In this document: piece by piece, positions 1 through 64,000 of the stretch | Numbering within the stretch: position 1 is the first letter of the stretch | How the letters are laid out: every line of letters starts with the position of its first letter | Assembly (NCBI GenBank): GCA_049287025.1 | Contig: JBAQFA010000009.1 | Location: 24,802-88,801 of the forward strand | Reading direction: 5' to 3' | Source of the DNA: Candidatus Magasanikiibacteriota bacterium | Lineage (GTDB): Bacteria; Patescibacteriota; Patescibacteriia; Magasanikbacterales; UBA922 | DNA: 64,000 bases | The notes under the pieces: generated by a model | Seen by the model: only the letters and a program-made list of their open reading frames with translations | Told to the model about the DNA's origin: nothing | Databases searched by the model: none | Position numbers and translations under genes: made by a program

Positions 1-1
1 T

Positions 2-226
2 ATTCATGTCCATGATGAAGAAACTGATGCGGAAATAAAAGTTATGGAAGCCATGTACGCTACCAACAAAGAATATTTGGACAAATTAAAACGCCCCGAA
101 GTCCGCGACACTATTGCCATGAGTTTACAAAATAGAAAAGTAATGGAATGGCTCACAGCCAAAGTAAAGGGTGAGGAAGTAGAGGAACACAAATGCGATC
201 ATGATCATAAACATGAAGACAAATAA
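2..226 (+). CDS. 3'-terminal fragment of a CDS that starts upstream of the window; weak resemblance to trigger factor C-terminus
   Basis: Frame open from nt 2 to stop at 224-226. The tail ...QNRKVMEWLTAKVKGEEVEE resembles the C-terminal helix of trigger factor. A hairpin terminator follows. Confidence 0.3.
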   Translation: MHVHDEETDAEIKVMEAMYATNKEYLDKLKRPEVRDTIAMSLQNRKVMEWLTAKVKGEEVEEHKCDHDHKHEDK

Positions 227-250
227 ACACTTTAACAGAACAACACCAAA

Positions 251-277
251 ACACTCCTACAAAAGGGGTGTTTTTTT
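251..277 (+). terminator. Rho-independent terminator (CACUCC-loop-GGGGUG + U7)
   Basis: cactcct acaaa aggggtg followed by ttttttt. Confidence 0.6.
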
Positions 278-361
278 ACTTCCAAGCCTGCTATAATTAA
301 AATACTGTCATTTGTCATTCCTGCGAAAGCAGAAATCCACAATCACTTACACAAAAAAATT

Positions 362-592
362 ATGAAAAAAATAACTGTAAAAATTACTCCTCGTTCCAGC
401 AAAAATGAAATTGGCGAAACCATGTCTGATGGCACTATAAAAATAAAATTAAAAGCTCCCCCAGTTGATGGCGAAGCTAATAAAGAATTAATAAAATTTC
501 TAAGTGCTGAATGGAAAATCCCCAAATCAAAAATAAAAATTGTTAAAGGCCAAACTAGTAGAAATAAAATAATTGAAATTGATAAAAACTAA
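362..592 (+). CDS. yggU: YggU/DUF167 family protein
   Basis: 76 aa with KAPPVDGEANKELIKFLS motif typical of UPF0235/YggU. Confidence 0.8.
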   Translation: MKKITVKITPRSSKNEIGETMSDGTIKIKLKAPPVDGEANKELIKFLSAEWKIPKSKIKIVKGQTSRNKIIEIDKN

Positions 593-669
593 AGTAATGA
601 AGTAATATAGTAAAAAAAATTTTGAGATTCTCTTTATTACTTCATTACTCTATTACTCTTTAATCAAAA

Positions 670-697
670 ATCCCAACAACTAGTCGGGATTATTTTT
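670..697. terminator. Bidirectional hairpin terminator between yggU-like (+) and dnaN (-)
   Basis: atccc-aacaactagtc-gggat flanked by A-run upstream and T-run downstream. Confidence 0.5.
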
Positions 698-722
698 TTG
701 TTATCTGCTATCTGCACCATGA

Positions 723-1865
723 TTATTGACGAATAGGCATCACAATATACAAATACTCGTCTTTACCTTTGGGAGAAAACAAACATGGGGCGTCGCCACT
801 ATTTACTTTAAATTCTATCTCATCAGTTTCCATATGTTGGAGACCATCCAAAACATAGCGATGATTAAGTAAAATTGAATTTTCTTCGCCTTTTAGTTCA
901 ACATCAATTTCTGATGAGTGTTCACCAGTCTGAGTACTAGTAGATGAAACTCCGATTGTCCCCTCACCCACATTTAGATCAAATGAAACTGCGTTTACCC
1001 CCATAGTTGTAAAAAGACTAGCGGTTTTAATTTTATTTGTCATTTGGGCCACGGGAAAAACGGCTGTGGTTTTGAATTCACCAGGAATAATCTGGGCATA
1101 GTCTGGATATTTGCCATCAATCAATCGGGAAGTCATTTCAAAATCATCAAAGCGCAAAGCAATTTGATTTTCTGTGAGCCACAATCTTATTTTTGTTTCT
1201 CCACTCTTGGCTTTGGAAATTGTTATGAGTCTAATCATCTCATAAACTGTCCGAGCTGGTACAATAATTTTCATTTCATCACTTCCTTGTTCAATATTTA
1301 ATTTTTTTTCAGCCAAACGATAAGAATCAGTGGCTGCCATTACCAAACCTTTGTACCTATCAGCAAATAATCCAAAATAAACTCCAGCCAATTCTGGTCT
1401 GATTTCATTTTTGGCTGTGGCCACCACTACTTGACCCAAAGAATTTTTAAAATCTTCGGCATCCAAAACATAGGCATGTTGTTCTTCAATTTCTGGCATC
1501 ACTGGATATTCGTCAGCTGGTACGCCTTTTATTTTTGTGCTAGAAGAACCACAAGTAATTTTTATTTCATTTTCTACTAGTTCCATTTCTACTTGTTCGT
1601 CTGGCAAAAGATGAACAAAGTCAGTGAGAGTTTTGGCTGGCACCGTAAAACTGCCTGTATTTTCTACTTTGGCGCGCAAATTAACTTGAATGGCCATTTC
1701 CAAATTGGTTGTCATTAATTTTACTCCAGTGTCGTTTACCTGGATTAAAATATTTAACAAGATTGGTAAGTTAACTTGCTTACCCGCGACTCCACTAACC
1801 AAGTCTAGAGCATGTGATAAATTTTCTTTAGTACAAGTAAATTTCATATATTTGGACTTATGCAC
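723..1865 (-). CDS. dnaN: DNA polymerase III beta sliding clamp
   Basis: 380 aa; MKFTCTKENLSHALDLVSGVAGKQVNLPILLNILIQV... The track start is GTG at 1865. The ATG at 1847 (MKFTCT...) is the more likely start. Confidence 0.9.
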   Translation of the reverse strand: MHKSKYMKFTCTKENLSHALDLVSGVAGKQVNLPILLNILIQVNDTGVKLMTTNLEMAIQVNLRAKVENTGSFTVPAKTLTDFVHLLPDEQVEMELVENEIKITCGSSSTKIKGVPADEYPVMPEIEEQHAYVLDAEDFKNSLGQVVVATAKNEIRPELAGVYFGLFADRYKGLVMAATDSYRLAEKKLNIEQGSDEMKIIVPARTVYEMIRLITISKAKSGETKIRLWLTENQIALRFDDFEMTSRLIDGKYPDYAQIIPGEFKTTAVFPVAQMTNKIKTASLFTTMGVNAVSFDLNVGEGTIGVSSTSTQTGEHSSEIDVELKGEENSILLNHRYVLDGLQHMETDEIEFKVNSGDAPCLFSPKGKDEYLYIVMPIRQ

Positions 1866-1940
1866 CTCACGTGCATTTTTTAAAATCCCCTCTGTTGTTT
1901 GTTATATATTTATATATTAAATTGATAATAGTAATAGGTG

Positions 1941-2126
1941 TTGTGGATAGTGTGCAAAAGTCGTTTTTTATTTTAGTTTTAGATAAATTTTGGTGTTAAT
2001 AATTTCTTAATAATTTTTTGTCTTCTTGTTGATAATTTTGGTTTTTATTTTTGCCCTGTTTATAACTCATTAATTATGAACAGTTTAAATTTTTATAATT
2101 ATATTCTTATCCCAAGCTTTATCCAC
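1941..2126. promoter_or_regulatory. DnaA-box-like 9-mers in dnaA-dnaN intergenic region
   Basis: TTGTGGATAG at 1941-1950 and TTATCCACC at 2118-2126, each 8/9 match to TTATCCACA. Confidence 0.35.
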
Positions 2127-2144
2127 CGTATTTGCAATTCTAGT

Positions 2145-3527
2145 TTAGATATTATCTACGTATAATCTTTGTTTGATCGCTTCAATTTCTTGTTTTAGTT
2201 TGGCGTCATTTTCAATCTCGGTTTTTATTTTGGTATGAGCGTGCATGGCTGTAGTGTGGTCGCGTCCGCCGAGTTCATTACCAATCGCCGGGTAAGACAT
2301 TTTTAATTCTTCACGTAGTAAGAACATAATAATTTGTCTGGGATTGGAAAGTCTTTTTTCTCGGCTCTTACCAGCAATATCATCAATCGCCACGTCATAA
2401 AATTCTGATACCACACTAGTTAACTCTTTTGGAGTAAGAGAGCGTTTCATACTTTGCGCTTCAAAACTTGATAAGACAGATTTTACGCTTTCTTTAGTTG
2501 GTTCAGTATTTTTTAATTCATGAAAAGCAATAATTTTATTTAGCGCGCCTTCTAGTTCCCGGATATTACTTTGGACAGTGGCCGCGATTAAATTTATCAG
2601 TTCATCGGACAAATTATATTTTTTCTCCTGAGCTTTTGATTTCAAAATGGCTGATCTCGTTTCCAAATCTGGCGCTGCGATATCTGCAATCATCCCCCAT
2701 TCAAATCTAGAGCGTAAACGATCTTCCAAAGCTGGGATGGCTTTTGGTGGGCGATCAGAAGTAAGCACGACTTGTTTGCCTTGTTGATGTAGTTCGTTGA
2801 AAGTGTGAAAAAATTCCTCCTGAGTTTGTTCTTTGCCACCAATGAATTGAATGTCGTCAATCAAGAGTAAATCAACATTGCGATAGCGATCTTTAAATTC
2901 TTTGGCTCGGCCTTCTTTTACTGAAGTGACAAATTCATTAGTAAATTTTTCTGAAGAAACATAGAGAATTTTTGTTTGCGGATTATTTTCTAGCATTTTG
3001 TGGCCAATCGCTTGCAGAAGATGAGTCTTGCCTAATCCGACCCCACCATAGATAAATAATGGGTTGTAGGCTTCTCCTGGTCGGTTAGCAGAGGCTTGGG
3101 CAGCAGCATGAGCGAGTTCATTGCCCTTACCAACAATAAAAGTGTCAAAAGTATATTTTATATTTAGACCAAATTTACTACCCAAAGATTGATTTTTTGG
3201 CGCCGAATAAATTGGCGTGGCTGCACTAGATACATTTGGTTCAGTGGACATGGTACATTCTTTTTCTTCAATCAATTTGGAATTTTCTACTTTATATTCT
3301 ACTTTTTTTACTGGCTTACCTGTCACTCGTTCCAAAATTTTTATAATTTCTGGATGATATTTTTTTTCCAGCCAGCTCTTGGTAAAAGTATTAGGCACAC
3401 AAATAATTACCTGACCAACTTCATATTGGCCAATACCAGTATTGCGGAACCAAGTAGTAAAATTAGCTTTGGAAACTTTTAATTCAAATTCAGCGAGAAC
3501 AGCTTGCCAGATTTCGTGATTTGTCAT
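2145..3527 (-). CDS. dnaA: Chromosomal replication initiator DnaA
   Basis: 460 aa; Walker A GGVGLGKTHLL; DnaA N-terminus MTNHEIWQAVLAEFE; C-terminal HTH domain. Confidence 0.95.
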   Translation of the reverse strand: MTNHEIWQAVLAEFELKVSKANFTTWFRNTGIGQYEVGQVIICVPNTFTKSWLEKKYHPEIIKILERVTGKPVKKVEYKVENSKLIEEKECTMSTEPNVSSAATPIYSAPKNQSLGSKFGLNIKYTFDTFIVGKGNELAHAAAQASANRPGEAYNPLFIYGGVGLGKTHLLQAIGHKMLENNPQTKILYVSSEKFTNEFVTSVKEGRAKEFKDRYRNVDLLLIDDIQFIGGKEQTQEEFFHTFNELHQQGKQVVLTSDRPPKAIPALEDRLRSRFEWGMIADIAAPDLETRSAILKSKAQEKKYNLSDELINLIAATVQSNIRELEGALNKIIAFHELKNTEPTKESVKSVLSSFEAQSMKRSLTPKELTSVVSEFYDVAIDDIAGKSREKRLSNPRQIIMFLLREELKMSYPAIGNELGGRDHTTAMHAHTKIKTEIENDAKLKQEIEAIKQRLYVDNI

Positions 3528-3828
3528 AATTAGAATGATGCTAATATACGAATTGTACTAATGATACTAATAATAATTTGTATAGCATCGGTATAATTCG
3601 TATGAATTAGTATATTAGAATCGCATTATTTTTTAAAGTGAACCTATTTTAGCACATAATTATTTATTAAAAAATGGCTTAAAAAAGGCAAAAAGTGTAC
3701 ATAATGGGGACAAGCTGTGGATTGTGGGGATAAGTCATATTTGGGTGGTATGAATTGGAAGTATCTTTCTCTTGACAAAATTCCTCAAATCAATTATAAT
3801 CCTCTCACTAATTATAAATAATAATTTT

Positions 3829-4005
3829 ATGCCAAAAAGAACTTACCAACCAAAGAAACGTAAGAGAGCCAAATGTCATGGTTTTTTGTCTCGCATGGAA
3901 ACTAGCAATGGTAGAAATGTATTAAAGAGACGTAGAGACAAAGGCAGAAAAAAATTGACTGTTAGCGATGAGAAAAAAGGCAAGAGAACTAGAAAGACTC
4001 GCTAA
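3829..4005 (+). CDS. rpmH: 50S ribosomal protein L34
   Basis: [23 protein letters not shown]... The track ORF starts earlier at 3772. The ATG at 3829 gives canonical L34. Confidence 0.9.
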
Positions 4006-4029
4006 AATTAGCCAAAAATATTAATAAAG

Positions 4030-4051
4030 GCCTCGTACGTTCGAGGCTTTT
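4030..4051 (+). terminator. Rho-independent terminator after rpmH
   Basis: gcctcg-tacgtt-cgaggc + tttt. Confidence 0.7.
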
Positions 4052-4070
4052 GTGTTATACTTTAACTATA

Positions 4071-4140
4071 CGGATATCCAGATAATCCAGATTTGCAGAT
4101 ACTGCGATCCGTCAATCTGGATTATCAGTATATCTGGATA
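4071..4140. promoter_or_regulatory. Array of four ATCCAGAT half-sites (two direct, two inverted) upstream of rnpA
   Basis: ggATATCCAGATAATCCAGATt ...20 nt... AATCTGGATTATCagtatATCTGGATA; imperfect inverted repeat. Confidence 0.4.
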
Positions 4141-4157
4141 GTAAAATCGCCCAAAAT

Positions 4158-4535
4158 ATGCTAAAACCAAATAACAGACTAACAAAAATGAAAGATTTTG
4201 AGATTCTCTTTAAAGAGGGTAAGTTTGTTAATGGCACTTTATCATCATTAAAGATTTGGAAAATTGAGCCAGAAAAGTATCCTAGACGTAAATACACCCA
4301 AGATGAATTAAGAATCGGTTTTGTGGTTAGTATTAAAATTAGTAAAAAAGCCGTAGACAGAAACAGAATCAAACGGCAAATGAGAGAAGTTGTCCGTCTT
4401 TTAATTAAGGATAATAAGATAAAATCCGGTTTTCATCTGGCTTTTATTACCAAACCAGAGGTCTTGGGTAAAGAATATAAGGAAATTGAAGACGATATTA
4501 TTAAATTATTACGCCGAGCTGATATAATGTTATGA
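4158..4535 (+). CDS. rnpA: Ribonuclease P protein component
   Basis: 125 aa, basic; [16 protein letters not shown] motif; synteny rpmH-rnpA-yidD. Confidence 0.85.
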
Positions 4536-4795
4536 AAAATTTAGTCTACAAAATAATTTATATTTTTAGATTACCATTTCTTTGGTTGATTCGTTTGTAT
4601 CAGAAAACATTTTCACCAGATCATGGACCTTTAAAACATTTTTATCCGCATGGTTATTGTAAGTATTATCCCACCTGTAGTCAGTATGGGTATGAAGTAA
4701 TAAAGAAACGTGGAATTATAGTTGGCGGTTTAAAAACAATATGGCGGATATTGCGATGTAATCCGTGGTCAAAGGGTGGAGTTGATTTACCTTAA
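4532..4795 (+). CDS. yidD: Membrane protein insertion efficiency factor YidD
   Basis: [44 protein letters not shown]; 4-nt overlap with rnpA. Confidence 0.85.
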
Positions 4796-4820
4796 AAATG
4801 TACAGACTATTCTATACAAC

Positions 4821-4861
4821 TGTGGATAACTCTGGGGATAGAGTAACCAAAAAGTGGATAA
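4821..4861. promoter_or_regulatory. DnaA boxes (candidate oriC element)
   Basis: Perfect TGTGGATAA at 4821-4829 and AGTGGATAA (8/9) at 4853-4861, in the AT-rich gap after yidD. Confidence 0.5.
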
Positions 4862-5159
4862 CATTAGGTTTGAAAGCCTAATTTTTTATTTGTATAGGCT
4901 ACTCTATACATACTTATGCACAATTAAAATGGCTTATTTTAGCTAAATTTTGCTTATTTTAGCTAAACTATTGACAAAAGTGGTATTTTATGCTATACTA
5001 TATTCAGTTCCTTCAAAATATAGATATGTTCGATTCGACTTTGTCGAATGGAGCATGTTTCCATCCACTGCTTTTTTACTAGGCTAACTCTTATGAATTT
5101 GTATAAAGTAATCTATACAAATTCCTTAAAACAAAAACAAAAGTTAAAAATGAGAGTAA

Positions 5160-5400
5160 AAGCTAGCCTAGACAGGTGACTCCCACCTTTCATGCATCAA
5201 GGGCTTCACAGCCACACTTGATGTCGGGAGCAAACACCGCCGAGTGGTGGAGGGAATTATACCGTCCCAGTATGACGGCTTGCCTAATCGGGCGTTCTAA
5301 GAGCTTAAAAATTTGAGATCTTGGATTGCCCGAGTGGCGCGTTTCTGGGATTTAAAGGTGGCACGCCACAAAATCACCGGGGCGATTGACCACCTTTTTT
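5160..5400 (+). ncRNA. Candidate structured ncRNA (GC-rich island in AT-rich spacer, ends in intrinsic terminator); identity unresolved
   Basis: About 55% GC, no ORF, many stems (e.g. ccgtcccagtatgacgg; ggtggcacgccac) and a terminal hairpin with T7 at about 5360-5400. The segment GAGCAAACACCGCCGAGUGG resembles the RNase P RNA stretch GAGCAAACCGCCGAUGG, but the P4 consensus was not found. Confidence 0.3.
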
Positions 5401-5560
5401 TATTGCAAAAATACAGACTTACAAATAATCCGACTTAACGGGTGCCAAGCCATATGGATTGGGTTGAGTATTTAAATGTTGACTTTTAATTAACATATGA
5501 TATAATGACGTTCTTATAAATATGTGGTAAAATAAAAGCATATTTTGATTAAATACATAT

Positions 5561-5947
5561 ATGACCAAGACTAAATTTACAAAGACTTTTTTGGATGAAA
5601 TAAAGAAAAATTTATTAGAAGAGAAAATTCATCTGGAATCAGAATTAGAAAAATTTGCCAAGAAAAATTCTCATGCTGAGAATGATTATGATACCACTTT
5701 TCCAGAGTACGGTGATGAAGAGGATGAAAATGCTCGCGAAGTAGCTGATTATACGGCCAATAAACCACTAGAAATTTCTTTGGAAAATACTTTGCGTGAT
5801 GTGGTCAAATCTTTAAAAAGATTGGAAGATAATACTTATGGTTTTTGTAAGTATTGTGATAATCCAATTGAAGAAAAAAGATTATTGGCTCGTCCGACTT
5901 CTAGCGCGTGTGTAAGTTGTAAAAAAACACTAACACAAGAGGCTTAA
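5561..5947 (+). CDS. DksA/TraR family C4-type zinc-finger protein
   Basis: CxxC-x17-CxxC at the C-terminus (CKYCDNPIEEKRLLARPTSSACVSCK); coiled-coil N-terminal part. Confidence 0.65.
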   Translation: MTKTKFTKTFLDEIKKNLLEEKIHLESELEKFAKKNSHAENDYDTTFPEYGDEEDENAREVADYTANKPLEISLENTLRDVVKSLKRLEDNTYGFCKYCDNPIEEKRLLARPTSSACVSCKKTLTQEA

Positions 5948-5997
5948 AGTAATCACGAATGCCATACGAATTAAACTAATTAATCACGAATTGTGAT

Positions 5998-6471
5998 TTG
6001 TATATGAAAAATAAAATCCACCTAACAATTTATATTGTAATCGGTGGATTTTTTTTATTGTTGGATCAGTTGTTAAAATATTTGGCGCGGACTAATTCTG
6101 ATTTTAGTTTTTATCTTTGGAAAAATTGGTTGGGCTGGGAATATTTCCCCAATCCTGGCATTGCTTTTTCTTTACCCGTACCAAATTGGTTAGTAGTTAT
6201 TTTTACGCCAATAATTTTATTAGGATTATTTATTTGGATAAGACGAACACATAACACATATCACATATCACATATCACAAGACAGTTATCACTATTTTTT
6301 ATTATTGCTGGGGCGGTTTCAAATTACATTGATCGCGTATTATTCGGTGTCACTATAGATTATATTCGTATTCTTACTGGGGTAATAAATTTGGCGGATG
6401 TGATGATTGTGGTGGGGGTAGGGTTGTTATTGTTGGATGAAAGATTGAAGAAAATTAATATTAAACTTTAA
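5998..6471 (+). CDS. lspA: Lipoprotein signal peptidase II
   Basis: NPGIAFSLP and SNYIDRV...IDYIRI motifs, 4 TM segments. Contains an in-frame (ACATATCAC)x3 microsatellite encoding HNTYHISHIT. Confidence 0.75.
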   Translation: MYMKNKIHLTIYIVIGGFFLLLDQLLKYLARTNSDFSFYLWKNWLGWEYFPNPGIAFSLPVPNWLVVIFTPIILLGLFIWIRRTHNTYHISHITRQLSLFFIIAGAVSNYIDRVLFGVTIDYIRILTGVINLADVMIVVGVGLLLLDERLKKINIKL

Positions 6472-6475
6472 TTAT

Positions 6476-7015
6476 ATGATAGAAAATAGTAAATTATTTT
6501 TTTTGATTTTAATTCTGTTTTTAGTTGGGGTTGGCTGCGTAAGTGTTCAGCAGAATACAATAGGTGAAGGTTCTGGTGGTAAAATGGATAACGAGATTGC
6601 AGAGACTAATGCACAGCTAGGAGGAAAAGAAGAGAGTGTTTCTTCTCTTCAAGATTATTCGTATGGTTGTAAAAAACGTTTAGGTGATAATAGTCATATG
6701 AATGAACAAACAGGAAAATGTGAGTGTGATGATGGACATGTCTTCAGTATCGAAGAACCTATTAAGTGTATATCAGCGAATGATTATTGCATATTTTTGA
6801 AAGGAAAGAATTCTATTTCTAATCTAAATGGAGAAAAATATGATTGTATGTGTAAGGATGGTTATAAGATAGATTTAAGTTTGTCACCGAAGTGTATTAT
6901 AGACTGTTCCCCAATAAATGGTGTGATTGCCACAGAAGATTTGTGTGCTTGTCCTAATAATTATGACTATGACTATGGTGTAAGCAAATGTATGCCGATT
7001 GATGATTTAAAATAG
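6476..7015 (+). CDS. Secreted cysteine-rich protein (signal peptide, 17 Cys), unknown function
   Basis: N-terminal hydrophobic LFFLILILFLVGVGC; Cys-rich CxC/CxxC spacing; directly downstream of lspA. Confidence 0.5.
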   Translation: MIENSKLFFLILILFLVGVGCVSVQQNTIGEGSGGKMDNEIAETNAQLGGKEESVSSLQDYSYGCKKRLGDNSHMNEQTGKCECDDGHVFSIEEPIKCISANDYCIFLKGKNSISNLNGEKYDCMCKDGYKIDLSLSPKCIIDCSPINGVIATEDLCACPNNYDYDYGVSKCMPIDDLK

Positions 7016-7040
7016 GTTAATTGAGAAATTAAAAAATAAA

Positions 7041-7064
7041 ATCACCTAGGTTCAGGTGATTTTT
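7041..7064 (+). terminator. Rho-independent terminator
   Basis: atcacct-aggttc-aggtgat + tttt. Confidence 0.6.
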
Positions 7065-7155
7065 GTTATCTGATATCTGCACAATGTGGTATAATAAATG
7101 TAATTTTTAATGTGGGCGAACGCAACTTGAAAAGGGATTCTTCGCTTCGCTCAGA

Positions 7156-8688
7156 ATGACAGACGATATGTTTACCAAAATAAATTCCGCGGCCACTCTG
7201 GGTTTGGAATGTGAACCAATAATTGTTGAAACAGATATTTCCCCGACTTTTCAAGGTTTCCAGATTATTGGGTTACCTGATATGGCGATCCAGGAAGCTA
7301 AAGAAAGAATTAGAACAGTATGGCGAAACAGTGGTCTTACTTTTCCCAATGGCCATCGCATTTTAGTTAATTTGGCGCCAGCGGATGTTCGCAAAGAAGG
7401 CTCGGCGTTTGATTTACCCATTGCCGTGGGTATGTTTACAGCCAAAGAAGGATTAGAAATAAATTTATCTGATTGTCTTTTTATTGGGGAATTGGCTCTA
7501 GATGGGAGTCTGCGTCATACCAATGGAATACTTCCTTTAGCAATTCACGCCAAAGATCGGGGTTATAAAAAAATCTTTGTGCCAGCGGTGAATGCGCGTG
7601 AAGCATCTCTCATAAAAGAAATTGAAGTTTATCCGGTAGAAAATTTTCAACAAATGATTGCGCATTTATTAGGTAATGAATTGATAATTAAACAAGAACC
7701 ACAACCTTTGACTGATTTATTTGTAGTTAGAGAAATAGAAATGGATATGGCTTATATCAAAGGCCAGGAATTTGCCAAGCGCGCTTTGGAAGTGGCCGCG
7801 AGTGGAGCACACAATATTTTATTAAATGGTCCGCCAGGGTCAGGCAAAACTTTATTGGCTAGAAGTTTACCATCAATTTTACCGCCCATGACAGAAGAGG
7901 AAGCCATTGAAGTGACCAAGATTTATTCGGTAGCGGGATTGTTGCCCCATGATCAGCCATTAATTACTGAACGGCCGTTTCGTTCACCGCATCATAGTGC
8001 GAGCGCCATGTCTCTGGTTGGTGGAGGAAAATTTCCTCGGCCAGGAGAAATTTCTTTGGCTCACCGCGGAGTTTTATTTCTTGATGAGTTTACCGAGTTT
8101 CCTAGAATTGTTTTGGAAAATTTACGCCAGCCGTTAGAAGATGGTTTTGTGACCATTGCTCGCGTGCAAAGTACGATTTCTTATCCCGCGCAATTTACTT
8201 TGGTGGCCTCACAAAATCCTTGTCCATGTGGTTATGCCACAGATCCAGATAAGCGGTGTATATGTAGCCCAATGCAAGTAGCCAATTATCAAAAGAAAAT
8301 TAGTGGGCCAATGCTTGATCGAATTGATCTTCATGTAGAAGTACCGCGCGTGGAATTTGAAAAGTTATCCAAAGATAGTTTAGCCGAGTCTTCGGCAGAA
8401 ATTCGCCTGCGAGTAGAAGAAGCCCGTGATCGACAAACTGTAAGGTTTAAAAATTGTTCAGCCAAGACAAATAGTGAAATGAAAAATAAAGAAATAAAAG
8501 AATTTTGTAAATTGGATGAACAATCACTTGATTTATTGCGTCAAGCAGTTCAGCATATGCATTTGTCAGCGCGGAGTTATCATCGGATTTTAAAATTAGC
8601 GCGAACGATTGCTGACCTGTCTAAAAGTGATAATATTTTACAAACGCATGTGGCCGAGGCTCTGCAATATCGGGCAAAAGTTGATTGA
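7156..8688 (+). CDS. comM: YifB/ComM family Mg-chelatase-like AAA+ ATPase
   Basis: 510 aa; Walker A GPPGSGKT; ChlI-like domain; C-terminal ComM region. Confidence 0.85.
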   Translation: MTDDMFTKINSAATLGLECEPIIVETDISPTFQGFQIIGLPDMAIQEAKERIRTVWRNSGLTFPNGHRILVNLAPADVRKEGSAFDLPIAVGMFTAKEGLEINLSDCLFIGELALDGSLRHTNGILPLAIHAKDRGYKKIFVPAVNAREASLIKEIEVYPVENFQQMIAHLLGNELIIKQEPQPLTDLFVVREIEMDMAYIKGQEFAKRALEVAASGAHNILLNGPPGSGKTLLARSLPSILPPMTEEEAIEVTKIYSVAGLLPHDQPLITERPFRSPHHSASAMSLVGGGKFPRPGEISLAHRGVLFLDEFTEFPRIVLENLRQPLEDGFVTIARVQSTISYPAQFTLVASQNPCPCGYATDPDKRCICSPMQVANYQKKISGPMLDRIDLHVEVPRVEFEKLSKDSLAESSAEIRLRVEEARDRQTVRFKNCSAKTNSEMKNKEIKEFCKLDEQSLDLLRQAVQHMHLSARSYHRILKLARTIADLSKSDNILQTHVAEALQYRAKVD

Positions 8689-8723
8689 CACATATCATGA
8701 ATCACATAACACATAACAAAAAC

Positions 8724-8750
8724 ACCAACTTGTCAGTTGGTGTTTGTTTG
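8724..8750. terminator. Bidirectional terminator between comM (+) and M23 peptidase (-)
   Basis: caccaact-tgtc-agttggtg with T-rich tracts on both sides. Confidence 0.6.
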
Positions 8751-8757
8751 TAAATTA

Positions 8758-10122
8758 TTATTTTACATACTTCAATGGGTTCATTCTACTGCCGTTAATT
8801 CTCACTTCAAAGTGGATATGTGGACCAGTGGATCGGCCAGTAGAGCCCATGAGAGCAATGGTTTGTCCTTGAACAACTTCTTCACCAACAGACACAAACA
8901 ATCTAGAAGCATGTGCATAAACAGTTTGTATTCCACCGCCATTGTTTAGAATAATATAACAACCATAACCACTATTGTATCCGCATTGTGATTTTATAAC
9001 TGTACCAGCTTTGGTAGCATATAATGGTGTACCGACTGGACCAGCAATATCTAGACCAGTATGGCGCCAACTGTAGTATTGAGTAATTCTTCTGACTGAA
9101 GTTGGCCATAAGTAACCAGAGCCAATAGCCGTAGCTGAAGCAGGTGGAGCAGAAATATTACTCAATTGATTATATTGGCGAGTAGGTTGGGTGTAGGTAT
9201 AAACTGGTTGAGGCATTTTTCCTCCAGGAATCATAATTTCCTCACCAATTACCAAGTCAGATCCATCATCTTTTAATTTATTAAATTCTATAATTTTATC
9301 TGCTTCTGCACTGTAAGTTTTGGCAATTTTTGACAGAGTATCACCTTTTTTAATTTTATGAATAAGACCAGAAGTGGGTAAAATTTTTAATTTATCTCCC
9401 GGACGAATGTAAGAGCGGAGAGTTAGACTGTTTGACCATAATAAAGTATTGACATCAATATTATATTTTTCTGCGATAGTGCCAATTGTATCACCAGTTT
9501 CTACATTGTGAATAATAATTTCTTCTCGGCCAGTGTCATTACTACTATTTGTAATATTAGCGCCGGTAATGATATTTGGTTTGGTAATAGCTGTTCCACC
9601 CAAAGCAATACTCGCGATGTTAGTGGGTTGATTGGTAGTCTGTCCAGAAAGAGTTCGGGGTTGAATTTGAATAGCACCTTGTTGCCAGGAATTTTCCACT
9701 GGCTTGATTGTGACATTGGCAGAATCTATTGTTATTTCGGTCAAATCAAAATCTTGTTCTCCTGGTCCAACAATTTTATAAAGAATGGTGTCTCTGCCAG
9801 GGATTTTGGTGGTGTCACGAGCATAGAGACGAGTATGAGGAATAGCGATCACAAAAATAATAATAAAGAGAATAATTTGTAAAGTACCGCGTTTGCCAAA
9901 GAGCTCTATGGCTTTGCTGTTCCAAGGCATTTTTAAAATGCCCGCGTGTTTTTCTAGTTGAAATTTGGCTTTGTAAAAACGAAAGCCAATGGTATTACGA
10001 AACCAATTTAATATATAAAACAGACCATTGCCATTAATTCTTAAAAGCCAAAATAGGGCTTTTTTCAAATATGTTAGGCCACGTAGTATATAGAGGAGAA
10101 TTTTATAGCCAAGTCTTTGCAT
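8758..10122 (-). CDS. LysM-domain M23 family metallopeptidase (peptidoglycan endopeptidase)
   Basis: Two LysM-like segments (DTIGTIAEKYNIDVNTLLWSN; DTLSKIAKTY) and C-terminal M23 motifs HxxxD...HIHFEV. True start may be the internal M (MPWNSKAIE..., about 9927). Confidence 0.8.
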   Translation of the reverse strand: MQRLGYKILLYILRGLTYLKKALFWLLRINGNGLFYILNWFRNTIGFRFYKAKFQLEKHAGILKMPWNSKAIELFGKRGTLQIILFIIIFVIAIPHTRLYARDTTKIPGRDTILYKIVGPGEQDFDLTEITIDSANVTIKPVENSWQQGAIQIQPRTLSGQTTNQPTNIASIALGGTAITKPNIITGANITNSSNDTGREEIIIHNVETGDTIGTIAEKYNIDVNTLLWSNSLTLRSYIRPGDKLKILPTSGLIHKIKKGDTLSKIAKTYSAEADKIIEFNKLKDDGSDLVIGEEIMIPGGKMPQPVYTYTQPTRQYNQLSNISAPPASATAIGSGYLWPTSVRRITQYYSWRHTGLDIAGPVGTPLYATKAGTVIKSQCGYNSGYGCYIILNNGGGIQTVYAHASRLFVSVGEEVVQGQTIALMGSTGRSTGPHIHFEVRINGSRMNPLKYVK

Positions 10123-10374
10123 AAAGTAGACAATATTATGCCTATAAAATGTGATTTTGTCAATTTTTTTATCGTTGTATAAGTGATTATTTTTGGCTAA
10201 TATAAGCTATTTTTTATTATTTTTAAGCTCGGGATAACTTTTTTAAAATATTGTTTTGGTTAGCTTTTTTTGGCTGTAGCAAAATTGACTTGTTTTGAAT
10301 TATTATATATAATAATGGCGCATAAAAAAGACGACAGAAAACGTCTTTATAATATTTATTCTTAATTATTTTCT

Positions 10375-12363
10375 ATGATTACGACATTGCTCGTACTTTT
10401 GCCAGCCTTGGCTGCCATACTTTATGGTGGAATTTTAATTGGCTGGATCAACAAACAGCCGGCCGGTTCAGAAAGAATGCAGGCCATTGCTAAGGCTATC
10501 CAAGAAGGCGCCAAAGCTTATCTCGGCAGACAATACAAGACTATTGCCATGGTGGCCGTAGTAGTATTTGTTTTGCTTTGGATTTTCTTAGGATTCAAAA
10601 CCGGTTTAGGTTTTGTGGTTGGGGCAACTTTTTCGGGAATTGCTGGTTATCTTGGTATGACTATTTCCGTCAAAGCCAATGTAAGGACAGCCGAAGCAGC
10701 CAAAAAAGGTTTTAAAGAAGCTTTGGACGTAGCCGTAAAAGGTGGTTCAATTACCGGCTTGTTAGTCGTGGGTTTGGGTTTGTTTGGAGTAGGAGCATTT
10801 TATTTAATTTTCAAAGATACTAATTCTTTAATTGGTTTAGCTTTTGGTGGTTCTCTAATTTCTATTTTTGCTCGTATTGGTGGCGGTATTTTTACCAAAG
10901 CCGCTGATGTTGGCGCTGACTTGGTCGGTAAAGTAGAAAAAGGTATTCCTGAAGATGATCCTCGCAATCCAGCGGTGATTGCTGATAATGTTGGCGACAA
11001 CGTCGGTGATTGTGCAGGTATGGCTGCTGACTTATTTGAAACTTATGCTGTGACAGCTGTAGCTGCTATGGTGCTTGGTGCCCTTACTTTTAAAGGTAAT
11101 GAAGAAGCAATTATTTTCCCATTAATCTTGGGTGGAATTTCTATTATTGGTTCAATCATCGGTACATTCTTTATTAGATTAGGCAAGACAAAAAATGTCA
11201 TGAATGCGCTTTATAAGGGTTTAGTTGTGTCGGGAGTTTTATCAATGATTGGTTTTTATTTTGCTAGTACAGTTTATAGTAAATATTTAAATTTAACAGT
11301 TAGTCAATTATTCTGGAGCGGTTTTATTGGTTTAGTTTTAACTGGTCTTATGGTTTGGATTACAGAGTATTATACCTCTACCAAATATGGTCCAGTAAAA
11401 AGTATTGCCAAAGCTTCTGAGACTGGTCATGGTACCAATGTGATTGCTGGTTTGGCTGTATCCATGAAAGCGACTGCTTTGCCAGTTCTATTCATTGCGG
11501 CTGCTATGCTTGGAGCTTATAGTTTGGCTGGTCTCTATGGTGTAGCTATTGCGGCTATGGCCATGTTGTCTATGACAGGAATTGTAGTGACAATTGATGC
11601 CTATGGTCCAATTACTGACAATGCTGGTGGTATTGCGGAAATGGCTGAGCTCGGTGATGAAGTGAGAGCAGTCACTGATCCATTAGATGCCGTTGGAAAT
11701 ACTACCAAAGCTGTGACAAAAGGTTATGCGATTGCCTCAGCTGCTCTGGCCGCTCTAGTTTTATTTGCCGATTACACTCACAAATTGGCTGAGAATGGTA
11801 TTTCTACAGTTTTTAGAATTGATGATCCAAAAGTTTTGGTTGGTTTGTTTATTGGTGGCTTACTGCCATATTTATTTGGTTCATTTTTAATGGAATCAGT
11901 TGGCAAGGTGGCGGGTAAAGTAGTAGAAGAAGTTCGTCGCCAGTTCAAAGAAATTGCGGGAATAATGGAAGGCAATGCCAAACCAGATTATGCCAAGTGT
12001 GTGGACATCGTAACCAAAGGAGCAATCGGTCAAATGGTTTTACCAGCTTTGATTCCAATAGTAGCACCGATTTTAGTTGGCCTAATTTTAGGACCAGCCG
12101 CTCTTGGTGGTTTATTGGTAGGTACAATCGTGACTGGTTTGTTTGTCGCAATTTCCATGACAGCGGGTGGTGGTGCTTGGGACAATGCCAAAAAATATAT
12201 TGAAAATGGTAATTACGGTGGCAAAGGATCTTTTGCTCACCAAGCGGCTGTTACAGGTGACACAGTTGGTGATCCATACAAAGATACTGCTGGTCCAGCC
12301 ATTAATCCGATGATTAAGGTGGCGAATATAGTTGCATTGTTGATTGTGGGGTTGTTGAAATAG
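10375..12363 (+). CDS. hppA: Membrane-bound ion-translocating pyrophosphatase
   Basis: 662 aa; DNVGDNVGD and [14 protein letters not shown] signatures of V-type PPases. Confidence 0.9.
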
Positions 12364-12414
12364 ACACGGATTATACGGAATTAAAGGATTATACGGAAAA
12401 TAAGAAAAATTAAA

Positions 12415-12448
12415 ACACTCTGCTAAATTGGCAGGGTGTTTTTTTTGT
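12415..12448 (+). terminator. Rho-independent terminator after hppA
   Basis: cactctgc-taaattg-gcagggtg + ttttttttg. Confidence 0.6.
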
Positions 12449-12574
12449 TTAACACTTTTTAAATCGTAAACTTGACTTATCATATAAAATATAGTATAAA
12501 TGTATGTCCGATAGACTTGTTGTCTGTCGTTTTGGTATATAAGGCAACTTTGCTTTGTTGTTGTGTGTGCTTGA

Positions 12575-13588
12575 GTGAACAACCATAATCCTTGGATGGG
12601 AGGTGAGACAGGGGAAATGGCAAAGGATCTTTCGGAGAGAAAATTTCGAAGCACCGTGCGGTATGTGCGACGTCTATTGGGGGGTGGGACTGGTATTGTG
12701 ACTGCTCAACAGCTTCAGAAGGCTGGAAAACGAGCTCGCGGTCCTTTCTTTGACCCCAGAGACCATGGTCTGGTTCGTCCGTTCTTGGAGCGTGGAGCCG
12801 AAGAAGGACTCTGGGTGCTTGAGAACGGCGGTGGTCGGGCTGTCGTACCTGATGGTGTGTGGGAACAGTGGGATAGTCGTGGCGAGAGACGGCGTGAGGA
12901 ACGTCAGTCACAAGTTACGGCTCAAGCAGGAACCCGGCCAGCTTCAGTGCTGGCATCACTAGAGGAGGTCTCTATGACCGACGGTACGAAGAAGGGGGTG
13001 GGCGTATCCCCGAAAAATCCTATCTGGGTTTGGCTTCGGGCCAAGAAGGGTAGGTTGGGAGAGCTCATCGAGCTGTTCCAGGGGGTCCATGATGGTGCTC
13101 CGGTTCTCGCCAAGAAGGGTGGGGCTTTGAGTTTCCATTTTGCCCGCCCGCACCTAGTTCGGGGCCTGCAGAAGCTCGGGATGGAGCAGATCGACGATGG
13201 GTCAAAGATCCTGGCCACGGTCTTCTCCTACCTCGCCACGCCTGAGCAGGGGGTATTCGAGCGTGTGGGTTCTGGTGGGTACCCCCGCTACAAGCTCGGG
13301 CCGAAAGGGCAGAAGCTCTTGACCGAGGTCAGGAGCAGGGGCTCTGAGCCCATGCCACCGCCCGTTCCGTCCACGTCACCGACCGCTGCCCCCAGCCCGG
13401 GTGACCCGTTCGCCGAGGAGGAGGCCGCTCTCGTGGCCAAGCTCGAGGCGGTCCGTGCCAAACGCCGGCGCTTCATCGTGGTCGAGGACCTCGTGGTCAA
13501 GGCCATGAAGAAGGCCGGCATCGAGGGGACAGAGCAAGTTGAGTTCCTCAAGGCGCTCGTCAAAAAGCTCGGGGGTTCCTCCGAGTAG
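12575..13588 (+). CDS. GC-rich (about 62% GC) hypothetical protein, apparently horizontally acquired (cassette E)
   Basis: 337-codon open frame in 65% GC DNA is unlikely by chance. The sequence is protein-like (…EAALVAKLEAVRAKRRRFIVVEDLVVKAMKKAGIEG…). Likely start is the ATG at 12617 with RBS gggagg. Confidence 0.5.
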   Translation: MNNHNPWMGGETGEMAKDLSERKFRSTVRYVRRLLGGGTGIVTAQQLQKAGKRARGPFFDPRDHGLVRPFLERGAEEGLWVLENGGGRAVVPDGVWEQWDSRGERRREERQSQVTAQAGTRPASVLASLEEVSMTDGTKKGVGVSPKNPIWVWLRAKKGRLGELIELFQGVHDGAPVLAKKGGALSFHFARPHLVRGLQKLGMEQIDDGSKILATVFSYLATPEQGVFERVGSGGYPRYKLGPKGQKLLTEVRSRGSEPMPPPVPSTSPTAAPSPGDPFAEEEAALVAKLEAVRAKRRRFIVVEDLVVKAMKKAGIEGTEQVEFLKALVKKLGGSSE

Positions 13589-13795
13589 TCAAATCTCTAG
13601 GCAGTCTTGACTGCCTACGACATCGTTCTTTCAACCTGTCCCGTTCGGGACACCAAAGTCAGGGAAGTGAGTATCACTCCACATCGGAGCGTACCTTCCC
13701 TGGCGCTCCATCAAAAGAACATCTCTAGTTAGGTGTTTTTTTGTTTAACATTGATTTTACAGATTTTAAAAAAGATTTTATTTTATAAAAATTAT

Positions 13796-14560
13796 TTATT
13801 TCAAACTGTTCCACAACATCTCCCAAACAAGACGTTGGTTATCAGCATTGGCTTGGTCTTCAATAATGACTAGGATCATACTCTCCCAAGAAACAGTCAT
13901 TACTCGATTGCCATAAATAACAGTGTGACTTTTGAATGATTTACCTTCGGGTAAAAATTTTACTTCACGTAATTCTTCTGTGGCACGTCTAGCTTCTAAA
14001 ATACCGGATTTGGATTTTTCCACAATTATTTTTGCTTTAACCCCTAATGAAATTCGTTCGTTGGTTAATTTTTTATACTCTTCTGGAAAAGTTGTTAATA
14101 GTTTTTCTGATGAACCATATACCAAATTTTCTTTTAGATTTACTTTGTGTCTAATCCTGTCTAGATAAGCATTCCATACATTTTTTCTACCCTCAAAATA
14201 TAATACTTTTGGTTTGTTGGCACCTTTGTTTTGTAAAGCCTCAAGTTCTGGTATTAGATCAGCAAAAAGTTGCTCTTTGTAACGAAGTGAATCCAAAAAT
14301 TTTTCTGGTTCCATGGCCACAAAATATCTTTTTCTGCCTTTGTTAACCACATTCATTAAGCCTTTAAGAATTAATTTTTCTATAATGTCGTATGTAGTTA
14401 CTCTATGTATGCCGGCTTTTTGAGCAATTGTCTGGACTGAAGCATGACCAAGCTCTAAGGTGGCTAAGTAAATTTCGGCCTCTTTGGCATCTAGACCAAA
14501 TTGTTGTAATTGATTAGGTAAAATCATAAAATGTTGTAGGAAAAGTTCTACATTTTTCAT
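13796..14560 (-). CDS. TrmB-family wHTH transcriptional regulator (paralog E)
   Basis: N-terminus EAEIYLATLELGHASVQTIAQKAGIHRVTTYDIIEKLILKGL matches the TrmB HTH. Paralogous to ORFs at 28374, 30255, 31929 and 48975. Confidence 0.7.
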   Translation of the reverse strand: MKNVELFLQHFMILPNQLQQFGLDAKEAEIYLATLELGHASVQTIAQKAGIHRVTTYDIIEKLILKGLMNVVNKGRKRYFVAMEPEKFLDSLRYKEQLFADLIPELEALQNKGANKPKVLYFEGRKNVWNAYLDRIRHKVNLKENLVYGSSEKLLTTFPEEYKKLTNERISLGVKAKIIVEKSKSGILEARRATEELREVKFLPEGKSFKSHTVIYGNRVMTVSWESMILVIIEDQANADNQRLVWEMLWNSLK

Positions 14561-14639
14561 TATATCTATTTACAATAAATAAGTCAATCTGCTAATCTAA
14601 TGTAGTATATTATCGACATAATTAATTTAAAATAATACT

Positions 14640-15674
14640 ATGAGAAAAAAATATCTAATTTGGGCAGTTGTGGCAGTGGCCATAATAATGGTTGGCTATT
14701 TAACAATTAGTAGAATACAACAAAATTCAAATCAGTCCGTCAGCTCTAACCAAGAAAAAATACTAGATGTAAAATTAGGTTTAAGTATTCAGCCATCAAA
14801 TGGTTTGTTGTGGGTAGCAGTAGATAAAAATTTTTTTCTAGAAGAAGGTTTGAATGTACAAGTGCAAGAATTTGCCGCTGGAAAATTGGCTTTGCAAGCT
14901 ATGCTTGGTGGATCAGTGGATTTAACTACCCCGGCTGAATTTCCTGTGGTTTTGGCTAGCGTGAATGGAGAAAAACTTTCTATTCTAACCCAAGTCAATG
15001 AAACCAGCGGAGGGTTTCCTATGATTTTTCGCAAAGACAATGAGGAAACATTTAATACTTCTACTTATTTTATTAAAAAAAGAAAAATTGGCACGTCAGT
15101 TGGTGGTGGGCCAGAATATTTTACTCAAGATTTTTTTAATAAGTATCAGATTAAACCCAGCCAATATGAAATTGTCGGAATGAAACCTGAAGATTTACCT
15201 ATTGCTTTGGTAAATGGTAGTATAGATGCTATGGCAATTTTTGAACCCTTTACTCATTTTGCGATTGAACGCGCGGGAGCAGAAAATTTATTTGTTATTT
15301 ATGACGAAGATTTATATTCCGAAACCATTGTTTTAACAGGTAAAACTGATTGGGTCAAGACTCATAATGAAGAAGTGAACAGATTCATTCGGGCTTTAAA
15401 AAAGTCTTATGATTTTATTAAAAGTAATCCTGATGAGGCCATGACTTCAGTAGCACTTCATACCAAATTGGATTTGGCAACTGTAATAAGCATCTGGCCA
15501 ACTTTTACTTATGAACTTGGTTTACAGAAAAAATTAATTGCCTCTATGGAGAATGAAGCTAAGTGGGCTAGTGAAACAGGCAAAACAAAAAATGAGATAA
15601 GTGGCATAGATTTTCAGCAAATTTTATTTCCTGAACCTTTACAAGCATTGCTGCCAGGTTTGGTGAATTTATGA
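14640..15674 (+). CDS. ABC transporter substrate-binding protein (NMT1/SsuA/TauA-like)
   Basis: Signal-anchor, periplasmic-binding-protein fold; first gene of a three-gene ABC operon. Confidence 0.7.
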   Translation: MRKKYLIWAVVAVAIIMVGYLTISRIQQNSNQSVSSNQEKILDVKLGLSIQPSNGLLWVAVDKNFFLEEGLNVQVQEFAAGKLALQAMLGGSVDLTTPAEFPVVLASVNGEKLSILTQVNETSGGFPMIFRKDNEETFNTSTYFIKKRKIGTSVGGGPEYFTQDFFNKYQIKPSQYEIVGMKPEDLPIALVNGSIDAMAIFEPFTHFAIERAGAENLFVIYDEDLYSETIVLTGKTDWVKTHNEEVNRFIRALKKSYDFIKSNPDEAMTSVALHTKLDLATVISIWPTFTYELGLQKKLIASMENEAKWASETGKTKNEISGIDFQQILFPEPLQALLPGLVNL

Positions 15675-16462
15675 AATTAAAGAAAATATTTTTATACATT
15701 TTACCCACTTTCATTTTTTTACTGTTTTGGGAGTGGGTCTCACGCAAAGGGCCTGTCAATCAGGTCCTTTTTCCTCCACCATCAGAAGTTGTCATTTCTT
15801 GGTTGAATTTAGTAAAAGATAATATTCTTTTACCAGATATTGAAGTAAGTTTGAAGCGTTTATTTTTTGGTTTGGTTATTGGTAGTACAGTTGCCATTAT
15901 TACTGGTTTATTAACTGGCAGAATAAAAAAAATTCATAATATTATCACACCTTTTATTCAAGCCATACGACCTTTGCCAGCCGTGGCCGTTATTCCTTTA
16001 GTAATTGTTTGGCTGGGTATTGGAGACACGGCAAAAATATTCACGATTGCCTTTGGATCATTTTTTCCTATTTGGTTAAATACTCATGTGGGTGCTGAAC
16101 AAATACCAAGGATATTTTTGTGGTCAGCCAGATTGTTAAATCTCTCCCCACTTAAACTATTTACGAAAGTGATTTTTCCAGCGGCGTTGCCCTTTATTTT
16201 AACAGGTGTTCGTACTGGGGCAGCCACAGCTTATGCTATGGTGTTTGTTTCAGAGTTGGCCGGTGCTTCCAGTGGTATTGGCTATAGAGTTGCCGTAGCT
16301 CAATTGGTTTATCGTACTGATCAGATGATGGCTGCTTTAGTTACCTTGGGAATTTTAGGAGCTTTAACTGATTTATTAATTGTTTTTATAAGCAAAAAAT
16401 TAACCCCTTGGATTAAAAATCATGAACATGAGCCAAATTATCATCAAAAATTTATCAGTTAA
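15671..16462 (+). CDS. ABC transporter permease (SsuC/TauC-like)
   Basis: 6 TM segments, BPD-transport inner-membrane-component signature region; overlaps neighbours. Confidence 0.75.
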   Translation: MKLKKIFLYILPTFIFLLFWEWVSRKGPVNQVLFPPPSEVVISWLNLVKDNILLPDIEVSLKRLFFGLVIGSTVAIITGLLTGRIKKIHNIITPFIQAIRPLPAVAVIPLVIVWLGIGDTAKIFTIAFGSFFPIWLNTHVGAEQIPRIFLWSARLLNLSPLKLFTKVIFPAALPFILTGVRTGAATAYAMVFVSELAGASSGIGYRVAVAQLVYRTDQMMAALVTLGILGALTDLLIVFISKKLTPWIKNHEHEPNYHQKFIS

Positions 16463-17123
16463 ACGCGGAGAAAATTTTATTTTAAAAAATCTTGATTTGG
16501 CAATTCAAAAGGGTGAATTTGTGGCAATAGTTGGCAAGTCTGGCAGTGGCAAAACTACTTTTCTTCACACTTTGGCTGATTTTTTGCCTTTTTCTGGAGA
16601 TATTATTATCCCCTCTAATTTGGGAATGGTTTTTCAAGAGTATAGTATTTTTCCTTGGTTAACTGTGGAAAAAAATATTTCGCTTGGTTTGGATAAATAT
16701 CATCCTGATAAAAGAAAAGAAATAGTTGAAGAACATCTGGTTTTAACAGAACTGGAACACAAGCGTGATTCCTACTCAGCTGAACTTTCTGGTGGACAAA
16801 TTCAACGAGTAGCCATTGCCCGTTCACTAGCGCCCGATCCCGAGGTGTTATTAATGGATGAGCCATATAGTGCCTTAGATGCTCACACTAGATATAAAAT
16901 GCAAGAATGGCTTTTGGAAGTGTGGCAAAAGAAACAAAAAACCATAGTTTTTGTCACTCACAATATTGAGGAGGCGATATTTTTGGCTGATCGTATATTG
17001 GTTTTGAACCAGGGTAATTTTGTTCATGAATTTATTGTTCCATTTGTTAGGCCCAGGGTAGATGATATGAGATTTACAATGGAATTCAATTTACTAAATC
17101 AAAGGATTAAGTCTTTTTTGTAA
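16422..17123 (+). CDS. ABC transporter ATP-binding protein
   Basis: Walker A GKSGSGKTT, signature LSGGQIQRVAIARSL, Walker B LLMDEP. Confidence 0.85.
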   Translation: MNMSQIIIKNLSVKRGENFILKNLDLAIQKGEFVAIVGKSGSGKTTFLHTLADFLPFSGDIIIPSNLGMVFQEYSIFPWLTVEKNISLGLDKYHPDKRKEIVEEHLVLTELEHKRDSYSAELSGGQIQRVAIARSLAPDPEVLLMDEPYSALDAHTRYKMQEWLLEVWQKKQKTIVFVTHNIEEAIFLADRILVLNQGNFVHEFIVPFVRPRVDDMRFTMEFNLLNQRIKSFL

Positions 17124-17225
17124 TAAATGTAAAATGACATAAATAAACATTCTTATAAATGGGGTGTTTTTTTGTTTTCAAAAATGTGCTAGAATATAGG
17201 AGATAATTTTTATTAATCATTATAT

Positions 17226-19670
17226 ATGGGAAGACGAGGACGAGGGAGACAATCAAATTTAGACCCGGTTTTATCCCGGGGCATTTTAGCCATTGTAGTC
17301 GCGATTGCCGCCATTATTTTTGGGCTTAGTTTTTTTGGCAAAGCGGGCGCAGTGGGAATCATGCTTGATGAATATGTGTTAAGTTTTTTGTTTGGATCAA
17401 TCCGCTATACTGTACCATTTGTTATGTTGGTGCTTGCTTGGTATTTGGTGCGCGACACAGAATATAATTATCATCCTACTCACGGCATTGGCGCGATTTT
17501 ATTTTTTTTGAGTCTGGCCAGTTTTATGCATATCAAGTTTGAACCAAGTGAAATGTGGACGATGTCCCTGGATGGTTTTGGTGGTGGTATATTTGGTATG
17601 TTTGCTTGGCCACTCAAAATGTATTTGGGTGCGATTGCTGGTAAAGTAATTTTGGTCGGTATGGTGGCTGTTGGTTTCTTTTTAATTTTTAATACTTCGT
17701 TTGCGCATTTTGTTTTGATCAACAAAAAGATTTTTGCCGGCTTGGGCTGGGTTGGTAAATCAATTTTAAAATTATTTGGTTTATTTGTAGAAAAAAATAA
17801 AAAACATTTACAGGTTAACGGTGATTATGATGAAGATGGTGAAGATGTGGATGATTTGGCAGATAATGAAGACGAAGGAAACTCTTCGGCTAACGCTCAG
17901 AGTGAAGAAGAAAATATTGATGAAGATGAAAATACTAAAAAAGTTTTTGCCAAAAAAATTATTGGTTCAACTGATGATAATTCTTCTGATGAAAATAATT
18001 CTTCGGAAGACGCAAAGAGTGAAGAGGATGGTGTAGCAGCTTGGCAGAGAAATGTGGTAATAAAAAATTTACCTAATTATGATCTGTTAAATAGTAAGCG
18101 AAGTAAGCCAACGAGTGGAGACATCAAAGCTAATGCCCAAACTATTCATGATACTTTTCAAGAATTTAATATTGGCGTGGAAATGGGCGAAGTACGCGTG
18201 GGTCCGACCGTCACTCAGTATTCTCTCAAACCAGACAAAGGTATCAAACTAACTCGCATTACAACTTTGTCCAATGATTTATCTTTGGCTCTGGCCGCTC
18301 ATCCGATTAGAATTGAAGCACCAATTCCAGGCAAATCTTTAGTCGGGATTGAAGTGCCCAATTTTAAAGCTGCCATGGTGACACTCAAAGAACTTTTGGA
18401 AAGTAAAGAATTTGTAACTCGCGAACACAACTTAATGATTGCCCTGGGTAAAGATGTTTCAGGTAAAGTTTGGTTTGCGGATTTGCCCCGTATGCCTCAC
18501 CTGTTAGTAGCTGGTGCGACTGGTTCTGGTAAAACAGTATGTATCAATACAATTATCATGAGTTTACTTTATCAAAATACAGCCGAGACATTGCGTTTGA
18601 TCATGGTTGATCCAAAACGGGTAGAGTTAACACCATACAATGGTATTCCTCATTTACTTACCCCAGTCATTACCAATGTCCAAAAAACTGTTAACGCTCT
18701 CAAATGGTGTATTGGAGAAATGGATCGTCGGTTTGAATTATTTTCCAAATCCCATAGCCGTGATATTGGTTCATACAACAGCAAACATCCCAATGAAAAA
18801 ATACCTCATATTGTGTTTGTAATAGATGAACTAGCTGACTTAATGGCCTCCGCTGCGTCCGAAGTGGAAGCCGGGATTATTAGAATTGCCCAGATGGCTC
18901 GGGCAGTTGGAATTCACCTCATTGTCGCAACTCAACGCCCGTCAGTGGACATTATCACTGGTCTTATGAAGGCTAACATTCCAGCTAGAATTGCTTTTTC
19001 GGTAGCGTCTATTATTGATTCACGGACAATTTTGGATTGCCCTGGTGCAGACAAATTACTTGGCCGAGGTGATATGTTATTTTTAACTGCCGAGTTATCC
19101 AAGCCAGTGCGTGTTCAAGGAGCATTTGTTTCAGAACAAGAAGTTCATAATGTTGCGGATTATCTAAAAGGCGATGGTAAGGTAGAATATGATGAATCGA
19201 TTGTAGAAAAACCAACAGCCGGAACCATGAATATGTTTGGTGGTAGTTCTGATGACCAAGATCCTTTGTTTGAAGAATCCAGACAAGCCATTATTCAAGC
19301 TGGTAAAGCGAGTGCTTCATTTTTACAACGTCGTTTAAAAATTGGTTATGCTCGAGCCGCCAGAATTCTAGATGAATTAGAAGCAGCGGGAATTATTGGT
19401 CCAGGTGATGGCGCCAAACCACGAGAGATTTTGACCACCGAAGTTGAGGTGGAAAATAGTGATATGGGTATGGGACAAAAATTTAATGTTTTTGGTGGTA
19501 GTGAAGAAATCGTTGAAGAAACTAATAGTGATGAAGAGGTAGTTGAAGAAGAAAACAATCCAGATGAAGAAATTTTAGAAGATGGTGTTGAAAGTGAAGA
19601 AGAGAATGAAAATGATGAAGACATTGATGAGAACGAGGAAAAAAAGGAAGATGAAGTGGGGCTGTATTAA
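17226..19670 (+). CDS. ftsK: DNA translocase FtsK/SpoIIIE
   Basis: N-terminal TM segments, acidic linker, motor domain with VAGATGSGKTV and gamma-domain wHTH; acidic C-terminal tail. Confidence 0.9.
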   Translation: MGRRGRGRQSNLDPVLSRGILAIVVAIAAIIFGLSFFGKAGAVGIMLDEYVLSFLFGSIRYTVPFVMLVLAWYLVRDTEYNYHPTHGIGAILFFLSLASFMHIKFEPSEMWTMSLDGFGGGIFGMFAWPLKMYLGAIAGKVILVGMVAVGFFLIFNTSFAHFVLINKKIFAGLGWVGKSILKLFGLFVEKNKKHLQVNGDYDEDGEDVDDLADNEDEGNSSANAQSEEENIDEDENTKKVFAKKIIGSTDDNSSDENNSSEDAKSEEDGVAAWQRNVVIKNLPNYDLLNSKRSKPTSGDIKANAQTIHDTFQEFNIGVEMGEVRVGPTVTQYSLKPDKGIKLTRITTLSNDLSLALAAHPIRIEAPIPGKSLVGIEVPNFKAAMVTLKELLESKEFVTREHNLMIALGKDVSGKVWFADLPRMPHLLVAGATGSGKTVCINTIIMSLLYQNTAETLRLIMVDPKRVELTPYNGIPHLLTPVITNVQKTVNALKWCIGEMDRRFELFSKSHSRDIGSYNSKHPNEKIPHIVFVIDELADLMASAASEVEAGIIRIAQMARAVGIHLIVATQRPSVDIITGLMKANIPARIAFSVASIIDSRTILDCPGADKLLGRGDMLFLTAELSKPVRVQGAFVSEQEVHNVADYLKGDGKVEYDESIVEKPTAGTMNMFGGSSDDQDPLFEESRQAIIQAGKASASFLQRRLKIGYARAARILDELEAAGIIGPGDGAKPREILTTEVEVENSDMGMGQKFNVFGGSEEIVEETNSDEEVVEEENNPDEEILEDGVESEEENENDEDIDENEEKKEDEVGLY

Positions 19671-19683
19671 ATAAAATTGTAAT

Positions 19684-19800
19684 TAGTAATTAGTAAATAG
19701 TAATTGTGGTGTATTCGTATAGATTTTGGATTATATATAATAATTTGGAAATATAAAATTACTATTTACAATTTACTAATTACAAAACAACTTCAATATA
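19684..19800. repeat. Long AT-rich inverted repeat (about 28-bp arms, about 50-nt spacer) between ftsK and rodZ-like gene
   Basis: ttgtaattagtaattagtaaatagtaat ... attactatttacaatttactaattacaa. Confidence 0.5.
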
Positions 19801-19818
19801 GAATTTTGTTTTGTAATT

Positions 19819-20493
19819 ATGACTTCAGTTTTTCACAAAAAGAAATTAACAACACCTCGTCGGGTGTGTTTGCGTTTAAAAGAAGCGAGAATAAAAGCTG
19901 ATATTAGTTTGGAAGAAATTTCTAGAAAAACAAAAATTGATAAAAAACATTTACAAGCTTTGGAAGAGTGTCGGTTTAGAGATTTACCAGAAGCAGTTAT
20001 TTACCAAAAGAATTTTGTAAAAAAATATATTGAAGCACTCGGATTAGATTCAACTCCTTTTTTGTCCCAATATGATAGTGAAGAAAAAGTTAATAAAAAG
20101 AAAAAACATCCTCACTGTGCTATTAAAGAAAATTTTTTATCGCAACTGCCAATGCTTGGAAAATATTTTGTTATGATTTTGGTGGTGGCGATTTTGGCAA
20201 TTTATTTAATTTTTCAAGTGCGAAATATTATTGAACCACCTTTGCTCGAAGTTTTTTCACCACAAGATGGCTATGTGACTAGTGACTCGGTACTACCTGT
20301 TCGAGGTAAGACTGATAAAGGAGTAGAAATTTACGTTAACGGTAAAATGATTGGAGTAAATGAACAGGGAAATTTTGAGGAAAAAATTGATTTGAATTTA
20401 GGTGTGAATACTTTTATTATTTCGGCAAAAAAGAAACATGGTAAAGTGACAGAAATAACTCGGTATGTGGTTTATAAAGATACAGGTAATTAA
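19819..20493 (+). CDS. rodZ: RodZ-like cytoskeleton protein (XRE-type HTH + TM + C-terminal domain)
   Basis: LRLKEARIKADISLEEISRKTKIDKKHLQALEECRF..LPEAVIYQKNFVKKYIEALGLD followed by a TM helix. Confidence 0.6.
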   Translation: MTSVFHKKKLTTPRRVCLRLKEARIKADISLEEISRKTKIDKKHLQALEECRFRDLPEAVIYQKNFVKKYIEALGLDSTPFLSQYDSEEKVNKKKKHPHCAIKENFLSQLPMLGKYFVMILVVAILAIYLIFQVRNIIEPPLLEVFSPQDGYVTSDSVLPVRGKTDKGVEIYVNGKMIGVNEQGNFEEKIDLNLGVNTFIISAKKKHGKVTEITRYVVYKDTGN

Positions 20494-20666
20494 TTATTGT
20501 TTGTTGAAGTGAATTAAAATGTAGAGGAGTAAGGAATTAGGATAAGAAGCGGGAAAATTTTCTCGCCTCTAATTCCCAATTCCTAAATCCTGGTAGTTGT
20601 TGACACTTGTTTTACAAACCGGTATTATATAGGGTGAGGGAGGAAAAAACCTCACTTTTTTAATCA

Positions 20667-21737
20667 ATGAATAATAAAAATATGCCAAAAAAAGAAGAAG
20701 ATATTAAATTAGGGGCGGCTCAGACTGCGATTGACCAAATTAAAGAAAAATATGGTGATGGAGCGATTATGAGATTTAGTGAATCACGCGCTATGGATGT
20801 GCCAGCTGTCTCCACTGGTTCAATCTCTCTTGATATTGCTCTTGGTGTCGGTGGTATGCCTAGAGGTAGAATTATAGAAGTATTTGGTCCAGAAGCCAGT
20901 GGTAAGACTACACTAGCACAACACATTGTATCTGAAGTACAAAAATTGGGGGGAATTGCTGCTTTTGTGGATGCCGAACACGCTCTAGACCCAGATTATG
21001 CTAGAAAGATTGGGGTGGATGTGGATAATTTATTAATTTCCCAACCTGACACTGGTGAACAAGCTCTGGAAATCGTGGAAACATTGGTTCGTTCTAATGC
21101 TGTGGATATTGTGGTGATTGACTCTGTCGCCGCTCTTGTACCAAAAGCAGAAATAGAAGGAGAAATGGGAGACTCACACATGGGTTTACAAGCTCGTTTG
21201 ATGAGTCAAGCTTTGCGCAAGTTGACTGGGATTGTTAGTAAAACAAAAACAATTGTGATTTTTATTAATCAGATCAGACATAAGATTGGTGTGTTTTTTG
21301 GCAATCCAGAAACGACAACTGGTGGTAATGCTCTAAAATTTTATTGTTCTGTACGGGTAGAAGTGCGTCGAGCTGCTCAGATTAAACAAGGTGATAAAAT
21401 TATTGGCAATCGGGTAAAAGTAAAAGTCGTAAAAAATAAAGTAGCCGCTCCATTCCGCACCACTGAATTTGATATCATGTATAATGAAGGCATCTCTCTA
21501 TCTGGAGATTTATTAGATACTGGTGTATTGCACAGAGTGATTAGTAAATCTGGTAATAGTTATGCTTATGGTGAAGAAAAACTTGGTGTTGGTAGAGAAA
21601 AAGCTAAACAATATTTACGAGAAAAGCCAGAATTGATGACAGAGGTTAAAGCCAAGATTTGGGAAGTGGTAAAAGCTGGTGAAGCTCCAGATGAGGAACA
21701 AGGTAATATTACTGATGATGTGAGTGTGGAAGAATAA
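20667..21737 (+). CDS. recA: Recombinase RecA
   Basis: 356 aa; [14 protein letters not shown] Walker A; canonical RecA core. Confidence 0.95.
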
Positions 21738-21780
21738 ATTCATGAAGCATGAAGTATATAACATGTAACATAAAATAATT

Positions 21781-21806
21781 AAAAAGCGGGCTTAAACCCG
21801 CTTTTT
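21781..21806. terminator. Bidirectional terminator between recA (+) and ychF (-)
   Basis: aaaaagcgggc-ttaa-acccgcttttt. Confidence 0.7.
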
Positions 21807-21836
21807 GTTATGTGATATGTGTCTCGTGTTATGTGT

Positions 21837-22913
21837 TTAAGTCGCCACATGGAAATATACCGTATCACCATCCTTAACAATATAATCTTTTCCTTCCAAT
21901 CTTAATTTTCCAGAAGTTTTGATTCCACTCCAACCACCATGTTCAACAAAATCTTTCCAATCACACACATCAGCTTTGATATAACCTTTTATAAAATCAG
22001 TATGAATCACCCCAGCCGCTTCTGGACCTTTGGCGCCAGACTTCACTGTCCAAGCTCTAGTTTCTGGTTCGCCACTGGTTAAAAATGTGACAAGGTTTAG
22101 TAATTTATAACTTTCAGTAATCAATTTATCCAAACCACTTTTTTCCATACCTAGCTCTTTCATATATTCTTTTAATTCTTCGCCATTCAGATCAGCTAGT
22201 TCTGCTTCCAATTTAGCACAGACAATAATTTGTGGAATACCTTCTTCTATCTGCGGAATTTGGGCATTCAAATTTGAAGTTTCATCTACATTTATTACAT
22301 AGAGCATGGGTTTCATAGTGAGCAAGTGCATGTCTTTCATTATGAGCATCTCATCTTCAGTGTATTCAAGCGCGCGCGCTGGTTTGCCAGCTTCTAGTTG
22401 TTTAAAAACTTTTTCTAAAACATCAATTTCTTTTTGCGCATCTTTCAAAGCTGTCCCCTTGGCGTTCTTTTTCGTTTTATCTAGGCGCTTACTCACAGTT
22501 TGCCAGTCGGCTAGGACTAATTCAAGATTTATTACCCCAGCATCTTCAGTTGGATCTACTTTGCCCGCCACGTGAATAATATTGTTATCAGTAAAATTTC
22601 TTACTACCTGAACAATAGCATCAGTTTCCCGAATGTGAGACAAAAATTGATTACCTAGGCCTTCACCTTCACTAGCGCCTTTGACTAGACCAGCAATATC
22701 ATAAAATTCTATGGCTGTTGGGATAATTTTTTTTGATTTAGAAACTTGAGCCAGTTTTTCCAACCGTTCATCTGGTACCTCAACAATCCCGATATTTGGT
22801 TCAATCGTACAAAAAGGATAATTTTGAGCATCAGCTTGTTTGCTACGAGTGAGAGCGTTGAATAGAGTAGATTTTCCTACATTGGGTAGGCCGACGATTC
22901 CAAGTGATAACAT
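21837..22913 (-). CDS. ychF: Ribosome-binding ATPase YchF
   Basis: MLSLGIVGLPNVGKSTLFNALT; Obg-family G domain + TGS domain. Confidence 0.9.
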   Translation of the reverse strand: MLSLGIVGLPNVGKSTLFNALTRSKQADAQNYPFCTIEPNIGIVEVPDERLEKLAQVSKSKKIIPTAIEFYDIAGLVKGASEGEGLGNQFLSHIRETDAIVQVVRNFTDNNIIHVAGKVDPTEDAGVINLELVLADWQTVSKRLDKTKKNAKGTALKDAQKEIDVLEKVFKQLEAGKPARALEYTEDEMLIMKDMHLLTMKPMLYVINVDETSNLNAQIPQIEEGIPQIIVCAKLEAELADLNGEELKEYMKELGMEKSGLDKLITESYKLLNLVTFLTSGEPETRAWTVKSGAKGPEAAGVIHTDFIKGYIKADVCDWKDFVEHGGWSGIKTSGKLRLEGKDYIVKDGDTVYFHVAT

Positions 22914-22940
22914 AAATTTTATAATTATTTAAAAAATTTT

Positions 22941-23834
22941 TTATTTAGTTTTTGTAAGATAGTATTGCAATGGTGCTAGAATTACATTGGTAGCGACAAT
23001 ATATGCCACGACACCAAGCAAAGCCGTTGAATCAAAACTATTTAGGGCAAGTACCGTTGCCAAACCAGTATTTTTATAAAAATTAGTGATTGACCAGGTA
23101 ATTTTTTCTTCTTTGCTTCGGCCAAATAAATTTCCCAAAATGATTTGGATAATTGCAATCAATAAAATAATTAGTAATGCTATTAAAAAAGAATGATTTT
23201 GCCAGGAAATTAAATAAGCTACTGGCGCTATTCCACCCCAATTAAGCATCGCTACAAAAATGGTATTGGATGATGTAATATATTTTTCCAAAAATTTATT
23301 CCATTTAAAATATTTAATAATTTCTGCCAAAATAATCGGAATAATCACTAACTTAAACACCAACCAAAACATTGATAAAATATTTATATCAATTACTTTG
23401 TGCACAAAAAGCCAGACAGTTGCTGGTATCAAAATTGGTGCTAGTAAATGTGCCAATGTAGTCGTGATTAATGCTTTGGTTGGTTGACCTTTGAAGATTA
23501 TAGAAAAAGCGACTACCGAAATTCCACAAGGTAGAGCAGCCGTTAATATCAGACCGAGATAAATATCTGAATTAAGATGAAGAAATTTTTGACAGAGAAA
23601 AATTAAAAAAGTTGAAAATAAATAAATATTTATTAAAACTAAGACATAACGCCACCAATCATGTTTAAAATTTTTTAGTTCCTTCAAATCAATTTTAAGT
23701 GAACTTAAGGTCATCATGACCATAAGAATTATTGTCAGCCAATTTTTAAATATTAGACCCGGAGCCTGCCAAACATAGCCCAAAATTATTGAGAATAAAA
23801 TTATCAGCCAAAAATATTTTTGTGTAAAATTCAT
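22941..23834 (-). CDS. Polytopic membrane transporter (possibly bile acid:sodium symporter-like fold)
   Basis: 297 aa, about 9 TM helices; family assignment is tentative. Confidence 0.5.
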   Translation of the reverse strand: MNFTQKYFWLIILFSIILGYVWQAPGLIFKNWLTIILMVMMTLSSLKIDLKELKNFKHDWWRYVLVLINIYLFSTFLIFLCQKFLHLNSDIYLGLILTAALPCGISVVAFSIIFKGQPTKALITTTLAHLLAPILIPATVWLFVHKVIDINILSMFWLVFKLVIIPIILAEIIKYFKWNKFLEKYITSSNTIFVAMLNWGGIAPVAYLISWQNHSFLIALLIILLIAIIQIILGNLFGRSKEEKITWSITNFYKNTGLATVLALNSFDSTALLGVVAYIVATNVILAPLQYYLTKTK

Positions 23835-23880
23835 AAGATAATAATATGGGCATATTTTAGGTCTTTTTTAATTAAAAGTC

Positions 23881-23918
23881 AAACAAAAATCCCCCTCTTT
23901 TTTAAAAAAAGAGGGGGA
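23881..23918. terminator. Perfect palindromic terminator
   Basis: aaatccccctcttttttt/aaaaaaagagggggattt. Confidence 0.65.
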
Positions 23919-23932
23919 TTTAGGTAATATAA

Positions 23933-26299
23933 TTATTTTTCTAAGACGGGGTGTTGGCCAAACTGACCACGTAGAGCCGAGACTATTTGGCCAGTATAAT
24001 CTGGATTTTTCTGAGATTGCTTTCTAAATTTGAGTGATTCTTCAATTACTTTGGTCTTTATTTTCATGGCCTTGGCAGTTTTAATGGTCCACTCGCCTTC
24101 TCCAGAATGAGATACTTTACCACTAATTTTTTCTAAATTAGTACCGTAAGTATGAAAGGCTTCATGGAGCCAACCAACCAGACGGGATTCAATTACACTA
24201 CCCTCATTATATATGTCAGCAATGCGGTGTAGATCTAGTTTATAATCAGACTTTTTTAGAACATTAAATCCCTCGCCAATGGCTTGCATCATGCCATACT
24301 CAATTCCATTGTGAATCATTTTTACAAAGTGGCCAGCACCAGCGCCAGAAAAAAACTGATAACCATTCACTTGAGACATGTCTTTAAAAATTGGTTCACA
24401 ATGTTCAAATAATTTTTTCTCCCCGCCGATCATAATGCAGGCGCCATTTCTCGCTCCACCTGGACCACCCGATACCCCAGCATCGAGAAATTTAATACCC
24501 AGCTTTTTTAATTTATTGGCTCGAACAGTCGTATCTTTAAAATATGAATTACCGCCGTCAATAATGATGTCGCCTTTATCTAATTTTTTTACTATTCCTT
24601 CTTTACCAAACAAAGTCTCATCAATTGGTTTGCCATTGGGAAGCATGAGCCAGATAATGCGTGGGCTAGGTAATTTTTTTATCATGTCTTCTAATGAATA
24701 TACCGCGTTCAAATTTTCTTTGGCCATTTGTCTGGTCACTTCAGCGGTGCGATTATAACCAACTACATACCAACCCTTGTCAATTAATCTTCTGGCAAGA
24801 TTGCCACCCATTTTTCCTAAACCAATAATACCAATGCGTTTATTTAGTTTATGTTTTTCTTCTTCTAGAAAATTTTTCGCAGTTTTCGTAATTTCAAAAG
24901 TATCTGGTTTGTAAGTATGGAGTGGAGTTAAATTATTTTTCCAAGCATTAATAATTGGATCAACCACACGCCACATTTGAGCAATTTCGGCATTTCTCAT
25001 AAACCAAGTTTGATTACCAGCAATAGTGTCATGGAGTAATTTGGCGTATTCTTCTACATAGGGCAATTTGGTTTTATTTTTATGCAACATAAAAACAAAT
25101 TCTCGTTTTTCCAATTGCATATCAAAACCAGGTTTTCTTTGCCAAAATTGAATTTTTATTTCTTGCGTGGGGTGAAGTTTAAAAATTATTTTATTTTGCA
25201 CTGGACCAGCCGGTGGGCAAATGCAGGGTTCTGGGTGGCGGAAAGTGACGACAATTTCTTTTTTCACTTGTCCCATCCGTTTGCCACTTTCAATTGTAAT
25301 GGGTACGCCAGTCCAACGCGGTGAATCAAGTTCGGTCTGCCAACGGAAATATGTTTCCACATTAGAATTTTTATTTACCCCAGTAATATTTTTATAACCA
25401 TCATATTGGGCGCGGAAAGTTTTGGTTTTTATATCTTGCAAGCTAGGTTTAATTAATTGTTTCAAAACTTCTGCCCGAGCATTGCGCACTTCTTTGTCAG
25501 TATAGTTAATTGGATGCTCCATAGTTAAGAGCGCGAGAATAGACAGCAAATGGTTTTGTCCGACATCACGCAAAGCCCCGACACTTTCATAAAACGATCC
25601 TCTGGTTTCTACTCCAATTTCCTCCCACAGTTTCATACTAATTCTTTCAATATGCTTGTTGTTCCAAGCGTTTTCAAATAAGCCATTAGAAAAACGGAAA
25701 TTTAATATTCCCTGAACCATTTCTTTACCAAAATAGTGATCAATTCTATAAATTTGTTCACGTTTAAAAACTGATAAAGTTTTTTCTAATTCTTTGGCAG
25801 AGGCACCATCATCACCAAACGGTTTTTCTACAATCACTCTAGCCCAACCAGTACTGTCATCACAGGGCAGATTTAATTTGGTTTCTTTCAATCCCTTGGC
25901 AATCGGTTTGATCATGGCTGGTGGAACAGCTAAGTAATACAATTTGTTAGCACAAATCCCCCATTGATCCTGAATATTTTGAATGTGGCTTTTTAATTCA
26001 GTATAATCTTGCAATTGGGAAAAATCGCCTTGTTCATAATGAAAGAGTTTTAAAAATTTTTCAATTGGTTGTCGGGTTTTAACAAATTCTTTTTCTTTTA
26101 AAATATTAAAAACATGGGTTCTAAATTCTTCATCACTCATTGCTCGGCGGGCAAATCCTAAGACATCAAAATGAACTGGAAGTTTTTTTTGTTTGTATAA
26201 AAAATATAATGAAGGGACAATTTTTTTTGTCATAAGGTCGCCAGTGGCACCAAAAACAGTAAAAATTGTTGGAACATTATCAAAGTATGGTTGTTTCAT
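23933..26299 (-). CDS. zwf-gnd: Fused glucose-6-phosphate dehydrogenase (N) and 6-phosphogluconate dehydrogenase, decarboxylating (C)
   Basis: N-terminal FGATGDL and IDHYFGKE G6PD motifs. C-terminal about 300 aa carries IGIIGLGKMGGNLARRL Rossmann and ...GAGHFVKMIHNGIEYGMMQ 6PGD motifs. Single 788-aa frame. Confidence 0.8.
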   Translation of the reverse strand: MKQPYFDNVPTIFTVFGATGDLMTKKIVPSLYFLYKQKKLPVHFDVLGFARRAMSDEEFRTHVFNILKEKEFVKTRQPIEKFLKLFHYEQGDFSQLQDYTELKSHIQNIQDQWGICANKLYYLAVPPAMIKPIAKGLKETKLNLPCDDSTGWARVIVEKPFGDDGASAKELEKTLSVFKREQIYRIDHYFGKEMVQGILNFRFSNGLFENAWNNKHIERISMKLWEEIGVETRGSFYESVGALRDVGQNHLLSILALLTMEHPINYTDKEVRNARAEVLKQLIKPSLQDIKTKTFRAQYDGYKNITGVNKNSNVETYFRWQTELDSPRWTGVPITIESGKRMGQVKKEIVVTFRHPEPCICPPAGPVQNKIIFKLHPTQEIKIQFWQRKPGFDMQLEKREFVFMLHKNKTKLPYVEEYAKLLHDTIAGNQTWFMRNAEIAQMWRVVDPIINAWKNNLTPLHTYKPDTFEITKTAKNFLEEEKHKLNKRIGIIGLGKMGGNLARRLIDKGWYVVGYNRTAEVTRQMAKENLNAVYSLEDMIKKLPSPRIIWLMLPNGKPIDETLFGKEGIVKKLDKGDIIIDGGNSYFKDTTVRANKLKKLGIKFLDAGVSGGPGGARNGACIMIGGEKKLFEHCEPIFKDMSQVNGYQFFSGAGAGHFVKMIHNGIEYGMMQAIGEGFNVLKKSDYKLDLHRIADIYNEGSVIESRLVGWLHEAFHTYGTNLEKISGKVSHSGEGEWTIKTAKAMKIKTKVIEESLKFRKQSQKNPDYTGQIVSALRGQFGQHPVLEK

Positions 26300-26542
26300 A
26301 AATTAGTAATTAGGTTTTAGTAAAACATTCTAATATGGTATGTAATATTATACTTTTATTTTTATCTACAATCAATATGTGGATATGGCATTAGTTGTCC
26401 TTACTTTTTGTAACCAATCCCGATTTTATCGGGACAAACAGTTTCGCCCCCGGACCCCCTTGGTGAGTTTGCTTGGTTTTAATTAATAATAAACCTTACA
26501 AGGTTTATTATGTGTTTCGTGGTTTGTGGTTTGTGGTTTGTG

Positions 26543-27505
26543 TTATTCTACAATTGCTTTCATTTCTTTATTAAATACAGCACTAGCTCGTTTCATGTAA
26601 TCTTCTATATTATCAGCAAAGTATGGTGGATATTGACTTTGAATTTTTCCAATTACATAATAGACTACTGCCATGAGAGTGGCATAGTTGGCATTATTTG
26701 GTAATGGGAAATACAGACGATTTTTTTCTAAGCCGTAATGTTTGTTTTCAATACCAAAACTAATAAATAATTCCGTGTCAGACATAACAACATTTTTGGC
26801 GTGCATACTTTGATCTATAGTAAAAACCCTGCCAGACACTTTTGGTTGAAGGAGTTCATCAAACTTGGTTAAAAACATGTCGCGTATAGCATCAAACCTA
26901 CTCTCAACTAAAATATAGTAAGAATCAAACTTGGAAAAATTGTTAGGGATTAAAGGGTTAATTTTTGTTTTTAAAAAATTATAAATATCTTCAGCGCTTT
27001 CTCCAGTATGTCCTATGATCATCCCCATATAAGTGCTCGTGTTGTAAGTATAAGGTTCTTTGTTTTTCGGAAAGACAAATACTTTGTCGTCATCCAAATA
27101 TTCTTTGGCTGGAGCTTTTGGATTGTTTGTTAGGAGTCTGGTTTCAATATTTTTTTCTTTAAAAAATCTGGCCATCTCAATGGCATGTTTGTCACCAGAA
27201 GCCGAAATCAAAATTATTCCATCAATTCCTTTTATATTCTCAAATTTTTGTTTATAGTCACTCTCATTGGCAAGTATGGCATCACTATTTTCAAATAATA
27301 TTTTGCCAGTAAAAAAAGCATTCACACTACCCACTACCATTGGTCTTTTGTAATTACCCAGATTAAGCTTTGGTACACCTTGAGAGATGAATAATTCTAG
27401 TGCTCCCATGACTGCTACATCTAAATTCGGAATATTTTTTAAAGTAAAATTTTGCATGGTTTGTAAATTTGTCATATTTCTATATTTATTATTTAACCCT
27501 ACCAT
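26543..27505 (-). CDS. Hypothetical protein; very weak resemblance to the NagB/Pgl (6-phosphogluconolactonase) superfamily
   Basis: 320 aa; segment GMIIGHTGESAEDI faintly resembles the LGMGEDGHTASLFP Pgl motif; adjacent to zwf-gnd; likely start MTNLQTMQ. Confidence 0.45.
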   Translation of the reverse strand: MVGLNNKYRNMTNLQTMQNFTLKNIPNLDVAVMGALELFISQGVPKLNLGNYKRPMVVGSVNAFFTGKILFENSDAILANESDYKQKFENIKGIDGIILISASGDKHAIEMARFFKEKNIETRLLTNNPKAPAKEYLDDDKVFVFPKNKEPYTYNTSTYMGMIIGHTGESAEDIYNFLKTKINPLIPNNFSKFDSYYILVESRFDAIRDMFLTKFDELLQPKVSGRVFTIDQSMHAKNVVMSDTELFISFGIENKHYGLEKNRLYFPLPNNANYATLMAVVYYVIGKIQSQYPPYFADNIEDYMKRASAVFNKEMKAIVE

Positions 27506-27584
27506 TATATATCTTATAACTATATATGAAAAGTGTGGATACTTGATTTATTTTTTTATATATGGTATTATGTTTGTGATTTAT

Positions 27585-27658
27585 GGGCCGTTAGCTCAGC
27601 TGGCTAGAGCGCTTCCATGGCATGGAAGAGGTCGCAGGTTCAATTCCTGTACGGTCCA
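27585..27658 (+). tRNA. tRNA-Ala (anticodon GGC)
   Basis: GGGCCGT acceptor with G3:U70, anticodon loop AUGGCAU, T-arm GGTTCAATTCC. Confidence 0.8.
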
Positions 27659-28177
27659 CAATATGAGGGGGTATCTTTACTTTATTAGGAGCTGTAATTG
27701 TAAAAGACCTTTACTATCCACTAAATCACTTTTTATAGTGATTTTTTATTTAGGTTTATATATATTATTGTACGACGCATATATATAGCTTTAATTAGTG
27801 TAATAAAACTAAAATTACTACTTAACTACCTATTTTATCCCCTATTTGTTCTTTGTGGAACAATTTCAGTGAACAGTGGCCAGTATGCAGTATTCATAAA
27901 ATACTAAATTATAAAAAATACGTTAGTTTTATTGTAGACTGAAAATTTGGTGTTGTTGTTCTTGCGATCTGATTTGTTGGGAAGCATATTTATAATTAAT
28001 ATGTTCTATGTGGAACAATTATTTATGGTTTATACACAGATAGTGGCACTTATACACAAAAATATCCACTTTTGTGGATATTTGTATAGGATATTGTAGA
28101 CAATAATACAAAATACAATATACACGGAGCAAAATACAAAATCTATGTTGTTGTTTGTATATTGTATTTTGTTTTTG

Positions 28178-28248
28178 TGGACCTAGGCAGAATCGAACTG
28201 CCGTCTCAGCAATGCGAATGCTATATATTACCACTATACTATAGGCCC
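28178..28248 (-). tRNA. tRNA-Ala (anticodon CGC)
   Basis: Reverse-strand GGGCCUA acceptor with G3:U70, anticodon loop UUCGCAU, T-arm GGCAGTTCGATTCTGCC. Confidence 0.7.
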
Positions 28249-28254
28249 GCTTAG

Positions 28255-28326
28255 TGCCCCCAGCATGAATTGAACACACATCTTGTCCTTAGGACGGACC
28301 TGTTCTATCCGTTGAACTATGGGGGC
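28255..28326 (-). tRNA. tRNA-Arg (anticodon CCU)
   Basis: Reverse-strand GCCCCCA acceptor, anticodon loop with CCU, T-arm GTGTGTTCAATTCATGC. Confidence 0.6.
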
Positions 28327-28373
28327 ATAATTTGTTAGACAATCTTATCACTTCTTTTTCTTTTTGGCAAGCC

Positions 28374-29123
28374 TTATTTTATCTCTGGGCAATGATCCCA
28401 CATAAATTTAAACCAGGTTTTATAGCTAGTGGCCAGTGGACGACTAATATTTACAAAAATGGTAATATCGTCACTAATCTTTGTTATTCCGGCGCCAGTA
28501 AAAGACACAACATGATCACCAAAAATGTCTACCATTGAAGGCGTAGAATATTCTTTAGGTAGGTATTTGTAAGGTTTACCTACGGCTTTTGGTACATGAG
28601 GAGCTTGTTTTAGTACTTCAAAATCAAATAAATGTTTATATTTAATACCTCGACGATCCGCATCAACTAAAAATTTATCCAAAAAGGTATTGAGTCTTGG
28701 GTCGAACCAGGCTCCCTTGGCGCCAATACAATAAACATCTTCTTTAGTAGATAATACATCACGAAGAAAATTTTTAAATCCTTCCAGACCTTTATATATG
28801 TAGGCAGCCTCTAAAACAGGATGTTTTTGGTATTCGTGCATCAAGTGTGGCATTTCTTTTTCTAGCCTAGTACGTTTTTCATCAACCAGTTCCATTAGCT
28901 TGGCTGGTTCCACTGGTTTAAATAAAGTGTCGCCATGCCCAATAACTTGAAACACTAAACCTTTTTCAATTAAGCGATTCATTGAGTCATAAATATTCCG
29001 GCGATGAATTTTACTTTTTTTTGAAATATTAGAAACCGTAGTTTGTTTTTCTTGTAAAAGTGTTTCGTAAATTTTGGCTTCGTTTATTGACAATCCTAGT
29101 TCTGTTAAAATTTGGCTATACAT
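28374..29123 (-). CDS. TrmB-family wHTH transcriptional regulator (paralog A)
   Basis: N-terminus NEAKIYETLLQEKQTTVSNISKKSKIHRRNIYDSMNRLIEKGLV; C-terminal TrmB-like domain. Confidence 0.7.
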   Translation of the reverse strand: MYSQILTELGLSINEAKIYETLLQEKQTTVSNISKKSKIHRRNIYDSMNRLIEKGLVFQVIGHGDTLFKPVEPAKLMELVDEKRTRLEKEMPHLMHEYQKHPVLEAAYIYKGLEGFKNFLRDVLSTKEDVYCIGAKGAWFDPRLNTFLDKFLVDADRRGIKYKHLFDFEVLKQAPHVPKAVGKPYKYLPKEYSTPSMVDIFGDHVVSFTGAGITKISDDITIFVNISRPLATSYKTWFKFMWDHCPEIK

Positions 29124-29296
29124 AGCAAAAATATATTAAAGTGGTGTGAAGCCACACCACGTGGTGGTATTTGCCACTCTTTATATATTATATATAATGC
29201 CTTGTTACTTTGCAAGCCGCTGCTGTGCATAAAAGCTAGATGGTGAGCGGGTAATAAGGGGTTCTTTGATAAAACAATTTGAGAAGCGAGGGACAA

Positions 29297-29479
29297 ATGG
29301 AAACTGGAGAAAGGCAAGATGAAGTTACTTGTTTGAAGAAAGAGTTGGAACATGACAAAGATGAGATATATTATTTGCGTTTGGCTATCCTTAATTTGAA
29401 TAGGAAAAAGGAGTATGTCAGAATGCAAAGGATGTTCCGTGGTGGAGAAGCTGTTCTCGACATGTGGGCGCGCTATTAA
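29297..29479 (+). CDS. Small GC-rich ORF (60 aa) in leader of cassette A
   Basis: ATG at 29297 preceded by gagggacaa; METGERQDEVTCLKKELEHDKDEIYYLRL...; weak. Confidence 0.25.
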   Translation: METGERQDEVTCLKKELEHDKDEIYYLRLAILNLNRKKEYVRMQRMFRGGEAVLDMWARY

Positions 29480-29515
29480 CACGGGAGAGGGCTGAAAAAG
29501 CCTAAGGAGGACCTC

Positions 29516-30103
29516 ATGCGTACAATGTTAGTCGCGTTGCTGTCGCTGGTGCTGTTTTCAAGTATTGCTCAGGCCGAAACCTACAACACCAGGTTGCTCC
29601 TGCACGGTCACAAGACCGTCGGTGAGGGATTCGGAGTCGCGGGTTGGGTGATTGCGCCCAACATCACAAGCGTACCGAACAAGTGGGTAACCCTCGTCGG
29701 CCCGTGCTACGATGGACAGGGGTGGGGTGTAGAATTGTTGGCAGGAGCGGTTGTTTCTGGTGGCGAGAGCAAGTTTCTTGTAGATGTCAGAATAACGTTC
29801 ACTCCAAAATTCTTCGGCATCCCCTTGAACACCTGGCACAACTTCCAGTGGATTCGAACCGGAGGCTCTGGCACGGGTTACTGGTATGGACAGGTTGACT
29901 GGGTGTTGCCACTCGGACTTGGACTTCTCGGTACAGAAACCGAGAACACGTTCAACGTGAGTGGCAATGACTGGTCAGTCGCGCCTCACGTCGTGATCTC
30001 TTTCGGTGATCACTTCGCGCTAGTGTTCGCTCCACAAGCTCATTTCAATGCACGTGGCTACACTGGCACGCAAGCGTGGGTTCGTACGGTCGTGAGTCAC
30101 TAG
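29516..30103 (+). CDS. GC-rich secreted hypothetical protein (cassette A)
   Basis: RBS aaggagg; signal peptide MRTMLVALLSLVLFSSIAQA; about 58% GC versus about 33% background. Confidence 0.6.
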   Translation: MRTMLVALLSLVLFSSIAQAETYNTRLLLHGHKTVGEGFGVAGWVIAPNITSVPNKWVTLVGPCYDGQGWGVELLAGAVVSGGESKFLVDVRITFTPKFFGIPLNTWHNFQWIRTGGSGTGYWYGQVDWVLPLGLGLLGTETENTFNVSGNDWSVAPHVVISFGDHFALVFAPQAHFNARGYTGTQAWVRTVVSH

Positions 30104-30175
30104 TCGTTCTTTTATAGGGGGGAGGACTTACTTGAGACTAGTCATCTCACGTGGACCGGCACGTAAAAATCCGGG

Positions 30176-30235
30176 ATTCTAGTTAGTACTAAGTAGATAT
30201 CAAAAAACCACGCCTCATCGGCGGGTTTTTTGTTT
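30176..30235 (+). repeat. About 60-bp direct repeat (copy 1) containing terminator, 3' of cassette A and abutting TrmB paralog B
   Basis: attctagttagtactaagtagatatcaaaaaaccacgcctcatcggcgggttttttgttt; second copy at 31849-31909. Confidence 0.7.
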
Positions 30236-30254
30236 ACTTTGGGTAATTTATGAT

Positions 30255-31049
30255 TTATTTTTTCTTTTTGGCAAGTTGAGAGAGTGGTACGGCCGTATTC
30301 CAAGCTAGTTCATATAGCGCTTTTAGAATTTTTACCAAAGATGTACTTTCTATCATTACACCAATTTTGTGTGGTTTATGAGTGACGAAGACAATTTTTG
30401 ATTCAAAAATATTAATTTCACCAAAAAAGTCCTCAATTCCTGGTAGTTGATTAGGTTTAAGCCATTTAATATGAGTATAAGTCATTGATCCTTTATAATT
30501 CGTCATCCAAGTTCTAGCTGTAGGTGTATCCAAAGCAATAATACGTTCATGAATTTTACGTTTACTGCGTTCACGATTATAGCCTTCACCCCAAGTTTTG
30601 AATTCCGGCCAACTCCAGCCTTCAAAATCGGCAATAGAAAGAATTTCGGTTTTTGAATCTAAGCTCTCCCAATAAATATTTTTTAAACCCTGGGTACCTT
30701 CTTGATATTTGATAACTGGCTTTTCGGCAAACTTATAAATCGAAAATAATTTTGGTAAAACTTTTTCTACATTTAATAATTTATCTTCCCATTGCTTTTT
30801 TTTGTTTTTAATATGTTGAACCAGACGCCCTGGATTTTCCGAAGTATAAATCATTTTCGATCCTTTGCCAGTCGCGCGATCTACCAAACCATACCAACCT
30901 AACTTTTCCAAAGCATAATAACCAAGCGTTCGGTTGATACCAGCTTTTTTGGTTATCTCGGCTACAGTAGCAGGACCAAGTTCGAGCAAGGCTAAATATA
31001 CTTTGCCTTCGGTTTCATCTAAACCTAATTGACTGATTAAATCTTTCAT
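30255..31049 (-). CDS. TrmB-family wHTH transcriptional regulator (paralog B)
   Basis: GKVYLALLELGPATVAEITKKAGINRTLGYYALEKLGWYGLV; about 50% identical to paralog C. Confidence 0.75.
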   Translation of the reverse strand: MKDLISQLGLDETEGKVYLALLELGPATVAEITKKAGINRTLGYYALEKLGWYGLVDRATGKGSKMIYTSENPGRLVQHIKNKKKQWEDKLLNVEKVLPKLFSIYKFAEKPVIKYQEGTQGLKNIYWESLDSKTEILSIADFEGWSWPEFKTWGEGYNRERSKRKIHERIIALDTPTARTWMTNYKGSMTYTHIKWLKPNQLPGIEDFFGEINIFESKIVFVTHKPHKIGVMIESTSLVKILKALYELAWNTAVPLSQLAKKKK

Positions 31050-31301
31050 GTTTTTATTCTACTATATATTTGGAAATGTGTCAAATCTATTTAACAGAAA
31101 ATTATTTATATAGCAAAATACTTTATAATTAGCCAAATATTAATAATTAACTAATAAAACAATATTGACAGTTATTGTAAAATGTGGAATAATAAGTAGT
31201 TCTAGAATGAAAATTCTGGAACCAAATTGATTGGGAGTGTCTGAACACTCTGTATATATGGTCTGGCGTTCTTTACACACGTGCTAGTTGGAGGGAACAT
31301 C

Positions 31302-31727
31302 ATGAAAAGGTGCATCAAGGCTCCGGGAATTAACGCTTTCAGTGGCGAGGGTGAAGTGGGGAAGTTAGAAGATGTCCCCGGAAAACAAGGTTGCCTTCCA
31401 TTTGATCCTAGTCCGGCCGTAGGGGGTTGGATGAAGGACGACAATTGTAAAGTGGAGGCACCACCAGAGGGGTGCACGCTCGAAGTGCCCGAAACGATCC
31501 TATGCCCCAATGGAAAAAACATCCCAGCTGGAAAGTACAAGGTGGGAAAACTGCCTGATGACAAGATTCTGCATCGCTATCATGATCACGTTCTGCCCCT
31601 CACCGATGAGAAGGGGGTCACCCGGCATTATTGCATTGAAAGTTCCGGTAGGCATGTCGACTGGTCGGGATGCGTCTGCATCTTGATTCGTGTGGAGACG
31701 CGCGAAGAGCGACTGCTGATTCAGTAG
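31302..31727 (+). CDS. GC-rich Cys-rich small protein (cassette B)
   Basis: RBS ggaggga before ATG 31302 (track start 31281); 10 Cys in 141 aa. Confidence 0.55.
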   Translation: MKRCIKAPGINAFSGEGEVGKLEDVPGKQGCLPFDPSPAVGGWMKDDNCKVEAPPEGCTLEVPETILCPNGKNIPAGKYKVGKLPDDKILHRYHDHVLPLTDEKGVTRHYCIESSGRHVDWSGCVCILIRVETREERLLIQ

Positions 31728-31747
31728 CCATAAATTAAGGGGGGCAA

Positions 31748-31818
31748 GACGTAGTCTGGATTCGTCAACCAGTCCACCTGCCGGAGAGGTAGGCGTAGGC
31801 CGGCGCGTGAGCTCGGCA
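31748..31818 (+). repeat. Cassette 3' element: AGACGTARTCTGRATTCGTCAAYCA ... core GCGTAGGCCGGCGCGTGAGCTCGGCA
   Basis: Core at 31793-31818; 21 nt after the stop of cassette B ORF; four more copies in the window. Confidence 0.8.
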
Positions 31819-31848
31819 CCGTGCGCCCGACACATTCAAAACGGGCAA

Positions 31849-31909
31849 ATTCTAGTTAGTACTAAGTAGATAACAAAAAACCACGCCCTATCAGCGCGGT
31901 TTTTTGTTT
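31849..31909 (+). repeat. About 60-bp direct repeat (copy 2) with terminator, abutting TrmB paralog C
   Basis: aattctagttagtactaagtagataacaaaaaaccacgccctatcagcgcggttttttgttt. Confidence 0.7.
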
Positions 31910-31928
31910 GTTTTGAATAATTTATAAA

Positions 31929-32732
31929 TTATTTTTTCTTTTTACTAGTTTTAGCAAGCGGTGTAGCTGTAATCCACGCCAGTTCAAAAATCGCTTTTAA
32001 AATATTAGATAAAGCCGTGCTTTCTATAATTATGCCAATAGGGATTGGTTTCTTGAATAAAGCCATCATTACTTTATTATCATAAATATTAATTTCACCA
32101 CCTAAATCTTTGATAGTTGGTACTTGTTCGGGTTTTATCCAGCGATAATTAATATATTTTTTTGATCCTTGATAATGTTTCATCCAATCTCTTCCTTCGG
32201 GTGTATCTAAAACCAAAACGCGTTCAGAAATTTTTCTTTTACTACGTTCGCGGGTATATTCTTTGCCCCATTTAAAAAGATTAAACTCTGGTGTATACCA
32301 AGCTTGCAAATCCAAGACTGATAAAATTTCTGATTTGGCTTCTAAAGTTTCCCAATAAATATTTTTGGCACCCTCAACACCTTCTTGAAATCTAACGCTG
32401 GGTTTTTCGGCCACGGTATAGAGTAAATAAAAATCTGGCAATTGTGATTCTAATTCTTTTTCTTTTCTTTCCCAAGTATTAATTTTTGATTTTACAAAAT
32501 GTTTTAAATTTTTGGGATCTTTGGCTACAAATTGAATGCGTTTCTTTTGTCCAGAAGAACGATTGACTAGGCCAAACCAACCAAGTTTTTCTAGGGCATG
32601 ATAACAAAGGGTGTGACCAATGCCAGCTTTGCGGGCAATGGCGCTGGCGCCAGAAGGTCCAAGTTGTAAAAGGGCAATATAGACTTTGGCTTCTGTTTCT
32701 TCAAAGCCAATGCTTTTAAGAATTTCTAACAT
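31929..32732 (-). CDS. TrmB-family wHTH transcriptional regulator (paralog C)
   Basis: AKVYIALLQLGPSGASAIARKAGIGHTLCYHALEKLGWFGLV; ends KKKK like paralog B. Confidence 0.75.
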   Translation of the reverse strand: MLEILKSIGFEETEAKVYIALLQLGPSGASAIARKAGIGHTLCYHALEKLGWFGLVNRSSGQKKRIQFVAKDPKNLKHFVKSKINTWERKEKELESQLPDFYLLYTVAEKPSVRFQEGVEGAKNIYWETLEAKSEILSVLDLQAWYTPEFNLFKWGKEYTRERSKRKISERVLVLDTPEGRDWMKHYQGSKKYINYRWIKPEQVPTIKDLGGEINIYDNKVMMALFKKPIPIGIIIESTALSNILKAIFELAWITATPLAKTSKKKK

Positions 32733-32963
32733 AGAATTTTATTTTAGAATTTATTAGATATATTTATTATAACACAAAAATAAATTTATTTCAATATCAA
32801 ATTGAAAATAATTACTAGATTGTAAATTTTTATTTAAAATAAGCCAAAAATGGTTTATTTATTTTAAATTGAGTATTGACATACTCCATAATCTAATGCA
32901 TAATTACTTGTTCTGACGATCGAGGATTGGCCTTGAGAGTTGGACGCTAACTGGGAGGGCATC

Positions 32964-33311
32964 ATGGCCGAAGAGCACGAGGTACGGTGTGATAACTGCG
33001 CCCACCACCACGTAGGAAGCGGGGGTTGTTTCGGCAAAGTAGAGAGCAGGTTCCCCATGTACGATTTTCATAGAGGAGTAAAATACTGCATGTGGGGGGG
33101 GACCCCCAGCCGAATTGTGACCTTTTCTAGATTGAAGGGGTGCCCGCTGGGTGTGGAGTTTGTGCCACTCCGCTGGTGTGGTACCTGTGGCAACTTGGTC
33201 CAAACGGACCAAGGGTGTGCTCACCGGTTGGAGGGTTGCGAGGACCCCAGCTACAGGTGCTGGAAGATTCACCCCGACCTCAAGGAGGGTATGAGACAAC
33301 AGTACCTCTAG
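32964..33311 (+). CDS. GC-rich Cys/His-rich small protein (cassette C1), putative zinc-binding
   Basis: sigma70-like promoter ttgaca-17-cataat at 32876-32904; RBS gggaggg; CDNCAHHH...CxxC motifs. Confidence 0.55.
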   Translation: MAEEHEVRCDNCAHHHVGSGGCFGKVESRFPMYDFHRGVKYCMWGGTPSRIVTFSRLKGCPLGVEFVPLRWCGTCGNLVQTDQGCAHRLEGCEDPSYRCWKIHPDLKEGMRQQYL

Positions 33312-33335
33312 ACTACCCACCTATGGGTTAAACAG

Positions 33336-33444
33336 GCGTAGGCCGACGCGTGAGCTCGGCATTCCATTTTTGTCCAAAATATTATTTTTTGCATAAAGAT
33401 GGAGGCGCTCTTTAAAAACAAACAATCCGCACTGGTGGTGTTGG
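33336..33444 (+). repeat. Cassette 3' core motif (33336-33361) plus about 85-bp conserved leader repeat
   Basis: gcgtaggccgacgcgtgagctcggca + attccatttttgt...ataaagatgg...cgctctttaaaaacaaacaa...cactggtggtgttggttg; near-identical to 34186-34292. Confidence 0.8.
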
Positions 33445-33480
33445 TTGAAGAGATATAGTTCTGACTTAACGGAGGCTAGA

Positions 33481-34149
33481 ATGGGATACGACCCAAACCA
33501 AATGGCCCAAAGGTATTTGAGGGTCGACTGGGCCGACGTGAAGGGCTATGCCGCTTACGCGGTAGAGTCCACGTTCGGGGACCAAGTACCACCACCCATA
33601 AAAAGGAGACTCGAGGTATTGGACGGTATAAGGGACAAGGAAGGTCCCGAAGCCGCCTGTCTCGAGGCAGCAAGGATCGAATGTGAATGCCAAGTCGTTC
33701 AGGAGAAAAGAACTGAACGACGGCAGTGGAGAACGGGAGACGACCCATACAAATATGGGTCTTCGTTCTCTTCGAAGTTTGTCATCATAGATTATAATGG
33801 TGAAAAAAGATTCTACATCGCTCATAATTGGCATATGCAGGCCGTTTTCGTTTTCGCCAAAATTCTGGTGGATAGAAATAAAAAAGTCGATTTTCACGTT
33901 CTGGGTGGGGGGTGGTTCCGTGCTAATCATCCCCTAACTGTTGGCGGTTTTAGCGGTGATTTTAGCTCGTTCAAAATCTCTGACTTGAGTGAGGCGTTGG
34001 GTGGGCTTGAATTCACCGACAAAGATCCCGGTGATTGGCGCACGAATTCCATGCGTGCCACCCATATTGATTGGGCTTTTATCGAAAAAGCCCGTGACTC
34101 CTCTGAGAAATACAGGGAGGTATGGAAACGGATCTTTGAGGAGGAATAA
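33481..34149 (+). CDS. GC-rich hypothetical protein (cassette C2)
   Basis: RBS ggaggct + ATG 33481 (track used TTG 33445); 222 aa; about 50% GC. Confidence 0.55.
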   Translation: MGYDPNQMAQRYLRVDWADVKGYAAYAVESTFGDQVPPPIKRRLEVLDGIRDKEGPEAACLEAARIECECQVVQEKRTERRQWRTGDDPYKYGSSFSSKFVIIDYNGEKRFYIAHNWHMQAVFVFAKILVDRNKKVDFHVLGGGWFRANHPLTVGGFSGDFSSFKISDLSEALGGLEFTDKDPGDWRTNSMRATHIDWAFIEKARDSSEKYREVWKRIFEEE

Positions 34150-34150
34150 T

Positions 34151-34292
34151 AGACGTAATCTGATTTCGTCAATCAGCGTAGGCCGGCGCGTTAGCTCGGC
34201 ATTCCATCTTTGTATAAAAATAATTTTATATAAAGATGGTTGTCGCTCTTTAAAAACAAACAACTAACACTGGTGGTGTTGGTTGGTGATAT
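34151..34292 (+). repeat. Cassette 3' element (core 34186-34211) plus leader repeat, second copy
   Basis: agacgtaatctgatttcgtcaatca gcgtaggccggcgcgttagctcggca + attccatctttgt...cactggtggtgttggttg. Confidence 0.8.
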
Positions 34293-34339
34293 ATAAAAAG
34301 GACTGGTGGCGGACACAACCCTTGGAGAAGGAGTTGAAA

Positions 34340-34759
34340 ATGAGTACTGTCAAGATACTCATCATCGACGACGGTGATGAGAAAGTCGATCGACTGAAAG
34401 GTTATGATCGACTTGGCCACCTCCATGGTGTGGAGGTGGTACGCCGATGGAATTTTAATTCGGCTCTTAAGGAAGGGCCGTACGCGTTTAATGATTTGGA
34501 GCAAACAAAGTTTGACGTGATTATTTTGGACTTTACACTGCCAATGGACAGATTCGGTCATGAGATCTTGGATAAAATTAGACACAGTCCCAGGTTTATT
34601 ATTAACGAAAGAACGGTAGTAATTGGCATTTCCACAGAGTGGAAACGTCTATTACAATATGATTTCGGTTTGAATCTTGCGATCTACAAGGAGGAAACGA
34701 TGGCTGACGAACTGGAAACAGCCATCAAGTCCTTCGTCGCCACTGGCAAAGTCAAATAA
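34340..34759 (+). CDS. Orphan CheY-like response-regulator receiver domain protein (cassette C3)
   Basis: RBS gagaaggag + ATG 34340. KILIIDDGDE...DVIILDFTLP matches the REC-domain acidic pocket and phospho-acceptor Asp. No output domain. Confidence 0.55.
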   Translation: MSTVKILIIDDGDEKVDRLKGYDRLGHLHGVEVVRRWNFNSALKEGPYAFNDLEQTKFDVIILDFTLPMDRFGHEILDKIRHSPRFIINERTVVIGISTEWKRLLQYDFGLNLAIYKEETMADELETAIKSFVATGKVK

Positions 34760-34780
34760 TTTGGGGAGGGAAAGACGAAG

Positions 34781-34824
34781 CTTGGGATTTGTCACCCAAC
34801 GTAGGCCGGCGCGTGAGCTCGGCA
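34781..34824 (+). repeat. Cassette 3' element, fourth + strand copy
   Basis: agacgaagcttgggatttgtcacccaa cgtaggccggcgcgtgagctcggca, 22 nt after stop of C3. Confidence 0.75.
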
Positions 34825-34959
34825 ATCTCCTTTTTCGCGAAAGAAAGAGCAAAAAAGATCCAGTAAAACTGGGCTTTTTTGTTTGTGGATAAAATAGTTG
34901 ACAATGTGTCTAATATCGTGTATAGTATATAATATATTATAAACTATATACTATAAACT

Positions 34960-35460
34960 ATGAAAACAGACACTACTGACAAAATTTTAGAGTATATTAA
35001 AGAAAAAGGACAGGTTAAACCAAAAGATATAATTAATTATATTGGTTTTGGTGCGCCTGCTGTTTTTAGACAATTAAAAAAACTCATAAGTGAAGGTAAG
35101 ATAGAAAAAAGTGGCACTCCACCAATGGTTTATTATCATTTTCCGATTGACATAAAAGATATAGAGGTTAACGAAAAGAAAATTTTTGATATAAAAATAA
35201 ATTTAAAAGAATTTGGTATTCATCTTTCAGATAGAGAATCAGCCAAAAGATCGTTATTGTTTATTAAGATGAGGTATAAGAAAATTATTGATAATGTCAA
35301 TAAAATTGAAATTAATTTTGAGGATATAAAAGTACTAGGACCTGGCTGGGCTGACGAATTTATTTCTAATTTATCAAAAGAGTATCCAGGAAAGATAGTT
35401 TTGTTGCCTAGTAATAATGCTAGCATAAAAGCTTCGTTACAATTTATTAATATAAAATAA
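34960..35460 (+). CDS. wHTH DNA-binding protein with C-terminal STAS-like (DUF4325-type) domain
   Basis: N-terminus ILEYIKEKGQVKPKDIINYIGFGAPAVFRQLKKLISEGKI; C-terminus KIEINFEDIKVLGPGWADEFISNL. Confidence 0.45.
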   Translation: MKTDTTDKILEYIKEKGQVKPKDIINYIGFGAPAVFRQLKKLISEGKIEKSGTPPMVYYHFPIDIKDIEVNEKKIFDIKINLKEFGIHLSDRESAKRSLLFIKMRYKKIIDNVNKIEINFEDIKVLGPGWADEFISNLSKEYPGKIVLLPSNNASIKASLQFINIK

Positions 35461-35484
35461 TTTAACATAATTAATTGTTATTTT

Positions 35485-35799
35485 ATGAGCATTGTTTTTC
35501 TTGATGATGATGTGGAAAATTTTATTTATAGTCTAGAAAATAAAACAAAAGCTAAGGTTTTGCGAACGTTGGATTTGCTAGAAGAGTTTGGTTATAATCT
35601 GGGCATGCCACATACAAAAAAGATTAAAAATAATCTTTTTGAATTGAGAGTATTGGGTAGAAATCAGGTGCGATTATTTTATACATTTTTAAAACCAAAT
35701 ATAATTGTTTTGTGTGGCTTTAGAAAGAAGACTCAGAAAATTCCTAGTCATGAATTGGAGAAAGCCCTGCATAAATTAAAGTTGCTTGACAAGATATAA
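35485..35799 (+). CDS. higB: Type II toxin, RelE/HigB (Gp49-like) family
   Basis: 104 aa; ...ELRVLGRNQVRLFYTFLKPNIIVLCGFRKKTQKIP; immediately upstream of XRE-HTH partner. Confidence 0.6.
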   Translation: MSIVFLDDDVENFIYSLENKTKAKVLRTLDLLEEFGYNLGMPHTKKIKNNLFELRVLGRNQVRLFYTFLKPNIIVLCGFRKKTQKIPSHELEKALHKLKLLDKI

Positions 35800-35822
35800 C
35801 ATATATGTTATATTATAAATGT

Positions 35823-36095
35823 ATGAAAAATTACAATAAAATTAAATCAGAAATATTAAAAGACCCTAAGTTCAAAAAAGTCTATGACGATCTTGAGCCA
35901 GAATTTGAATTGGCTCGGCAAATTATTAAAAAGCGTTTGGAATTAGGTTGGTCTCAGTCAGAATTGGCTAGAAAAATGGGTACCAAGCAGTCGGCTATTG
36001 CCAGGTTGGAGTCTGGCGGATATAATCCAAGTATGGCTTTTTTGCAAAAAACAGTTAAGGCATTAAAGGCCGATTTACAGATAATTATTAGTTAA
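35823..36095 (+). CDS. higA: XRE-family HTH antitoxin (HigA-like)
   Basis: LARQIIKKRLELGWSQSELARKMGTKQSAIARLESG; track start 35805; ATG at 35823 likely. Confidence 0.6.
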   Translation: MKNYNKIKSEILKDPKFKKVYDDLEPEFELARQIIKKRLELGWSQSELARKMGTKQSAIARLESGGYNPSMAFLQKTVKALKADLQIIIS

Positions 36096-36098
36096 ATT

Positions 36099-37187
36099 AT
36101 GCAAAATACATTACTTATAATCCTGGCTTTTTTATTACTCGGAGCCATTGCTCTAATATTTTTGTTATACAGAAAAATGGAAAAAGTTGGTCAGCCAAAA
36201 GAAGGTGAACAAAATATGTTCTTACTTTTGCAACAACAAATGCAAGAGCTGAACAAAACCATGGATCAGAAAATGTCTGACACTCACAAGGTCTTGGGAG
36301 AAAATCAGTTGAATATAAATAAAACAATGCAGACCCAATTTGCCCAAAGTAGCAAAATCATTACTGATATCACAGAAAAATTAACTAGTCTAGATAAAAC
36401 TAATCAACAAGTGATTGGATTTTCGGCACAACTATCAAATTTGGAAAAAGTTTTGAAATCACAAAAGCAAAGAGGAAATTTAGGTGAGGCAGGATTAAAA
36501 ATGGTTTTGGAAAATATGATGCCACCAGGCAGTTTTCAACTGCAATATGAATTTCCCGATGGTGATACAGTTGATGCCCTGATAATAACCAAGGAAGGGA
36601 ATATTCCAATAGATGCTAAGTTTTCTTTGGAAAATTATCAACGACTGATAGATTTGGTGGATGAATCTCAACGTGAAAAATTGGAAACAGAATTTAAAAA
36701 TGATTTGAAAAAAAGAATTGATGAAACTTCTAAATATATTAAACCAAAAGATGGCACTTTGGAATTTGCATTTATGTTTATCCCGAGTGAAGCCATATAT
36801 TATGACTTACTTGTTAATGAAGTGGGGGCGGTAAAAGTAAATACGCGAAATTTAATTGATTATGCTTTTAATGAACGCAAGGTCATTATTGTTTCACCCA
36901 CAACTTTTGCTGCTTATCTCCAAACAGTCTTACAAGGTCTGCGGGCTTTCAAAATAGAAGAAGGAGCCAAGGAAATTAAAAAGAATGTAGAAGTCTTAGG
37001 CAAGCATTTACTGGCTTATGAAGATTTTATGAAGAAATTGGGTGTAAGCATGACCACGACAGTTAATCATTATAATACGGCTTATAAAGAATTGGGGAAG
37101 ATTGACAAAGACGTGGTGAGGATTACTGAGGGTGAGAAAAAGATGGAGCCAGTATTACTTGATAAACCAAAGATTGAAAATGATTAA
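36099..37187 (+). CDS. rmuC: DNA recombination protein RmuC
   Basis: N-terminal TM, long coiled-coil, C-terminal RmuC nuclease-like domain (FMFIPSEAIYYDLL). Confidence 0.75.
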   Translation: MQNTLLIILAFLLLGAIALIFLLYRKMEKVGQPKEGEQNMFLLLQQQMQELNKTMDQKMSDTHKVLGENQLNINKTMQTQFAQSSKIITDITEKLTSLDKTNQQVIGFSAQLSNLEKVLKSQKQRGNLGEAGLKMVLENMMPPGSFQLQYEFPDGDTVDALIITKEGNIPIDAKFSLENYQRLIDLVDESQREKLETEFKNDLKKRIDETSKYIKPKDGTLEFAFMFIPSEAIYYDLLVNEVGAVKVNTRNLIDYAFNERKVIIVSPTTFAAYLQTVLQGLRAFKIEEGAKEIKKNVEVLGKHLLAYEDFMKKLGVSMTTTVNHYNTAYKELGKIDKDVVRITEGEKKMEPVLLDKPKIEND

Positions 37188-37204
37188 TATTTAATTAATT
37201 TTTT

Positions 37205-37753
37205 ATGTCAGAAGAAAACAATCTTGAAGAAAAAAAAGAAGAAATTATAGTTCCACCAGTCGTGGTAGCTACAGAACAAAAAGTAGAGGAGAAAATTAAA
37301 AGTGGTGGTTTTTTAAATAGCGGTTGGTGGCCGTTTTTTAGTTGGTTATTATTTTTTGGAATTTTTTGGGGAGTATTTATTTATTTAAAACCAGTGGCCA
37401 GTGATATTGTAAATAGTAAGGCCTTGGAAATTTTTACAAAATATAGCCAATATGTCGGTGTCGTGTTTGGTTTATTATCCATGGTGATTATTTATATTTT
37501 ATTTGGTTTAAAAAAATTGATTTTAAAAGCCAGATTAAATTTTATTAATGCGATAATTTTGGCTTTGGCTTATTTACCTTGGTATTTATTTGCGCGATAT
37601 TTAATTTTATACGAAAAACGCTATACTGATATTGGTCGCGGAGTAATTACGTATGTGGCTGGACCATTAAAAATGGCAGTACTGGTTGTGTTCGTGTTGG
37701 CCGGGGTGTGGTTGATTATTAGTTTGTTATTAAATTTAAAAAAAAGTAAATAA
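37205..37753 (+). CDS. Hypothetical membrane protein (4 TM segments)
   Basis: Hydrophobic segments; no recognisable motif. Confidence 0.5.
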   Translation: MSEENNLEEKKEEIIVPPVVVATEQKVEEKIKSGGFLNSGWWPFFSWLLFFGIFWGVFIYLKPVASDIVNSKALEIFTKYSQYVGVVFGLLSMVIIYILFGLKKLILKARLNFINAIILALAYLPWYLFARYLILYEKRYTDIGRGVITYVAGPLKMAVLVVFVLAGVWLIISLLLNLKKSK

Positions 37754-37754
37754 T

Positions 37755-39149
37755 ATGAAAAAAATATTTTTATATACCTTCATAATTATTGCGCCATTAT
37801 TTTTAACGGGGTGTGTAGGAGATTTACAATCACTGTTGTGTGATTTTTTACCAGATTCTGATCATTGTTTTCAATCGGCCGCGATTCAAGAAGGGCAAGT
37901 AGAAGAATGTGAAAAAGTATCAGGTGAAAATTTTAAAGACACTGGTTCTAATCCACCACGCGACAAATGTTATTTATTAATTGCTGAAAATACGGGCAAT
38001 CTTGATGCTTGTAAACAAATAAAAGGCGGACCAATGTCGTATACTCAAGAGGAATGTATCTTGGGTGCGAGTATAAAGAATGAAGATCCAGCTGGGTGTA
38101 AAATGTTGACTGGTTCTGCGGCGGCACAGTGTAGAAAAGAGCTTGGGGTTAAAATTGATGCTGTCAAAGTAATTGAAGTAGACAAACAAATTGAAGAAAT
38201 AAAAAATTATTTGAAAGATGGTTCGGATCCAGATTTGGAAAAACAACTTAAAGGTTTGGAACAAAGACGCGAAGATATGTTGGGGGTGTTAACCAAGGCC
38301 AATAAGGATGAGTATGAAAAATTATCAGACCCGATTAGTCAAGAAATAATTGGGGACTTTGCCGTGGGTGATATTGACTCAGCGACTAAAAATAAATTAT
38401 TAGAATTTAACAAAAAATTAAAAGATAGTGGGGTGAAAATGAGCACTGAACAATATGAATCTATTCGCGATTATTTGGCTTATGTAAATAATCCAGATAA
38501 TGATATTGAAAATATGGATGGTAGTGGTATGACGAAAGATCGTTGGAATGAAAAAGTGGGGAATGCGGTAGACAAATTAAAATTTTGGAAAACTAATCCC
38601 AGTGAAGCCGAGAAGGGTTGGGATGAACAATTGCGTTTTTATGAAAGAATGCTAGAAAGACAGGCTGCTATAAATCAAGGTATGACAGAGTTGCAGGAAG
38701 ATTTTAATCGTAATATGGGTATGGTGTATGACGCGGCTGGAAATAAAATAGTGGATGTGGCCAAGGATGCTTTTATTGAAAAGTTTTTTGGAGAAATTAC
38801 GGGCAAGACTGTAGGTTGGACAACAATGGTTGTGGGAGAAGCGATTGATACGGTGAAGGCCGAAGCCAAATCAATGGAATTTCGTGGTTTAGCCAGAGCC
38901 TATGATTTGGGCATGGCTGAAGAAGTTGGTAAATTTGGTGGTGATGTAGAAAAAGCTCATGCGGAAGTGGTAAAGAAAATGATGGCTAATCCATATGAAT
39001 ACGAAGATGGCAATCCTTATGCCAAATATGGTAATATTTTGGAAAACAAAGATTGTGATGGATCAAATCCTCATTGTGTGAATAAAGAAGTGTTTTGGAA
39101 AGCTATGAAGAAATCATATAAATATCAACATCAGAGTAGTGGTAGTTAA
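37755..39149 (+). CDS. Lipoprotein, Cys-rich N-terminal region, unknown function
   Basis: Lipobox LFLTGC; 464 aa; coiled-coil-rich C-terminal half. Confidence 0.6.
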   Translation: MKKIFLYTFIIIAPLFLTGCVGDLQSLLCDFLPDSDHCFQSAAIQEGQVEECEKVSGENFKDTGSNPPRDKCYLLIAENTGNLDACKQIKGGPMSYTQEECILGASIKNEDPAGCKMLTGSAAAQCRKELGVKIDAVKVIEVDKQIEEIKNYLKDGSDPDLEKQLKGLEQRREDMLGVLTKANKDEYEKLSDPISQEIIGDFAVGDIDSATKNKLLEFNKKLKDSGVKMSTEQYESIRDYLAYVNNPDNDIENMDGSGMTKDRWNEKVGNAVDKLKFWKTNPSEAEKGWDEQLRFYERMLERQAAINQGMTELQEDFNRNMGMVYDAAGNKIVDVAKDAFIEKFFGEITGKTVGWTTMVVGEAIDTVKAEAKSMEFRGLARAYDLGMAEEVGKFGGDVEKAHAEVVKKMMANPYEYEDGNPYAKYGNILENKDCDGSNPHCVNKEVFWKAMKKSYKYQHQSSGS

Positions 39150-39279
39150 TTACCCAAACTTGACAATTAGCCTAGAATAATATATAATCCGAGCAATCTT
39201 AAATTATGGTTCTCAGCTGTAATTTAGGAAGGCTCTCAAATAATTAAAATTTATAATTTAAAATTGAAAATTTACAAGT

Positions 39280-39540
39280 ATGCCTAATAAACAATCAGCC
39301 AAAAAGGCTTTACGTCAAACAAAAAAGAGAACAGAATTGAATCTTAAAGTAAAAGATACTTATAAGAAAGCAGTCAAAACTATTAACAAAGCAGTGGAAG
39401 CTGGAGAAAAAGAATTGAAAGAACAATTGAGATTAGCGCAAAAAGCTCTTGATAAAGCAGCTAAACGTGGAGTGATTAAGAAAAATACCGCTGGTCGGAA
39501 ATTGAGTCGTTTGGCAAAGAAGGTAAAGAATGTAAAATAA
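39280..39540 (+). CDS. rpsT: 30S ribosomal protein S20
   Basis: MPNKQSAKKALRQTKKRTELNLKVK...; 86 aa basic. Confidence 0.9.
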   Translation: MPNKQSAKKALRQTKKRTELNLKVKDTYKKAVKTINKAVEAGEKELKEQLRLAQKALDKAAKRGVIKKNTAGRKLSRLAKKVKNVK

Positions 39541-39546
39541 AACATT

Positions 39547-39590
39547 AAAAAACAGTAGAGCCGTAGCAATGCTACGGCTCTACTGTTTTT
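39547..39590. terminator. Strong bidirectional terminator (17-bp perfect stem)
   Basis: aaaaacagtagagccgtagca a tgctacggctctactgtttttt. Confidence 0.8.
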
Positions 39591-39602
39591 TAAATGGTTT
39601 GA

Positions 39603-40574
39603 TTAAATAGATAATCTTCCAACAAACAAATCTAATAATAAGTCTGCCTGACCCTGACCAGTTTTTATTTTTTTATCAAAATCTAATAGAGACTGGTAAA
39701 TATTTTTTAGGGTTTGAAGATTATATTTTTTTACAAATGGCAGAGATTTTTTTACTACAAACGGATGCAATTCTAATTTACTGGCCATAATATTGCTACC
39801 AATATTATCCTCGCGGTCAAACAAATCACGCATTTCCAAAAGAATTCTAAACTGACGTAAGACCATAGAAAAAACATAATGGGGATCTTTGCCAATTTTG
39901 TATTGCTCGCGAATCATTTTGTAAACTTGCTTGGATTGGCCAGCGACAATTGCATCTACTAGATTAAATATATTGTCATCAGCACTGGCTTCTAAAAATA
40001 AGTTGACATCTTCAGTTTGAATTTCTTCATTACCTTTGTAAGCTAGCAGTTGTTCAATTAGAGAATTTATTAGCCAAATGTCGCCTTTGGTATTTTGGAC
40101 TAAGAGTTGCAAAGCATGAGAACTGATTTTTCCATTTTTTTCTTTAATTTCAGTGTCAATCCAGGCAGATAATTTGGCGCCAATAAGAGCAGGAAATTCT
40201 TGAGCATATTTTTCTTTTTCTAAACGTTCATAAAATTCCTTGGCCACTTTAGTTTTTGGTTTGCCTTCACCTTCCCAAAAAATATAAACATTATCTTCGG
40301 GTAAGTTTTTTTCTTCCACTCGTTTGAGAATTTGTTCTTGTAGATCACCTTTTTTGGTAGCCGATAACAAATTTTCTAATACTACCATACGTTTTTCGGC
40401 CAAGAATGGCATGGACAAAATTTGTTCCATAATCAAACCCGGTTCTTCTTTTTCACAATCCAAAATTGTCACATTCAAACCTTGGGGGTCGCGATCAATT
40501 TTAAATTTTTCAATCATTTTTTTTAATTGTTTGCGACTGCGAAAAGTGTCAGCGCCGTACAAGAAGATTATCAT
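39603..40574 (-). CDS. holA: DNA polymerase III delta subunit
   Basis: 323 aa; MIIFLYGADTFRSRKQLKKMIEKFK... delta N-terminal domain pattern. Confidence 0.75.
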   Translation of the reverse strand: MIIFLYGADTFRSRKQLKKMIEKFKIDRDPQGLNVTILDCEKEEPGLIMEQILSMPFLAEKRMVVLENLLSATKKGDLQEQILKRVEEKNLPEDNVYIFWEGEGKPKTKVAKEFYERLEKEKYAQEFPALIGAKLSAWIDTEIKEKNGKISSHALQLLVQNTKGDIWLINSLIEQLLAYKGNEEIQTEDVNLFLEASADDNIFNLVDAIVAGQSKQVYKMIREQYKIGKDPHYVFSMVLRQFRILLEMRDLFDREDNIGSNIMASKLELHPFVVKKSLPFVKKYNLQTLKNIYQSLLDFDKKIKTGQGQADLLLDLFVGRLSI

Positions 40575-40753
40575 ATTTTTTTTGTAATCCCGATCCCGAC
40601 TAAGTCGGGAGAGGGATCCCTTTTTAATGCATTTTAACTTGTAATATAAAGAATTTTATTTAGTTAGATGTTTTTTGTTTTGAAAAGGGATTCTTCACTT
40701 CCTCTTCCACTTCATTTCACTCAGTGTCAGAGTCCGTTCAGAATGACAGACGG

Positions 40754-43429
40754 TTATTTAAGTTCTCCCCACCTAGTACCAATATCCACATGGACTTCGA
40801 CTGGGACATTTAATTTTACCACATTTTCCATAGCTTCTTTTACAATTTTACCTACATCTTCAGCCAAACTTTTTTCTACTTCCAAAACAATTTCATCATG
40901 AACTTGTAATATCATTTTTACCTTGTCTTTGGGAAACTGTGTACTTTGAGCGGTTAACTGTGAATCAATTTCTATCATGGCCATTTTCATCAAATCAGCG
41001 GCTGTACCCTGGATAGGCATATTAATAGCCATGCGTTCGCCAGCATTTCGCAATTGAAAATTATCTGATTGTAATTCTGGTACGTATCTTTTTCTGCCAA
41101 ACAAAGTCTCTACATAACCATCTTTATGAGCAAGTTTTAGAGTATCATCAAGATATTTTTTTACACCACTAAAATTTTCAAAATATTTTTTTATAAAATC
41201 TTTGGCTTCCCAATTGGTAATACCAGTCCGAGAAGCGAGACCAAACGCACCCATACCATAGAGAACACCAAAATTTACTTCCTTTGCTGCTCTCCTCATT
41301 TCTTTGGTCACTTTTTCCAGTTTAACTCCGTTGATAACAGCGGCGGTGGCAGTATGAATATCTTTGTTTTGTTTGAAAATTTCAATCATTTTTTCATCTC
41401 TGGCGAGTGAAGCCACAATACGAAGTTCAATTTGAGAATAATCAGCCACGACCAAGACATTGCCAGGCTCAGCAATAAAAGCATTGCGAATTTCTTTGCC
41501 AAGTTCGGTTCTAATCGGAATGTTTTGCAAATTTGGATCAGAACTAGATAGTCTGCCAGTAGTAGTGACAGCTTGATTAAAAGTAGTGTGGATGCGATTA
41601 GTTTTTGGATTGATTAATTTTGGTAAAACATCTACATAAGTACTCTGTAATTTGGCTAACTCGCGATGTTCACGAATCATATCAATAATGGGATGGATAC
41701 CAGATAATTTATCTAGTTCTGACTCGGCTGTGGAATAACCAGTCTTACCTTTTTTTATACCCTCAGCCGGTAGGCCCATTTTTTCAAACAAAATATCTCT
41801 GAGTTGAGTTGATGAGGCGACATTGAATTCTTCGCCAGCTTCCTTATAGATTTTTTTGGTGACTTTATCAATCGCTTTGGCCACGTCTTTGGAAAGTTGA
41901 TTTAAAACCGGGACATCAACGGCTATACCATTTAATTCCATGTCTGCTAATATGGGAATTAGTTTCATTTCTACGTTGTTAAATAAACCAATGTCACTTT
42001 CTTCTTCTAAAGCTTTTTTTTGTTTAGAATAAATTTGTAAAATAATATCTAGCTCTCTAGCTACTAGATTTGGATCCACTCCAAACAAACTGCTTTGGTC
42101 TGAACCAGTCGGTAAATCAATCCCAAGTTCACGTAGAGCAATGGAACGTAAATCATGATTGCGGTTGCTGGAGTTGATTAGATAGGAGGCGATCATGACA
42201 TCGAACAACACAGAAAACACATCAACAGAACAACACCTCAACACTTTAACCAATTGCTTCAAATCATGTCCAACTATAATTTTATTTTTATCTTGAAAAA
42301 TTTTAAAAATATCTCTGCTTGGTTTTTCTATATAATAATTATTTTTGGCAGTAGAAAAAACTATACCAACCAATTCTCCATCCAGAATATTTTTTCCATT
42401 CAAGACCTCTTTACAAGCAATAATATTTTCGTTTTCTAATTCTTTAATTATATTCTCAATATTATTCTTGTCAGCAACTACAAGCTTCTTGGCTTTTGTT
42501 TTTTTTATGTTGGTCTGTTGTTCTGTTGACGTGTCTTTTTGTGTATATCCAGGAATCCTTTTTAACATGGAAAAGAACTCAAACTTTTTGAATAAGTCAG
42601 CTACAGTATTGATATCAAATTCATGAGTAATACAGTTTTCTAATTTAAAATCTAGATCAGGGACGTCGCGGATAATTGTAGCTAATTCATGGCTCATAAA
42701 GGCGTTTGTTTCGTCTTCTTCTAATTTTTTTACCACACCAGGTTTTAGAGTGGAATCTTCTTTATAATTTTTGTAAATTTCATTTATTCCACCAAATTTG
42801 GTAATAAGTTCAACCGCGGTTTTTTCACCAATGCCATTAACCCCAGGGATATTATCTGAAGTGTCTCCGCGCAAAGCTTTATAATCTACAATTCTTTCCG
42901 GTCCAAAGCCATATTTTTTCTTTACTTCTTCACTGTCATACATAACAATGTCGCTCATACCTTTTCTCAAAGCATATACCTTTGTATTTTTACCAACAAT
43001 TTGTAACAAGTCCATGTCGCCAGTGACCACAATGTTTTCTATATCTGGATTTTTGTTTTCCAGGATTTTTGTAACCGTGCCTATTACATCATCAGCTTCA
43101 TAGCCTGGTTTAACATAAATAGGGATATTAAAAGCCTCAACGATTTTATAACAAAGCGGAATTTGGTCGTAAAGTTCTTGATCAGCTCTGACACGAGTTG
43201 CTTTATAATCTTTGTAAACCTTGTCACGAAAAGTGCCACCAGCCACATCAAAACTAACCGCGATATAATCTGGTTTCAAATCAGCCATGACTTTTAGAAG
43301 CATGGAAGTAAAACCATAAACAGCGTTGATCATAGTACCATCTTTGGCAGTCAATGGTGGTAGGGCGTGATAAGCACGGTGGACTATGGCGTTGCCGTCT
43401 ATTATTACAAATTTTTTTTCTCCGGACAT
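40754..43429 (-). CDS. polA: DNA polymerase I
   Basis: 891 aa; 5'-3' exonuclease N-terminus (FVIIDGNAIVHRAYHALPPL), family A polymerase C-terminal motifs. Confidence 0.95.
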   Translation of the reverse strand: MSGEKKFVIIDGNAIVHRAYHALPPLTAKDGTMINAVYGFTSMLLKVMADLKPDYIAVSFDVAGGTFRDKVYKDYKATRVRADQELYDQIPLCYKIVEAFNIPIYVKPGYEADDVIGTVTKILENKNPDIENIVVTGDMDLLQIVGKNTKVYALRKGMSDIVMYDSEEVKKKYGFGPERIVDYKALRGDTSDNIPGVNGIGEKTAVELITKFGGINEIYKNYKEDSTLKPGVVKKLEEDETNAFMSHELATIIRDVPDLDFKLENCITHEFDINTVADLFKKFEFFSMLKRIPGYTQKDTSTEQQTNIKKTKAKKLVVADKNNIENIIKELENENIIACKEVLNGKNILDGELVGIVFSTAKNNYYIEKPSRDIFKIFQDKNKIIVGHDLKQLVKVLRCCSVDVFSVLFDVMIASYLINSSNRNHDLRSIALRELGIDLPTGSDQSSLFGVDPNLVARELDIILQIYSKQKKALEEESDIGLFNNVEMKLIPILADMELNGIAVDVPVLNQLSKDVAKAIDKVTKKIYKEAGEEFNVASSTQLRDILFEKMGLPAEGIKKGKTGYSTAESELDKLSGIHPIIDMIREHRELAKLQSTYVDVLPKLINPKTNRIHTTFNQAVTTTGRLSSSDPNLQNIPIRTELGKEIRNAFIAEPGNVLVVADYSQIELRIVASLARDEKMIEIFKQNKDIHTATAAVINGVKLEKVTKEMRRAAKEVNFGVLYGMGAFGLASRTGITNWEAKDFIKKYFENFSGVKKYLDDTLKLAHKDGYVETLFGRKRYVPELQSDNFQLRNAGERMAINMPIQGTAADLMKMAMIEIDSQLTAQSTQFPKDKVKMILQVHDEIVLEVEKSLAEDVGKIVKEAMENVVKLNVPVEVHVDIGTRWGELK

Positions 43430-43616
43430 AAGAAGTAAGACTTAGGACATAGGATTATTATGGGAGTATTGTAGCATTAAAAGAGTAAGGAATAAAGAGT
43501 AAGGAATAAGGAATAAAAATTAAAGGCTTACTGGGCTCACAAAGCTGACAAGGCTTACTAAAATTAAACTAAAATGTGATATAAATTTAACAAAAATCCG
43601 CCGAAGAGGCGGATTG

Positions 43617-43688
43617 AGGTACCGGTGGGAATCGCACCCACGCATAGAGGTTTTGCAGACCTCTGCCTTACTGCTTGGCTACGGTACC
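43617..43688 (-). tRNA. tRNA-Cys (anticodon GCA)
   Basis: Reverse strand GGTACCG...CGGTACC acceptor, anticodon loop CUGCAAA, T-arm GGGTGCGATTCCCAC; preceded by hairpin terminator 43596-43616. Confidence 0.75.
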
Positions 43689-43796
43689 GTATGTAAATTT
43701 TCAAAATGATTATAACAGGGTTTGTATTTTTTTTCAAGGGGTTAAAAACCCGCCTGTTGGCGGGTTGTTTAATGTTATTTGTTATCTGAATTCTGA

Positions 43797-44390
43797 TTAG
43801 AAGATTTCCATTTCAATTCTTTTCACGCCAAATTGTTTGGCTTCACTATATTCTGGTAACCAGACATCAACACGACCATGGCCATAGCGGGCGTTCATTC
43901 TATCGCGAACAATAAAAATTTTGTCGCCATAGATTTCAGGAAATTTGACCTGAGTACCCATAGGTAGGAAGTTGGCAGCAATTGTATTGCCAAAACCCTG
44001 TTCTTCGTATTGTTTACACAAATTATGACCATTGGCAGTAATACAAGGAGTTGAGTCAGTTTGTCCAACCAAACTATTATAAGCAGTGGCGACGACTTCT
44101 ACTGTTTTTACTGGTTTTTTGTCTTCAGCTATTGGAAAATTGACTGGTTCAGTAGAAGTATCAGACCTGAATATATCTATAAAAGGAGTAAGAATAGATT
44201 GAGCTTCTACAGTTTGAATAGGTAAAGCAGAGACAAAGACTGATATAGCTACCGCCACGGAGATTGACATCTTCAAAGTCTTATGATAAATTGTACTTTT
44301 GAAAATATTCATACTTGGATTAAAAAATCCTGAGGTTAACTCAGGAATTGAATTACGCGATATATTACCATGTTTTTGGTTATTTGTCAA
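43797..44390 (-). CDS. 3D-domain protein (cell-wall associated, MltA/YabE-like 3D domain)
   Basis: Signal anchor; C-terminal VVATAYN...GHGRVDVWL 3D-domain pattern. Confidence 0.6.
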   Translation of the reverse strand: MTNNQKHGNISRNSIPELTSGFFNPSMNIFKSTIYHKTLKMSISVAVAISVFVSALPIQTVEAQSILTPFIDIFRSDTSTEPVNFPIAEDKKPVKTVEVVATAYNSLVGQTDSTPCITANGHNLCKQYEEQGFGNTIAANFLPMGTQVKFPEIYGDKIFIVRDRMNARYGHGRVDVWLPEYSEAKQFGVKRIEMEIF

Positions 44391-44488
44391 CCCTATGAAT
44401 GGTGGGGTAAAATGTGGTATAATGTATTTAGACTTGTTTTTTTGCTAAAATAAGGTAAATTTATCATAAAAAGTTATACACACTAATT

Positions 44489-47476
44489 ATGTCTGAAATC
44501 AAACCAAAACGTCGAGTTTATGGTTATACCAATAATCATGATGAAAAAATTAACAAAATAGTTCATGGTTATAACAAACCTGTACAGACTAAAATTAATC
44601 ATCCTAATAATAAAAAATGGCTAAAAATAGCAGTTTTACCTTTTCTTGTTATTGGATGGATATTCAAATTTTTGTGGTTTTTGTGGACAAAAAGACCAAG
44701 ATTGTCTCAATCAATAAAGAAAAAACTGCGCGCTAAATTGGGCTGGGTGATTTTAACATGTATAGTAATAGGATTTTTATTAGCGACTATTTTGGTAGCT
44801 TGGGCAAGTAAAGATTTACCTGACCCAGACAAATTGACCGACAGAAAAGTGGCCCAGAGTACCAAAATTTATGATCGAACGGGGGAACATATCCTCTATG
44901 AGGTGTTTGCTGATCAAAAAAGAACCATGGTGACATTGGATAAGATTCCTAAAAATTTAGTTAATGGTGTAATTGCTACTGAAGACAGTCAATTTTATGA
45001 GCACCATGGCGTTAGAATTACTAGTTTTATTCGCGCAGTTGTATACGGTGTGTTTACTAGCAAACAAATTGGTGGGACTTCTACTCTTACTCAACAATTG
45101 GTAAAGAACGCGATTTTAACCACAGAAAGAAGTTATATAAGAAAGTTAAAAGAAATAATTTTGTCTTTGCGTTTGGAACAAAAATATAGTAAAGACCAAA
45201 TTTTACAGATTTATTTTAATGAAATTCCTTATGGTTCTACCAACTATGGTGTACAGTCAGCGGCGCATAGTTATTTTGGTAAAGATGTTTCAGAATTAAA
45301 TCTCCAAGAATGTGCTACTTTGGCTGGTTTGCCACAAGCCCCCTCTCGTTTTCTTGGTGATCCAGAAGCTTTAAAACAACGTCGAGATTTTGTTTTGGGT
45401 AGAATGTTTGCCGAAGGCTATATTACCGAAGAAGAAAAAAACAAGGCTCAAGCTGAACCAATAACTTTGGAAAAAAGATTTGGAGAAATTAAAGCGCCAC
45501 ATTTTGTTTTGTATGTACGTCAACAATTGGTAGATATGTATGGTGAACAGACCGTAGATACTGGTGGATTAAAAGTTTATACCACTTTGGATTGGGGAAA
45601 ACAAGAATCAGCCGAAAAAGCGGTGAAAGAACAATCAGAAAAATTATTTGAAGCGGCTAAAGCTAATAATGCGTCTTTGGTAGCACTAGATCCAAAGACT
45701 GGTCAAGTATTGGCCATGGTGGGCTCGCGTGATTTTTATGATGACAGTATTAGTGGACAGTTCAATGTTGCCACTTTGGGCAAGCGTCAGCCTGGGTCTT
45801 CATTCAAACCAATTATTTATACGGCCGCTTTTGAAAAAGGTTATACTCCAGATACTTTGTTGTGGGATGTAAAAACTAATTTTGCGGTGTCAGGTAATTC
45901 TTATGAACCACAAAATTATGATTTGAAAGAACGTGGACCAGTGAGAATGCGCGAAGCTTTGCAAGGTTCTTTGAACATCCCCGCTGTTCAAACCTTATAT
46001 TTAGTTGGCGCAAAAAAAGGCGTAGAGTTTGCCGAACGATTGGGTTACACCACCCTTAGTGAAGGTGAATTTGGTTTGTCTCTAGTCTTGGGTGGTGGTG
46101 AAGTAAAATTGATTGAACATACCAATGCTTTTGCTGTGTTTGCTAATAATGGTGTAAAACAGAATTATAATAGTATTATGAAAGTGGAGGACAATGACGG
46201 AGGAATTTTGTATGAATGGAAACAAAAAAAAGGTGAGCGGATTTTGGATGAAAAAATTTCAGCGACAATTTCTAATGTACTTAGTGATGATGAAGCTAGA
46301 GCATCTGTTTTTGGTGCGGGCGGAGTTCTTACTTTACCCGATAGAAAAGTAGCCGTAAAAACTGGTACGACAAATAACTATGTGGATGCTTGGACAGTTG
46401 GGTATACGCCAAATTTGGTTGCCGGAGTTTGGGTGGGTAGAACAGACAATAAACCAATGAATAAAGGTGATGGTGGTAGTAGATTGGCGGCGCCGATTTG
46501 GAAACAATTTATGGTGGATGCTTTGAAAGATATGCCTATAGAAAATTTTCCTGACATGCCAGCCAATGATGCCCAAAAACCAATTTTGCGTGGTTCAATT
46601 GGCGGGGGTATTACTTTGCCGATTGATAAAATTACGGGCAAGATTGCCACTAGTTCAACACCACAACAATATATTGTAGAGAGAAAATATTTACCAGCTC
46701 ATTCTATACTATATTATGTAAATAAAGATGACCCACGCGGAGATCCACCACAAAACCCTAGTGATGATCCACAATATGCCATTTGGGAACAGGCAATTCA
46801 AGATTGGGTAGCGAGAAAAAAAGCTGAGAATCCAGATTGGAGTATTAGTTTTGAAGAACCACCGACTGAATATGATGATCTTCATTCTTTGGAACAAGCG
46901 CCGACTTTGGAAATTATTTATCCACAAGTTAGTAGCACACTTTATTCTCGACAATTGGATACAGATATACGAGCGACAGCGGAGCGCGGAGTAAGTAAAG
47001 TGAGTTATAAAATTGATGATAAAAATATTGCCACGATAAAAGATTATCCATTTAATCTTAGTTATAATTTGCGCGAGTTTGCCCCGGGTTGGCATACTTT
47101 GACTGTGACAGTGGAAGATGATATTGGTAATCGACGACAAGAACAGGTGCCATTCAATCTAGATGCCGAAGAAGAACCACCAGCAATTTATTTTTCTGAA
47201 AAAGATATAACACTCCAGGCCAGTGATTTTCCTCGGACATTTTTTATGAACCATTTTCGGATTAATGAAATTAGCGCCGTGGCAATTTACAAAAGACAAA
47301 ATGACAATAATACTCTGATTGCTAGTGTAAATGATTTTTCTAATTTGTTTAATAATCAAGTAATGTTTAGATGGGACGAAACGCCAGCGCCAGGGGAGTA
47401 TGAATTAATTGCGGAAATAAAATTGAAAGATGGAAGTGTGAGGGAGAGTGGAAGACTCCACGTTGTTATTGAATAA
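44489..47476 (+). CDS. Class A penicillin-binding protein (transglycosylase/transpeptidase) with long C-terminal extension
   Basis: GT51 motifs EDSQFYEHHGV, RKLKE; transpeptidase SxxK/SxN/KTG(T) motifs. Confidence 0.9.
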   Translation: MSEIKPKRRVYGYTNNHDEKINKIVHGYNKPVQTKINHPNNKKWLKIAVLPFLVIGWIFKFLWFLWTKRPRLSQSIKKKLRAKLGWVILTCIVIGFLLATILVAWASKDLPDPDKLTDRKVAQSTKIYDRTGEHILYEVFADQKRTMVTLDKIPKNLVNGVIATEDSQFYEHHGVRITSFIRAVVYGVFTSKQIGGTSTLTQQLVKNAILTTERSYIRKLKEIILSLRLEQKYSKDQILQIYFNEIPYGSTNYGVQSAAHSYFGKDVSELNLQECATLAGLPQAPSRFLGDPEALKQRRDFVLGRMFAEGYITEEEKNKAQAEPITLEKRFGEIKAPHFVLYVRQQLVDMYGEQTVDTGGLKVYTTLDWGKQESAEKAVKEQSEKLFEAAKANNASLVALDPKTGQVLAMVGSRDFYDDSISGQFNVATLGKRQPGSSFKPIIYTAAFEKGYTPDTLLWDVKTNFAVSGNSYEPQNYDLKERGPVRMREALQGSLNIPAVQTLYLVGAKKGVEFAERLGYTTLSEGEFGLSLVLGGGEVKLIEHTNAFAVFANNGVKQNYNSIMKVEDNDGGILYEWKQKKGERILDEKISATISNVLSDDEARASVFGAGGVLTLPDRKVAVKTGTTNNYVDAWTVGYTPNLVAGVWVGRTDNKPMNKGDGGSRLAAPIWKQFMVDALKDMPIENFPDMPANDAQKPILRGSIGGGITLPIDKITGKIATSSTPQQYIVERKYLPAHSILYYVNKDDPRGDPPQNPSDDPQYAIWEQAIQDWVARKKAENPDWSISFEEPPTEYDDLHSLEQAPTLEIIYPQVSSTLYSRQLDTDIRATAERGVSKVSYKIDDKNIATIKDYPFNLSYNLREFAPGWHTLTVTVEDDIGNRRQEQVPFNLDAEEEPPAIYFSEKDITLQASDFPRTFFMNHFRINEISAVAIYKRQNDNNTLIASVNDFSNLFNNQVMFRWDETPAPGEYELIAEIKLKDGSVRESGRLHVVIE

Positions 47477-47596
47477 TTTTTGGTTTGATGACTGTTTACG
47501 TACTAATTACGAAACTTACGAATCTACGAAACTACCATTGTTAAATTGCCACATTGTTAAATTGTTAATGATACACACAGAAGAAAGTCTGTTAAT

Positions 47597-47625
47597 GTAA
47601 ATTTTACGGAAATTAAACAAAAAAT
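47597..47625 (+). repeat. 28-bp direct repeat, left flank of TrmB+cargo module D
   Basis: gtaaattttacggaaattaaacaaaaaat; partner at 49777-49806. Confidence 0.75.
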
Positions 47626-47676
47626 CCCTTCCTAAATGGTTGGGATTTTTTTGTCTCGTTTGTCGACAAGTCGAGA

Positions 47677-47702
47677 TGCCGAGCTCACGCGCCGGCCTAC
47701 GC
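47677..47702 (-). repeat. Cassette 3' core motif, reverse-strand copy after cassette D1
   Basis: Revcomp reads ctatggattaaatag GCGTAGGCCGGCGCGTGAGCTCGGCA; the upstream 15 nt also match the copy at 33321. Confidence 0.8.
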
Positions 47703-47784
47703 CTATTTAATCCATAGATGGAGTGCCACTTTTGAATGTGTGTGGCGCACAGTGAAGAGGTGTGGAACAAGCCGGCCATGTTTA

Positions 47785-48228
47785 TCAGATTTTGAATTCC
47801 TGATAAATCCTGGCCAGCACCTTTGCAGCCGTATGAACTCGTTCCAGGATGTTCGTGAGTGCGTCGGAGAATTCGTGCCACTCCCAGACAGTCTCTTCCC
47901 CGTCACTTTTCAGGTTGTAGCTACCCATCATGGCGGCAAACACTTGGTAGGCGTTAACGCTTCGGCCTGTTTTTTCCCCACGCAGTATACTGCCGTGTAT
48001 GTGTTGCGCGTAGTTTTCAAGCCACTCAACCAAATCTTCGTTCCCCTCTATTTTCTGTAGAAGCTGGTCTGCGATTTGATCAACGCTTTCCTTACAACAC
48101 TCTTCATCTGCGTCAAGTCGTAAGTACAGGCAAACGATGGCGATCAGATTGGGTGGAAGGTCATAGCATCCCTCAGGATAAGTCCTGAGCATAGGCTCGC
48201 CTTCTCCCCAGCTAGAAAGGTAGAGCAT
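47785..48228 (-). CDS. GC-rich hypothetical protein (cassette D1)
   Basis: RBS aaggaggtga + ATG at 48228; 147 aa acidic protein; about 55% GC. Confidence 0.55.
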   Translation of the reverse strand: MLYLSSWGEGEPMLRTYPEGCYDLPPNLIAIVCLYLRLDADEECCKESVDQIADQLLQKIEGNEDLVEWLENYAQHIHGSILRGEKTGRSVNAYQVFAAMMGSYNLKSDGEETVWEWHEFSDALTNILERVHTAAKVLARIYQEFKI

Positions 48229-48256
48229 CACTCACCTCCTTGTTTACAAAGAACGT

Positions 48257-48292
48257 TGTCCAACTTTCGAGGTACATCCTCGATTGTCAGAA
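48257..48292 (-). repeat. 36-bp conserved leader repeat upstream of cassette D1 start
   Basis: gtccaactttcgaggtacatcctcgattgtcagaac; second copy at 48681-48716. Confidence 0.7.
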
Positions 48293-48385
48293 CTTCCTCC
48301 ATCTTTATACAAAAAATATTTTGGACAAAGATGGAAGGCCCGGCGCTTTGTTGACGCGCGGCCGGGCGAAGCGTGGCGGAGTGTG

Positions 48386-48652
48386 TTACTCCTTGGGTGT
48401 GGAGAGGTGGAGAAAGTGGCGGATTTTTTGCCAGAAGATTTTGTTGGCTTCTATTCCGGCTTCCTTTTTCGCTCGAGCCTCCCTGATGCCCTTGTTCCTT
48501 TCGAGGCCACACTGGGGGCAGTAGGACATGTGAGGTAAGAGTTCATTTCCACACAGGCATTGTGGAAGAGCAACTCTCTTTACACCACAATATTGACAGA
48601 ACTCTGAGTATCCCACGTGACTACACATCGGGCACAGCCTACTCTCAAGCAT
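48386..48652 (-). CDS. GC-rich double zinc-ribbon small protein (cassette D2)
   Basis: RBS ggaggaagaa + ATG 48652 (track TTG 48685); CPMCSHVGYSEFCQYCG...CPQCG. Confidence 0.55.
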   Translation of the reverse strand: MLESRLCPMCSHVGYSEFCQYCGVKRVALPQCLCGNELLPHMSYCPQCGLERNKGIREARAKKEAGIEANKIFWQKIRHFLHLSTPKE

Positions 48653-48680
48653 TTCTTCCTCCAGAGTGTAAGGAATTTCG

Positions 48681-48716
48681 TCCAACTTTCGAGGCCCATC
48701 CTCGATCGTCAGAACA
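48681..48716 (-). repeat. 36-bp conserved leader repeat upstream of cassette D2 start
   Basis: gtccaactttcgaggcccatcctcgatcgtcagaac. Confidence 0.7.
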
Positions 48717-48974
48717 AGGAATTGTAGATTATTTATGAGTAATTGTCAAGATTAAGTAGTTCAAAAATGTATATAAAATAGGCTAAAATAAGCTAAATAA
48801 TTATTAACACATATAATTTTGTCGGGATGATTTGACATATATTGTTATATATGTTATATTAGTTATGGTTTAAAACATTATTTTGTTTGCTAAAGTGGTT
48901 AATTGTAGGAAAGATTCACCCTTCGGGTATCTTCGACCTCTCCGCCAGTCGGCGGATCGGAATGAACTAAAAAA

Positions 48975-49763
48975 ATGGAAAAAAATAATTTAGAAAAATT
49001 AATAGATTTGGGTCTACAAGAAAATGAAGCCAAAATATATTTGGCTTTGTTGGAATTGGGAAAAGGCAATGTGACCGAAATTAGTCGGCGCGCAGGATTG
49101 AACCGGACGACGGGTTATGATATTTTGGAACGTCTTGGTTTACATGGTATGGTGAACCGCGCCAGAGTGGGTAGTAAAAAAATTATTTATGTGGCCGAAC
49201 CGCCATCACATTTGCGTCAGTACTTGGAAGACAAAAAACGCGCCATGGAAAGACGGATGGAAGAATTAAATGATTTGTTGCCAGATTTGCAATCACTTTA
49301 TAAAACTGATATTAAACCAGTTATAAAATTTGCCGAAGGGAAAAGTGAAATGCAAAAATTGTATTTGAATGTTTTGGATGCGAAGAGTGAAGTTTATTCA
49401 ATTCTTAATTTAAAAGGTTATGCCGAAGTTTTTGATGAACTGGGTGCTTATCAATCCAAAGAACGACATAAAAAAGGCATAAAAGAAAAAGTTTTGGCTA
49501 TAAAAAATGATACCGCTCTGTGGTGGTATAATAAAACTTATAAAAATAAAACTGCCAAGGATAAAAAGTTAACCGAATATCGCTGGCTAGAAGATGCGGA
49601 AAAGTATTCTACCGCCGGAGAAGTAAATATTTTTGATGATAAAGTAATTGGTGTATTATCCAAACCAAGTGAAAATGTGGCATTTGAAATTCAATCACAG
49701 ACATTTGCGGATTTTTTGAAATTAGTTTTTGAAATGGCGTGGAAGAATAGTGAACAAAAATAA
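48975..49763 (+). CDS. TrmB-family wHTH transcriptional regulator (paralog D)
   Basis: NEAKIYLALLELGKGNVTEISRRAGLNRTTGYDILERLGLHGMV; C-terminal domain like paralogs B/C. Confidence 0.75.
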   Translation: MEKNNLEKLIDLGLQENEAKIYLALLELGKGNVTEISRRAGLNRTTGYDILERLGLHGMVNRARVGSKKIIYVAEPPSHLRQYLEDKKRAMERRMEELNDLLPDLQSLYKTDIKPVIKFAEGKSEMQKLYLNVLDAKSEVYSILNLKGYAEVFDELGAYQSKERHKKGIKEKVLAIKNDTALWWYNKTYKNKTAKDKKLTEYRWLEDAEKYSTAGEVNIFDDKVIGVLSKPSENVAFEIQSQTFADFLKLVFEMAWKNSEQK

Positions 49764-49776
49764 AATAATAATTGTA

Positions 49777-49806
49777 CATAAATTTTACGAAAATTAAACA
49801 AAAATT
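49777..49806 (+). repeat. 28-bp direct repeat, right flank of module D
   Basis: cataaattttacgaaaattaaacaaaaatt. Confidence 0.75.
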
Positions 49807-49908
49807 TTACAAATCATTTTAACAAATTTATAAAATATTAATACAATTCTAAATATAAAAAAGATTAATTTGTTTTGTTAAATTTATTTTATTTTTAATT
49901 TAGGGGGT

Positions 49909-52900
49909 ATGAAATATAAAATGCCTGTCCGCAATGTATTTCGCATTTTAGCGAATAAAGGCGGGTCTGTCATAATATCCATATTTTTTGTTATGGGTAT
50001 TTTTTTAATTATCAATTTAGCACGATCGGAAAATACTGATATTGTGATAAATGAAATTTGCCCCACCGGTTGTGCCGTGTCTGGTCACCAGTGGATTGAA
50101 ATATATAATAAAGGGGATGTTGCGGTTGATTTGAGTGGTTGGAAATTTTGGGAAGGAGAAACAAACCATGGATTAGATATTTCATCATCTAGTTTGGAAC
50201 AAGATTTTTTAATTGAACCAGGAGAATATGCCATTATTGCCCAAAATGATTTGTATTTTTTTGAGGATCATCCAGATGTTACATCCACTATATTTGATAG
50301 TTCGTGGGGAACATTGAATAAGGGTGGGGAATTGATTGGAATGAAAGATAATAATGGTGATTTGTTAGAAGAATTTATATATAAAGCAATTAATAATTTT
50401 TCTTTAGAAAGAAAAGATGCTAATGAATTAATTACAGATGAAAATAATTGGCTAGAACATCCAGATAGTAATTCTGTGGGCCAAGTAAATTATTGGAGTG
50501 GGTACACGGATGACACAGGACACGGAGATACGGAAGATGAGGAGGACACGGAAGATGATGGAGATACAGAGGGCGATGATGAAACAACGACATCTACTCC
50601 ACCCATTGCCACTTCAACTGATGCGGTTTTAGTTATAAATGAATTTGTCAGTGATCCAGATGAAGGACAAAATGAGTGGATTGAATTATATAATATTGGC
50701 ACTTCTACTATTGATTTGGATGGTTGGACATTGTCTGATGGAGTTGGAGTGATATCTTCACCAACTGGTACGATTGATGCTAATGGATTTTTTGTGATTG
50801 AATTATCTTCAACCAAACTAAATAATTCTGGAGATATTATAATTTTAAAAAATTTAAATGAAGAAACAGTTGATCAGGTGTGTTTTGGTAATTGGATTGA
50901 AGGTTGTTTACCCGAAGCGACCAGTGCTCCAGACAAAGGCAATTCTATTGCTAGAATTGTTGACGGCGGGGATACAAATAATGATAAAAATGATTGGCAA
51001 GAAACAACTACGCTGACAAAGGGTTTAATTAATATAATTACTGCACCAGTGGTCAATCCACCGCCATCGGGTGGTGGTGGCGGAGGAGGTGGAACAGAAA
51101 TTGTTTATTATAATGCCGGGGAAATTATTATTAATGAAATTAATTCTGATCCAGGCGATGGTGAAGATGAATTTGTTGAATTGTATAATAAAACTAGTGA
51201 TAGTATTAGTTTGGACAATTGGTGGCTAGAAGATGGGAGCGAAACCAAAACAAAATTAAGTGGCAGTATTAATGCTCGTGGTTTTTTTGTAATAGAAAAA
51301 CCGAGTGGCAATCTAAACAATGCTGGAGATTTGTTAGCCTTATTTTCTCCAGATGGTAAAGAAATTGACAAAGTATCTTATGGTACATGGGATGATGGTA
51401 ATATAAATGATAACGCCCCAGCCCCAGAAGATCCATTAAGTCTAGTGCGTAAAGTGGATGGTCAGGATTCGGATAATGATTACTATGATTTTGTTTTAAC
51501 TTCATCTATTACCAAAGGCAAGAGTAATAAAATTTCTGCCGTGTTGGAAGATGGAGAAATTTTGGAACAAATAATTGGTTCTAGTAAAATTATTCTTAAT
51601 GAAATTTTTCCCAATCCAAAAGCGAGTGACAATGATGAAGAATTTATTGAATTAAAAAATATTGGAGAAGAAACAGTGAATCTAAAAGATTGGCAATTGA
51701 GTGATTCAACCGCTAGAAAATATAAAATTACCCAAGGCAGTATTCCGGCTGGTGGTTATATAGTTTTTAAACGCATTATGACGGGTATTGCTCTTAATAA
51801 TACTGGCGGGGAAGAAATAAAATTATTTTTACCTAGTGGTAGTTTGGTTGATAGTGTAAAATATTCTGGTAGTGCAGATGATAATATTTCTTATGCGCAA
51901 CTGGAAGATGGTGGTTGGAAATGGACTACAAAATTAACTCCAGGCAAGGATAATATTATTGAAGGTAAAGCAGCTTTGCCAATAATTTCGATTGATGTAG
52001 ATACAGAAGTGGCTGTAGGTGAGTCAGTGGTTTTTGATGCGTCAGACACGACTGATCCAGATGGTGAGAAGATGACTTTTGTTTGGAATTTTGGTGATGG
52101 CGAAGACGATACTGGTGATGTGGTGGAACATAGTTTTAATACCGAGGGAGTCTATACTGTAATTTTAAATGTGACAAATAAAAATGGAGCAATAGCAGAA
52201 AAGAAAATAATTATTACGGTAAAAAATAAATTAAGTTTTGTGGGTGGTTATTATCAAGCTGATGATGTAAGTAAGATTGAAATTTCAGAAATTTTACCCA
52301 ATCCTATAGGCAGTGATACTACGGAATTTGTTGAATTGTATAATCCGACTGATAAGGATATTGATTTGGGTGGAATAAAAATTGATGATGAAGAAGGTGG
52401 TTCACGTGCTTATACTATTCCAGATAAGACAATTATTCCTGCCGGTGTTTATCTAGTATTCGGTCGACAAGATACAAAACTAGCCTTGAATAATACGAGT
52501 GATTCAGTTCGTTTATTATATCCAGATGGGACAATTTTTAAAGAAGTAAGATTTGATGATGTGTCTGAAGGGGCAAGTTATATCCAAGATGAGAATGATA
52601 GTTGGCAATGGACAAGCGCAATTACTCCTGGTGAAGAAAATATTGATACTTTGGTAGTGGAAAAGGCAACTACTAGAACACTGAGTAAATCAAAAGGAAT
52701 AAAACCAATAATTAATACCACTTTGGAAAAATTGCGCGATGAAGATATTGGTGACAAAGTAAGAGTGACTGGGGTCGTGGCTGTAGAACCAGGAGTTTTG
52801 GCTTCACAGTATTTTTACATTGTCGGTTCACCAGGCGTACAGGTGTATATGTACAAAAAAGATTTCCCTGATTTAAAAGTGGGAGATAGGATTGAAATTA

Positions 52901-53469
52901 GTGGAGAAATTTCCGAGAGTTATGGTAATACCAGAATAAAATTAGCCAGCAAAGATGATATTAAAAAGATTGATCACCCGGGTGATCCAGAGCCATTGAT
53001 AGTGGAAGTGGCCGATGTGCAAGAACAGATGGAAGGCTGGCTCGTGCAAGTGAGTGGAGAAGTTACAGAAATAAAAGGTTCATATATGTATGTGGACGAT
53101 GGGACTGAGGAGGTACAAGTTTATTTTAAACGTGGAGCCAATATTAATAAAAAGATTTATCAAGTGGGGGATATAGTAAATGTAAAAGGTTTGGTGGCAC
53201 AAACAAAAGCGGGGTATCAGATTTTACCACGGTCGCAAAGTGATATAGAAAAAACAGGCGTAGCCGAAGATGCTGTGATCCAGATTGCGGCGAGTGAAGA
53301 AGAAGGAAAAAAAGAAGTAGCGGAAAAATATTTAACAGCTACGGCTGGTGGATTGACTTCACTTTTGTTTGGTTTGTTTGCCAAAGCACGAGGAAAAATG
53401 GCTTTGGGTTTTGTAAAAAAAGTTGGCGTGGTGGCAGTGGATGTCATAAAGAGGAGGACGAAAGGGTAA
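49909..53469 (+). CDS. Giant surface protein with five lamin-tail-domain (LTD) repeats, PKD domain, OB-fold-like region and C-terminal anchor
   Basis: Five repeats of the (I/L)NE(I/F)...E(F/W)(I/V)EL(Y/K)N...(I/V)(D/N)L..W.L(S/E)D motif; PKD-like VVFDASDTTDPDGEKMTFVWNFGDG; Gly8 linker; N-terminal signal anchor. Confidence 0.8.
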   Translation: MKYKMPVRNVFRILANKGGSVIISIFFVMGIFLIINLARSENTDIVINEICPTGCAVSGHQWIEIYNKGDVAVDLSGWKFWEGETNHGLDISSSSLEQDFLIEPGEYAIIAQNDLYFFEDHPDVTSTIFDSSWGTLNKGGELIGMKDNNGDLLEEFIYKAINNFSLERKDANELITDENNWLEHPDSNSVGQVNYWSGYTDDTGHGDTEDEEDTEDDGDTEGDDETTTSTPPIATSTDAVLVINEFVSDPDEGQNEWIELYNIGTSTIDLDGWTLSDGVGVISSPTGTIDANGFFVIELSSTKLNNSGDIIILKNLNEETVDQVCFGNWIEGCLPEATSAPDKGNSIARIVDGGDTNNDKNDWQETTTLTKGLINIITAPVVNPPPSGGGGGGGGTEIVYYNAGEIIINEINSDPGDGEDEFVELYNKTSDSISLDNWWLEDGSETKTKLSGSINARGFFVIEKPSGNLNNAGDLLALFSPDGKEIDKVSYGTWDDGNINDNAPAPEDPLSLVRKVDGQDSDNDYYDFVLTSSITKGKSNKISAVLEDGEILEQIIGSSKIILNEIFPNPKASDNDEEFIELKNIGEETVNLKDWQLSDSTARKYKITQGSIPAGGYIVFKRIMTGIALNNTGGEEIKLFLPSGSLVDSVKYSGSADDNISYAQLEDGGWKWTTKLTPGKDNIIEGKAALPIISIDVDTEVAVGESVVFDASDTTDPDGEKMTFVWNFGDGEDDTGDVVEHSFNTEGVYTVILNVTNKNGAIAEKKIIITVKNKLSFVGGYYQADDVSKIEISEILPNPIGSDTTEFVELYNPTDKDIDLGGIKIDDEEGGSRAYTIPDKTIIPAGVYLVFGRQDTKLALNNTSDSVRLLYPDGTIFKEVRFDDVSEGASYIQDENDSWQWTSAITPGEENIDTLVVEKATTRTLSKSKGIKPIINTTLEKLRDEDIGDKVRVTGVVAVEPGVLASQYFYIVGSPGVQVYMYKKDFPDLKVGDRIEISGEISESYGNTRIKLASKDDIKKIDHPGDPEPLIVEVADVQEQMEGWLVQVSGEVTEIKGSYMYVDDGTEEVQVYFKRGANINKKIYQVGDIVNVKGLVAQTKAGYQILPRSQSDIEKTGVAEDAVIQIAASEEEGKKEVAEKYLTATAGGLTSLLFGLFAKARGKMALGFVKKVGVVAVDVIKRRTKG

Positions 53470-53586
53470 AAAACTCACCCCCTAACCCCCTCTCTTAAAA
53501 ATAGAGGGGGGAAAAAGACAAAATCAAAAAAATTTGCTATAATGTAAACAATATACAAAATACAAATAATAATATTAAAAAATATT

Positions 53587-55317
53587 TTGTATTTTGTTAC
53601 GTGTATATTGTATTTTGTTTTTATGGACAACATTTTTCTCCAAATTTCAGTCTTAATGGGAATCACAGTTAGTATTGCACTCATAATGCGTCTGCTTCGT
53701 CAGCCATTAATTGTCGCCTATATTATAGCTGGTCTAGTAGCTGGACCATTATTTTTAAATTTGCTTGGCCACAGTGAAGAATTTTTTAATACCTTTGCCA
53801 AGTTTGGGATTGTTCTCTTGTTGTTTTTGGTAGGTTTGAGTTTGAATTTTACTTATATAAAAAGAATGGGAAAGAAAGTTGTAATTGGTGGTGGTGTTCA
53901 ATTTATTTTGACTTCAATCATTGGAGTAGGGGTGGTAATGTTGTTAGGTTTTAGTTTTCAATCATCATTATTTTTATCAATCGCAGTCGCTTTTTCTAGC
54001 ACGATTATTGTAACCAAATTGTTGGCTGACAAAAAAGATTTGGAAACAGTTTATGGTCGCTATACTATTGGCGTGTTGTTGGTCCAAGACATTATTGCGG
54101 TTTTGTTAATGGTATTTTTTAATACTCCTGATGTCCAAGGCGATATTTGGTATAAGACTTTATTTATTATTTTGAGTAAGGGCTTTATTTTGTTGAGCGT
54201 GGTTTATATCATGGCAAAATTTTTATTACCAAAATTAATGGATCGAGTGGCGCGTAATGGTGAGTTATTATTTATTTTTACGATTGCTTGGTGTTTTGGG
54301 GTGGCGAGTATAGTTTATCTGGGTGGATTTAGTATAGAGATTGGAGCGATTATTGCGGGTATTTCTCTTGGCACTTCACCATATCAACCAGAGATTAGCA
54401 GTCGACTTCGTCCTTTGCGAGATTTTTTCTTAGTATTATTTTTTATTGTGCTTGGTAGCGAATTACAATTTAGTGATATTGGTCGGGCAATTTTTCCAGC
54501 GATTATTTTATCAATGTTTATTTTAATTATTGATCCGATTATTTTATTTTTTGCCATGAGGCGGATTAATTATACTAGACGCAATTCTTTTTTGGCCAGT
54601 ATTACGGCGGCTCAGGTAAGTGAGTTTGGATTTATTATAATTTTTACGGCTAGTGGACTAGGTTATTTACAAGGGGTAGAATTGGCAGTATTAACTTTGA
54701 CCGCTCTAATCACGATTATTGTTTCTTCATATCTTATTACTTACAATGAAAAAATTTATCAATGGCTTTTACCATTTTTTATTCTTTTTGGAAAAGATAA
54801 AGCCACTATGCAAGAAGAAGTAAAAGAAACTTACCAAGTATTTGTTTTTGGTTATCATCGGATTGGTTGGAAAGTATGTGAAGCTTTGGCACGTAAAAAA
54901 ATAAAATATGCGGTGATTGATTATAACCCAGACGCGATCACTCGACTCAAACAGCGTAATATTCCAGCTTTTTTTGGTGATGTGGCTGATGTAGAATTTT
55001 TATCAGAATTGCCATTAGAAAAAGCCGATATGATTATTTCTACTATTCCTACAGCCGATGATCAAATGACTATGATAAAACATATAAGAAAGATGACTAA
55101 TAAAACGGTTATTATTGCTAATCTATATTATAATGATCATTTGGATGATTTGTATGAAGCTGGGGCTAATTATGTGATGATGCCCCACCTACTTGGTGGA
55201 CAATGGATAGCCGAAGTTTTGCATAATCATGCTTGGAGCAAATCAACTTTTGAAAAATTAAAAAAAGAACAACGAGAGGAAATGAAGTTGAGATTTACAG
55301 TAGGGGTGCATGAATAG
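53587..55317 (+). CDS. Kef-type cation:proton antiporter (CPA2) with C-terminal TrkA-N/RCK domain
   Basis: 12-13 TM segments followed by YQVFVFGYHRIGWKVCEAL Rossmann. Start may be the internal ATG 53623 (MDNIFLQ). Confidence 0.8.
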   Translation: MYFVTCILYFVFMDNIFLQISVLMGITVSIALIMRLLRQPLIVAYIIAGLVAGPLFLNLLGHSEEFFNTFAKFGIVLLLFLVGLSLNFTYIKRMGKKVVIGGGVQFILTSIIGVGVVMLLGFSFQSSLFLSIAVAFSSTIIVTKLLADKKDLETVYGRYTIGVLLVQDIIAVLLMVFFNTPDVQGDIWYKTLFIILSKGFILLSVVYIMAKFLLPKLMDRVARNGELLFIFTIAWCFGVASIVYLGGFSIEIGAIIAGISLGTSPYQPEISSRLRPLRDFFLVLFFIVLGSELQFSDIGRAIFPAIILSMFILIIDPIILFFAMRRINYTRRNSFLASITAAQVSEFGFIIIFTASGLGYLQGVELAVLTLTALITIIVSSYLITYNEKIYQWLLPFFILFGKDKATMQEEVKETYQVFVFGYHRIGWKVCEALARKKIKYAVIDYNPDAITRLKQRNIPAFFGDVADVEFLSELPLEKADMIISTIPTADDQMTMIKHIRKMTNKTVIIANLYYNDHLDDLYEAGANYVMMPHLLGGQWIAEVLHNHAWSKSTFEKLKKEQREEMKLRFTVGVHE

Positions 55318-55361
55318 AAAAGTTGTAAAGTTAAAAGTTATAAAGTTTCTAAAGTAAAAAA

Positions 55362-55391
55362 ATTACCTCTAAACATAGAGGTAATTTTTTA
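55362..55391 (+). terminator. Rho-independent terminator after kef-like gene
   Basis: attacctct-aaacat-agaggtaat + tttttt. Confidence 0.65.
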
Positions 55392-55578
55392 TTGACATTG
55401 TCGACCTGTAGATACTATACTTGAACTATATAATAATGTACTAAATAACTTGGAGTTGGTGACTAAATGGAATACTTCAGTTAAAGATTTTTGCAAACAA
55501 GAGATCAGGACTAACACACTTGCTTTTAGATAAAAAGTGGCTTAAAATAGGGTTATATAATGTTTAATCACTTAAAAT

Positions 55579-55761
55579 ATGAACTCACAAGACACTTATA
55601 GCCAAAAAGACAACCACACAGATGTTGCCGAAACACTACCAAATACTAACAACACACCAAGTGATAACCAACCAACAAACAGCCCAAACCAGCAAGTGGT
55701 GGCAAATGACGGAACTACTGTAACTTTAGGCCAAAATGGCCATTCTCATAAGACCAAATAA
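55579..55761 (+). CDS. Small low-complexity hypothetical ORF
   Basis: 60 aa, N/T/Q-rich; weak. Confidence 0.2.
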   Translation: MNSQDTYSQKDNHTDVAETLPNTNNTPSDNQPTNSPNQQVVANDGTTVTLGQNGHSHKTK

Positions 55762-55813
55762 CTATAGGGCGATTTTCATTGAACTGTAGTTAATATAATA
55801 ATACTATAGTTCT

Positions 55814-56224
55814 ATGATTGATAATCAAACAAAAGAGAAATTCATCGAATTAAGAGCACAAGGAAAAAGTTATAACACAATCTCTAAAGAGATTGGTGTA
55901 AGCAAACCCACACTTATTCAGTGGAGTAGAGAGTTTGTGGACGAAATTTCCAATCTTAAAGCAATAGAATTTGAAGATTTACAAGAAAAGTATTATATAC
56001 ACAAAAGAAAAAGAATAGAAATTTTTGGCACACAACTGGAAGCCATAAAGCAGGAACTTTCTTCAAGAGATCTAAAAACAATTTCAACTGAAAGGCTTTT
56101 GGATTTATTGGCTAAATTTACGACGGTATTGAAAGCAGAAGAAACAACTATAAACTTTACTACAAAAGTCAGTCCCGTTGATGATTATTTAGATCTATCA
56201 GTTGTAAAAAATTGGATTGGATAA
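55814..56224 (+). CDS. HTH-domain protein (transposase/terminase-small-subunit-type HTH), candidate regulator or recombination directionality factor
   Basis: KSYNTISKEIGVSKPTLIQWSREF helix-turn-helix. Confidence 0.5.
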   Translation: MIDNQTKEKFIELRAQGKSYNTISKEIGVSKPTLIQWSREFVDEISNLKAIEFEDLQEKYYIHKRKRIEIFGTQLEAIKQELSSRDLKTISTERLLDLLAKFTTVLKAEETTINFTTKVSPVDDYLDLSVVKNWIG

Positions 56225-56341
56225 AATATTACCAAAACTTTACTATTTTTTGACCGAGATATTCAAAGAAAGTATATATTGCTTTTATCTCGTTTTTATG
56301 ATAATATAGCGGTACTAAACATTCAGTAGACTTATAATTTT

Positions 56342-57085
56342 ATGAGTAATAAATATAACAAAAATTTCATTGGAAAGGTTGCTTTTCGTTTAGATTTCTC
56401 CGAAAATGTTGCAATTGGTTCATTGAAAGATCTTCATGAAGAAATAAATGATGTTTTTTCAATAAAAGAAGAAAAAGAGAGTGTGACAGGGTTTGTTCAA
56501 TTAGATTTTAAGAGCGGTGAAATGAGAAATGAAACTGAAAAAATGGCTTCTTGGTTATTTAGCAATACAGAAAAAAATAAAAGAATGGAAATAAATTCGA
56601 GATTTTTGTATTTAGAATATGATAAATACAATGAAAAAACTGAACTATTTGACGATATAAAAAATGTAGTTCAAAAATTCATATCAAAATATAATATAAA
56701 AACTTTTAATCGTATTGGTTTAAGATTTATAAACGAAATAAAGTTACAAGAAAGTGAGCAACTGGATTGGACTAAATATATTGACAAAAACCTAATTGCT
56801 AATCTTATTTTTGTTAAAGATCAAAATAAAAAATTAGCTCGTGCAATGAGTGCCTTAGTTTTCAAAGAAGAAAAAGGTGATATAAATTTTAATTTTGGTA
56901 TTTGGAATAGTGAGTATCCAAACGAGGTTAACAGAAAGGAATTTGTATTAGACTATGATTGTTTTTCAAATTTAGGAATTTCTGATGATGAAGTTTTAGA
57001 ACGCACAGAGCAGTTTCATTCATATATTGAAAAACTATTTGAAGCAAGTATAACGGAAGAATTTAGAGGATTGTTAAATAAATAA
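56342..57085 (+). CDS. Hypothetical protein, resembles sporadically distributed TIGR04255-type family
   Basis: 247 aa; ...FNRIGLRFINEI... motif recalled from that family; assignment from memory only. Confidence 0.4.
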   Translation: MSNKYNKNFIGKVAFRLDFSENVAIGSLKDLHEEINDVFSIKEEKESVTGFVQLDFKSGEMRNETEKMASWLFSNTEKNKRMEINSRFLYLEYDKYNEKTELFDDIKNVVQKFISKYNIKTFNRIGLRFINEIKLQESEQLDWTKYIDKNLIANLIFVKDQNKKLARAMSALVFKEEKGDINFNFGIWNSEYPNEVNRKEFVLDYDCFSNLGISDDEVLERTEQFHSYIEKLFEASITEEFRGLLNK

Positions 57086-57088
57086 AAT

Positions 57089-57289
57089 ATGAATAATAAT
57101 TACTCGCAACAGTCTGCCCAGACAGCAGGTTCAAATGACTCTGGTTATTTTGCAAAACAAAATAATTCTACAGTAACGAGTGATTATATAACTAAAACCA
57201 AGGAAACAGCTGAATTTGTAGTTGTTAATGGTTCAGGTTATTCACAAAGACAGGCAAGAATTGTGAAAAGTAAATATGTTAGAAAGTAA
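57089..57289 (+). CDS. Small hypothetical protein
   Basis: 66 aa; tightly packed between neighbours (overlaps next ORF by 14 nt). Confidence 0.35.
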   Translation: MNNNYSQQSAQTAGSNDSGYFAKQNNSTVTSDYITKTKETAEFVVVNGSGYSQRQARIVKSKYVRK

Positions 57290-57854
57290 TATTAAATCTT
57301 TTTATAAAAAACACAGCAAGGAGCGATTTTGCCAAGGTGATATTTTGAGAGATGTAAAAGTTTCAATTGACATTCCAATCGAATGGCAACAATCAGAGGG
57401 TAATACCACAGATTATGATTTACCGTATTGTGTTATTATGACACAAGATTGTGACTTGGATAGAGATTTCGAAAGTAAAAAAGGTGAAAAACTCACAAAC
57501 AACGACAAACATTTACCGACAATTTTAGTTTGTCCAGCATATCGTGATCTTCCTTTTTATGAGGGTAAACATCTTGTAGGCTGGAAAATGCAGGAATACA
57601 AAGGCAAGGCATTAGAAAAAATACAAAAAAACGATGAAATAAACAGGTGCCACTTTCTAAAAGGTGACAGTACCTTACAAATACCAAATCTTGTAATTGA
57701 CTTCAAACATTTCTACACATTGCCAACAAGTATACTTTATGAACAATACAACGATATTTATTTAGCAACTATAAATGAATTATTCAGAGAGAGGCTATCA
57801 CAACGTTTCGCTAATTATTTATCGAGATTTGGTTTGCCAGAATTAAAATCATAG
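57276..57854 (+). CDS. Hypothetical protein (possible nuclease-like acidic motif QDCDLDRDFESKK)
   Basis: 192 aa; translationally coupled to upstream ORF. Confidence 0.45.
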   Translation: MLESNIKSFYKKHSKERFCQGDILRDVKVSIDIPIEWQQSEGNTTDYDLPYCVIMTQDCDLDRDFESKKGEKLTNNDKHLPTILVCPAYRDLPFYEGKHLVGWKMQEYKGKALEKIQKNDEINRCHFLKGDSTLQIPNLVIDFKHFYTLPTSILYEQYNDIYLATINELFRERLSQRFANYLSRFGLPELKS

Positions 57855-58228
57855 ATAAAGATTTTATAAAATACGATAATATATAACCAGCTGATAAAGC
57901 TGGTTTATTATTGCTAAATAAACATCAGTATGGTAAAATCATAATGCTAACCCACAACTTAATATACACAAGAATGAATGAGGTTCTCCTCATCTTTTGT
58001 CCGTTTGCGACCAGAGATGGGGTAGCAACCTTCCACAAACGGGCATTCTTGTGTTCGCAAAGTGGGTTAGCAGGTATGCTATCCCTTTTTTGTTTTTAAT
58101 TTAATAAAAGATTACACAGTCTTTTACAATTTTACACAAAAATTGGACAAAATTGGACAAAAATCATTCAAGTTCATACACAAATTACGGGTTTCACATT
58201 AACCCGACTAATTATTAACATAGATTAT

Positions 58229-58744
58229 ATGAAAAAATGTCAGTTTTGTGCTGAAGAAGTGCAAGATGAAGCCATAGTATGTAAACACTGTGGCAAAGAA
58301 TTAAATAAGCAGGCTGTAAAAAAGAAGGAGTATAATTGGACATTTCGCAAAATTAGTTGTGCGGTTATATTAGTCCCAGTAGTCTTGATTTTTGTAATTA
58401 CCATGGCGGGCGGATGCAATAATTCTAAATCAACCCCAACAGATAGTGCATTATCAAACGTGGGCGTTGGACAGGAAGGTTTCTTACGTACGAGTGATAC
58501 TGGTGCGGATGTTTTGTTAGCTACTTCAGAAAAATCATTTGATGATTTAATTAATGCATCGGTTGCAAAAGATACAATTGGTATGGCACAAATTGTCCTT
58601 AATGGTAATGCTTTTTACATCCCTTATAACACAAAAGTATTAGTGATCGAGTCTTCTTTTGCTAAAAGAAAAGTACGTATTTTGGAAGGTGAGAAAGTAG
58701 GCGAAACTGGTTGGATACCCTATGAGTTTGTTGTTGCAAAATAA
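58229..58744 (+). CDS. Zinc-ribbon + TM-anchored hypothetical protein
   Basis: CQFCAEEV...CKHCGKEL N-terminal ribbon, one TM, extracellular domain. Confidence 0.5.
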   Translation: MKKCQFCAEEVQDEAIVCKHCGKELNKQAVKKKEYNWTFRKISCAVILVPVVLIFVITMAGGCNNSKSTPTDSALSNVGVGQEGFLRTSDTGADVLLATSEKSFDDLINASVAKDTIGMAQIVLNGNAFYIPYNTKVLVIESSFAKRKVRILEGEKVGETGWIPYEFVVAK

Positions 58745-58804
58745 TGGAAAACAAACAAAAAACCTGCTATATTAATAGTAGGTTTTTTTATTAAAATAAA
58801 TATT

Positions 58805-60442
58805 ATGACAACCACACAAGATTTGTACAAAATGATCGGAACTGCACAACAGCAGGAAGAAGATAAGGATGACGTTTCAAAATATCGATACGTTATTTAT
58901 GCTCGAAAATCTACAGATGATAAAGAAAAACAAATCAGATCATTAGGTGATCAAATTAAAGAATGTAAGGATTATGCTGAAAGAAATGGACTTAGATGTT
59001 TACCGAAACCAATAACGGAGTCAGAGTCTGCCAAGGAACCAGACATAAGGCCAGAGTTTAAGAAATTAATTGATGACATTAAAAAAGCTAAATATGATGG
59101 TATTTTGGCTTGGCATCCAGACCGTTTGGCCAGAAATATGAAGGATGCTGGAGAGATAATAGATCTGTTGGATAAAAAGATAGTGAAAGACCTAAAATTC
59201 GTAACATTTACGTTTGAGAACAATACAATGGGTAAAATGTTGTTAGGGATGGCTTTCGTGCTGTCTAAGCAGTATTCTGACGCTTTAAGTGATAATGTAA
59301 AACGAGGAACAAGTAGAAGTATTGAAGAAGGTAGATGGTTGAACAAAGCTAAACATGGTTATTATAAAGATCGTAATCAAATACTGCATCCAGATGGTAG
59401 ATTTTTTAATCTGATTGAGAATATTTTTAGGATGAGAATAGATAATAAAAGTTTGGATGATATAGCTGATTATTTGAATGAAAATAGATATTGTTGTGCC
59501 CCACCTTCTAAGAATGAAGCTGACCGTAGCCCATTTCAAATGACCAAACAGATCGTCTCTAAAATTGTGAGAGACCCATTTTACACTGGCATTCTTAAGT
59601 ATGGAGAAAACAAGGTTGATTTAACTGAAATTTATGACTTTACTCCTGCTGTAAGTGTGGATGATTTTCTGAAAATAAACAACTTTTCTGATATTGAAAA
59701 AGCTCTAAAATTAACTGGAAAAATTTATAAAGACAACGCAATCAAGGCAGATTTGATGAGAGGAATGATAATTTGTGGTGAATGTGATGGAAGTATGACA
59801 TCTGGAATTACTCCTAAAAAAACAAAAAATGGTAAAACTAATTATTTTTATTACAGATGTGATAACCCTGTTTGTAAAAATAAAGGTAAGTCTATAAGGG
59901 CAAAAGTAATTATTGACTTTGCCTGTCAATATTTGGAAAAAAACAAATTTACCTCTCATTCTATATATGGGCATTATATCCAAGAAATGAAAAAAGTTGT
60001 AATGGAAAAAGAGAGGTCTCTCATACAAAAAATTCGTTCATTGACGGAGACCAGAGTACACAAAAAAAATCAATTTGAAAAGACAAAAAAATCTCTTATA
60101 CAAGAGACTGACGAAGACATCAAGGGTTTTTTTAAGGAAGATTTGAAACAATTAGAAAAGGACATCAATAATTTAGAAACCGAAATAGATGAATTGAAAG
60201 ATGAGAAAGAAAGAAATAATAGCGTCACGCTGACTTACTCAGAATACCTTGAACTGTTCAATAATTTAGCTGAGCGTATTAAAAAAATAGGCGTTATGGA
60301 AGACCTAAATTTTATAATGAAAAAAATCTTCTTGAACTTTACTATAAAAGAGGGAAAAGTGGCTCTATATACACTAAACTCCCCATTCGGGGAGTTCGTG
60401 AAAGACCGTATTGTCTTGACATGTCGGGGTGAAAGGACTTGA
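58805..60442 (+). CDS. Large serine recombinase (serine integrase)
   Basis: N-terminal resolvase domain YVIYARKSTDDKEKQIRSLGDQ (catalytic Ser), recombinase domain, Cys-rich zinc ribbon (CGECDG...CDNPVC), coiled-coil C-terminus. Confidence 0.8.
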   Translation: MTTTQDLYKMIGTAQQQEEDKDDVSKYRYVIYARKSTDDKEKQIRSLGDQIKECKDYAERNGLRCLPKPITESESAKEPDIRPEFKKLIDDIKKAKYDGILAWHPDRLARNMKDAGEIIDLLDKKIVKDLKFVTFTFENNTMGKMLLGMAFVLSKQYSDALSDNVKRGTSRSIEEGRWLNKAKHGYYKDRNQILHPDGRFFNLIENIFRMRIDNKSLDDIADYLNENRYCCAPPSKNEADRSPFQMTKQIVSKIVRDPFYTGILKYGENKVDLTEIYDFTPAVSVDDFLKINNFSDIEKALKLTGKIYKDNAIKADLMRGMIICGECDGSMTSGITPKKTKNGKTNYFYYRCDNPVCKNKGKSIRAKVIIDFACQYLEKNKFTSHSIYGHYIQEMKKVVMEKERSLIQKIRSLTETRVHKKNQFEKTKKSLIQETDEDIKGFFKEDLKQLEKDINNLETEIDELKDEKERNNSVTLTYSEYLELFNNLAERIKKIGVMEDLNFIMKKIFLNFTIKEGKVALYTLNSPFGEFVKDRIVLTCRGERT

Positions 60443-60497
60443 ACCTTCGGCCTCCTGGTCCCAAACCAGGCGCTCTAGCCAACTGAGCTACACCCCG
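60424..60497 (-). tRNA. tRNA-Pro (anticodon UGG)
   Basis: CGGGGUG acceptor, anticodon loop UUUGGGA, T-arm GAAGGTTCAAGTCCTTT. Confidence 0.8.
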
Positions 60498-60541
60498 TTA
60501 AAGTTATAAAGTTGAAAGTTTTAAAGTTCAAAAAAATAACT

Positions 60542-60617
60542 TGGTGCCGAGGGCCAGGATCGAACTGGCGACACGTGGATTTTCAGTCCACTGCTCTACC
60601 ACTGAGCTACCTCGGCT
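60542..60617 (-). tRNA. tRNA-Phe (anticodon GAA), CCA encoded
   Basis: GCCGAGGTAGCTCAGTGGTAGAGC...CTGAAAA loop...GTTCGATCC...CACCA. Confidence 0.85.
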
Positions 60618-60624
60618 TGTTTTG

Positions 60625-60698
60625 TGGACCTGAGGAGATTCGAACTCCTGACCCCCTGCTTGCAAAGCAGGTGCTCTAGCCAGCTGAGCTACAGGCCC
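60625..60698 (-). tRNA. tRNA-Ala (anticodon UGC)
   Basis: GGGCCUG acceptor with G3:U70, anticodon loop UUUGCAA, T-arm GGAGTTCGAATCTCC. Confidence 0.85.
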
Positions 60699-60825
60699 TT
60701 TTTTAAAAACCCAAAACAAAAGTGGGGATATTATAGCAACTAGTGATATTTTTGTCAATCTTATTCTCATTTATCAGTTTTTATGGTAAAATATAAACAA
60801 TTATTAATAAATTATAAAAATAATT

Positions 60826-61239
60826 ATGGAATATTTATATTTTACTTTACAGATTTTATTAGCCATAGTTTTGGGTGGAGTATTAGGTTGGCAAAGAGAA
60901 AAAATTGGTAAGCCTGCTGGTCCACGTACTTATGCTTTGGTGGCTGCTGGGTCAGCTTTGTTTACTCTTTTATCTCTTTCGGCTTTTGGCACAGTCAATA
61001 CAGTACAGGTGGCCGCACAAATTGTGACAGGTGTGGGTTTTCTTGGGGCGGGAATAATCATTCATCGCGATGGTGGAATTGTAGAGGGTCTCACTACAGC
61101 AGCTGGTTTTTGGGCAGCCGCTGCTATTGGTATGGCAGTGGGGGCTGGTTGGTTGATTCAAGCGGGGATAGCTACTTTATTATTACTAATTATTTTATCT
61201 ATTGATGATCATAAATTTTTAAGAAAGAAAAAGAGATAG
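60826..61239 (+). CDS. mgtC: MgtC/SapB family membrane protein
   Basis: ILLAIVLGGVLGWQREKIGKPAGPRTYALVAAGSALFTLLS...GVGFLGAGII. Confidence 0.8.
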   Translation: MEYLYFTLQILLAIVLGGVLGWQREKIGKPAGPRTYALVAAGSALFTLLSLSAFGTVNTVQVAAQIVTGVGFLGAGIIIHRDGGIVEGLTTAAGFWAAAAIGMAVGAGWLIQAGIATLLLLIILSIDDHKFLRKKKR

Positions 61240-61303
61240 ATTTTAGCTTATTGACAAAAAGTGAACTTATTGTTAAAATAAATTCACTTTTTTATTTAAA
61301 CAA

Positions 61304-61577
61304 GCGGGTATCACCCTCCTTCGTCCATCCTTCGCTAATGCTTCGGAGGACTACGGATGGGCAAGTATAACGGTTATTACCTGCCCGACATGCCTGATGG
61401 CAATCAAGGTAGGTGGGTCCGAGTTTTCTCCCGCCCCGAGGGCGGGATCCCTCTGTGGAGGGACAAACTCATGAAAGAAAATTAATTTTACAATTTAACA
61501 CGCGGGTATCATATATGTTCCATATATAATACTCCTCGTTCGGAAGAGCGAAAATAAATTTTCTCTCTTCACTCACT
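61304..61577 (+). other. GC-rich structured region carrying two extra partial copies of the tRNA-Gly 5' segment (GCGGGTATCA at 61304 and 61502)
   Basis: Copy 1 also has D-loop-like ATAACGGTTATTA and TCCGAGTTTT separated by GC-rich insertions with stable hairpins. Copy 2 shares GCGGGTATCATATA. Confidence 0.5.
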
Positions 61578-61649
61578 GCGGGTATCATATAACGGTTATT
61601 ATCCGAGTTTTCCAAACTCGTGAAAGGAGTTCGACTCTCCTTACCCGCT
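61578..61649 (+). tRNA. tRNA-Gly (anticodon UCC)
   Basis: GCGGGUA acceptor (G1:C72, C2:G71, G3:C70), U73 discriminator, anticodon stem-loop CGAGU-UUUCCAA-ACUCG, T-arm GGAGTTCGACTCTCC. Confidence 0.75.
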
Positions 61650-61706
61650 CATTGTCAAACTTCGCTTAAACAGCGGAGTTTTTATATTTTTATCTATATG
61701 ATATAA

Positions 61707-62006
61707 TTGAATCAAATTAGTTTTATAAATATGAAAAAAATAATTTTACCAGTTTTTATCGTTATAATAATGCTTTCAGCAGTGGTAATATTAAACATTC
61801 ACGTAATTAAATATAATCGACACTTAGTTCCGGAACCACTATATAAATATTTTACAGATAGTAAACTTCGTGTAGAATATAAAAAATATAAAATTTGTGA
61901 TTCATATACCAGTAAAGAAATTTGCACCTCTCAGCCGAGTTGTACATGGGCCAATTTTTGGTTTGATGGAATGGAAAAAGCAGAAGAATATTGTTCGACC
62001 AAATAG
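61707..62006 (+). CDS. Small membrane-anchored Cys-rich hypothetical protein
   Basis: 99 aa; N-terminal TM, 5 Cys in C-terminal part. Confidence 0.4.
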   Translation: MNQISFINMKKIILPVFIVIIMLSAVVILNIHVIKYNRHLVPEPLYKYFTDSKLRVEYKKYKICDSYTSKEICTSQPSCTWANFWFDGMEKAEEYCSTK

Positions 62007-62117
62007 ATTAAGTAACCATCATATAGGTTCTAACATCTTCTACCAAGGAACTTAAAAACAAAACAGGGTATTACTCCTGTTTTGTTGATTTTATAAATAA
62101 CTAAACCAATTATTTTT

Positions 62118-62651
62118 TTAAGCTGAGACAAAGAACACATCTTCATTTTTTTCAATTGTTTTTTCACAAACCAATGTTAGTGAATCAATTACTTTATCTA
62201 GGTCATTTAAGAATGTTTTATCCAGATTATTTAATAATTCTTTTAGTTTTTTTATTTCTTCTACTGTCCAATAACCAACCGTTGTTTCATATTGATCACC
62301 CATTTGGTGAAAGCGTTCGCCATCAGTCACGCGTCGGCCTTCTGTAATGTAACTTAGTAAATCAGTTAATTCTTGATCCACGTTTGGGTTAGAAATCAAT
62401 TTTTCTATTAGATCCCAATAAGCTTGGTTAGTCCAATTATCATCAATATTTTCATGATCTATAAATTCCAATAAATACGCTGGATAATAATCAATTCCGT
62501 CAATATTGCCCTCATCAATAATTTGGTCAATAAATTGACTACCTTCTGGATCATCGCCAATTAGTTTGTCCTTTACATCTTCTCTTTTTGAACCAATTAA
62601 AGATTTTAAATCATCTAATTTGAGAGAATAGAAACTAACGCTTGAGCTCAT
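62118..62651 (-). CDS. Acidic hypothetical protein
   Basis: 177 aa, D/E-rich, no motif recognised. Confidence 0.45.
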   Translation of the reverse strand: MSSSVSFYSLKLDDLKSLIGSKREDVKDKLIGDDPEGSQFIDQIIDEGNIDGIDYYPAYLLEFIDHENIDDNWTNQAYWDLIEKLISNPNVDQELTDLLSYITEGRRVTDGERFHQMGDQYETTVGYWTVEEIKKLKELLNNLDKTFLNDLDKVIDSLTLVCEKTIEKNEDVFFVSA

Positions 62652-62972
62652 ATGAATTAGTATTAAGAATAATATAGAATTATTATAACTTTTTAATGTA
62701 ATGTCGTCAATTTAGCGTAATTTTTTACTGTATAAAAATATCCCCTTTTAGATTGACAGGATATTTTTGTGGTCATATACTATTAATATATACTAAATTG
62801 GTATGAATTTAATCAATAATCTTTGTTTTGAAAAATGCTTATCATTTTTTAGGCCAAAGGTCGATGATAATTAACTAGACCGCTATATATCTAAAAATAA
62901 TAGAATAATTGTAATTTTTAATAAAACATGAGTAATAGAATATGGCGGTCTAAAATTAATAAATATAAACAT

Positions 62973-64000
62973 ATGAAAACAGAATTATTCAGGAAAGCCA
63001 AATTTTCCAGCTCATTGCTAAAAGTAGTTATGTCTCTTGTTTTAGTGGCATCTCCCTTTTCGTTAGTGGGTTCAGCTCTAGCCGCTCCAGTAGATAGCTC
63101 GGTGCCAGCCACATCAATAACAACGCCAACTAATAATAGTACGGTTTCTGGTGTAGTTGCTGTTTCAGCTTCAGCTACAGATGTTTATTCATCTTGTGTT
63201 GTTACGGTTTCTGGGCAATCGTACGATGTGTCATCATTAAAATCTGACCATTCTGGTGGTGATATTTTTGTTTGTGGAACAGATATGACAGCTGTTTACC
63301 AGGCAGTTCATGGTACAAGTGTAAGTCGTATAGCATCATTTTTGATTCCGTCAACCTATAATGGTGTTACACAAGTTGAGTTATATGTTGATAATAGTTT
63401 AGTATCAACTGATGTTTCTACCCCATACTCATTTTCTTTGGACACAACATCACTATCCAATGGCGTTCACGTACTTACCGCCAAGGCTTATGACCAGGCT
63501 GGTAATGTTGGTACTTCAACCAATGTTTCTGTCACAGTTAATAATGCAGTAGTCACACCAGTTTTAACAAGTGTTAGTTTGAATCCAGCAACATCATCGG
63601 TTGTAGTGGGAGGCACTCAACAATATACAGCTGTAGCTAAGGATCAAAATGGCGTAGCTTTATCACCTCAACCTACAATTACCTATACTTCTAGCGATAC
63701 AGCCAAAGCTACTGTTAATGCGAGTGGCTTAGCAACAGGCGTAGCAACTGGTACTGTGACTGTGATGGCTACTAGTGGTTCAGTTTCAAGTACAGCGAGT
63801 TTGACAGTGACATCTGCGCCACCAAATCGAGTTTTGACTACTGTTGTGGTGACACCAACAACTACAGGTTTATCAGTTGGAGATAGTCAACAATTGACAG
63901 TCACTGCACTTGATCAGTTTGGTGAACCAATTACGGTTGCTTTGTTATGGAGTTCAAGTAATCCTTCCGTAGCTACAGTTGATTCTAATGGTAGGGTGAC
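62973..64000 (+). CDS. Secreted protein with bacterial Ig-like (Big_2) domains; 3' end beyond window
   Basis: Signal peptide MKTELFRKAKFSSSLLKVVMSLVLVASPFSLVGSALA. Repeated ...VSLNPATSSVVVGGTQQYTAVAKDQNG... segments. Frame stays open to the window end. An earlier in-frame ATG lies at 62928. Confidence 0.65.
   Translation, partial: MKTELFRKAKFSSSLLKVVMSLVLVASPFSLVGSALAAPVDSSVPATSITTPTNNSTVSGVVAVSASATDVYSSCVVTVSGQSYDVSSLKSDHSGGDIFVCGTDMTAVYQAVHGTSVSRIASFLIPSTYNGVTQVELYVDNSLVSTDVSTPYSFSLDTTSLSNGVHVLTAKAYDQAGNVGTSTNVSVTVNNAVVTPVLTSVSLNPATSSVVVGGTQQYTAVAKDQNGVALSPQPTITYTSSDTAKATVNASGLATGVATGTVTVMATSGSVSSTASLTVTSAPPNRVLTTVVVTPTTTGLSVGDSQQLTVTALDQFGEPITVALLWSSSNPSVATVDSNGRV

Follow-up and report, generated by a model that had tools for sequence, protein, structure and literature searches.

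Why do small GC-rich genes stand beside TrmB-type regulator genes in an AT-rich genome, and how are they exchanged among relatives? The DNA analysed here (the window, 64 kb) comes from the origin-proximal part of the chromosome of a CPR bacterium of Magasanikbacteria type, with a mean GC of 36% and recA at 20667-21737. Counted in 500-nt windows, all segments with a GC of at least 0.45 (12.5-13.5, 29.5-30, 31.5-32, 33-34.5 and 48-48.5 kb) adjoin a TrmB gene, no other segment of the 64 kb exceeds 0.43, and the distance from a stretch with 45% GC or more to the nearest TrmB paralog is never greater than about 400 nt. The main array (28-35 kb) abuts tRNA-Ala(CGC) and tRNA-Arg(CCU) (28177..28326, minus strand; ARAGORN and Rfam), which form one fixed border of a variable locus and likewise flank the TrmB_d ortholog in two relatives (L014 and L016). 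A sequence-only reading had described this arrangement and proposed a GC plot, which places the GC islands in the TrmB neighbourhoods. Its overall observation (TrmB coordinates, GC islands, tRNAs and a recurrent 26-nt motif) was confirmed and the architecture is real and non-random, but a reading as recent paralogs with arbitrary, foreign cargo, and of the motif as a recombination site, is not supported or needs change.

The regulators are TrmB_a (13796-14560, minus; 254 aa), TrmB_b (28374-29123, minus; 249 aa, E 6e-16), TrmB_c (30255-31049, minus; 264 aa, E 2e-13), TrmB_d (31929-32732, minus; 267 aa, E 4e-15) and TrmB_e (48975-49763, plus; 262 aa, E 3e-16). All five match PF01978 (E 2e-13 to 3e-16), so the feared loss of the TrmB fold in HMM searches did not occur, and they are of native AT-rich composition as claimed (GC 0.34-0.35, GC3 0.25-0.29). 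They do not look like recent tandem paralogs moving with foreign cargo; they are old, with pairwise amino acid identities of 27-55% (27% for TrmB_b against c and d), and the family occurs throughout Patescibacteria. The dN/dS of TrmB genes is 0.02-0.16, for example 0.024 for TrmB_c and its L009 ortholog (96% amino acid identity).

The proteins are regarded as TrmBL2-like, with a winged helix, a long helix and a PLD-like domain, on the strength of the structure predicted for TrmB_d. The AF2 model of TrmB_d (pLDDT 90.5) finds TrmBL2 as its best full-length fold match (E 1e-13), and its predicted C-terminal domain is PLD/Nuc-like. In this modelled domain order, with the winged helix N-terminal, and in size (about 260 aa) the proteins resemble TrmB/TrmBL2 of Thermococcales (PF01978; 5BPD, 5BQT, 5BOX). 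However, they are bacterial (CPR) and occur as many old paralogs per genome, their targets in this clade are compositionally deviant, replaceable small ORFs, and a sugar-binding C-terminal domain was not detected in the five paralogs. They may recognise specific operators, as TrmB does, or coat DNA in the manner of TrmBL2. An orientation divergent from the putative target gene is typical of local TrmB regulators. At the relatives' loci, the upstream neighbour was readable for 12 TrmB paralogs: in 11 cases it is an unannotated gene in divergent orientation, and in one case the paralog stands behind a same-strand gene.

The GC-rich ORFs have an overall GC of 0.43-0.60 and a GC3 of 0.51-0.69, against 0.20-0.30 in native genes. 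Their true starts are internal ATGs with ribosome-binding sites (31302, 32964, 33481, 34340, 12617, 48228 and 48652). The module b operon begins with a small 60-aa ORF (29298..29479, plus; GC 0.40, RBS GAGGGA), whose slot is filled by a 106-aa ORF in L026 and a 113-aa ORF in L023. The porin-like cargo of this module (29516..30103, plus; 195 aa, GC3 0.62) belongs to a family of 93 representatives and has a signal peptide, in agreement with the secreted protein claimed earlier. It is modelled as a 12-strand beta-barrel (AF2, pLDDT 94) with porins (KdgM, NanC, Omp32) as best folds, at a TM of about 0.5 and weak E-values; from the model, the product looks like a secreted beta-barrel resembling a porin. 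TrmB_b orthologs adjoin the same cargo family in L025 and in distant L023, where it is native AT-rich, so the cargo is not arbitrary.

Module c carries a 141-aa cargo (31302..31727, plus; GC3 0.56) with homologs in L009 (33-44% amino acid identity) and L015 and a dN/dS of 0.41. Behind TrmB_d stand three ORFs on the plus strand. The first is a Cys/His-rich cargo of 115 aa (32964..33311; GC3 0.68), which shares 51% amino acid identity with its L009 ortholog (dN/dS 0.35). The second is an orphan of 222 aa (33481..34149), with only a self-match among 5.8e9 proteins and no Pfam, PHROG, NCBIfam, PADLOC or PDB match. HMM searches of the cargo, also proposed earlier, gave a Zn-ribbon ORF in module e and, for the third ORF (34340..34759; 139 aa), a resemblance to PF00072 (E 4e-4) below the gathering score (21 bits, cut-off 30.2), so that the supposed CheY-like receiver stands as a sub-threshold likeness. 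A cargo of Falkowbacteria L012, read by eye, has a similar receiver-like N-terminus.

The modules at 12.4-14.6 and 47.6-49.8 kb had been regarded as the same kind. Both hold a TrmB gene and a GC-rich ORF, but the 323-aa orphan ORF beside TrmB_a (12617..13588, plus; GC 0.60, own promoter) is convergent with it and lacks the 26-nt motif; the divergent partner of TrmB_a is an NMT1-type ABC transporter operon (14640-17123). This ORF, too, found only itself among 5.8e9 proteins. Module e (47677..48715, minus) is an operon of the Zn-ribbon ORF (48386-48652, minus) and a 147-aa ORF (47785-48228, minus) with hairpin elements at the 5' and 3' sides.

The cargo dN/dS (0.35-0.41 in the two ortholog pairs testable, against 0.02-0.16 for TrmB) indicates fast evolution under purifying selection. 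Together with the ribosome-binding sites and the confident fold of one family, dN/dS below 1 in the two pairs makes the GC-rich ORFs look like real genes. No donor of foreign composition was detectable, two of the three cargo proteins searched had no homolog among 5.8 billion proteins, and no viral relatives were found.

Are the modules ordinary horizontal islets at integration hot spots, one of these next to tRNA genes, marked by a lineage-specific REP/BOX-like repeat, with TrmB as merely the commonest local regulators of the phylum and without special functional link? We consider this clearly unlikely. Like tRNA-linked islets, the main array adjoins tRNAs and is of deviant composition and variable content, and genomic islands and intra-phylum transfer are reported to be common in Patescibacteria. 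TrmB paralogs are frequent (2-3 per 13-21 kb in L009, L012, L017, L021 and L023), some have native-composition neighbours (L006, L012 at 10001, L017 at 8001, L023), and the 12.6 kb cargo and its TrmB form no regulatory pair. On the other hand, within the 64 kb each of the five GC islands has one of the five TrmB genes as a neighbour and no TrmB gene is without an island, the TrmB part of the module is old and of native composition, and the same cargo family and TrmB subfamily stay together over large distances. The same module kind occurs at two non-tRNA loci (12.6 and 48 kb), the repeat is limited to cargo 3'UTRs and the 5'UTR is conserved too. Moreover, no integrase or transposase was found among window ORFs of at least 140 aa, and a whole-window repeat search found no direct repeats bounding the array locus. 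The claim that no known mobile, integron or defence architecture is present also stands with respect to Rfam families, PADLOC defence and PHROG phage matches, of which the window has none.

We then come to the signals around the ORFs. It had been claimed that every GC-rich ORF has its own sigma70-like promoter and a strong ribosome-binding site. The ribosome-binding sites are strong throughout, but in the 28-35 kb array only three promoters are strong (11 of 12 matches), namely those at 29171, 31165 and 32876, which sit within AT-rich DNA. ORFs 33481 and 34340 have only 9 of 12 promoter matches, overlapping the 26-nt motif, and are probably co-transcribed. In module b (29141..29198, plus), the candidate operator palindromes GTGGTGTG-N4-CACACCAC and ACCACGTGGT accompany the promoter TTGCCA-16-TATAAT, and the core CACCACGTGGTGGTATTTnCCACTC of this region is kept in L025. 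The module c cargo has TTGACA-17-(TG)AATAAT (31165..31193, plus). For TrmB_d, the candidate operator AATTTATTTCAAT-N5-ATTGAAAATAATT (32783..32813) keeps its core in three loci (window, L014 and L015) and diverges in L009 and L016 (alignment A2); it is followed by TTGACA-17-CATAAT and a conserved 5'UTR hairpin motif at 32910-32945 (together 32876..32945, plus). A hairpin at the transcript 5' end is common to some cassettes, with module e copies at 48680-48715 and 48258-48293 (minus), and a second 5' element, repeat D9, occurs at 33406-33457 and again at 34244-34295 (plus).

The 26-nt motif was said to follow shortly after most stop codons. With at most one mismatch there are five copies, at 31793, 33336, 34176, 34799 (plus) and 47677 (minus), 25-83 nt after the stops, while shuffles expect 0.00; degenerate copies occur past 30103 and 48386. 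The motif is H3, one hairpin of a modular 3'UTR element (H1, H2, H3), and behaves like an RNA hairpin module, not like a proven recombination site. After the porin-like ORF, an H1-like hairpin GACT..AGTC and a degenerate H3 remain (30125..30164, plus; alignments A1 and A4). Module c ends with a purine run, H1 (31748-31766), H2 and H3 (31793-31818) within 31738..31818 (plus). The two inter-cassette junctions comprise H2 and H3 (33336-33361), an AT-rich hairpin (33362-33404) and D9 (33318..33457, plus; z -4.0), and H1 (34152-34170), H3 (34176-34201), an AT hairpin and D9 (34152..34295, plus; z -4.8). The terminal 3'UTR (34764..34885, plus; z -2.4) has a purine run, H1 (34774-34793), H3 (34799-34824) and an intrinsic terminator (34859-34885). 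Module e has a degenerate H3 with an AT hairpin (48297-48385) and an H3 (47677-47702), both minus.

MFE folds recover the hairpins, with z of -2.4 to -4.8 in four of five 3'UTRs. H1 is 94.6% paired with compensatory changes in two pairs, its covariation score is higher than that of 498 out of 500 shuffles, and the single variable pair of H3 is always GU, AU or GC. The G-U pairs of H1 and H3 on the sense strand suggest RNA rather than DNA. A search in related genomes, as recommended earlier, found the motif solely 3' of cargo ORFs (12 copies, four related genomes) and in no context other than chromosomes of this clade. REP/BIME, pneumococcal BOX and Neisseria Correia repeats are likewise short GC-rich modular hairpins in varied order, 3' or inter-cistronic, with a plausible mRNA-level effect; however, here only five copies occur in the 64 kb, all behind GC-rich cargo, the element is confined to a narrow clade, and no RAYT or IS200-like transposase was found among the window ORFs of at least 140 aa.

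It would be quite improbable, in our view, that H3 (with or without flanking hairpins) is an ssDNA-folded recombination site of an integron-type system with a recombinase encoded outside the window. The likeness to integron cassette arrays lies in co-oriented small ORFs with the same structured repeat behind each, an upstream promoter and content and number that differ among relatives: one to three cassettes stand behind TrmB_d, with sharp boundaries (alignment A2), and L012 and L021 have tyrosine recombinase genes in the vicinity of TrmB paralogs. Yet no IntI, tyrosine recombinase or other recombinase was found among the ORFs of at least 140 aa in the 64 kb, inspection of the repeat shows no paired inverted core sites arranged as in attC, and the sense-strand G-U pairs suit RNA better. 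A common, conserved 5'UTR is not expected of integron cassettes, nor does an own regulator per array fit them, and neither plasmid-like nor viral contigs yielded the motif.

Exchange of ORFs between conserved boundary elements, as had been proposed, is seen among relatives. Four related genomes keep the promoter, 5'UTR and 3' element but carry an unrelated ORF between them. In alignment A2, promoter and 5'UTR are conserved to ..AAAGTTGGAC and homology returns at CCCACCTATGGGTTAAATAGGCGTAGGCC.., and the ORFs in the slot of the 115-aa cargo (32964..33311) are unrelated in L014, L015 and L016. At the tRNA-RmuC locus the number of modules is one in L014 and L016 but three in the window, L009 and L015. 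Whole modules also change position: L025 has a TrmB_b-type module at the position equivalent to TrmB_e, beside an LTD/PKD gene. Since no cassette was seen near-identical in two different backgrounds, we infer exchange from presence and absence.

The concern that GC-rich fragments of a co-occurring organism were joined or binned into an AT-rich contig has a negligible chance of being right. The L002 assembly of the same organism breaks within a cargo ORF (ending at window 31668) and a motif copy is located 36 nt from the end of the short contig L011, but other assemblies and samples show the same AT/GC junctions: L002 (100% identical to the window), L009/L010/L011, L003/L014 (99.97% identical, two metagenomes) and L025/L026. 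Furthermore, orthologous GC-rich cargo is syntenic in diverged genomes, and from one side of the junctions to the other the promoters, ribosome-binding sites and terminators form a coherent arrangement.

The reading to which we lean, tentatively and at somewhat below an even chance, is that local regulator-target pairs serve as expression sockets with integrase-free cassette exchange. The unit would be a TrmBL2-like regulator divergent from a strong sigma70-type promoter driving one to three small genes, and in the Magasanikbacteria clade the target transcripts would begin with the conserved 5'-terminal hairpin and finish with the modular H1/H2/H3 set. The coding sequence between the conserved ends would be replaceable, hence unrelated ORFs in the same slot of close relatives. 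Firstly, the TrmB paralog may bind a palindromic operator in the common intergenic region and gate expression; secondly, the UTR hairpins may be mRNA stabilisers or processing sites. Thirdly, because all cassettes share the same ends, these could supply short homologies through which RecA-dependent recombination swaps ORFs, with donor DNA from related, often GC-richer, Patescibacteria. A published survey reports that genes transferred into Patescibacteria derive mostly from other members of the phylum (PMC12455944). Finally, GC-richness would mark a circulating cassette pool, possibly strengthened by selection for stable transcripts.

Several points speak against this socket reading. No donor was found and two cargo proteins are orphans among 5.8e9; RecA-dependent recombination would have only short homology arms of about 36-46 nt; and the 12.6-13.6 kb module has neither motif nor divergent TrmB. 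In addition, cargo orthologs of the window and L009 keep a GC3 of 0.56-0.74 although dS is 1.25-1.55 (synonymous sites near saturation), so import from a pool needs repeated replacement or an added force.

This persistence favours another explanation, unlikely but the more serious competitor, in which long-resident native genes are kept GC-rich in place, by RNA selection on the transcription units (long-lived structured mRNAs resisting AU-directed or toxin RNases) or by a repair or conversion process with a local GC bias, and ORF turnover is secondary. The GC-rich zone starts at about the transcription start and ends at the terminator, and the transcripts bear 5'-terminal and 3' hairpins; hairpins at transcript ends are of a kind known for mRNA stabilisation. 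The porin-like family is GC-rich also in L025 (GC3 0.61) although the TrmB_b genes are just 73% nucleotide-identical, GC-rich genes stand next to TrmB again in Falkowbacteria L012 and in L017, and the failure to detect a foreign donor fits as well. However, by a two-state calculation the window/L009 data also fit vertical descent from an ancestor with a four-fold-site GC of about 0.9, still ameliorating, so maintenance of GC is not proven. Biased conversion predicts gradients, but the adjacent TrmB has a GC3 of 0.25, and unrelated ORFs in one slot still require a replacement mechanism. We know of no precedent for selection that lifted the GC3 of just a few genes from 0.25 to 0.65.

In concept, the pairing of a DNA-binding family with genes of deviant composition recalls xenogeneic silencing (H-NS, Lsr2, MvaT, Rok), and TrmBL2, the best structural relative of TrmB_d, is a chromatin-type repressor. 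What the known xenogeneic silencers recognise is AT-rich DNA within a GC-richer genome; here the deviant DNA is GC-rich and the genome AT-rich, and spreading or composition-driven binding has no support here. The sequences of the paralog-specific palindromes suggest ordinary candidate operators.

The window (overall GC 36%) carries dnaN, dnaA, recA, ftsK, polA, a PBP1a-type gene and an H+-pyrophosphatase-like ORF, so it represents core chromosome close to the replication origin. Five TrmB-family genes lie in it: TrmB_a (13796-14560, minus strand), TrmB_b (28374-29123, minus), TrmB_c (30255-31049, minus), TrmB_d (31929-32732, minus) and TrmB_e (48975-49763, plus). Eight to nine ORFs beside them, here called cargo (a TrmB paralog with its cargo being a module), reach a GC content of 0.43-0.60 and a GC3 of 0.51-0.69, compared with 0.20-0.30 for GC3 in native genes, while the TrmB genes themselves are of native composition (GC3 0.25-0.29). 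All 500-nt segments with at least 0.45 GC adjoin a TrmB gene, and elsewhere no segment exceeds 0.43. The sequence-only reading was therefore right that the TrmB genes are each coupled to ORFs of deviant, GC-rich composition, and across the 64 kb such DNA is confined to their surroundings. In cargo, CTC/CTG are used in place of TTA and ACG/ACC in place of ACT, the AGG share of Arg codons is 0.22 (native 0.05), and Cys makes up 2.5% of residues (native 0.5%), with Trp, Arg and His also enriched. The main array is flanked by tRNA-Ala(GGC), tRNA-Ala(CGC) and tRNA-Arg(CCU) (27585-28326); the presence of tRNA-Arg(CCU) next to AGG-rich cargo may be coincidence.

The worry that the AT/GC junctions reflect chimeric assembly was dispelled. 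They were found again in contig JBAQOB010000100.1 (L002), which is 100% identical to window 31668-42732; three assemblies of one related genome (L009, L010 and L011, 100% identical) contain the same junctions, as do L003 and L014, which come from separate metagenomes and are 99.97% identical, and likewise L025 and L026. Moreover, diverged genomes hold orthologous GC-rich cargo in syntenic positions, so that an artefact of assembly or binning is hardly credible.

Cargo ORFs look like real genes. Their true starts are internal ATGs after strong ribosome-binding sites; the claim that each has its own promoter stood only in part, since the ribosome-binding sites are strong but only three strong promoters occur in the 28-35 kb array. 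For two cargo ORFs with orthologs in L009, dN/dS is 0.35 and 0.41, indicating purifying selection, though much less strict than that on the TrmB genes in the same comparison (TrmB_c 0.024, TrmB_d 0.155). The 323-aa (12617-13588) and 222-aa (33481-34149) proteins match only themselves among 5.8 billion proteins, and cargo proteins gave nothing above threshold in Pfam, PHROGs, NCBIfam, PADLOC or PDB sequences. Against PADLOC defence models, cargo and regulators gave weak HTH- or REC-level matches only. The CheY-like receiver proposed at 34340-34759 (139 aa) was not upheld, its Pfam score being under threshold. At 3343-4520 in the Falkowbacteria locus L012, a 144-aa ORF and the gene of a 208-aa protein lie divergent from a TrmB paralog; the receiver-like N-terminus and Cys-rich tail of the 208-aa protein echo this cargo ORF. 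A viral origin was rejected, as the 26-nt motif and the 222-aa and 195-aa proteins are without matches in IMG/VR.

The winged helix was found in all five TrmB-family genes by Pfam profile search (PF01978, E 2e-13 to 3e-16, 50-59 bits; cut-off 25.6), in agreement with the original assignment. The paralogs are old: TrmB_a and TrmB_b share about 27% identity with the rest, TrmB_e about 40%, and TrmB_c and TrmB_d share 55%. They are not TrmB in the strict, sugar-sensing sense (TrmB/TrmBL1), since no sugar-binding C-terminal TrmB domain was found in Pfam at E<=0.01 in any of the five, and the NCBIfam TrmB/TrmBL1 equivalogs score 26-31 bits, over the N-terminal part only, against cut-offs of 600-650. 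The top eight PDB matches in a structure search with the AF2 model of TrmB_d (pLDDT 90.5) are chains of TrmBL2, an archaeal chromatin protein (E 1e-13, about 280 columns), and its C-terminal domain is PLD/Nuc-like, matching Nuc, NucT and PLD3/4. The TM score to TrmBL2 is only 0.32-0.37, presumably due to domain orientation. Taking a wHTH, a long helix and a PLD-like domain within about 260 aa, without a sugar domain, as the TrmBL2-like architecture, the model of TrmB_d fits it.

All TrmB_d homologs found are from Patescibacteria, with Magasanik-, Falkow-, Moran- and Paceibacteria among them, and in the fetched loci such genes often come in twos or threes. Among 12 paralogs with a readable upstream neighbour, 11 have an unannotated gene there in divergent orientation; in the remaining one (L021, a comparison locus, 6560-7321) a same-strand gene precedes the paralog. 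Each TrmB intergenic region has its own distinct palindrome. The TrmB_d palindrome core is kept in three of five orthologous loci, having diverged in L009 and L016, and part of the TrmB_b palindrome is kept in L025. We read the TrmB paralogs as ordinary local regulators, which would bind to these candidate palindromes. All three TrmB genes of the related genome L015 (1528-2369, 3051-3773 and 4926-5709) seem frameshifted or split, through either poor assembly or pseudogene decay.

The 26-nt motif was said to follow most GC-rich ORFs. The window has five copies, none with more than one mismatch, where no copy is expected; they lie 25-83 nt past stop codons. Degenerate copies follow two further ORFs, but there is none at the 12.6 kb ORF. 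The module at 12.4-14.6 kb, described as of the same kind, does have a TrmB gene beside a GC-rich ORF, but the two are convergent and lack the motif. Eleven copies compared across four related genomes show the motif to be a single module (H3) within a composite 3'UTR element. In this element a purine-rich run leads to hairpin H1 (GACK..MGTC), then to a small hairpin H2, which is optional, and then to H3; at internal junctions the next part is an AT-rich hairpin, otherwise an intrinsic terminator. H1 is 94.6% paired, with compensatory changes in two pairs; no more than 2 shuffles out of 500 reached its covariation score, and pairing in slid controls is 21-50%. H3 forms a GC-rich hairpin of 7 bp and is nearly invariant, its sole variable pair being G-U, A-U or G-C and thus always pairing. 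Minimum-energy folds reproduce the hairpins, and four of the five 3'UTRs beat shuffles (z -2.4 to -4.8). As G-U pairs form on the sense strand only, structure at the RNA level is favoured. Three cassettes have in common a 36-nt motif at the transcript's 5' end, which folds as a two-tier hairpin, and two others share a different 5' element (repeat D9).

An H3 covariance model run on all fetched loci found twelve copies, each behind a cargo ORF, in the window, L009, L014 and L015, and none in the more distant genomes. No copy outside the clade was found in GTDB genomes, JGI metagenomes or IMG/VR; the absence from JGI metagenomes is weak evidence, because the exact copies of L014 and L015 were not returned either. 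The motif matches in L004 and L005 are due to chance: they fall at a stop codon and a terminator in an organism of 63% GC. Rfam 15 at gathering scores detected tRNAs only, and a permissive scan of 28.0-35.2 kb gave no match in motif regions at E<=1. Several identities were tried and dropped: the 5'UTR motif (CUGACGA..GAAAG) does not have the core spacing of a hammerhead, the 26-nt motif does not fit a tRNA-like element (Rfam supported neither), and a small ORF after the purine run of the 3' element has no conserved start codon.

The region of TrmB_d and its cargo was aligned from five genomes (the window, L009, L014, L015 and L016). The promoter and 5'UTR up to ..AAAGTTGGAC are common to four of them, L016 sharing the promoter only; past AAAGTTGGAC, the ORF is homologous between the window and L009 and unrelated in L014, L015 and L016; and homology returns sharply at CCCACCTATGGGTTAAATAGGCGTAGGCC in those four genomes. 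The number of cassettes behind TrmB_d is three in the window and one in each of L014, L015 and L009. From tRNA-Arg to RmuC, L014 and L016 contain one TrmB module, while the window, L009 and L015 contain three; the tRNA-proximal paralogs of the window and L009 are only 29% identical, and in L025 a TrmB_b-type module occupies the site of the TrmB_e module. Judging from these varied ORFs, module counts and positions, ORFs and whole modules are both evidently reshuffled.

The reading we favour, tentatively and with a little less than an even chance, is that the modules are TrmBL2-like regulator-target pairs whose target units act as sockets, with ORFs probably exchanged by homologous recombination via shared ends. 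In a socket, the promoter and the hairpin modules at the 5' and 3' ends would be fixed, and the replaceable, fast-evolving, GC-rich ORF between them would be swapped by homologous recombination through the shared cassette ends. Alternatively, a site-specific system could be served by a recombinase encoded at a distance, which we hold for decidedly doubtful: no integrase or transposase was found in the 64 kb, where Pfam scans or reading in related loci covered almost every ORF of 140 aa or more, and the genes neighbouring the array are RmuC, PolA, RecA and FtsK.

According to the sequence-only reading, the arrangement fits no known architecture. In literature on TrmB in CPR/Patescibacteria, GC-rich islands and Magasanikbacteria it was not described, and no defence match was obtained; still, it resembles integron arrays and REP/BOX repeats, and we class it as a relative of known cassette and hot-spot architectures. 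Integrons encode the tyrosine recombinase intI, and the window has no Phage_integrase match; their attC sites (57-141 nt imperfect palindromes) have paired inverted core sites R''/R', whereas inspection of the junctions revealed no attC, and the 26-nt hairpin and its neighbours lack such core sites. A tRNA-linked island would have an integrase and direct repeats of the tRNA 3' end, but the window has no integrase, and a repeat search found no tRNA-derived direct repeat bounding the array. Like REP/BIME elements, H3 is a short GC-rich imperfect palindrome in an extragenic 3' position. REP/BIME elements are dispersed over whole genomes in many copies, with an associated RAYT transposase; the 64 kb in view contains five H3 copies, each of them in a cargo 3'UTR, and a RAYT was not found there. 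That the modules are plain islets with a REP-like repeat we regard as improbable.

Another explanation, unlikely but the strongest of these rivals, is that GC composition is maintained in place. Orthologous cargo of the window and L009 has a GC3 of 0.56-0.74 in spite of dS values of 1.25-1.55. In L012, GC-rich genes divergent from a TrmB paralog have GC3 values of 0.50 and 0.52 (about 0.28 elsewhere), and in L017, from a 42% GC Patescibacteria genome, a 212-aa protein with seven CGPAGL(V/A)GGEQKI repeats (14832-15470, GC3 0.61) is divergent from a TrmB paralog. Beside other TrmB paralogs (L006, L012 at 10001, L017 at 8001), the adjoining genes are native in composition. In a two-state amelioration model of four-fold sites, for whose calibration 528 native sites were used, an ancestor of about 0.9 is needed to give the cargo GC4 of about 0.64 that is observed; under this model, cargo GC3 would also fit vertical descent from such an ancestor, and active maintenance is unproven. 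That ancestor would require a very GC-rich donor, of which no trace was found. The composition may stem from repeated imports out of a GC-richer pool inside the phylum, from selection acting on the transcripts, or from biased conversion. The cargo had been called foreign in composition; its GC3 is indeed deviant, but a donor was not traced and one cargo family is native in composition elsewhere.

This family is represented by a 195-aa protein (29516-30103) with a signal peptide, and comprises 93 representative sequences of about 190-200 aa. The AlphaFold model is a 12-strand all-beta barrel (pLDDT 94), whose best structural matches, though weak, are small porins, e.g. KdgM and NanC, with a TM of about 0.5; the predicted fold thus looks like a porin. 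CPR bacteria are generally thought to be without an outer membrane, and here a porin-like barrel is encoded in one. The family adjoins a TrmB_b-type paralog in all three genomes with context read (the window, L023 and L025). In L023, a distant genome of 33% GC, the gene is of native composition (GC3 0.29), while its GC3 is 0.62 in the window and 0.61 in L025, whose TrmB_b genes are only 73% identical in nucleotides. GARP/FYMINK composition on the family tree gave no informative pattern.

CPR/Patescibacteria have tiny genomes with few regulators, and to our knowledge, how they acquire and control accessory genes is largely unknown. The combination of a TrmB paralog, a strong promoter and a small GC-rich ORF whose ends are structured forms a repeatable signature, marking fast-evolving genes (secreted, Cys-rich or homolog-less) of a class expected to mediate host contact. 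If the conserved ends mediate exchange, this would be a cassette system working without integrase. The GC3 gap (about 0.6 vs 0.25) persists across species, which makes import, selection and biased conversion testable against each other. In a bolder version, which we think quite improbable, the TrmBL2-like proteins would be dedicated gatekeepers of a separate GC-rich compartment of accessory genes in Patescibacteria, every paralog having its own expression socket, with recombinase-free exchange via structured ends and GC actively maintained or recognised; if true, xenogeneic silencing would have its mirror image here, in a genome that is AT-rich.

Contigs of other assemblies stop within or beside cargo or motif (at window 31668; L011 position 1-62), suggesting that these islets, GC-rich and bearing repeats, are places where assembly or coverage breaks, and that cargo is maybe under-represented in MAGs; composition-based binning could drop such pieces, two contigs from related assemblies ending there. 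Between the cargo array and RmuC (34960-36095) are a wHTH+DUF4325 gene and a Gp49(HigB-like)/HTH_3 toxin-antitoxin pair, of native AT-rich composition and absent from L014/L003; L009 has a different MarR+DUF4325 pair at this position. The palindromic repeat TATTTGTATAGnnnnnnCTATACA occurs twice between dnaA and lspA (4887-4910 and 5096-5119), where the cumulative GC skew turns, so that this region is probably oriC, and once just ahead of tRNA-Ala (28079-28102). Units of TGTATAC..CTATACA resembling the window palindrome, with TGTGGATAA-like boxes, are found in L025 and L012. A TTTTTGTTATCTGATATCTGCAC-like sequence has four intergenic copies (692-721, 7057-7086, 21799-21828 and 43773-43795). Directly downstream of TrmB_e, a 1186-aa protein with internal repeats is encoded (49909-53469); its homolog in L025, with LTD and PKD domains, adjoins a TrmB_b-type paralog.

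Follow-up and report, generated by a model that had tools for sequence, protein, structure and literature searches.

The GC-rich stretches in the window (the whole 64,000-nucleotide stretch of DNA that was analysed) are, in the reading we lean towards with a little better than even confidence, long-resident accessory modules of Ca. Magasanikbacteria (CPR). Each would consist of a TrmB regulator and its target unit, with a GC-rich composition that has been retained and was not newly taken from a high-GC host. NCBI assigns proteins encoded in the window itself to Candidatus Magasanikiibacteriota. Three of the five TrmB-paralog modules in the window fall in the region at 29516-34759. The ORFs named in the original prediction all exist, with the coordinates and strands given below, and its claim that metabolic enzymes are missing was borne out, in that no enzyme family was detected within 29516-34759.

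TrmB genes and adjoining GC-rich units

The window contains five PF01978 (TrmB-family) genes, each with a high-GC neighbouring stretch, and every high-GC segment of at least 600 nt lies no more than 255 bp from one of them. ORFs with a GC3 of at least 0.45 are confined to three TrmB-adjacent sites, except for two short alternative-frame ORFs inside low-GC genes. GC3 is 0.49-0.69 in the GC-rich (cargo) ORFs versus 0.24-0.30 in housekeeping and TrmB genes, and codon use is shifted throughout the cargo (e.g., TTC 0.63 versus 0.10 and GAG 0.61 versus 0.13). Cysteine makes up 2.5% of cargo residues versus 0.4%. Unit boundaries are sharp GC steps.

The units share one anatomy. A divergent sigma-70-like promoter is followed by a palindromic leader (approximately +1 to +35), a strong Shine-Dalgarno sequence, and one to three GC-rich ORFs. 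The unit then ends in a structured 3' UTR, in which a covarying pseudoknot is accompanied by a "GTAG + hairpin" motif, and a terminator. The low-GC regulator genes are strongly conserved, and regulator and unit are divergently oriented except in one convergent case (C8 and TrmB paralog 4). The C-terminal part of the TrmB proteins matched no known ligand-binding domain, and their wHTH is weakly similar, at low scores, to Csa3/CasR-type HTH domains.

The C1 module and its inheritance

The first module and its flank contain the following features:

27585-28326, flanking the module: tRNA-Ala(GGC) (+), tRNA-Ala(CGC) (-) and tRNA-Arg(CCT) (-), from ARAGORN and Rfam
28374-29123, minus: TrmB paralog 1, partner of C1, 249 aa, GC3 0.26, PF01978 score 58.5 bits (cut-off 25.6)
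29141-29160: perfect palindrome GTGGTGTG-AAGC-CACACCAC ahead of the promoter of C1, read from the sequence and kept in related locus L005; candidate operator
29297-29479, plus: C0, a putatively coding small ORF of 60 aa within the 5' portion of the C1 mRNA, with no Pfam family
29516-30103, plus: C1, 195 aa, GC3 0.62, signal peptide and predicted barrel
30125-30232, plus: C1 3' UTR with a Shine-Dalgarno-like box, H-type pseudoknot (30125-30149), CCGG hairpin and intrinsic terminator; terminator-like Rfam matches fall below threshold

C1 had been described as a beta-rich protein with a signal peptide, and both features were confirmed. Its classic signal peptide (MRTMLVALLSLVLFSSIAQA|ET) is kept in 11 homologs, and the AF2 model, built from an 11-sequence alignment, is all-beta, with medium overall confidence (pLDDT 71) and a confident barrel core. 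Because C1 alone has a signal peptide, the label "secreted" fits one of the listed proteins and fails for the others. A 5.8-billion-protein set yielded 12 C1 homologs, none named outside the lineage.

Members of the C1 family are paired with a divergent TrmB gene in five independent genomes. tRNA-Ala/Arg genes adjoin the pair in three of the five, with the same three tRNAs in L005 and the distant L007. TrmB paralog 1 is 90% identical to its L005 ortholog, and C0 is missing from L005. C1 is conserved in place in related genomes, which goes part of the way towards refuting the original prediction, but no housekeeping role is known for it. Across all 10 genome pairs, C1 identity follows TrmB identity (TrmB/C1 90/69, 84/57, 71/63, 69/58, down to 50/35). 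Differences at the three codon positions of C1 (0.26/0.14/0.49) reflect ordinary purifying selection. C1 GC3 is 0.56-0.81 in every genome versus 0.19-0.37 in its neighbours (0.25-0.37 in TrmB partners), and the GC-rich composition is kept even though synonymous sites are largely saturated. Taken together, pairing, co-divergence, purifying selection and GC3 kept despite saturation indicate that the high GC of these transcripts is being maintained and is not the signature of a fresh transfer. Some force presumably maintains it across the units.

These results bear on the proposal that the cargo was acquired from, or mimics, a high-GC host or neighbour, with unameliorated ORFs encoding host-mimicking effectors. 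Abrupt GC steps at the unit edges and foreign-looking codon usage are what recent gain would leave. C8 is rich in Ala/Gly/Arg/Pro, a residue composition typical of high-GC organisms, and barrel folds like that of C1 otherwise belong to diderms. C4, C5, C7 and C8 have no relatives to show vertical descent; lacking homologs, they cannot be used to read their own history, foreign origin included. However, no donor-side homolog was found for C1, C4 or C5 in the 5.8-billion-protein set, or for C4 among 1.84 billion representatives. No homolog was found beyond the Magasanikbacteria-type lineage, to which the cargo proteins are restricted. The co-divergence of C1 with an AT-rich TrmB gene in five genomes, GC-rich throughout, argues against recent transfer, and homologs of C2 and C3 occupy the corresponding TrmB-specific modules of UBA11710. 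Moreover, the GC-rich stretch matches the extent of the transcript, with its lineage-specific leader and 3' motifs. We therefore consider recent gain quite unlikely, and for C1 already contradicted; this part of the original prediction is not sustained.

Cargo proteins of the remaining modules

The second and third modules complete the region:

30255-31049, minus: TrmB paralog 2, partner of C2, 264 aa, 96% identical to L001 1110-1907
31165-31225, plus: promoter TTGACA-N17-AATAAT, then palindromic leader GTTCTAGAA-N6-TTCTGGAAC
31302-31727, plus: C2, 141 aa, 8 Cys, no CxxC pair, GC3 0.56
31748-31905, plus: C2 3' UTR with pseudoknot (31748-31772), GTAG-hairpin motif (31794-31818) and terminator
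31929-32732, minus: TrmB paralog 3, partner of the C3-C4-C5 operon, 267 aa
32876-32945, plus: promoter TTGACA-N17-CATAAT, then leader GTTCTGAC-GA-TCGAGG-N5-CCTTGA-GA-GTTGGAC
32964-33311, plus: C3, 115 aa, 10 Cys, 7 His, two CxxC pairs, GC3 0.68
33337-33457, plus: C3-C4 junction with GTAG-hairpin motif, AT-rich hairpin and a conserved 52-nt block (repeat D8)
33481-34149, plus: C4, 222 aa, ECEC motif, strict orphan, GC3 0.52
34152-34295, plus: C4-C5 junction with pseudoknot (34152-34176), GTAG-hairpin motif (34177-34201), AT-rich hairpin and a second D8 copy
34340-34759, plus: C5, 139 aa, divergent receiver-like (REC-like), GC3 0.49
34774-34885, plus: C5 3' UTR with pseudoknot containing a G-U pair (34774-34799), GTAG-hairpin motif (34800-34824) and terminator

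Two further modules lie elsewhere in the window:

12617-13588, plus: C8, 323-aa orphan, 60% GC, convergent with TrmB paralog 4
13796-14560, minus: TrmB paralog 4, 254 aa
47620-48720, minus: second array, with leader, C6, junction, C7, GTAG-hairpin motif (47677-47701) and terminator
47785-48228, minus: C7, orphan
48386-48652, minus: C6, double zinc ribbon, 8 Cys, three CxxC pairs
48975-49763, plus: TrmB paralog 5, 262 aa, in divergent orientation to the C6-C7 operon

A HigB/HigA-like pair lies at 35485-36095, immediately downstream of the C3-C4-C5 region.

C2 and C3 remain linked to their cognate TrmB genes yet diverge much faster than these regulators. The divergent C2 homolog in the same module of L001 has 42% amino acid identity versus 96% for the adjacent TrmB, and the C3 homolog has 51% versus 79% (48% in the alignment in which 8 of 10 Cys are kept). 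C2, C3 and C6 are Cys-rich small proteins, probably stabilised by metal or disulfides. All three had been credited with CxxC pairs, which C3 and C6 do contain but C2 does not. The predicted 222-aa protein with an ECEC motif is C4, which matches only itself among the 1.84 billion representatives; C4, C7 and C8 are strict orphans.

C5 had been proposed as a stand-alone CheY-like receiver domain, and a receiver-like character is upheld. The residues DD...D...S...K occur in order (by eye), and its weak PDB sequence matches (best E = 0.036) are nearly all receiver domains, aligned around the phospho-acceptor Asp. Its Pfam score of 21.3 bits is under the 30.2-bit cut-off; NCBI names it "response regulator", and no close relative was found in the 5.8-billion-protein set. 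No cargo protein reached curated family cut-offs (Pfam, NCBIfam), and none of the eight matched phage or plasmid collections. PHROGs and PADLOC gave only weak matches (best E ~1e-4), confined to receiver-like or zinc-ribbon segments of C5 and C6. An accessory, non-housekeeping repertoire, as originally suggested, is partly supported by this lineage-restricted or orphan status, the lack of curated matches, the fast divergence of C2 and C3, and the presence of one secreted barrel and several Cys-rich products; an effector-type function would be putative.

We also considered whether structured non-coding RNAs or compositional islands account for the GC-rich stretches, with ORFs that are by-products of few stop codons. 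Every island has overlapping ORFs in several frames on both strands, conserved structured elements lie at both unit ends, and C4 and C5 have no homologs. Relative to dinucleotide shuffles, C2, C3 and C6 are not significantly longer than the longest open frames expected in GC-rich sequence, so their calls depend on conserved-Cys homologs or zinc-ribbon motifs. C5 and C7 are borderline (~0.04). In contrast, C4 (1/1000), C8 (0/1000) and C1 (14/1000) exceed chance length, the first two by far. A GGAGG-type Shine-Dalgarno sequence is properly spaced, 5-9 nt ahead of the ATG, for every proposed ORF. In C1, the substitutions are of the coding type, the signal peptide is conserved and the barrel core is modelled with confidence. 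C3 retains 8 of 10 Cys although it is 48% identical to its homolog, C6 has a zinc-ribbon match and three CxxC pairs, and C5 aligns with receiver domains around the phospho-acceptor Asp. No Rfam family matched the GC-rich stretches. A non-coding origin thus appears highly unlikely.

Shared RNA elements, module plasticity and proposed function

The conserved 3' UTR consists of a Shine-Dalgarno-like box, an H-type pseudoknot or hairpin, and GTAG followed by a GCCGG...CTCGGC hairpin. In the pseudoknot, 95.6% of cells are paired versus 77% in shuffles (0/500 reach the observed value) and 13-53% in slid controls, and double changes occur in 6 of 9 pairs. The 3' motif has five copies versus none expected by chance. 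Among 185,579 species (GTDB) it was found in one other, Ca. Magasanikbacteria UBA11710, and also in three metagenome contigs. The leader folds into a 5'-terminal hairpin, and that of C3 also lies upstream of C6 (48715, -) and C7 (48293, -) and in L001, L003 and L004.

Module number and order differ between related genomes; in L001, the order is permuted and one extra ORF is present. DNA homology stops just past the -10 box (at 31213 for C2 and L001) and does not return until the 3' UTR, a short way before the conserved 3' motif. A shared leader and 3' motif surround the non-homologous ORFs C3, C6/C7 and a 109-aa protein in L004. Some GC-rich ORFs in L005 and L015 have no adjoining TrmB gene. 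Related loci were recruited via the motif or C1, which biases the association statistics for DNA beyond the window.

Such plasticity could reflect mobile cassettes, integron-like or resembling the single-strand REP/RAYT or IS200/IS605 systems, in which a leader hairpin-ORF-GTAG-hairpin segment is inserted behind TrmB-controlled promoters by a recombinase working in trans and the GC-rich composition is that of a shared cassette pool. The common leader and 3' motif around non-homologous ORFs, the arrays of one to three ORFs with conserved junction blocks, and the variable content and order among near relatives, where the breaks fall at the promoter and 3' motif, are all in keeping with mobility. 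Internal units carry a leader copy (C7) or its first eight bases (C4), although C5 has neither. The constant 3' motif is shaped as GTAG plus an imperfect palindrome, a layout shared with the REP elements that RAYT transposases recognise. Nevertheless, no tyrosine integrase or Y1 transposase turned up among those ORFs of the window that were scanned, and the sole recombinase, one of the large serine type, lies at a tRNA-Pro at a distance of 24 kb. RYYYAAC...GTTRRRY site pairs are absent from the arrays, the bases before the leaders show no consistent target sequence, and the motif is low-copy. C1 acts like a vertically inherited gene, and cargo families remain with their cognate TrmB paralog. 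Mobility in trans is therefore unlikely, and the original premise of cassettes gives way to regulator-target modules, with no IntI seen and no attC-type sites.

The small Cys-rich and orphan proteins might instead be toxins, immunity factors or anti-phage effectors of a defence island, tightly repressed by the TrmB-like proteins. That the cargo partners are small, orphan and fast-evolving would suit this role, as would the adjacent HigB/HigA-like pair, the weak Csa3/CasR-type resemblance and weak matches of C5 to PADLOC PDC-M60. Against it, no PADLOC or PHROGs family is significant for the cargo, nuclease, ATPase and other typical defence domains are absent, and the conserved C1 barrel evolves under ordinary purifying selection. 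We regard a defence role as very unlikely.

Under the favoured explanation of resident regulator-target modules, each TrmB paralog would bind a palindrome near its partner's promoter and toggle the unit in response to ligand, as adjacency and the palindromes suggest. The end structures and GC-rich body may give unusually stable mRNAs in an AU-rich transcriptome. Folding across the mRNA is only modestly better than in shuffles (for C3, z = -1.8; for C1, z = -3.2 on 20 shuffles), so that this idea is weakly supported apart from the end structures. The products would be lineage-specific envelope or interaction proteins rather than enzymes. Because CPR cells are regarded as monoderm (10.1101/2021.05.31.446380), a transmembrane beta-barrel such as C1 has no obvious home in them. 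With respect to known systems, C1 is predicted to form a transmembrane beta-barrel of 11-12 strands that resembles KdgM and NanC.

GC-rich units and their cargo

The window has a GC content of 34%, carries dnaA, dnaN, recA, ftsK, polA and other housekeeping genes, and encodes proteins named at NCBI for Candidatus Magasanikiibacteriota. The ORFs listed in the original prediction exist as it described them, and its observation was largely correct overall. Each of the GC-rich cargo ORFs (C1-C8) has a GGAGG-like box 5-9 nt before its start.

GC-rich cargo ORFs of the window
C1: 29516-30103, plus strand, 195 aa
C2: 31302-31727, plus strand, 141 aa
C3: 32964-33311, plus strand, 115 aa
C4: 33481-34149, plus strand, 222 aa
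C5: 34340-34759, plus strand, 139 aa
C6: 48386-48652, minus strand, 88 aa
C7: 47785-48228, minus strand, similar ORF, absent from the original prediction
C8: 12617-13588, similar ORF, absent from the original prediction

Relative to dinucleotide shuffles, C4, C8 and C1 were longer than expected, C5 and C7 were marginal, and C2, C3 and C6 were not significant. It is unlikely that C1, C3, C4, C5 and C8 are spurious ORFs, an explanation less securely excluded for C2, C6, C7 and C0 (a 60-aa ORF upstream in the C1 transcript). Three products had been described as Cys-rich with CxxC pairs. C3 and C6 do carry CxxC, but C2 has eight Cys and no CxxC. The predicted ECEC motif is present in C4.

ORFs with a third-codon-position GC (GC3) of at least 0.45 occurred in three places only, apart from two short alternative-frame ORFs within low-GC genes, and all three adjoin a TrmB-family gene (PF01978). 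All GC-rich segments of at least 600 nt lie no more than 255 bp from a TrmB gene, and five of the five TrmB genes own one. GC3 was 0.49-0.69 in the cargo compared with 0.24-0.30 in the TrmB and housekeeping genes. Codon usage of the cargo was shifted across all boxes and Cys was enriched six-fold. The AGG codon share was 0.22 versus 0.04 elsewhere (five-fold), and AAA made up 0.46 of Lys codons versus 0.86 elsewhere. A link between the neighbouring tRNA-Ala(CGC/GGC) genes and cargo codon use was rejected, given that Ala codons matched the background and AGG alone was enriched. An assembly chimera was also rejected, as independent assemblies show identical architecture. A literature search on TrmB or GC-rich islands in CPR yielded nothing relevant. 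The modules (a TrmB gene plus its unit) have a common anatomy, associate with TrmB and are restricted to this lineage. Taken together, they form a set of lineage-specific, GC-rich transcription units that are linked to TrmB and carry new UTR motifs, and one unit encodes a predicted porin-like barrel.

None of the cargo proteins reached the curated cut-offs of Pfam or NCBIfam, and cargo from related loci gave nothing above curated cut-offs in Pfam. With tblastn, none of the eight proteins had a match in 50,697 phage or 72,556 plasmid records. PDB sequence searches with C2, C3, C4, C7 and C8 found nothing below E = 0.1, and C4 matched only itself, even when 1.84 billion representatives were searched exhaustively with phmmer. 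PHROGs and PADLOC gave weak matches for C5 and C6 only. A defence or toxin island has no family-level support, since neither resource gave a family-level match. The reading of the cargo as effector or signalling genes rather than housekeeping genes is a reasonable hypothesis. In the simplest view, the products would be small regulators and factors of the envelope or of interaction.

C5 had been predicted to be a stand-alone receiver domain, and its NCBI annotation is response regulator. It resembles CheY-type single-domain response regulators (PF00072) in being short (139 aa) and in having the DD/D/S/K residues in canonical order on sequence reading (D10-D11, D64, S97, K116), with a spacing that agrees with CheY. 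Its segment FDVIILDFTLPM in the D64 region aligned to the acceptor segment FDLILLDLELPM of PmrA, and its PDB sequence matches were weak and nearly all to receiver domains. Unlike CheY-type regulators, C5 is below threshold on PF00072 (21.3 bits, cut-off 30.2) and is without a close relative: there was no relative at E ≤ 0.001 among 5.8 billion proteins. A single-sequence AF2 model, built without homologs for an alignment, had a pLDDT of 41. Of the window ORFs that were compared with Pfam, none encoded a histidine kinase. C6 has CxxC at residues 7, 19 and 45 and CxC at 32, scores 24.3 bits against the zinc ribbon PF13240 (cut-off 25.0), and by motif would be a double zinc ribbon of the DZR (PF12773) type.

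Other features of the window lie outside the units. Directly downstream of array A (which holds C3-C4-C5) are an HTH and DUF4325 gene (34960-35460) and then a Gp49/HigB-like toxin (PF05973) with an HTH_3 antitoxin (35485-36095, plus strand). HigB-type toxins cleave A-rich codons, and such codons are largely missing from the GC-rich cargo. One 788-aa ORF (23933-26299, minus strand) joins G6PD_N and G6PD_C to NAD_binding_2 and 6PGD, and would be a zwf-gnd fusion of glucose-6-phosphate dehydrogenase and 6-phosphogluconate dehydrogenase. A 1186-aa surface-type protein (49909-53469, plus strand) has five lamin-tail domains, a PKD domain and a C-terminal OB fold, and its place beside a Na+/H+ exchanger gene is conserved in a related locus (L015). 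A 27-nt intergenic repeat, TTTTTGTTATCTG(A/C)TATCTGCAC, occurs at 695-721, 7060-7086 and 21802-21828, adjoining the gene ends of dnaN, a Mg-chelatase-like gene and ychF. The region 2000-4200 is a probable replication origin region: dnaN and dnaA are minus-strand genes that face a neighbourhood of the rpmH-rnpA-yidD type, as seen in locus L018, and cumulative GC skew is lowest near 1-3 kb. Queries with DnaN, DnaA and the last ORF, aimed at sequence past the window edges, gave no contig or short contigs only.

Transcript ends and module content

On sequence reading, the units share one plan. A TTGACA-N17-TATAAT-like promoter diverges from the TrmB gene, and the palindromic leader starts ~5 nt past its -10 box; an SD, one or more ORFs, a conserved 3' UTR and an intrinsic terminator follow. 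The leader before C3, C6 and C7 is GTTCTGAC-GA-TCGAGG-N5-CCTCGA-AA-GTTGGAC, with CCTTGA-GA in the C3 copy, and that before C2 is GTTCTAGAA-N6-TTCTGGAAC. Folding predicted a 5'-terminal hairpin for the leader RNA. The 3' constant motif CGTAGGCCGGCGCGTGAGCTCGGCA has five copies in the window versus none by chance, and is preceded either by a short hairpin or by an SD-like box and a 25-26-nt H-type pseudoknot, whose second helix changes in sequence in nearly every copy, yet keeps its complementarity. Paired cells made up 95.6% of the pseudoknot versus 77% when shuffled (0 of 500 shuffles reached 95.6%), and double changes occurred in six of nine pairs, with slid controls at 13-53%. The REP form is present as GTAG followed by GCCGG...CTCGGC, and since the hairpins vary between G-U and G-C pairs, the structure would act at the RNA level. 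Because folding of whole mRNAs was only modestly above shuffles, the idea of mRNA stability rests mainly on the end structures.

Rfam at gathering and permissive thresholds returned only tRNAs and terminator look-alikes, and nothing for the leader or 3' motif. The leader and the pseudoknot-bearing 3' UTR are candidates for new motifs, either of RNA or of operators. That the leader (CUGACGA ... GAAA) might be a hammerhead was rejected on inspection, as the core spacing was non-canonical and no Rfam ribozyme matched. A DGR was likewise rejected, as no template/variable repeat pair was found.

Further repeats lie between and after the ORFs. The junctions between cargo ORFs at 33362-33457, 34202-34295 and 48335-48297 (minus strand) have a common AT-rich hairpin, TTCCATCTTTGT...ATAAAGATGG. 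Those in array A additionally share a 52-nt block, CGCTCTTTAAAAACAAACAA....CACTGGTGGTGTTGGTTG, whose GTGGTG core resembles a palindrome upstream of C1 (29141-29160). These junction elements might serve in transcript processing, as internal operators or as joints between cassettes. An extra 3'-UTR hairpin with a covarying stem, GTGCGCC-(CCCG/CCGG/GCCAC)-ACACATTCAAAA-(CGGG/CCGG/GTGGC), is variously combined with the other 3' elements. It occurs in the window at 31819-31850 and 47745-47715 (minus strand), and in related loci L004 (~8320, minus strand) and L005 (~6640).

We compared the modules across related loci. Exact matches to the 3' motif were limited to one other species genome among 185,579 (Ca. 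Magasanikbacteria UBA11710, locus L001) and three metagenome contigs. Viral contigs had no match to the 3' motif and only six chance matches to the leader, all within ORFs of unrelated contigs. L001 is syntenic with the window at 27.6-34.9 kb, with modules that differ in order and content, including an additional ORF in its C2 module. C2 and C3 diverged more quickly than their regulators: the TrmB gene at 30255 was 96% identical to L001 versus 42% for the adjacent C2, and that at 31929 was 79% identical versus 51% for C3, which kept 8 of 10 Cys. DNA homology with L001 stops at 31213, just past the -10 box, and resumes only inside the 3' UTR, immediately before the conserved motif. Two other ORFs are enclosed by this leader and 3' motif: in L004 an unrelated Cys-rich one of 109 aa beside rmuC, and in locus L002 one of 167 aa.

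These patterns could reflect exchange of cassettes. An integron was rejected, as it fails on both IntI and attC. No IntI lies beside the arrays, all three of which are flanked by PF01978 TrmB genes, and when the remaining large ORFs of the window were scanned with Pfam, no Phage_integrase was found, only a serine recombinase at 58805-60442. The three arrays have no RYYYAAC ... GTTRRRY pair 40-150 nt apart on either strand, versus eight pairs in the whole window. C3-C4-C5 and C6-C7 are each co-oriented behind a single TTGACA-N17-(C/T)A(T/C)AAT promoter, and no canonical promoter was seen by eye at the cargo junctions. A cassette mechanism other than an integron has a low probability, although the same ends surround unrelated ORFs, the breakpoints fall at the promoter and 3' motif, and the GTAG and palindrome form resembles that of REP elements, which are intergenic imperfect palindromes headed by GTAG, numerous in a genome and accompanied by a cognate RAYT gene.

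A separate locus (58805-60497) encodes a large serine recombinase of 545 aa (Resolvase, Recombinase and Zn_ribbon_recom), its 3' end overlapping tRNA-Pro(TGG). Five very low-GC orphan ORFs lie upstream (55814-58744), and this block is also present in another assembly (L017). The whole region, 55814-60497, is probably an integrated element at a tRNA-Pro/Phe/Ala cluster.

Inheritance and fold of C1, and the TrmB paralogs

C1 had 12 homologs, and those named are from Magasanikbacteria. It is divergent from a TrmB gene in five independent contexts, and the identities of the pair co-varied in 10 of 10 genome pairs, from 90/69 down to 50/35 (TrmB/C1). Between the window and L005, C1 was 69% identical compared with 61% for RmuC, and differences at its three codon positions were 0.26/0.14/0.49. 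This pattern is one of ordinary purifying selection and of vertical or joint inheritance. GC3 was 0.56-0.81 in every C1 ortholog and 0.19-0.37 in neighbouring genes. Third positions of flanking genes differed by 0.36-0.57 in the compared locus pairs, so a neutral foreign composition should have decayed, and the high GC of C1 is therefore maintained. C1 combines co-inheritance with persistent GC. The number and order of modules are variable. The original prediction suggested that the cargo could be acquired from, or mimic, a high-GC host. Recent transfer of this kind is not supported, being contradicted for C1 and lacking a donor-side homolog for the cargo proteins searched, although it may apply to the strict orphans.

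The TrmB-C1 pair has kept tRNA-Ala(GGC), tRNA-Ala(CGC) and tRNA-Arg(CCT), readers of G/C-ending codons, beside it over deep divergence (window 27585-28326; L005 2822-4972; the distant L007 4473-4911). Between the tRNA genes of L005 lies a lipoprotein with thrombospondin type-3 calcium-binding repeats (3025-3504, plus strand, GC 0.56). It is 1.5 kb from TrmB, so the GC-rich secreted proteins of this lineage are not invariably next to TrmB.

Using an 11-sequence alignment, AF2 modelled C1 as an up-and-down all-beta protein (pLDDT 71, pTM 0.61), with the N-terminal 35 residues of the mature protein poorly modelled. Most homologs end in V-x-N-F/L, whereas the C1 of the window has VVSH at its end and so lacks the final aromatic.

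All five window TrmB paralogs have the PF01978 wHTH (50.2-59.4 bits, cut-off 25.6). Their alignment to the PDB TrmB chain 3qph is limited to residues 4-140, and residues ~110 to 265 matched no Pfam or NCBIfam domain. NCBIfam TrmB/TrmBL1 equivalogs scored 18-32 bits versus cut-offs of 600-650. A single TrmB query found no viral relatives. We infer that each paralog would control its own partner unit through the nearby palindrome.

Interpretation and known systems

The leader hairpin, 3' structures and GC-rich body might lengthen mRNA life in an AU-rich transcriptome. It is conceivable, at rather long odds, that Magasanikbacteria possess GC-rich, end-protected "privileged" mRNAs, each switched singly by a TrmB protein, with actively maintained composition and with one product an exported beta-barrel. 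Composition might then be kept, for example, to evade AU-directed RNases or interferases that cleave A-rich codons, such as the neighbouring HigB-type toxin, and a monoderm epibiont might export an outer-membrane-type barrel into its own unusual envelope or the outer membrane of a diderm host. In a variant of the same reading, the leader-ORF-GTAG hairpin units would be a new class of mobilisable cassettes with no need of an integron integrase.

CPR bacteria have small genomes and few regulators, and their dealings with hosts are mostly unknown. An expansion of regulators tied one-to-one to orphan genes of deviant composition is a tractable candidate for a regulon responding to host or environment. 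Adjacent co-inherited genes holding GC3 at ~0.3 versus ~0.6-0.8 over deep divergence are also a clean case against equating a GC island with recent transfer. This contrast calls for a maintaining force, be it mRNA selection, biased conversion or cassette turnover.

The units share several traits with chromosomal integron arrays such as the Vibrio superintegron: short, same-strand, mostly orphan ORFs, each followed by a structured repeat; one promoter divergent from a conserved gene, with the ORFs downstream; composition unlike the host genome; and content variable among relatives. Unlike in integrons, the divergent gene is TrmB rather than IntI, attC R''/R' cores are absent, and the conserved 3' element is a pseudoknot and GTAG hairpin. 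The arrays also have only 1-3 ORFs and are scattered over several loci that each have a separate regulator; cargo families are tied to given TrmB paralogs, and C1 appears vertically inherited.

The 3' motif is like REP/BIME elements and 3'-UTR stabilisers in being a GC-rich imperfect palindrome headed by GTAG, with a stop codon before it and a terminator or another gene after it. The leader, as a predicted hairpin at the transcript 5' end, is similarly like the stabilising hairpin of ompA. In contrast to high-copy REP, the 3' motif has five copies per 64 kb, every one of them within a cargo 3' UTR, and is confined to TrmB-linked units. It also differs in being preceded by an SD-like box and covarying H-type pseudoknot, a combination without an Rfam family, and no RAYT gene was seen within the window.

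Like the sugar-responsive TrmB/TrmBL1 of Thermococcales, which have divergent target operons, the window proteins have an N-terminal PF01978 wHTH followed by a coiled-coil helix, and their genes adjoin a presumed target. The TrmBL1 TGM operator, TATCAC-N5-GTGATA, has a 6-N5-6 geometry, and TrmBL1 represses from a position downstream of the promoter. The leader palindrome TCGAGG-N5-CCTCGA shares this geometry and lies 3' of the promoter, making it a putative operator placed to let a repressor block RNA polymerase. Unlike Thermococcales TrmB (~340 aa), the window proteins are 250-267 aa without a recognisable sugar-binding C-terminal domain, occur in a bacterial (CPR) host with at least five paralogs per 64 kb, and have GC-rich orphan proteins as presumed targets instead of sugar transport or glycolytic genes.

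C1 most resembles the KdgM/NanC family of small 12-stranded outer-membrane channels, porins for oligogalacturonate or sialic acid (PDB 4pr7, 2wjr, 8xua), with ~175 mature residues, a Sec signal peptide, a predicted fold of a monomeric 12-stranded antiparallel transmembrane beta-barrel, and the C-terminal V-x-N-F/L of most of its homologs. The kdgM and nanC genes are each under a dedicated regulator of a sugar-responsive family, and the C1 gene would likewise be under its TrmB partner. KdgM/NanC porins reside in an outer membrane that BAM assembles. Unlike true members, C1 has only 6-11% identity to these channels and no match to the PF06178 profile. It also comes from a CPR bacterium, and its predicted barrel fold is unexpected because this group is treated as monoderm (10.1101/2021.05.31.446380). 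A porin-like barrel where an outer membrane is thought to be absent would inform views of CPR envelope architecture, or of the way in which diderm hosts are tapped by epibionts.

Follow-up and report, generated by a model that had tools for sequence, protein, structure and literature searches.

What maintains two nearly identical noncoding sequences one module apart in an array of regulator and cargo genes of the Magasanikbacteria is the question raised by this locus, and the answer depends on whether the sequences are relics of a duplication, the ends of paralogous genes, functional sites in their own right, or tracts through which neighbouring modules have been exchanged. The earlier note on the window (the whole 64-kb stretch of DNA that was analysed) had described a direct repeat of about 60 bp and had taken it to argue for tandem duplication or iterative insertion of modules. 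The repeat is real: its two copies are identical in 56 of 61 alignment columns (92%), with four substitutions and one indel, and all but one of these differences fall within the terminator hairpin. A 23-nt core, TTCTAGTTAGTACTAAGTAGATA, is exact in both copies (30177-30199 and 31850-31872) and was matched 0 times in 100 shuffles.

The note had placed copy 1 correctly, but copy 2, which is 62 nt long, begins at 31848 rather than 31849, an offset of 1 nt. Its spacing of about 1.67 kb agrees with the start-to-start distance of 1673 bp, and its placement of the repeat between a GC-rich ORF and the stop of the next TrmB gene agrees with the stop positions. Both copies lie between the convergent stops of a + strand GC-rich cargo ORF and a - strand TrmB gene, copy 1 being 73 nt past the stop of cargo A (30103) and 19 nt from that of TrmB-B (30255), and copy 2 being 121 nt past the stop of cargo B (31727) and 19 nt from that of TrmB-C (31929). 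At about 84% identity the similarity continues over about 97 nt and reaches the TrmB stop codons (30171-30269 aligned with 31842-31943). The junction between modules A and B is identical in two further assemblies of the same organism.

No third copy was detected in the 64-kb window by a mismatch search or by an nhmmer profile of both copies. The two places where the note had proposed to look for one yielded none: the profile found no copy before TrmB-A, and after cassette C3 it found only generic terminators (E>1), the end of C3 having a similar architecture only.

Organization of the array

Table 1. Positions in the window of the genes, promoters and junction elements of the array
Feature	Positions	Strand	Basis or remark
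TrmB-A, distant paralog (22-27% aa identity to the others)	28374..29123	-	PF01978; 3' end abuts tRNA-Arg, without the repeat
Cargo A, GC 54%, GC3 0.61, signal peptide and predicted small beta-barrel	29516..30103	+	ORF, prediction
E1-like hairpin (CCGG..CCGG), weak-similarity left edge of the repeat	30155..30175	+	sequence, unit alignment; abuts copy 1 upstream
Repeat copy 1: E3a 30177-30199 and predicted bidirectional intrinsic terminator 30202-30235	30176..30235	.	folding, alignment
Repeat extension: TrmB-B 3' flank, stop codon and KKKK tail	30236..30269	-	pairs with 31910-31943
TrmB-B, converging on cargo A at copy 1	30255..31049	-	PF01978
Module B divergent promoters: TTGACA-17-TAGAAT (TrmB-B, -), TTGACA-17-AATAAT (cargo B, +)	31056..31193	.	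promoter scan
Cargo B, Cys-rich, 141 aa, GC 53%, orphan	31302..31727	+	ORF
Cargo B 3'-UTR elements: E2 CGTAGGCCGGCGCGTGAGCTCGGCA 31794-31818; E1 hairpin 31821-31847	31794..31847	+	upstream of copy 2
Repeat copy 2: E3a 31850-31872 and predicted terminator 31875-31909	31848..31909	.	folding, alignment
Repeat extension: TrmB-C 3' flank, stop codon and KKKK tail	31910..31943	-	alignment
TrmB-C, converging on cargo B at copy 2	31929..32732	-	PF01978
Array end after C3: E2, palindrome E3b TCTCCTTTTTCGCGAAAGAAAGAGC, different terminator hairpin, same T6GTTT tail	34800..34884	+	not a repeat copy

The assignment of the three regulators to the TrmB family is secure, since PF01978 is found in TrmB-A, -B and -C at 50-58 bits, where the gathering score is 25.6 (E 2e-13 to 6e-16). 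Their homologs number 451 at E<=1e-20; among the best 120 of these, every protein with a precomputed Pfam call has PF01978, and those whose organism is given by the source come mostly from Patescibacteria/CPR. Every module is equipped with TTGACA-17-TAxAAT promoters of its own, which point in both directions.

The cargo genes are compositionally distinct, with a GC3 of 0.5-0.8 against about 0.27 for the genome, and most of their proteins have no Pfam domain in a Pfam scan. Homologs of cargo A occur in Magasanikbacteria only, where each is transcribed divergently from an A-type TrmB gene; cargo B has a single homolog among 5.8 billion proteins; a protein of the 12.6-kb island is a near-orphan of the same kind. 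The E2 hairpin downstream of the cargo genes is 100% paired in the covariation analysis, with one-sided changes only, which is not significant.

The terminator half of the repeat

The downstream half of each copy has the features of a bidirectional intrinsic terminator, namely a GC hairpin followed by a U-run, an upstream A-tract and convergent stop codons. In copy 1 the A6 tract is followed by the stem CC-A-CGCC/GGCG-GG and in copy 2 by the stem CC-A-CGC/GCG-C-GG, and in both the stem is followed by T6GTTT. The note's claim that the repeat holds a terminator is thereby borne out: both copies fold as a hairpin with a U-tract, at -20 to -21 kcal/mol on the + strand (z -4.5 and -5.2) and at -20.0 (copy 1) and -24.5 kcal/mol (copy 2) on the - strand (z -5.1 and -6.0). 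A simple terminator scan detected neither copy, because the stems are bulged or mismatched. The window holds 19 occurrences of the tail T6GTTT, where about 0.8 would be expected, and about half of them trail stable hairpins at gene ends; it is therefore the usual terminator tail of this genome. On these folds, the terminator is predicted to stop both the cargo and the TrmB transcripts, on both strands, and so to insulate the modules from one another.

A known RNA family was considered for the repeat and rejected, since an Rfam scan of 27-36 kb at E<=5 returned only tRNAs and, on the terminator, sub-threshold matches of terminator, leader and sRNA type.

The repeat shares with bidirectional intrinsic terminators the GC hairpin between an A-tract and a U-tract, the convergent stops and the folding on both strands. 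It differs from them in that its exact sequence, beyond its structure, is kept across genomes whose synonymous divergence is saturated, in that a conserved palindrome is fused to it, and in that the paralogous junctions have been homogenised. The first of these differences is evident in the genome UBA11710, also of the Magasanikbacteria: the terminator of copy 2 is identical at 33 of 34 positions to that of both UBA11710 junctions, despite a dS between the genomes of about 1 (pS 0.54).

Is the repeat the 3' end of the TrmB genes?

The earlier note had itself raised the alternative that the repeat is no more than a conserved 3' UTR of the paralogous TrmB genes. In its fuller form this alternative would make the repeat the 3' UTR together with the terminator of the B- and C-type paralogs, kept by purifying selection and without any role in recombination. 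Homology does run unbroken from the repeat into the TrmB stop codon and coding sequence, and the terminator with about 35 nt of TrmB flank accompanies the B- and C-type genes in UBA11710, where the same terminator with 14 nt of flank stands behind both. The stem of copy 2 is also stronger in the TrmB RNA, where the A.C mismatch of the + strand RNA becomes a G.U pair (-24.5 against -20.3 kcal/mol). A B-type TrmB that is 93% identical, however, abuts tRNA genes without the element in the loci L005-7, from which it follows that the repeat is not simply a TrmB 3' UTR, and TrmB-A, -D and -E of the window are without it as well. Conversely, in locus L010 the palindrome and terminator lie behind an unrelated + strand ORF with no TrmB gene behind them, and in L019 the repeat is on the cargo side only, extending into the cargo 3' UTR and ending at the T-run. 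Seen from the TrmB gene, the palindrome E3a is on the far side of the terminator and would therefore be absent from the TrmB RNA, and the genome-specific states that are common to paralogous junctions need conversion. As a complete explanation a conserved 3' UTR is accordingly unlikely, and the part of it that stands is the association of terminator and flank with the B- and C-type genes.

Is the repeat a relic of module duplication?

A second possibility is that the whole module of about 1.67 kb, comprising TrmB gene, cargo and terminator, was duplicated in tandem and that the repeat is the piece of it that has been preserved best. The direct repeats are indeed 1673 bp apart, and the coding sequences of TrmB-B and TrmB-C are colinear with them at 65-73% nucleotide identity, but a tandem segmental duplication predicts even homology along the whole 1.67-kb unit, and this is not what is seen. 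When one unit is aligned with the other, 23-26/30 positions match at the junction and about 20/30 (65-70%) in the TrmB coding sequence, while the promoter/leader and cargo match at about 10-13/30 (35-40%), which is background; the proteins of cargos A, B and C1 showed no mutual similarity in BLASTP. The equal length of the units arises mostly because the gene sizes are similar.

The ages of the components are also discordant. Since TrmB-B and TrmB-C are only 49% identical in amino acid sequence and their dS is saturated, a junction that is 92% identical cannot be a neutral leftover of that event. UBA11710, at a dS of about 1, already carries orthologs of both B (96% aa identity) and C (79%), in reversed order, so that the duplication is ancient and the similarity of the junctions must be younger. 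The age of the TrmB paralogs and their opposite order in the sister genome thus do not support a recent tandem duplication of whole modules, and this explanation is largely refuted, retaining very little probability. What survives of the earlier proposal is iterative insertion, and this only in the form of recombination at the junctions. Only the junction and the TrmB genes are homologous between units.

Homogenisation of junctions within genomes

The comparison of genomes points to exchange between the junctions. In the window, UBA11710 and a JGI contig (L019), the two cargo-to-TrmB junctions of each genome are 84-98% identical, and the TrmB proteins flanking them are 49-57% identical. The window junctions agree at 56/61 positions in the core and at about 84% over about 97 nt, beside TrmB proteins at 49%; those of UBA11710 agree at 127/129 positions, falling to about 60% beyond the TrmB stop, beside proteins at 55%; and those of L019 agree at about 88% over 132 nt, beside proteins at 57%. 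The genome-specific parts of the junction (the palindrome, E3a or E3b, and the TrmB flank) cluster by genome and not by ortholog. Judged by these alignments, the junctions of each genome are under concerted evolution or recombination.

The order of the modules varies as well, although all of the genomes are MAGs or metagenome contigs, in which repeat-induced misassembly of module order is possible. The order is A-B-C in the window and 1-C'-B' in UBA11710, the latter being seen also in contigs L008 and L009, which are possibly derived from the same data. In L005-7, module B stands alone beside tRNAs, and L018, from another organism, repeats the B-then-C order of the window with a third type of terminator.

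In concerted evolution of the intergenic spacers of multigene arrays, as here, junctions are far more alike than the paralogs that flank them, and cluster by genome. The converted tract in the present case, in place of rRNA or tRNA spacers or antigen gene families, is a terminator junction of about 100-130 nt between regulator-cargo modules in a CPR bacterium.

Two further observations concern the extent of the similarity. Purifying selection by itself could account for that of the terminator half, and conversion is required only for the E3 and flank parts that are specific to each genome. The longest exact tracts shared by the window junctions, of 24 and 14 nt, are marginal for RecA-mediated exchange.

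The palindrome E3a and its alternatives

The upstream (+ strand) part of each copy is E3a, a near-palindrome of about 20 nt, TCTAGTTAGTACTAAGTAGA, with the consensus YTTCTWGTTAGTACTAAGWAGA and dyad symmetry at 16 of 18 positions. Together with the terminator it is found in three diverged genomes, being identical to the window sequence at 21/23 positions in L010 and at 20-21/23 in both L019 junctions. Five independent sites with the motif GTTAGTACTAA are present in some 260 kb of related loci, every one of them just upstream of a terminator that ends a + strand unit of the array. Alternative palindromes, E3a, E3b, E3c and E3d, take the same position across junctions.

A stable RNA hairpin was rejected for E3a, E3b and E3c because the folds are weak (for E3a alone -3.9 kcal/mol, z about -1), and the covariation of E3a consists of one double change among five sequences, a level reached by 53 of 500 shuffles. 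Most likely, E3a is bound by a dimeric DNA-binding protein or forms a weak hairpin in the 3' UTR.

If the first of these were the whole explanation, E3a would be an operator or roadblock for a dimeric protein such as a TrmB paralog, strengthening insulation or regulating the junction, and the repeat would arise because each junction needs a site. The dyad symmetry, the conservation of the sequence across genomes at a dS of about 1 or more, the symmetric A-T to T-A change by which the palindrome is preserved in L019, the retention of the central G.G asymmetry, and an RNA hairpin too weak to account for the conservation would all fit such a site. The distribution of the palindrome fits it poorly: UBA11710 and L018 carry the unrelated E3b beside near-identical TrmB proteins, and TTAGTACTAA is absent from all of the divergent promoters, with no related palindrome elsewhere in the window. 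This account of the repeat is consequently improbable. As a promoter operator, TTAGTACTAA was rejected because it is missing from every promoter.

The reverse complement of E3a could also be read as an antisense promoter, TTGATA-16-TAGAAT, directed into the cargo gene. The - strand matches are 10/12 (30203..30176) and 9/12 (31876..31849), and TAGAAT also serves as the -10 element of the TrmB-B promoter; but the -35 element is not kept in L010, E3b and E3c match poorly when read from their sequences, and the AT-rich region holds 47 promoter-like matches against 25 in shuffles, so that false positives are common. Such a promoter is extremely unlikely.

As an imperfect palindrome within the cargo 3' UTR, E3a resembles the REP/BIME elements of enterobacteria, which are short imperfect 3'-UTR palindromes, found also between convergent genes, that have been proposed to curb read-through and protect the upstream mRNA and whose positions vary between strains (bioRxiv 10.64898/2026.03.23.713779). 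REP-like elements are typically present in many copies dispersed through a genome, together with a RAYT transposase; E3a has only two copies in the 64-kb window, both in one gene array, and no RAYT transposase was seen. E3a differs further in folding weakly, and in being swapped at the same position for the unrelated palindromes E3b to E3d.

Is a dedicated recombinase involved?

Palindromes at the 3' ends of cassettes suggest another possibility, that the modules are mobilised as cassettes through E3a, which would be an attC-like site or recombinase core for site-specific recombination or binding. As in integron attC arrays, an imperfect palindrome stands behind each of the variable cargo ORFs, here with E3a to E3d alternating at one position, direct repeats flank the middle unit, and the content of the array differs between strains. 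Pfam scans covered 50 ORFs of the window. They took in 47 of the 52 non-overlapping ORFs that are 90 aa or longer and, between 12.6 and 44.3 kb, all of these apart from the 464-aa ORF at 37755-39149; they identified recA (20667-21737), ftsK and a single recombinase, a large serine recombinase (58805-60442) which is 27 kb from the array, beside a tRNA cluster. There was no tyrosine recombinase or IntI among the 50 ORFs, and no dedicated recombinase near the array. No GTTRRRY/RYYYAAC pair of core (R/L) sites occurs in or around E3a, whose GTTAGTA does not fit. The boundaries of the repeat vary among genomes, as predicted by homologous exchange, and each unit comes with a promoter, a regulator and a terminator of its own, while integron cassettes are mostly promoterless and are expressed from Pc. 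A site-specific system is very unlikely on this evidence.

A phage or plasmid origin of the array was rejected: the 5.8-kb array had no blastn match in plasmid or phage collections, and motif scans of viral contigs gave nothing apart from a single E1 match inside an unrelated phage ORF, which was taken as chance.

A probable role of the junction element as homology tract

The explanation that probably accounts best for these observations is that the repeat is a bidirectional terminator and insulator junction which doubles as a homology tract for the gain, loss and shuffling of modules. The array would consist of modules, each with a TrmB regulator gene, a divergent promoter and a GC-rich cargo, joined by a junction element made of two fused parts, E3a and a Rho-independent terminator that would insulate neighbouring modules. 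The two copies would reflect the two successive cargo-to-TrmB junctions of B/C type in the window, which bracket module B and would be kept alike by gene conversion or crossing-over, presumably RecA-dependent. Since the junctions are kept alike within a genome, they would also act as homology tracts for module exchange, and modules could be gained, lost or reordered there, for instance when a circular module integrates through a single crossover or when exchange is unequal. In this junction model we infer termination itself, the mechanism of recombination and the role of E3a.

A broader and more tentative possibility, which we consider doubtful, is that the Magasanikbacteria possess a recombinase-independent cassette system, in which GC-rich, fast-evolving orphan genes would be framed by a conserved promoter with a 5'-hairpin leader and by swappable 3' elements (E1, E2, E3a to E3d and the terminator). 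Most would have their own TrmB gene and would be exchanged homologously at the linkers at fixed hotspots, with a factor binding E3a to mark or insulate the ends. On this doubtful reading the hotspots would lie in the interval from the tRNAs to rmuC, behind the H+-PPase gene and beside the PBP1 gene.

The repeat in itself is an ordinary terminator, and its interest lies in its conservation, its near-identity within genomes and its symmetry-keeping palindrome, features that would mark the borders of exchangeable regulator-cargo modules in an uncultivated lineage with reduced genomes. In the literature on TrmB and Magasanikbacteria, on CPR cassettes and on attC sites, no description of such accessory-gene turnover in this lineage was found. 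The junction model, which is testable, would have CPR bacteria shuffling lineage-specific, compositionally odd genes without dedicated recombinases. The array has a signature that can be searched for, consisting of YTTCTWGTTAGTACTAAGWAGA, the A6-hairpin-T6GTTT terminator and the E2 motif.

Organization of the array

The array lies in chromosomal DNA of a Candidatus Magasanikiibacteriota MAG, whose overall GC content in the window is ~34-36%, with a few GC-rich islands. Downstream of a tRNA-Ala and tRNA-Arg pair it contains three modules, each a TrmB regulator gene (-) followed by GC-rich cargo (+): TrmB-A with cargo A (NCBI locus tag WA057_00190), TrmB-B with cargo B, and TrmB-C with cargo C1, C2 and C3. 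Beyond cargo C3 come an HTH-DUF4325 gene, a Gp49 (HigB-like)/HTH_3 toxin-antitoxin-like pair and rmuC; L008 and L010 lack the pair at this position, one more case of presence or absence at the hotspot. The tRNA pair is preceded by a 32-nt inverted repeat and two GTTC-N6-GAAC dyads; the dyads are also present at the same place in the Magasanikbacteria genome UBA11710 (L001/L008/L009), and have their GTTC...GAAC form in common with the cassette 5' hairpins.

Positions of features in the window, with occurrences in related loci
Feature	Position (strand)	Elsewhere
dnaA, dnaN	0.7-3.5 kb	
Island downstream of H+-PPase gene (60% GC)	12596-13588 (+), within 12480-14560	
Fifth TrmB gene	13796-14560 (-)	
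recA	20667-21737	
Dyads TGTTCT(T/A)TGTGGAACA	27847-27862, 28002-28017	UBA11710
32-nt inverted repeat	28105-28175	
tRNA-Ala, tRNA-Arg	28177-28326	
GC palindromes GTGGTGTGAAGCCACACCAC, GTGGTGGTATTTGCCAC	29141-29177	L010, L011
GC-rich cargo islands	29516-30103 (cargo A), 31302-31727, 32964-34759, 47785-48652 (-), 12596-13588	L005, L007, L010-L013
Repeat core TTCTAGTTAGTACTAAGTAGATA	30177-30199, 31850-31872	
Repeat, profile matches	30171-30269, 31842-31943	
Promoter-like sequence	30176-30203 (-), 31849-31876 (-)	
E2, 25-nt motif CGTAGGCCGGCGCGTGAGCTCGGCA	31794-31818, 33337-33361, 34177-34201, 34800-34824, 47677-47701 (-)	L001/L008 (three), L002/L003, L004, L018
5' leader GTTCTGACGATCGAGGATGGGCCTCGAAAGTTGGAC	32910-32945, 48680-48715 (-), 48258-48293 (-)	L001 2417-2452, L003, L004, L018 1783-1816
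C1-to-C2, C2-to-C3 linkers	33336-33458, 34176-34296	
Gp49/HTH_3 pair	35485-36095	
Fourth module	47600-49763	
E3d between D1 and D2	48296-48341 (-)	
TrmB-D	48975-49763 (+)	
Large serine recombinase	58805-60442, region 55814-60698	

The junction repeat

The 60-bp direct repeat described in an earlier note is real. Its core occurs exactly in both copies and has no match in shuffled sequences. The copies, quoted at 60-62 nt, differ by four substitutions and one indel and are present as reported, except that copy 2 starts one base earlier, at 31848. An nhmmer profile of the two copies extended the matches but found no third copy in the window, including the two places where the note had suggested looking, before TrmB-A (which abuts tRNA-Arg) and after cassette C3.

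Both copies lie between convergent stop codons. The first half of each, E3a, is a near-palindrome (TCTA-G-TTA-GTAC-TAA-G-TAGA) with 16 of 18 positions identical in its reverse complement, and the terminator half, composed of A6, an interrupted GC stem and T6GTTT, folds on both strands in both copies (z -4.5 to -6.0). In copy 2 the + strand stem has an A.C mismatch, which is replaced by a G.U pair in the - strand RNA (-24.5 versus -20.3 kcal/mol), so that the hairpin is predicted to work no less well for the TrmB transcript than for the cargo transcript. The tail T6GTTT occurs 19 times in the window against ~0.8 expected, in many cases after stable hairpins at gene ends, and is, judging by sequence, this genome's usual terminator tail. 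Rfam gave only sub-threshold matches of leader/sRNA type, which are typical of terminators. The repeat has every sequence-level feature of a bidirectional intrinsic terminator, and its role is very probably that of a terminator or insulator. Its mode of action may be likened to that of a REP-type 3'-UTR palindrome, a dual terminator and stabiliser that varies among strains (bioRxiv 10.64898/2026.03.23.713779), but within the 64 kb it shows no dispersal. The resemblance to integron attC sites is superficial, as the repeat departs from them on all three of the criteria tested (IntI by the array, cores and promoterless cassettes).

E3a itself could be read as an RNA hairpin, but its fold is weak (-3.9 kcal/mol, z about -1), and for a conserved, symmetric 20-mer the more natural reading is a putative site for a dimeric DNA-binding protein. 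This latter reading is weakened by the finding of no related palindrome in the promoters or elsewhere in the window, and by the presence in UBA11710 and L018 of E3b in place of E3a beside near-identical TrmB proteins. The reverse complement of E3a, with the terminator T-run, also resembles a candidate antisense promoter into the cargo genes (sigma-70-like TTGATA/TTGTTA-16-TAGAAT), but this likeness is not conserved in L010.

Junctions in related genomes

Syntenic arrays in other Magasanikbacteria were found by one E2-motif scan each of genome and metagenome collections and by protein-based look-ups. The order in UBA11710 is TrmB-1, a C-type module (79% amino acid identity to window C) and a B-type module (96% to window B), with B and C in reverse order compared to the window. 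Its two cargo-to-TrmB junctions are identical at 127/129 nt and comprise E2, the palindrome E3b (TCTCCTTTTTCGCGAAAGAAAGAGC), which differs from E3a, a terminator matching the window's at 33/34 positions, and the TrmB flank; identity drops to ~60% exactly at the TrmB stop. L018 has B then C, as in the window, and a junction of E2, an E3b-like palindrome and a third terminator hairpin. A more distant genome, L019, whose TrmBs are 53-56% identical in amino acids to window B/C, keeps the rmuC/DUF4325 synteny, and both of its cargo-to-TrmB junctions read CTTCTTGTTAGTACTAAGAAGA(T/C)A followed by A6-hairpin-T6GTTT; a 132-nt repeat common to the two at ~88%, between TrmBs that are 57% identical, includes part of the cargo 3' UTR and ends at the T-run. 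In L010 (GW2011_GWC2), the array ends in an AT-rich ORF of 315 aa that is closed by E3a (21/23), an extra hairpin and a perfect-stem version of the terminator, and no TrmB follows. The B-type TrmB of L005-7 (93% identical) abuts tRNA genes, and its 3' end has none of these junction elements.

Synonymous sites are saturated between the compared genomes (pS 0.54-0.62), so the persistence of the terminator and E3a sequences implies that they are constrained or exchanged between lineages. The dyad symmetry of E3a survives both a two-sided substitution in L019 (A-T to T-A) and a C-G to T.G replacement in L010; 35 of 35 cells pair, though five sequences give a weak shuffle control (53/500).

Probable recombination at the junctions

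From the repeats the earlier note had derived a ~1.67-kb unit and argued for tandem duplication or iterative insertion of modules. When the two units were aligned and identity was scored per 30 columns, the junction gave 23-26, the TrmB CDS about 17-23, and the promoter/leader and cargo a background value of about 10-13; BLASTP detected no similarity among cargo A, B and C1. The junction is 92% identical, whereas the TrmB-B and TrmB-C proteins share 49% identity and the synonymous sites of their genes are saturated, so the history of the junction must be younger or more constrained than that of the adjacent genes. A recent tandem duplication of whole modules is excluded; what survives of the earlier interpretation is the junction repeat and recombination at the junctions, which is likely.

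In all three genomes with two cargo-to-TrmB junctions, the junctions are far more alike than the neighbouring genes. Their variable parts (E3a or E3b, TrmB flank) cluster by genome of origin rather than by orthology, a pattern characteristic of gene conversion or crossing-over at the junction. Module number and order vary among genomes. Insertion of a circular TrmB-cargo-junction molecule at a resident junction by a single crossover would leave the middle module of the window and of UBA11710 flanked by direct repeats, and would account for the swapped order; unequal exchange would be an alternative route to the same outcome. Pfam scans of 47 of the 52 non-overlapping window ORFs of at least 90 aa revealed no dedicated recombinase close to the array; the single one detected, a large serine recombinase, is 27 kb distant and adjoins a tRNA cluster. 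That the junction is a recombination tract which homogenises and shuffles modules has about an even chance of being correct.

The serine recombinase carries Resolvase, Recombinase and Zn_ribbon_recom domains, and its end falls within or beside the tRNA-Pro/Phe/Ala cluster; an HTH_23 protein, ORFs of no assigned function and a zinc-ribbon protein precede it. The region may be an integrated element unrelated to the array.

Cargo genes

Cargo genes have a GC content of 0.43-0.61 and a GC3 of 0.49-0.81, compared to a GC3 of 0.25-0.30 for TrmB and housekeeping genes. The GC3 bias of cargo A orthologs is kept in four genomes and three chromosomal contexts, and therefore does not stem from recent transfer; candidate causes of the bias are biased gene conversion and mRNA-level selection. 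Nothing similar to the array DNA was found in plasmid or phage collections. The genes are near-orphans. They are coding and under purifying, if faster, evolution (dN/dS 0.18-0.34, with dN ~3-30 times that of the adjacent TrmB), and whatever the ORF they share conserved 5' leaders and 3' elements (E1, E2, E3). Cargo A has a signal peptide, and a model from an 11-sequence alignment is a small antiparallel beta-barrel (pLDDT 71) whose best PDB matches are outer-membrane porins (KdgM, TM 0.56/0.62, E about 1e-2); it is thus predicted to be a small porin-like beta-barrel, which would be odd for a CPR bacterium. The GC palindromes in the divergent region between TrmB-A and cargo A, which overlap the cargo A promoter and are conserved in two other genomes, are likely operators.

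Other elements and modules

E2 follows the stops of unrelated cargo ORFs and hardly varies between genomes whose dS is saturated. Its fold is GCCGG-C-GC-GUGA-GC-UCGGC, in which one pair is G.U, A-U or G-C; it had no Rfam match, and its covariation was not significant. The conserved leader GTTCTGACGATCGAGGATGGGCCTCGAAAGTTGGAC of C-type and D cassettes, placed where transcription is predicted to begin, forms a 5'-terminal stem-loop, with compensatory changes in L018 (TGGAGA..TCTCCG and GTTCTGAC..GTCAGAC); other hairpins, likewise of GTTC...GAAC form, occur in B-type leaders. The two C linkers share a ~123-nt direct repeat (~85% identity) made up of E2, a strong AT hairpin (E3d) and the leader CGCTCTTTAAAAACAAACAA..CACTGGTGGTGTTGGTTG, so that cassette C2 is also bracketed by direct repeats. 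E3d recurs between D1 and D2.

The island downstream of the H+-PPase gene probably comprises two ORFs, the second a near-orphan. A fifth TrmB gene, divergent from an NMT1/ABC transporter operon, faces the island in convergent orientation; the terminator region of the island includes TCTAGTTAGG, similar to the first half of E3a, and the matching site in L002 holds a different TrmB and cargo module. Next to the PBP1 gene, on the opposite strand, is a fourth such module, in which TrmB-D diverges from two GC-rich ORFs that encode a zinc-ribbon protein of 88 aa and one of 147 aa; the module ends with an E1-like element, E2, E3c (TCTCGACTTGTCGACAAACGAGA) and a terminator.
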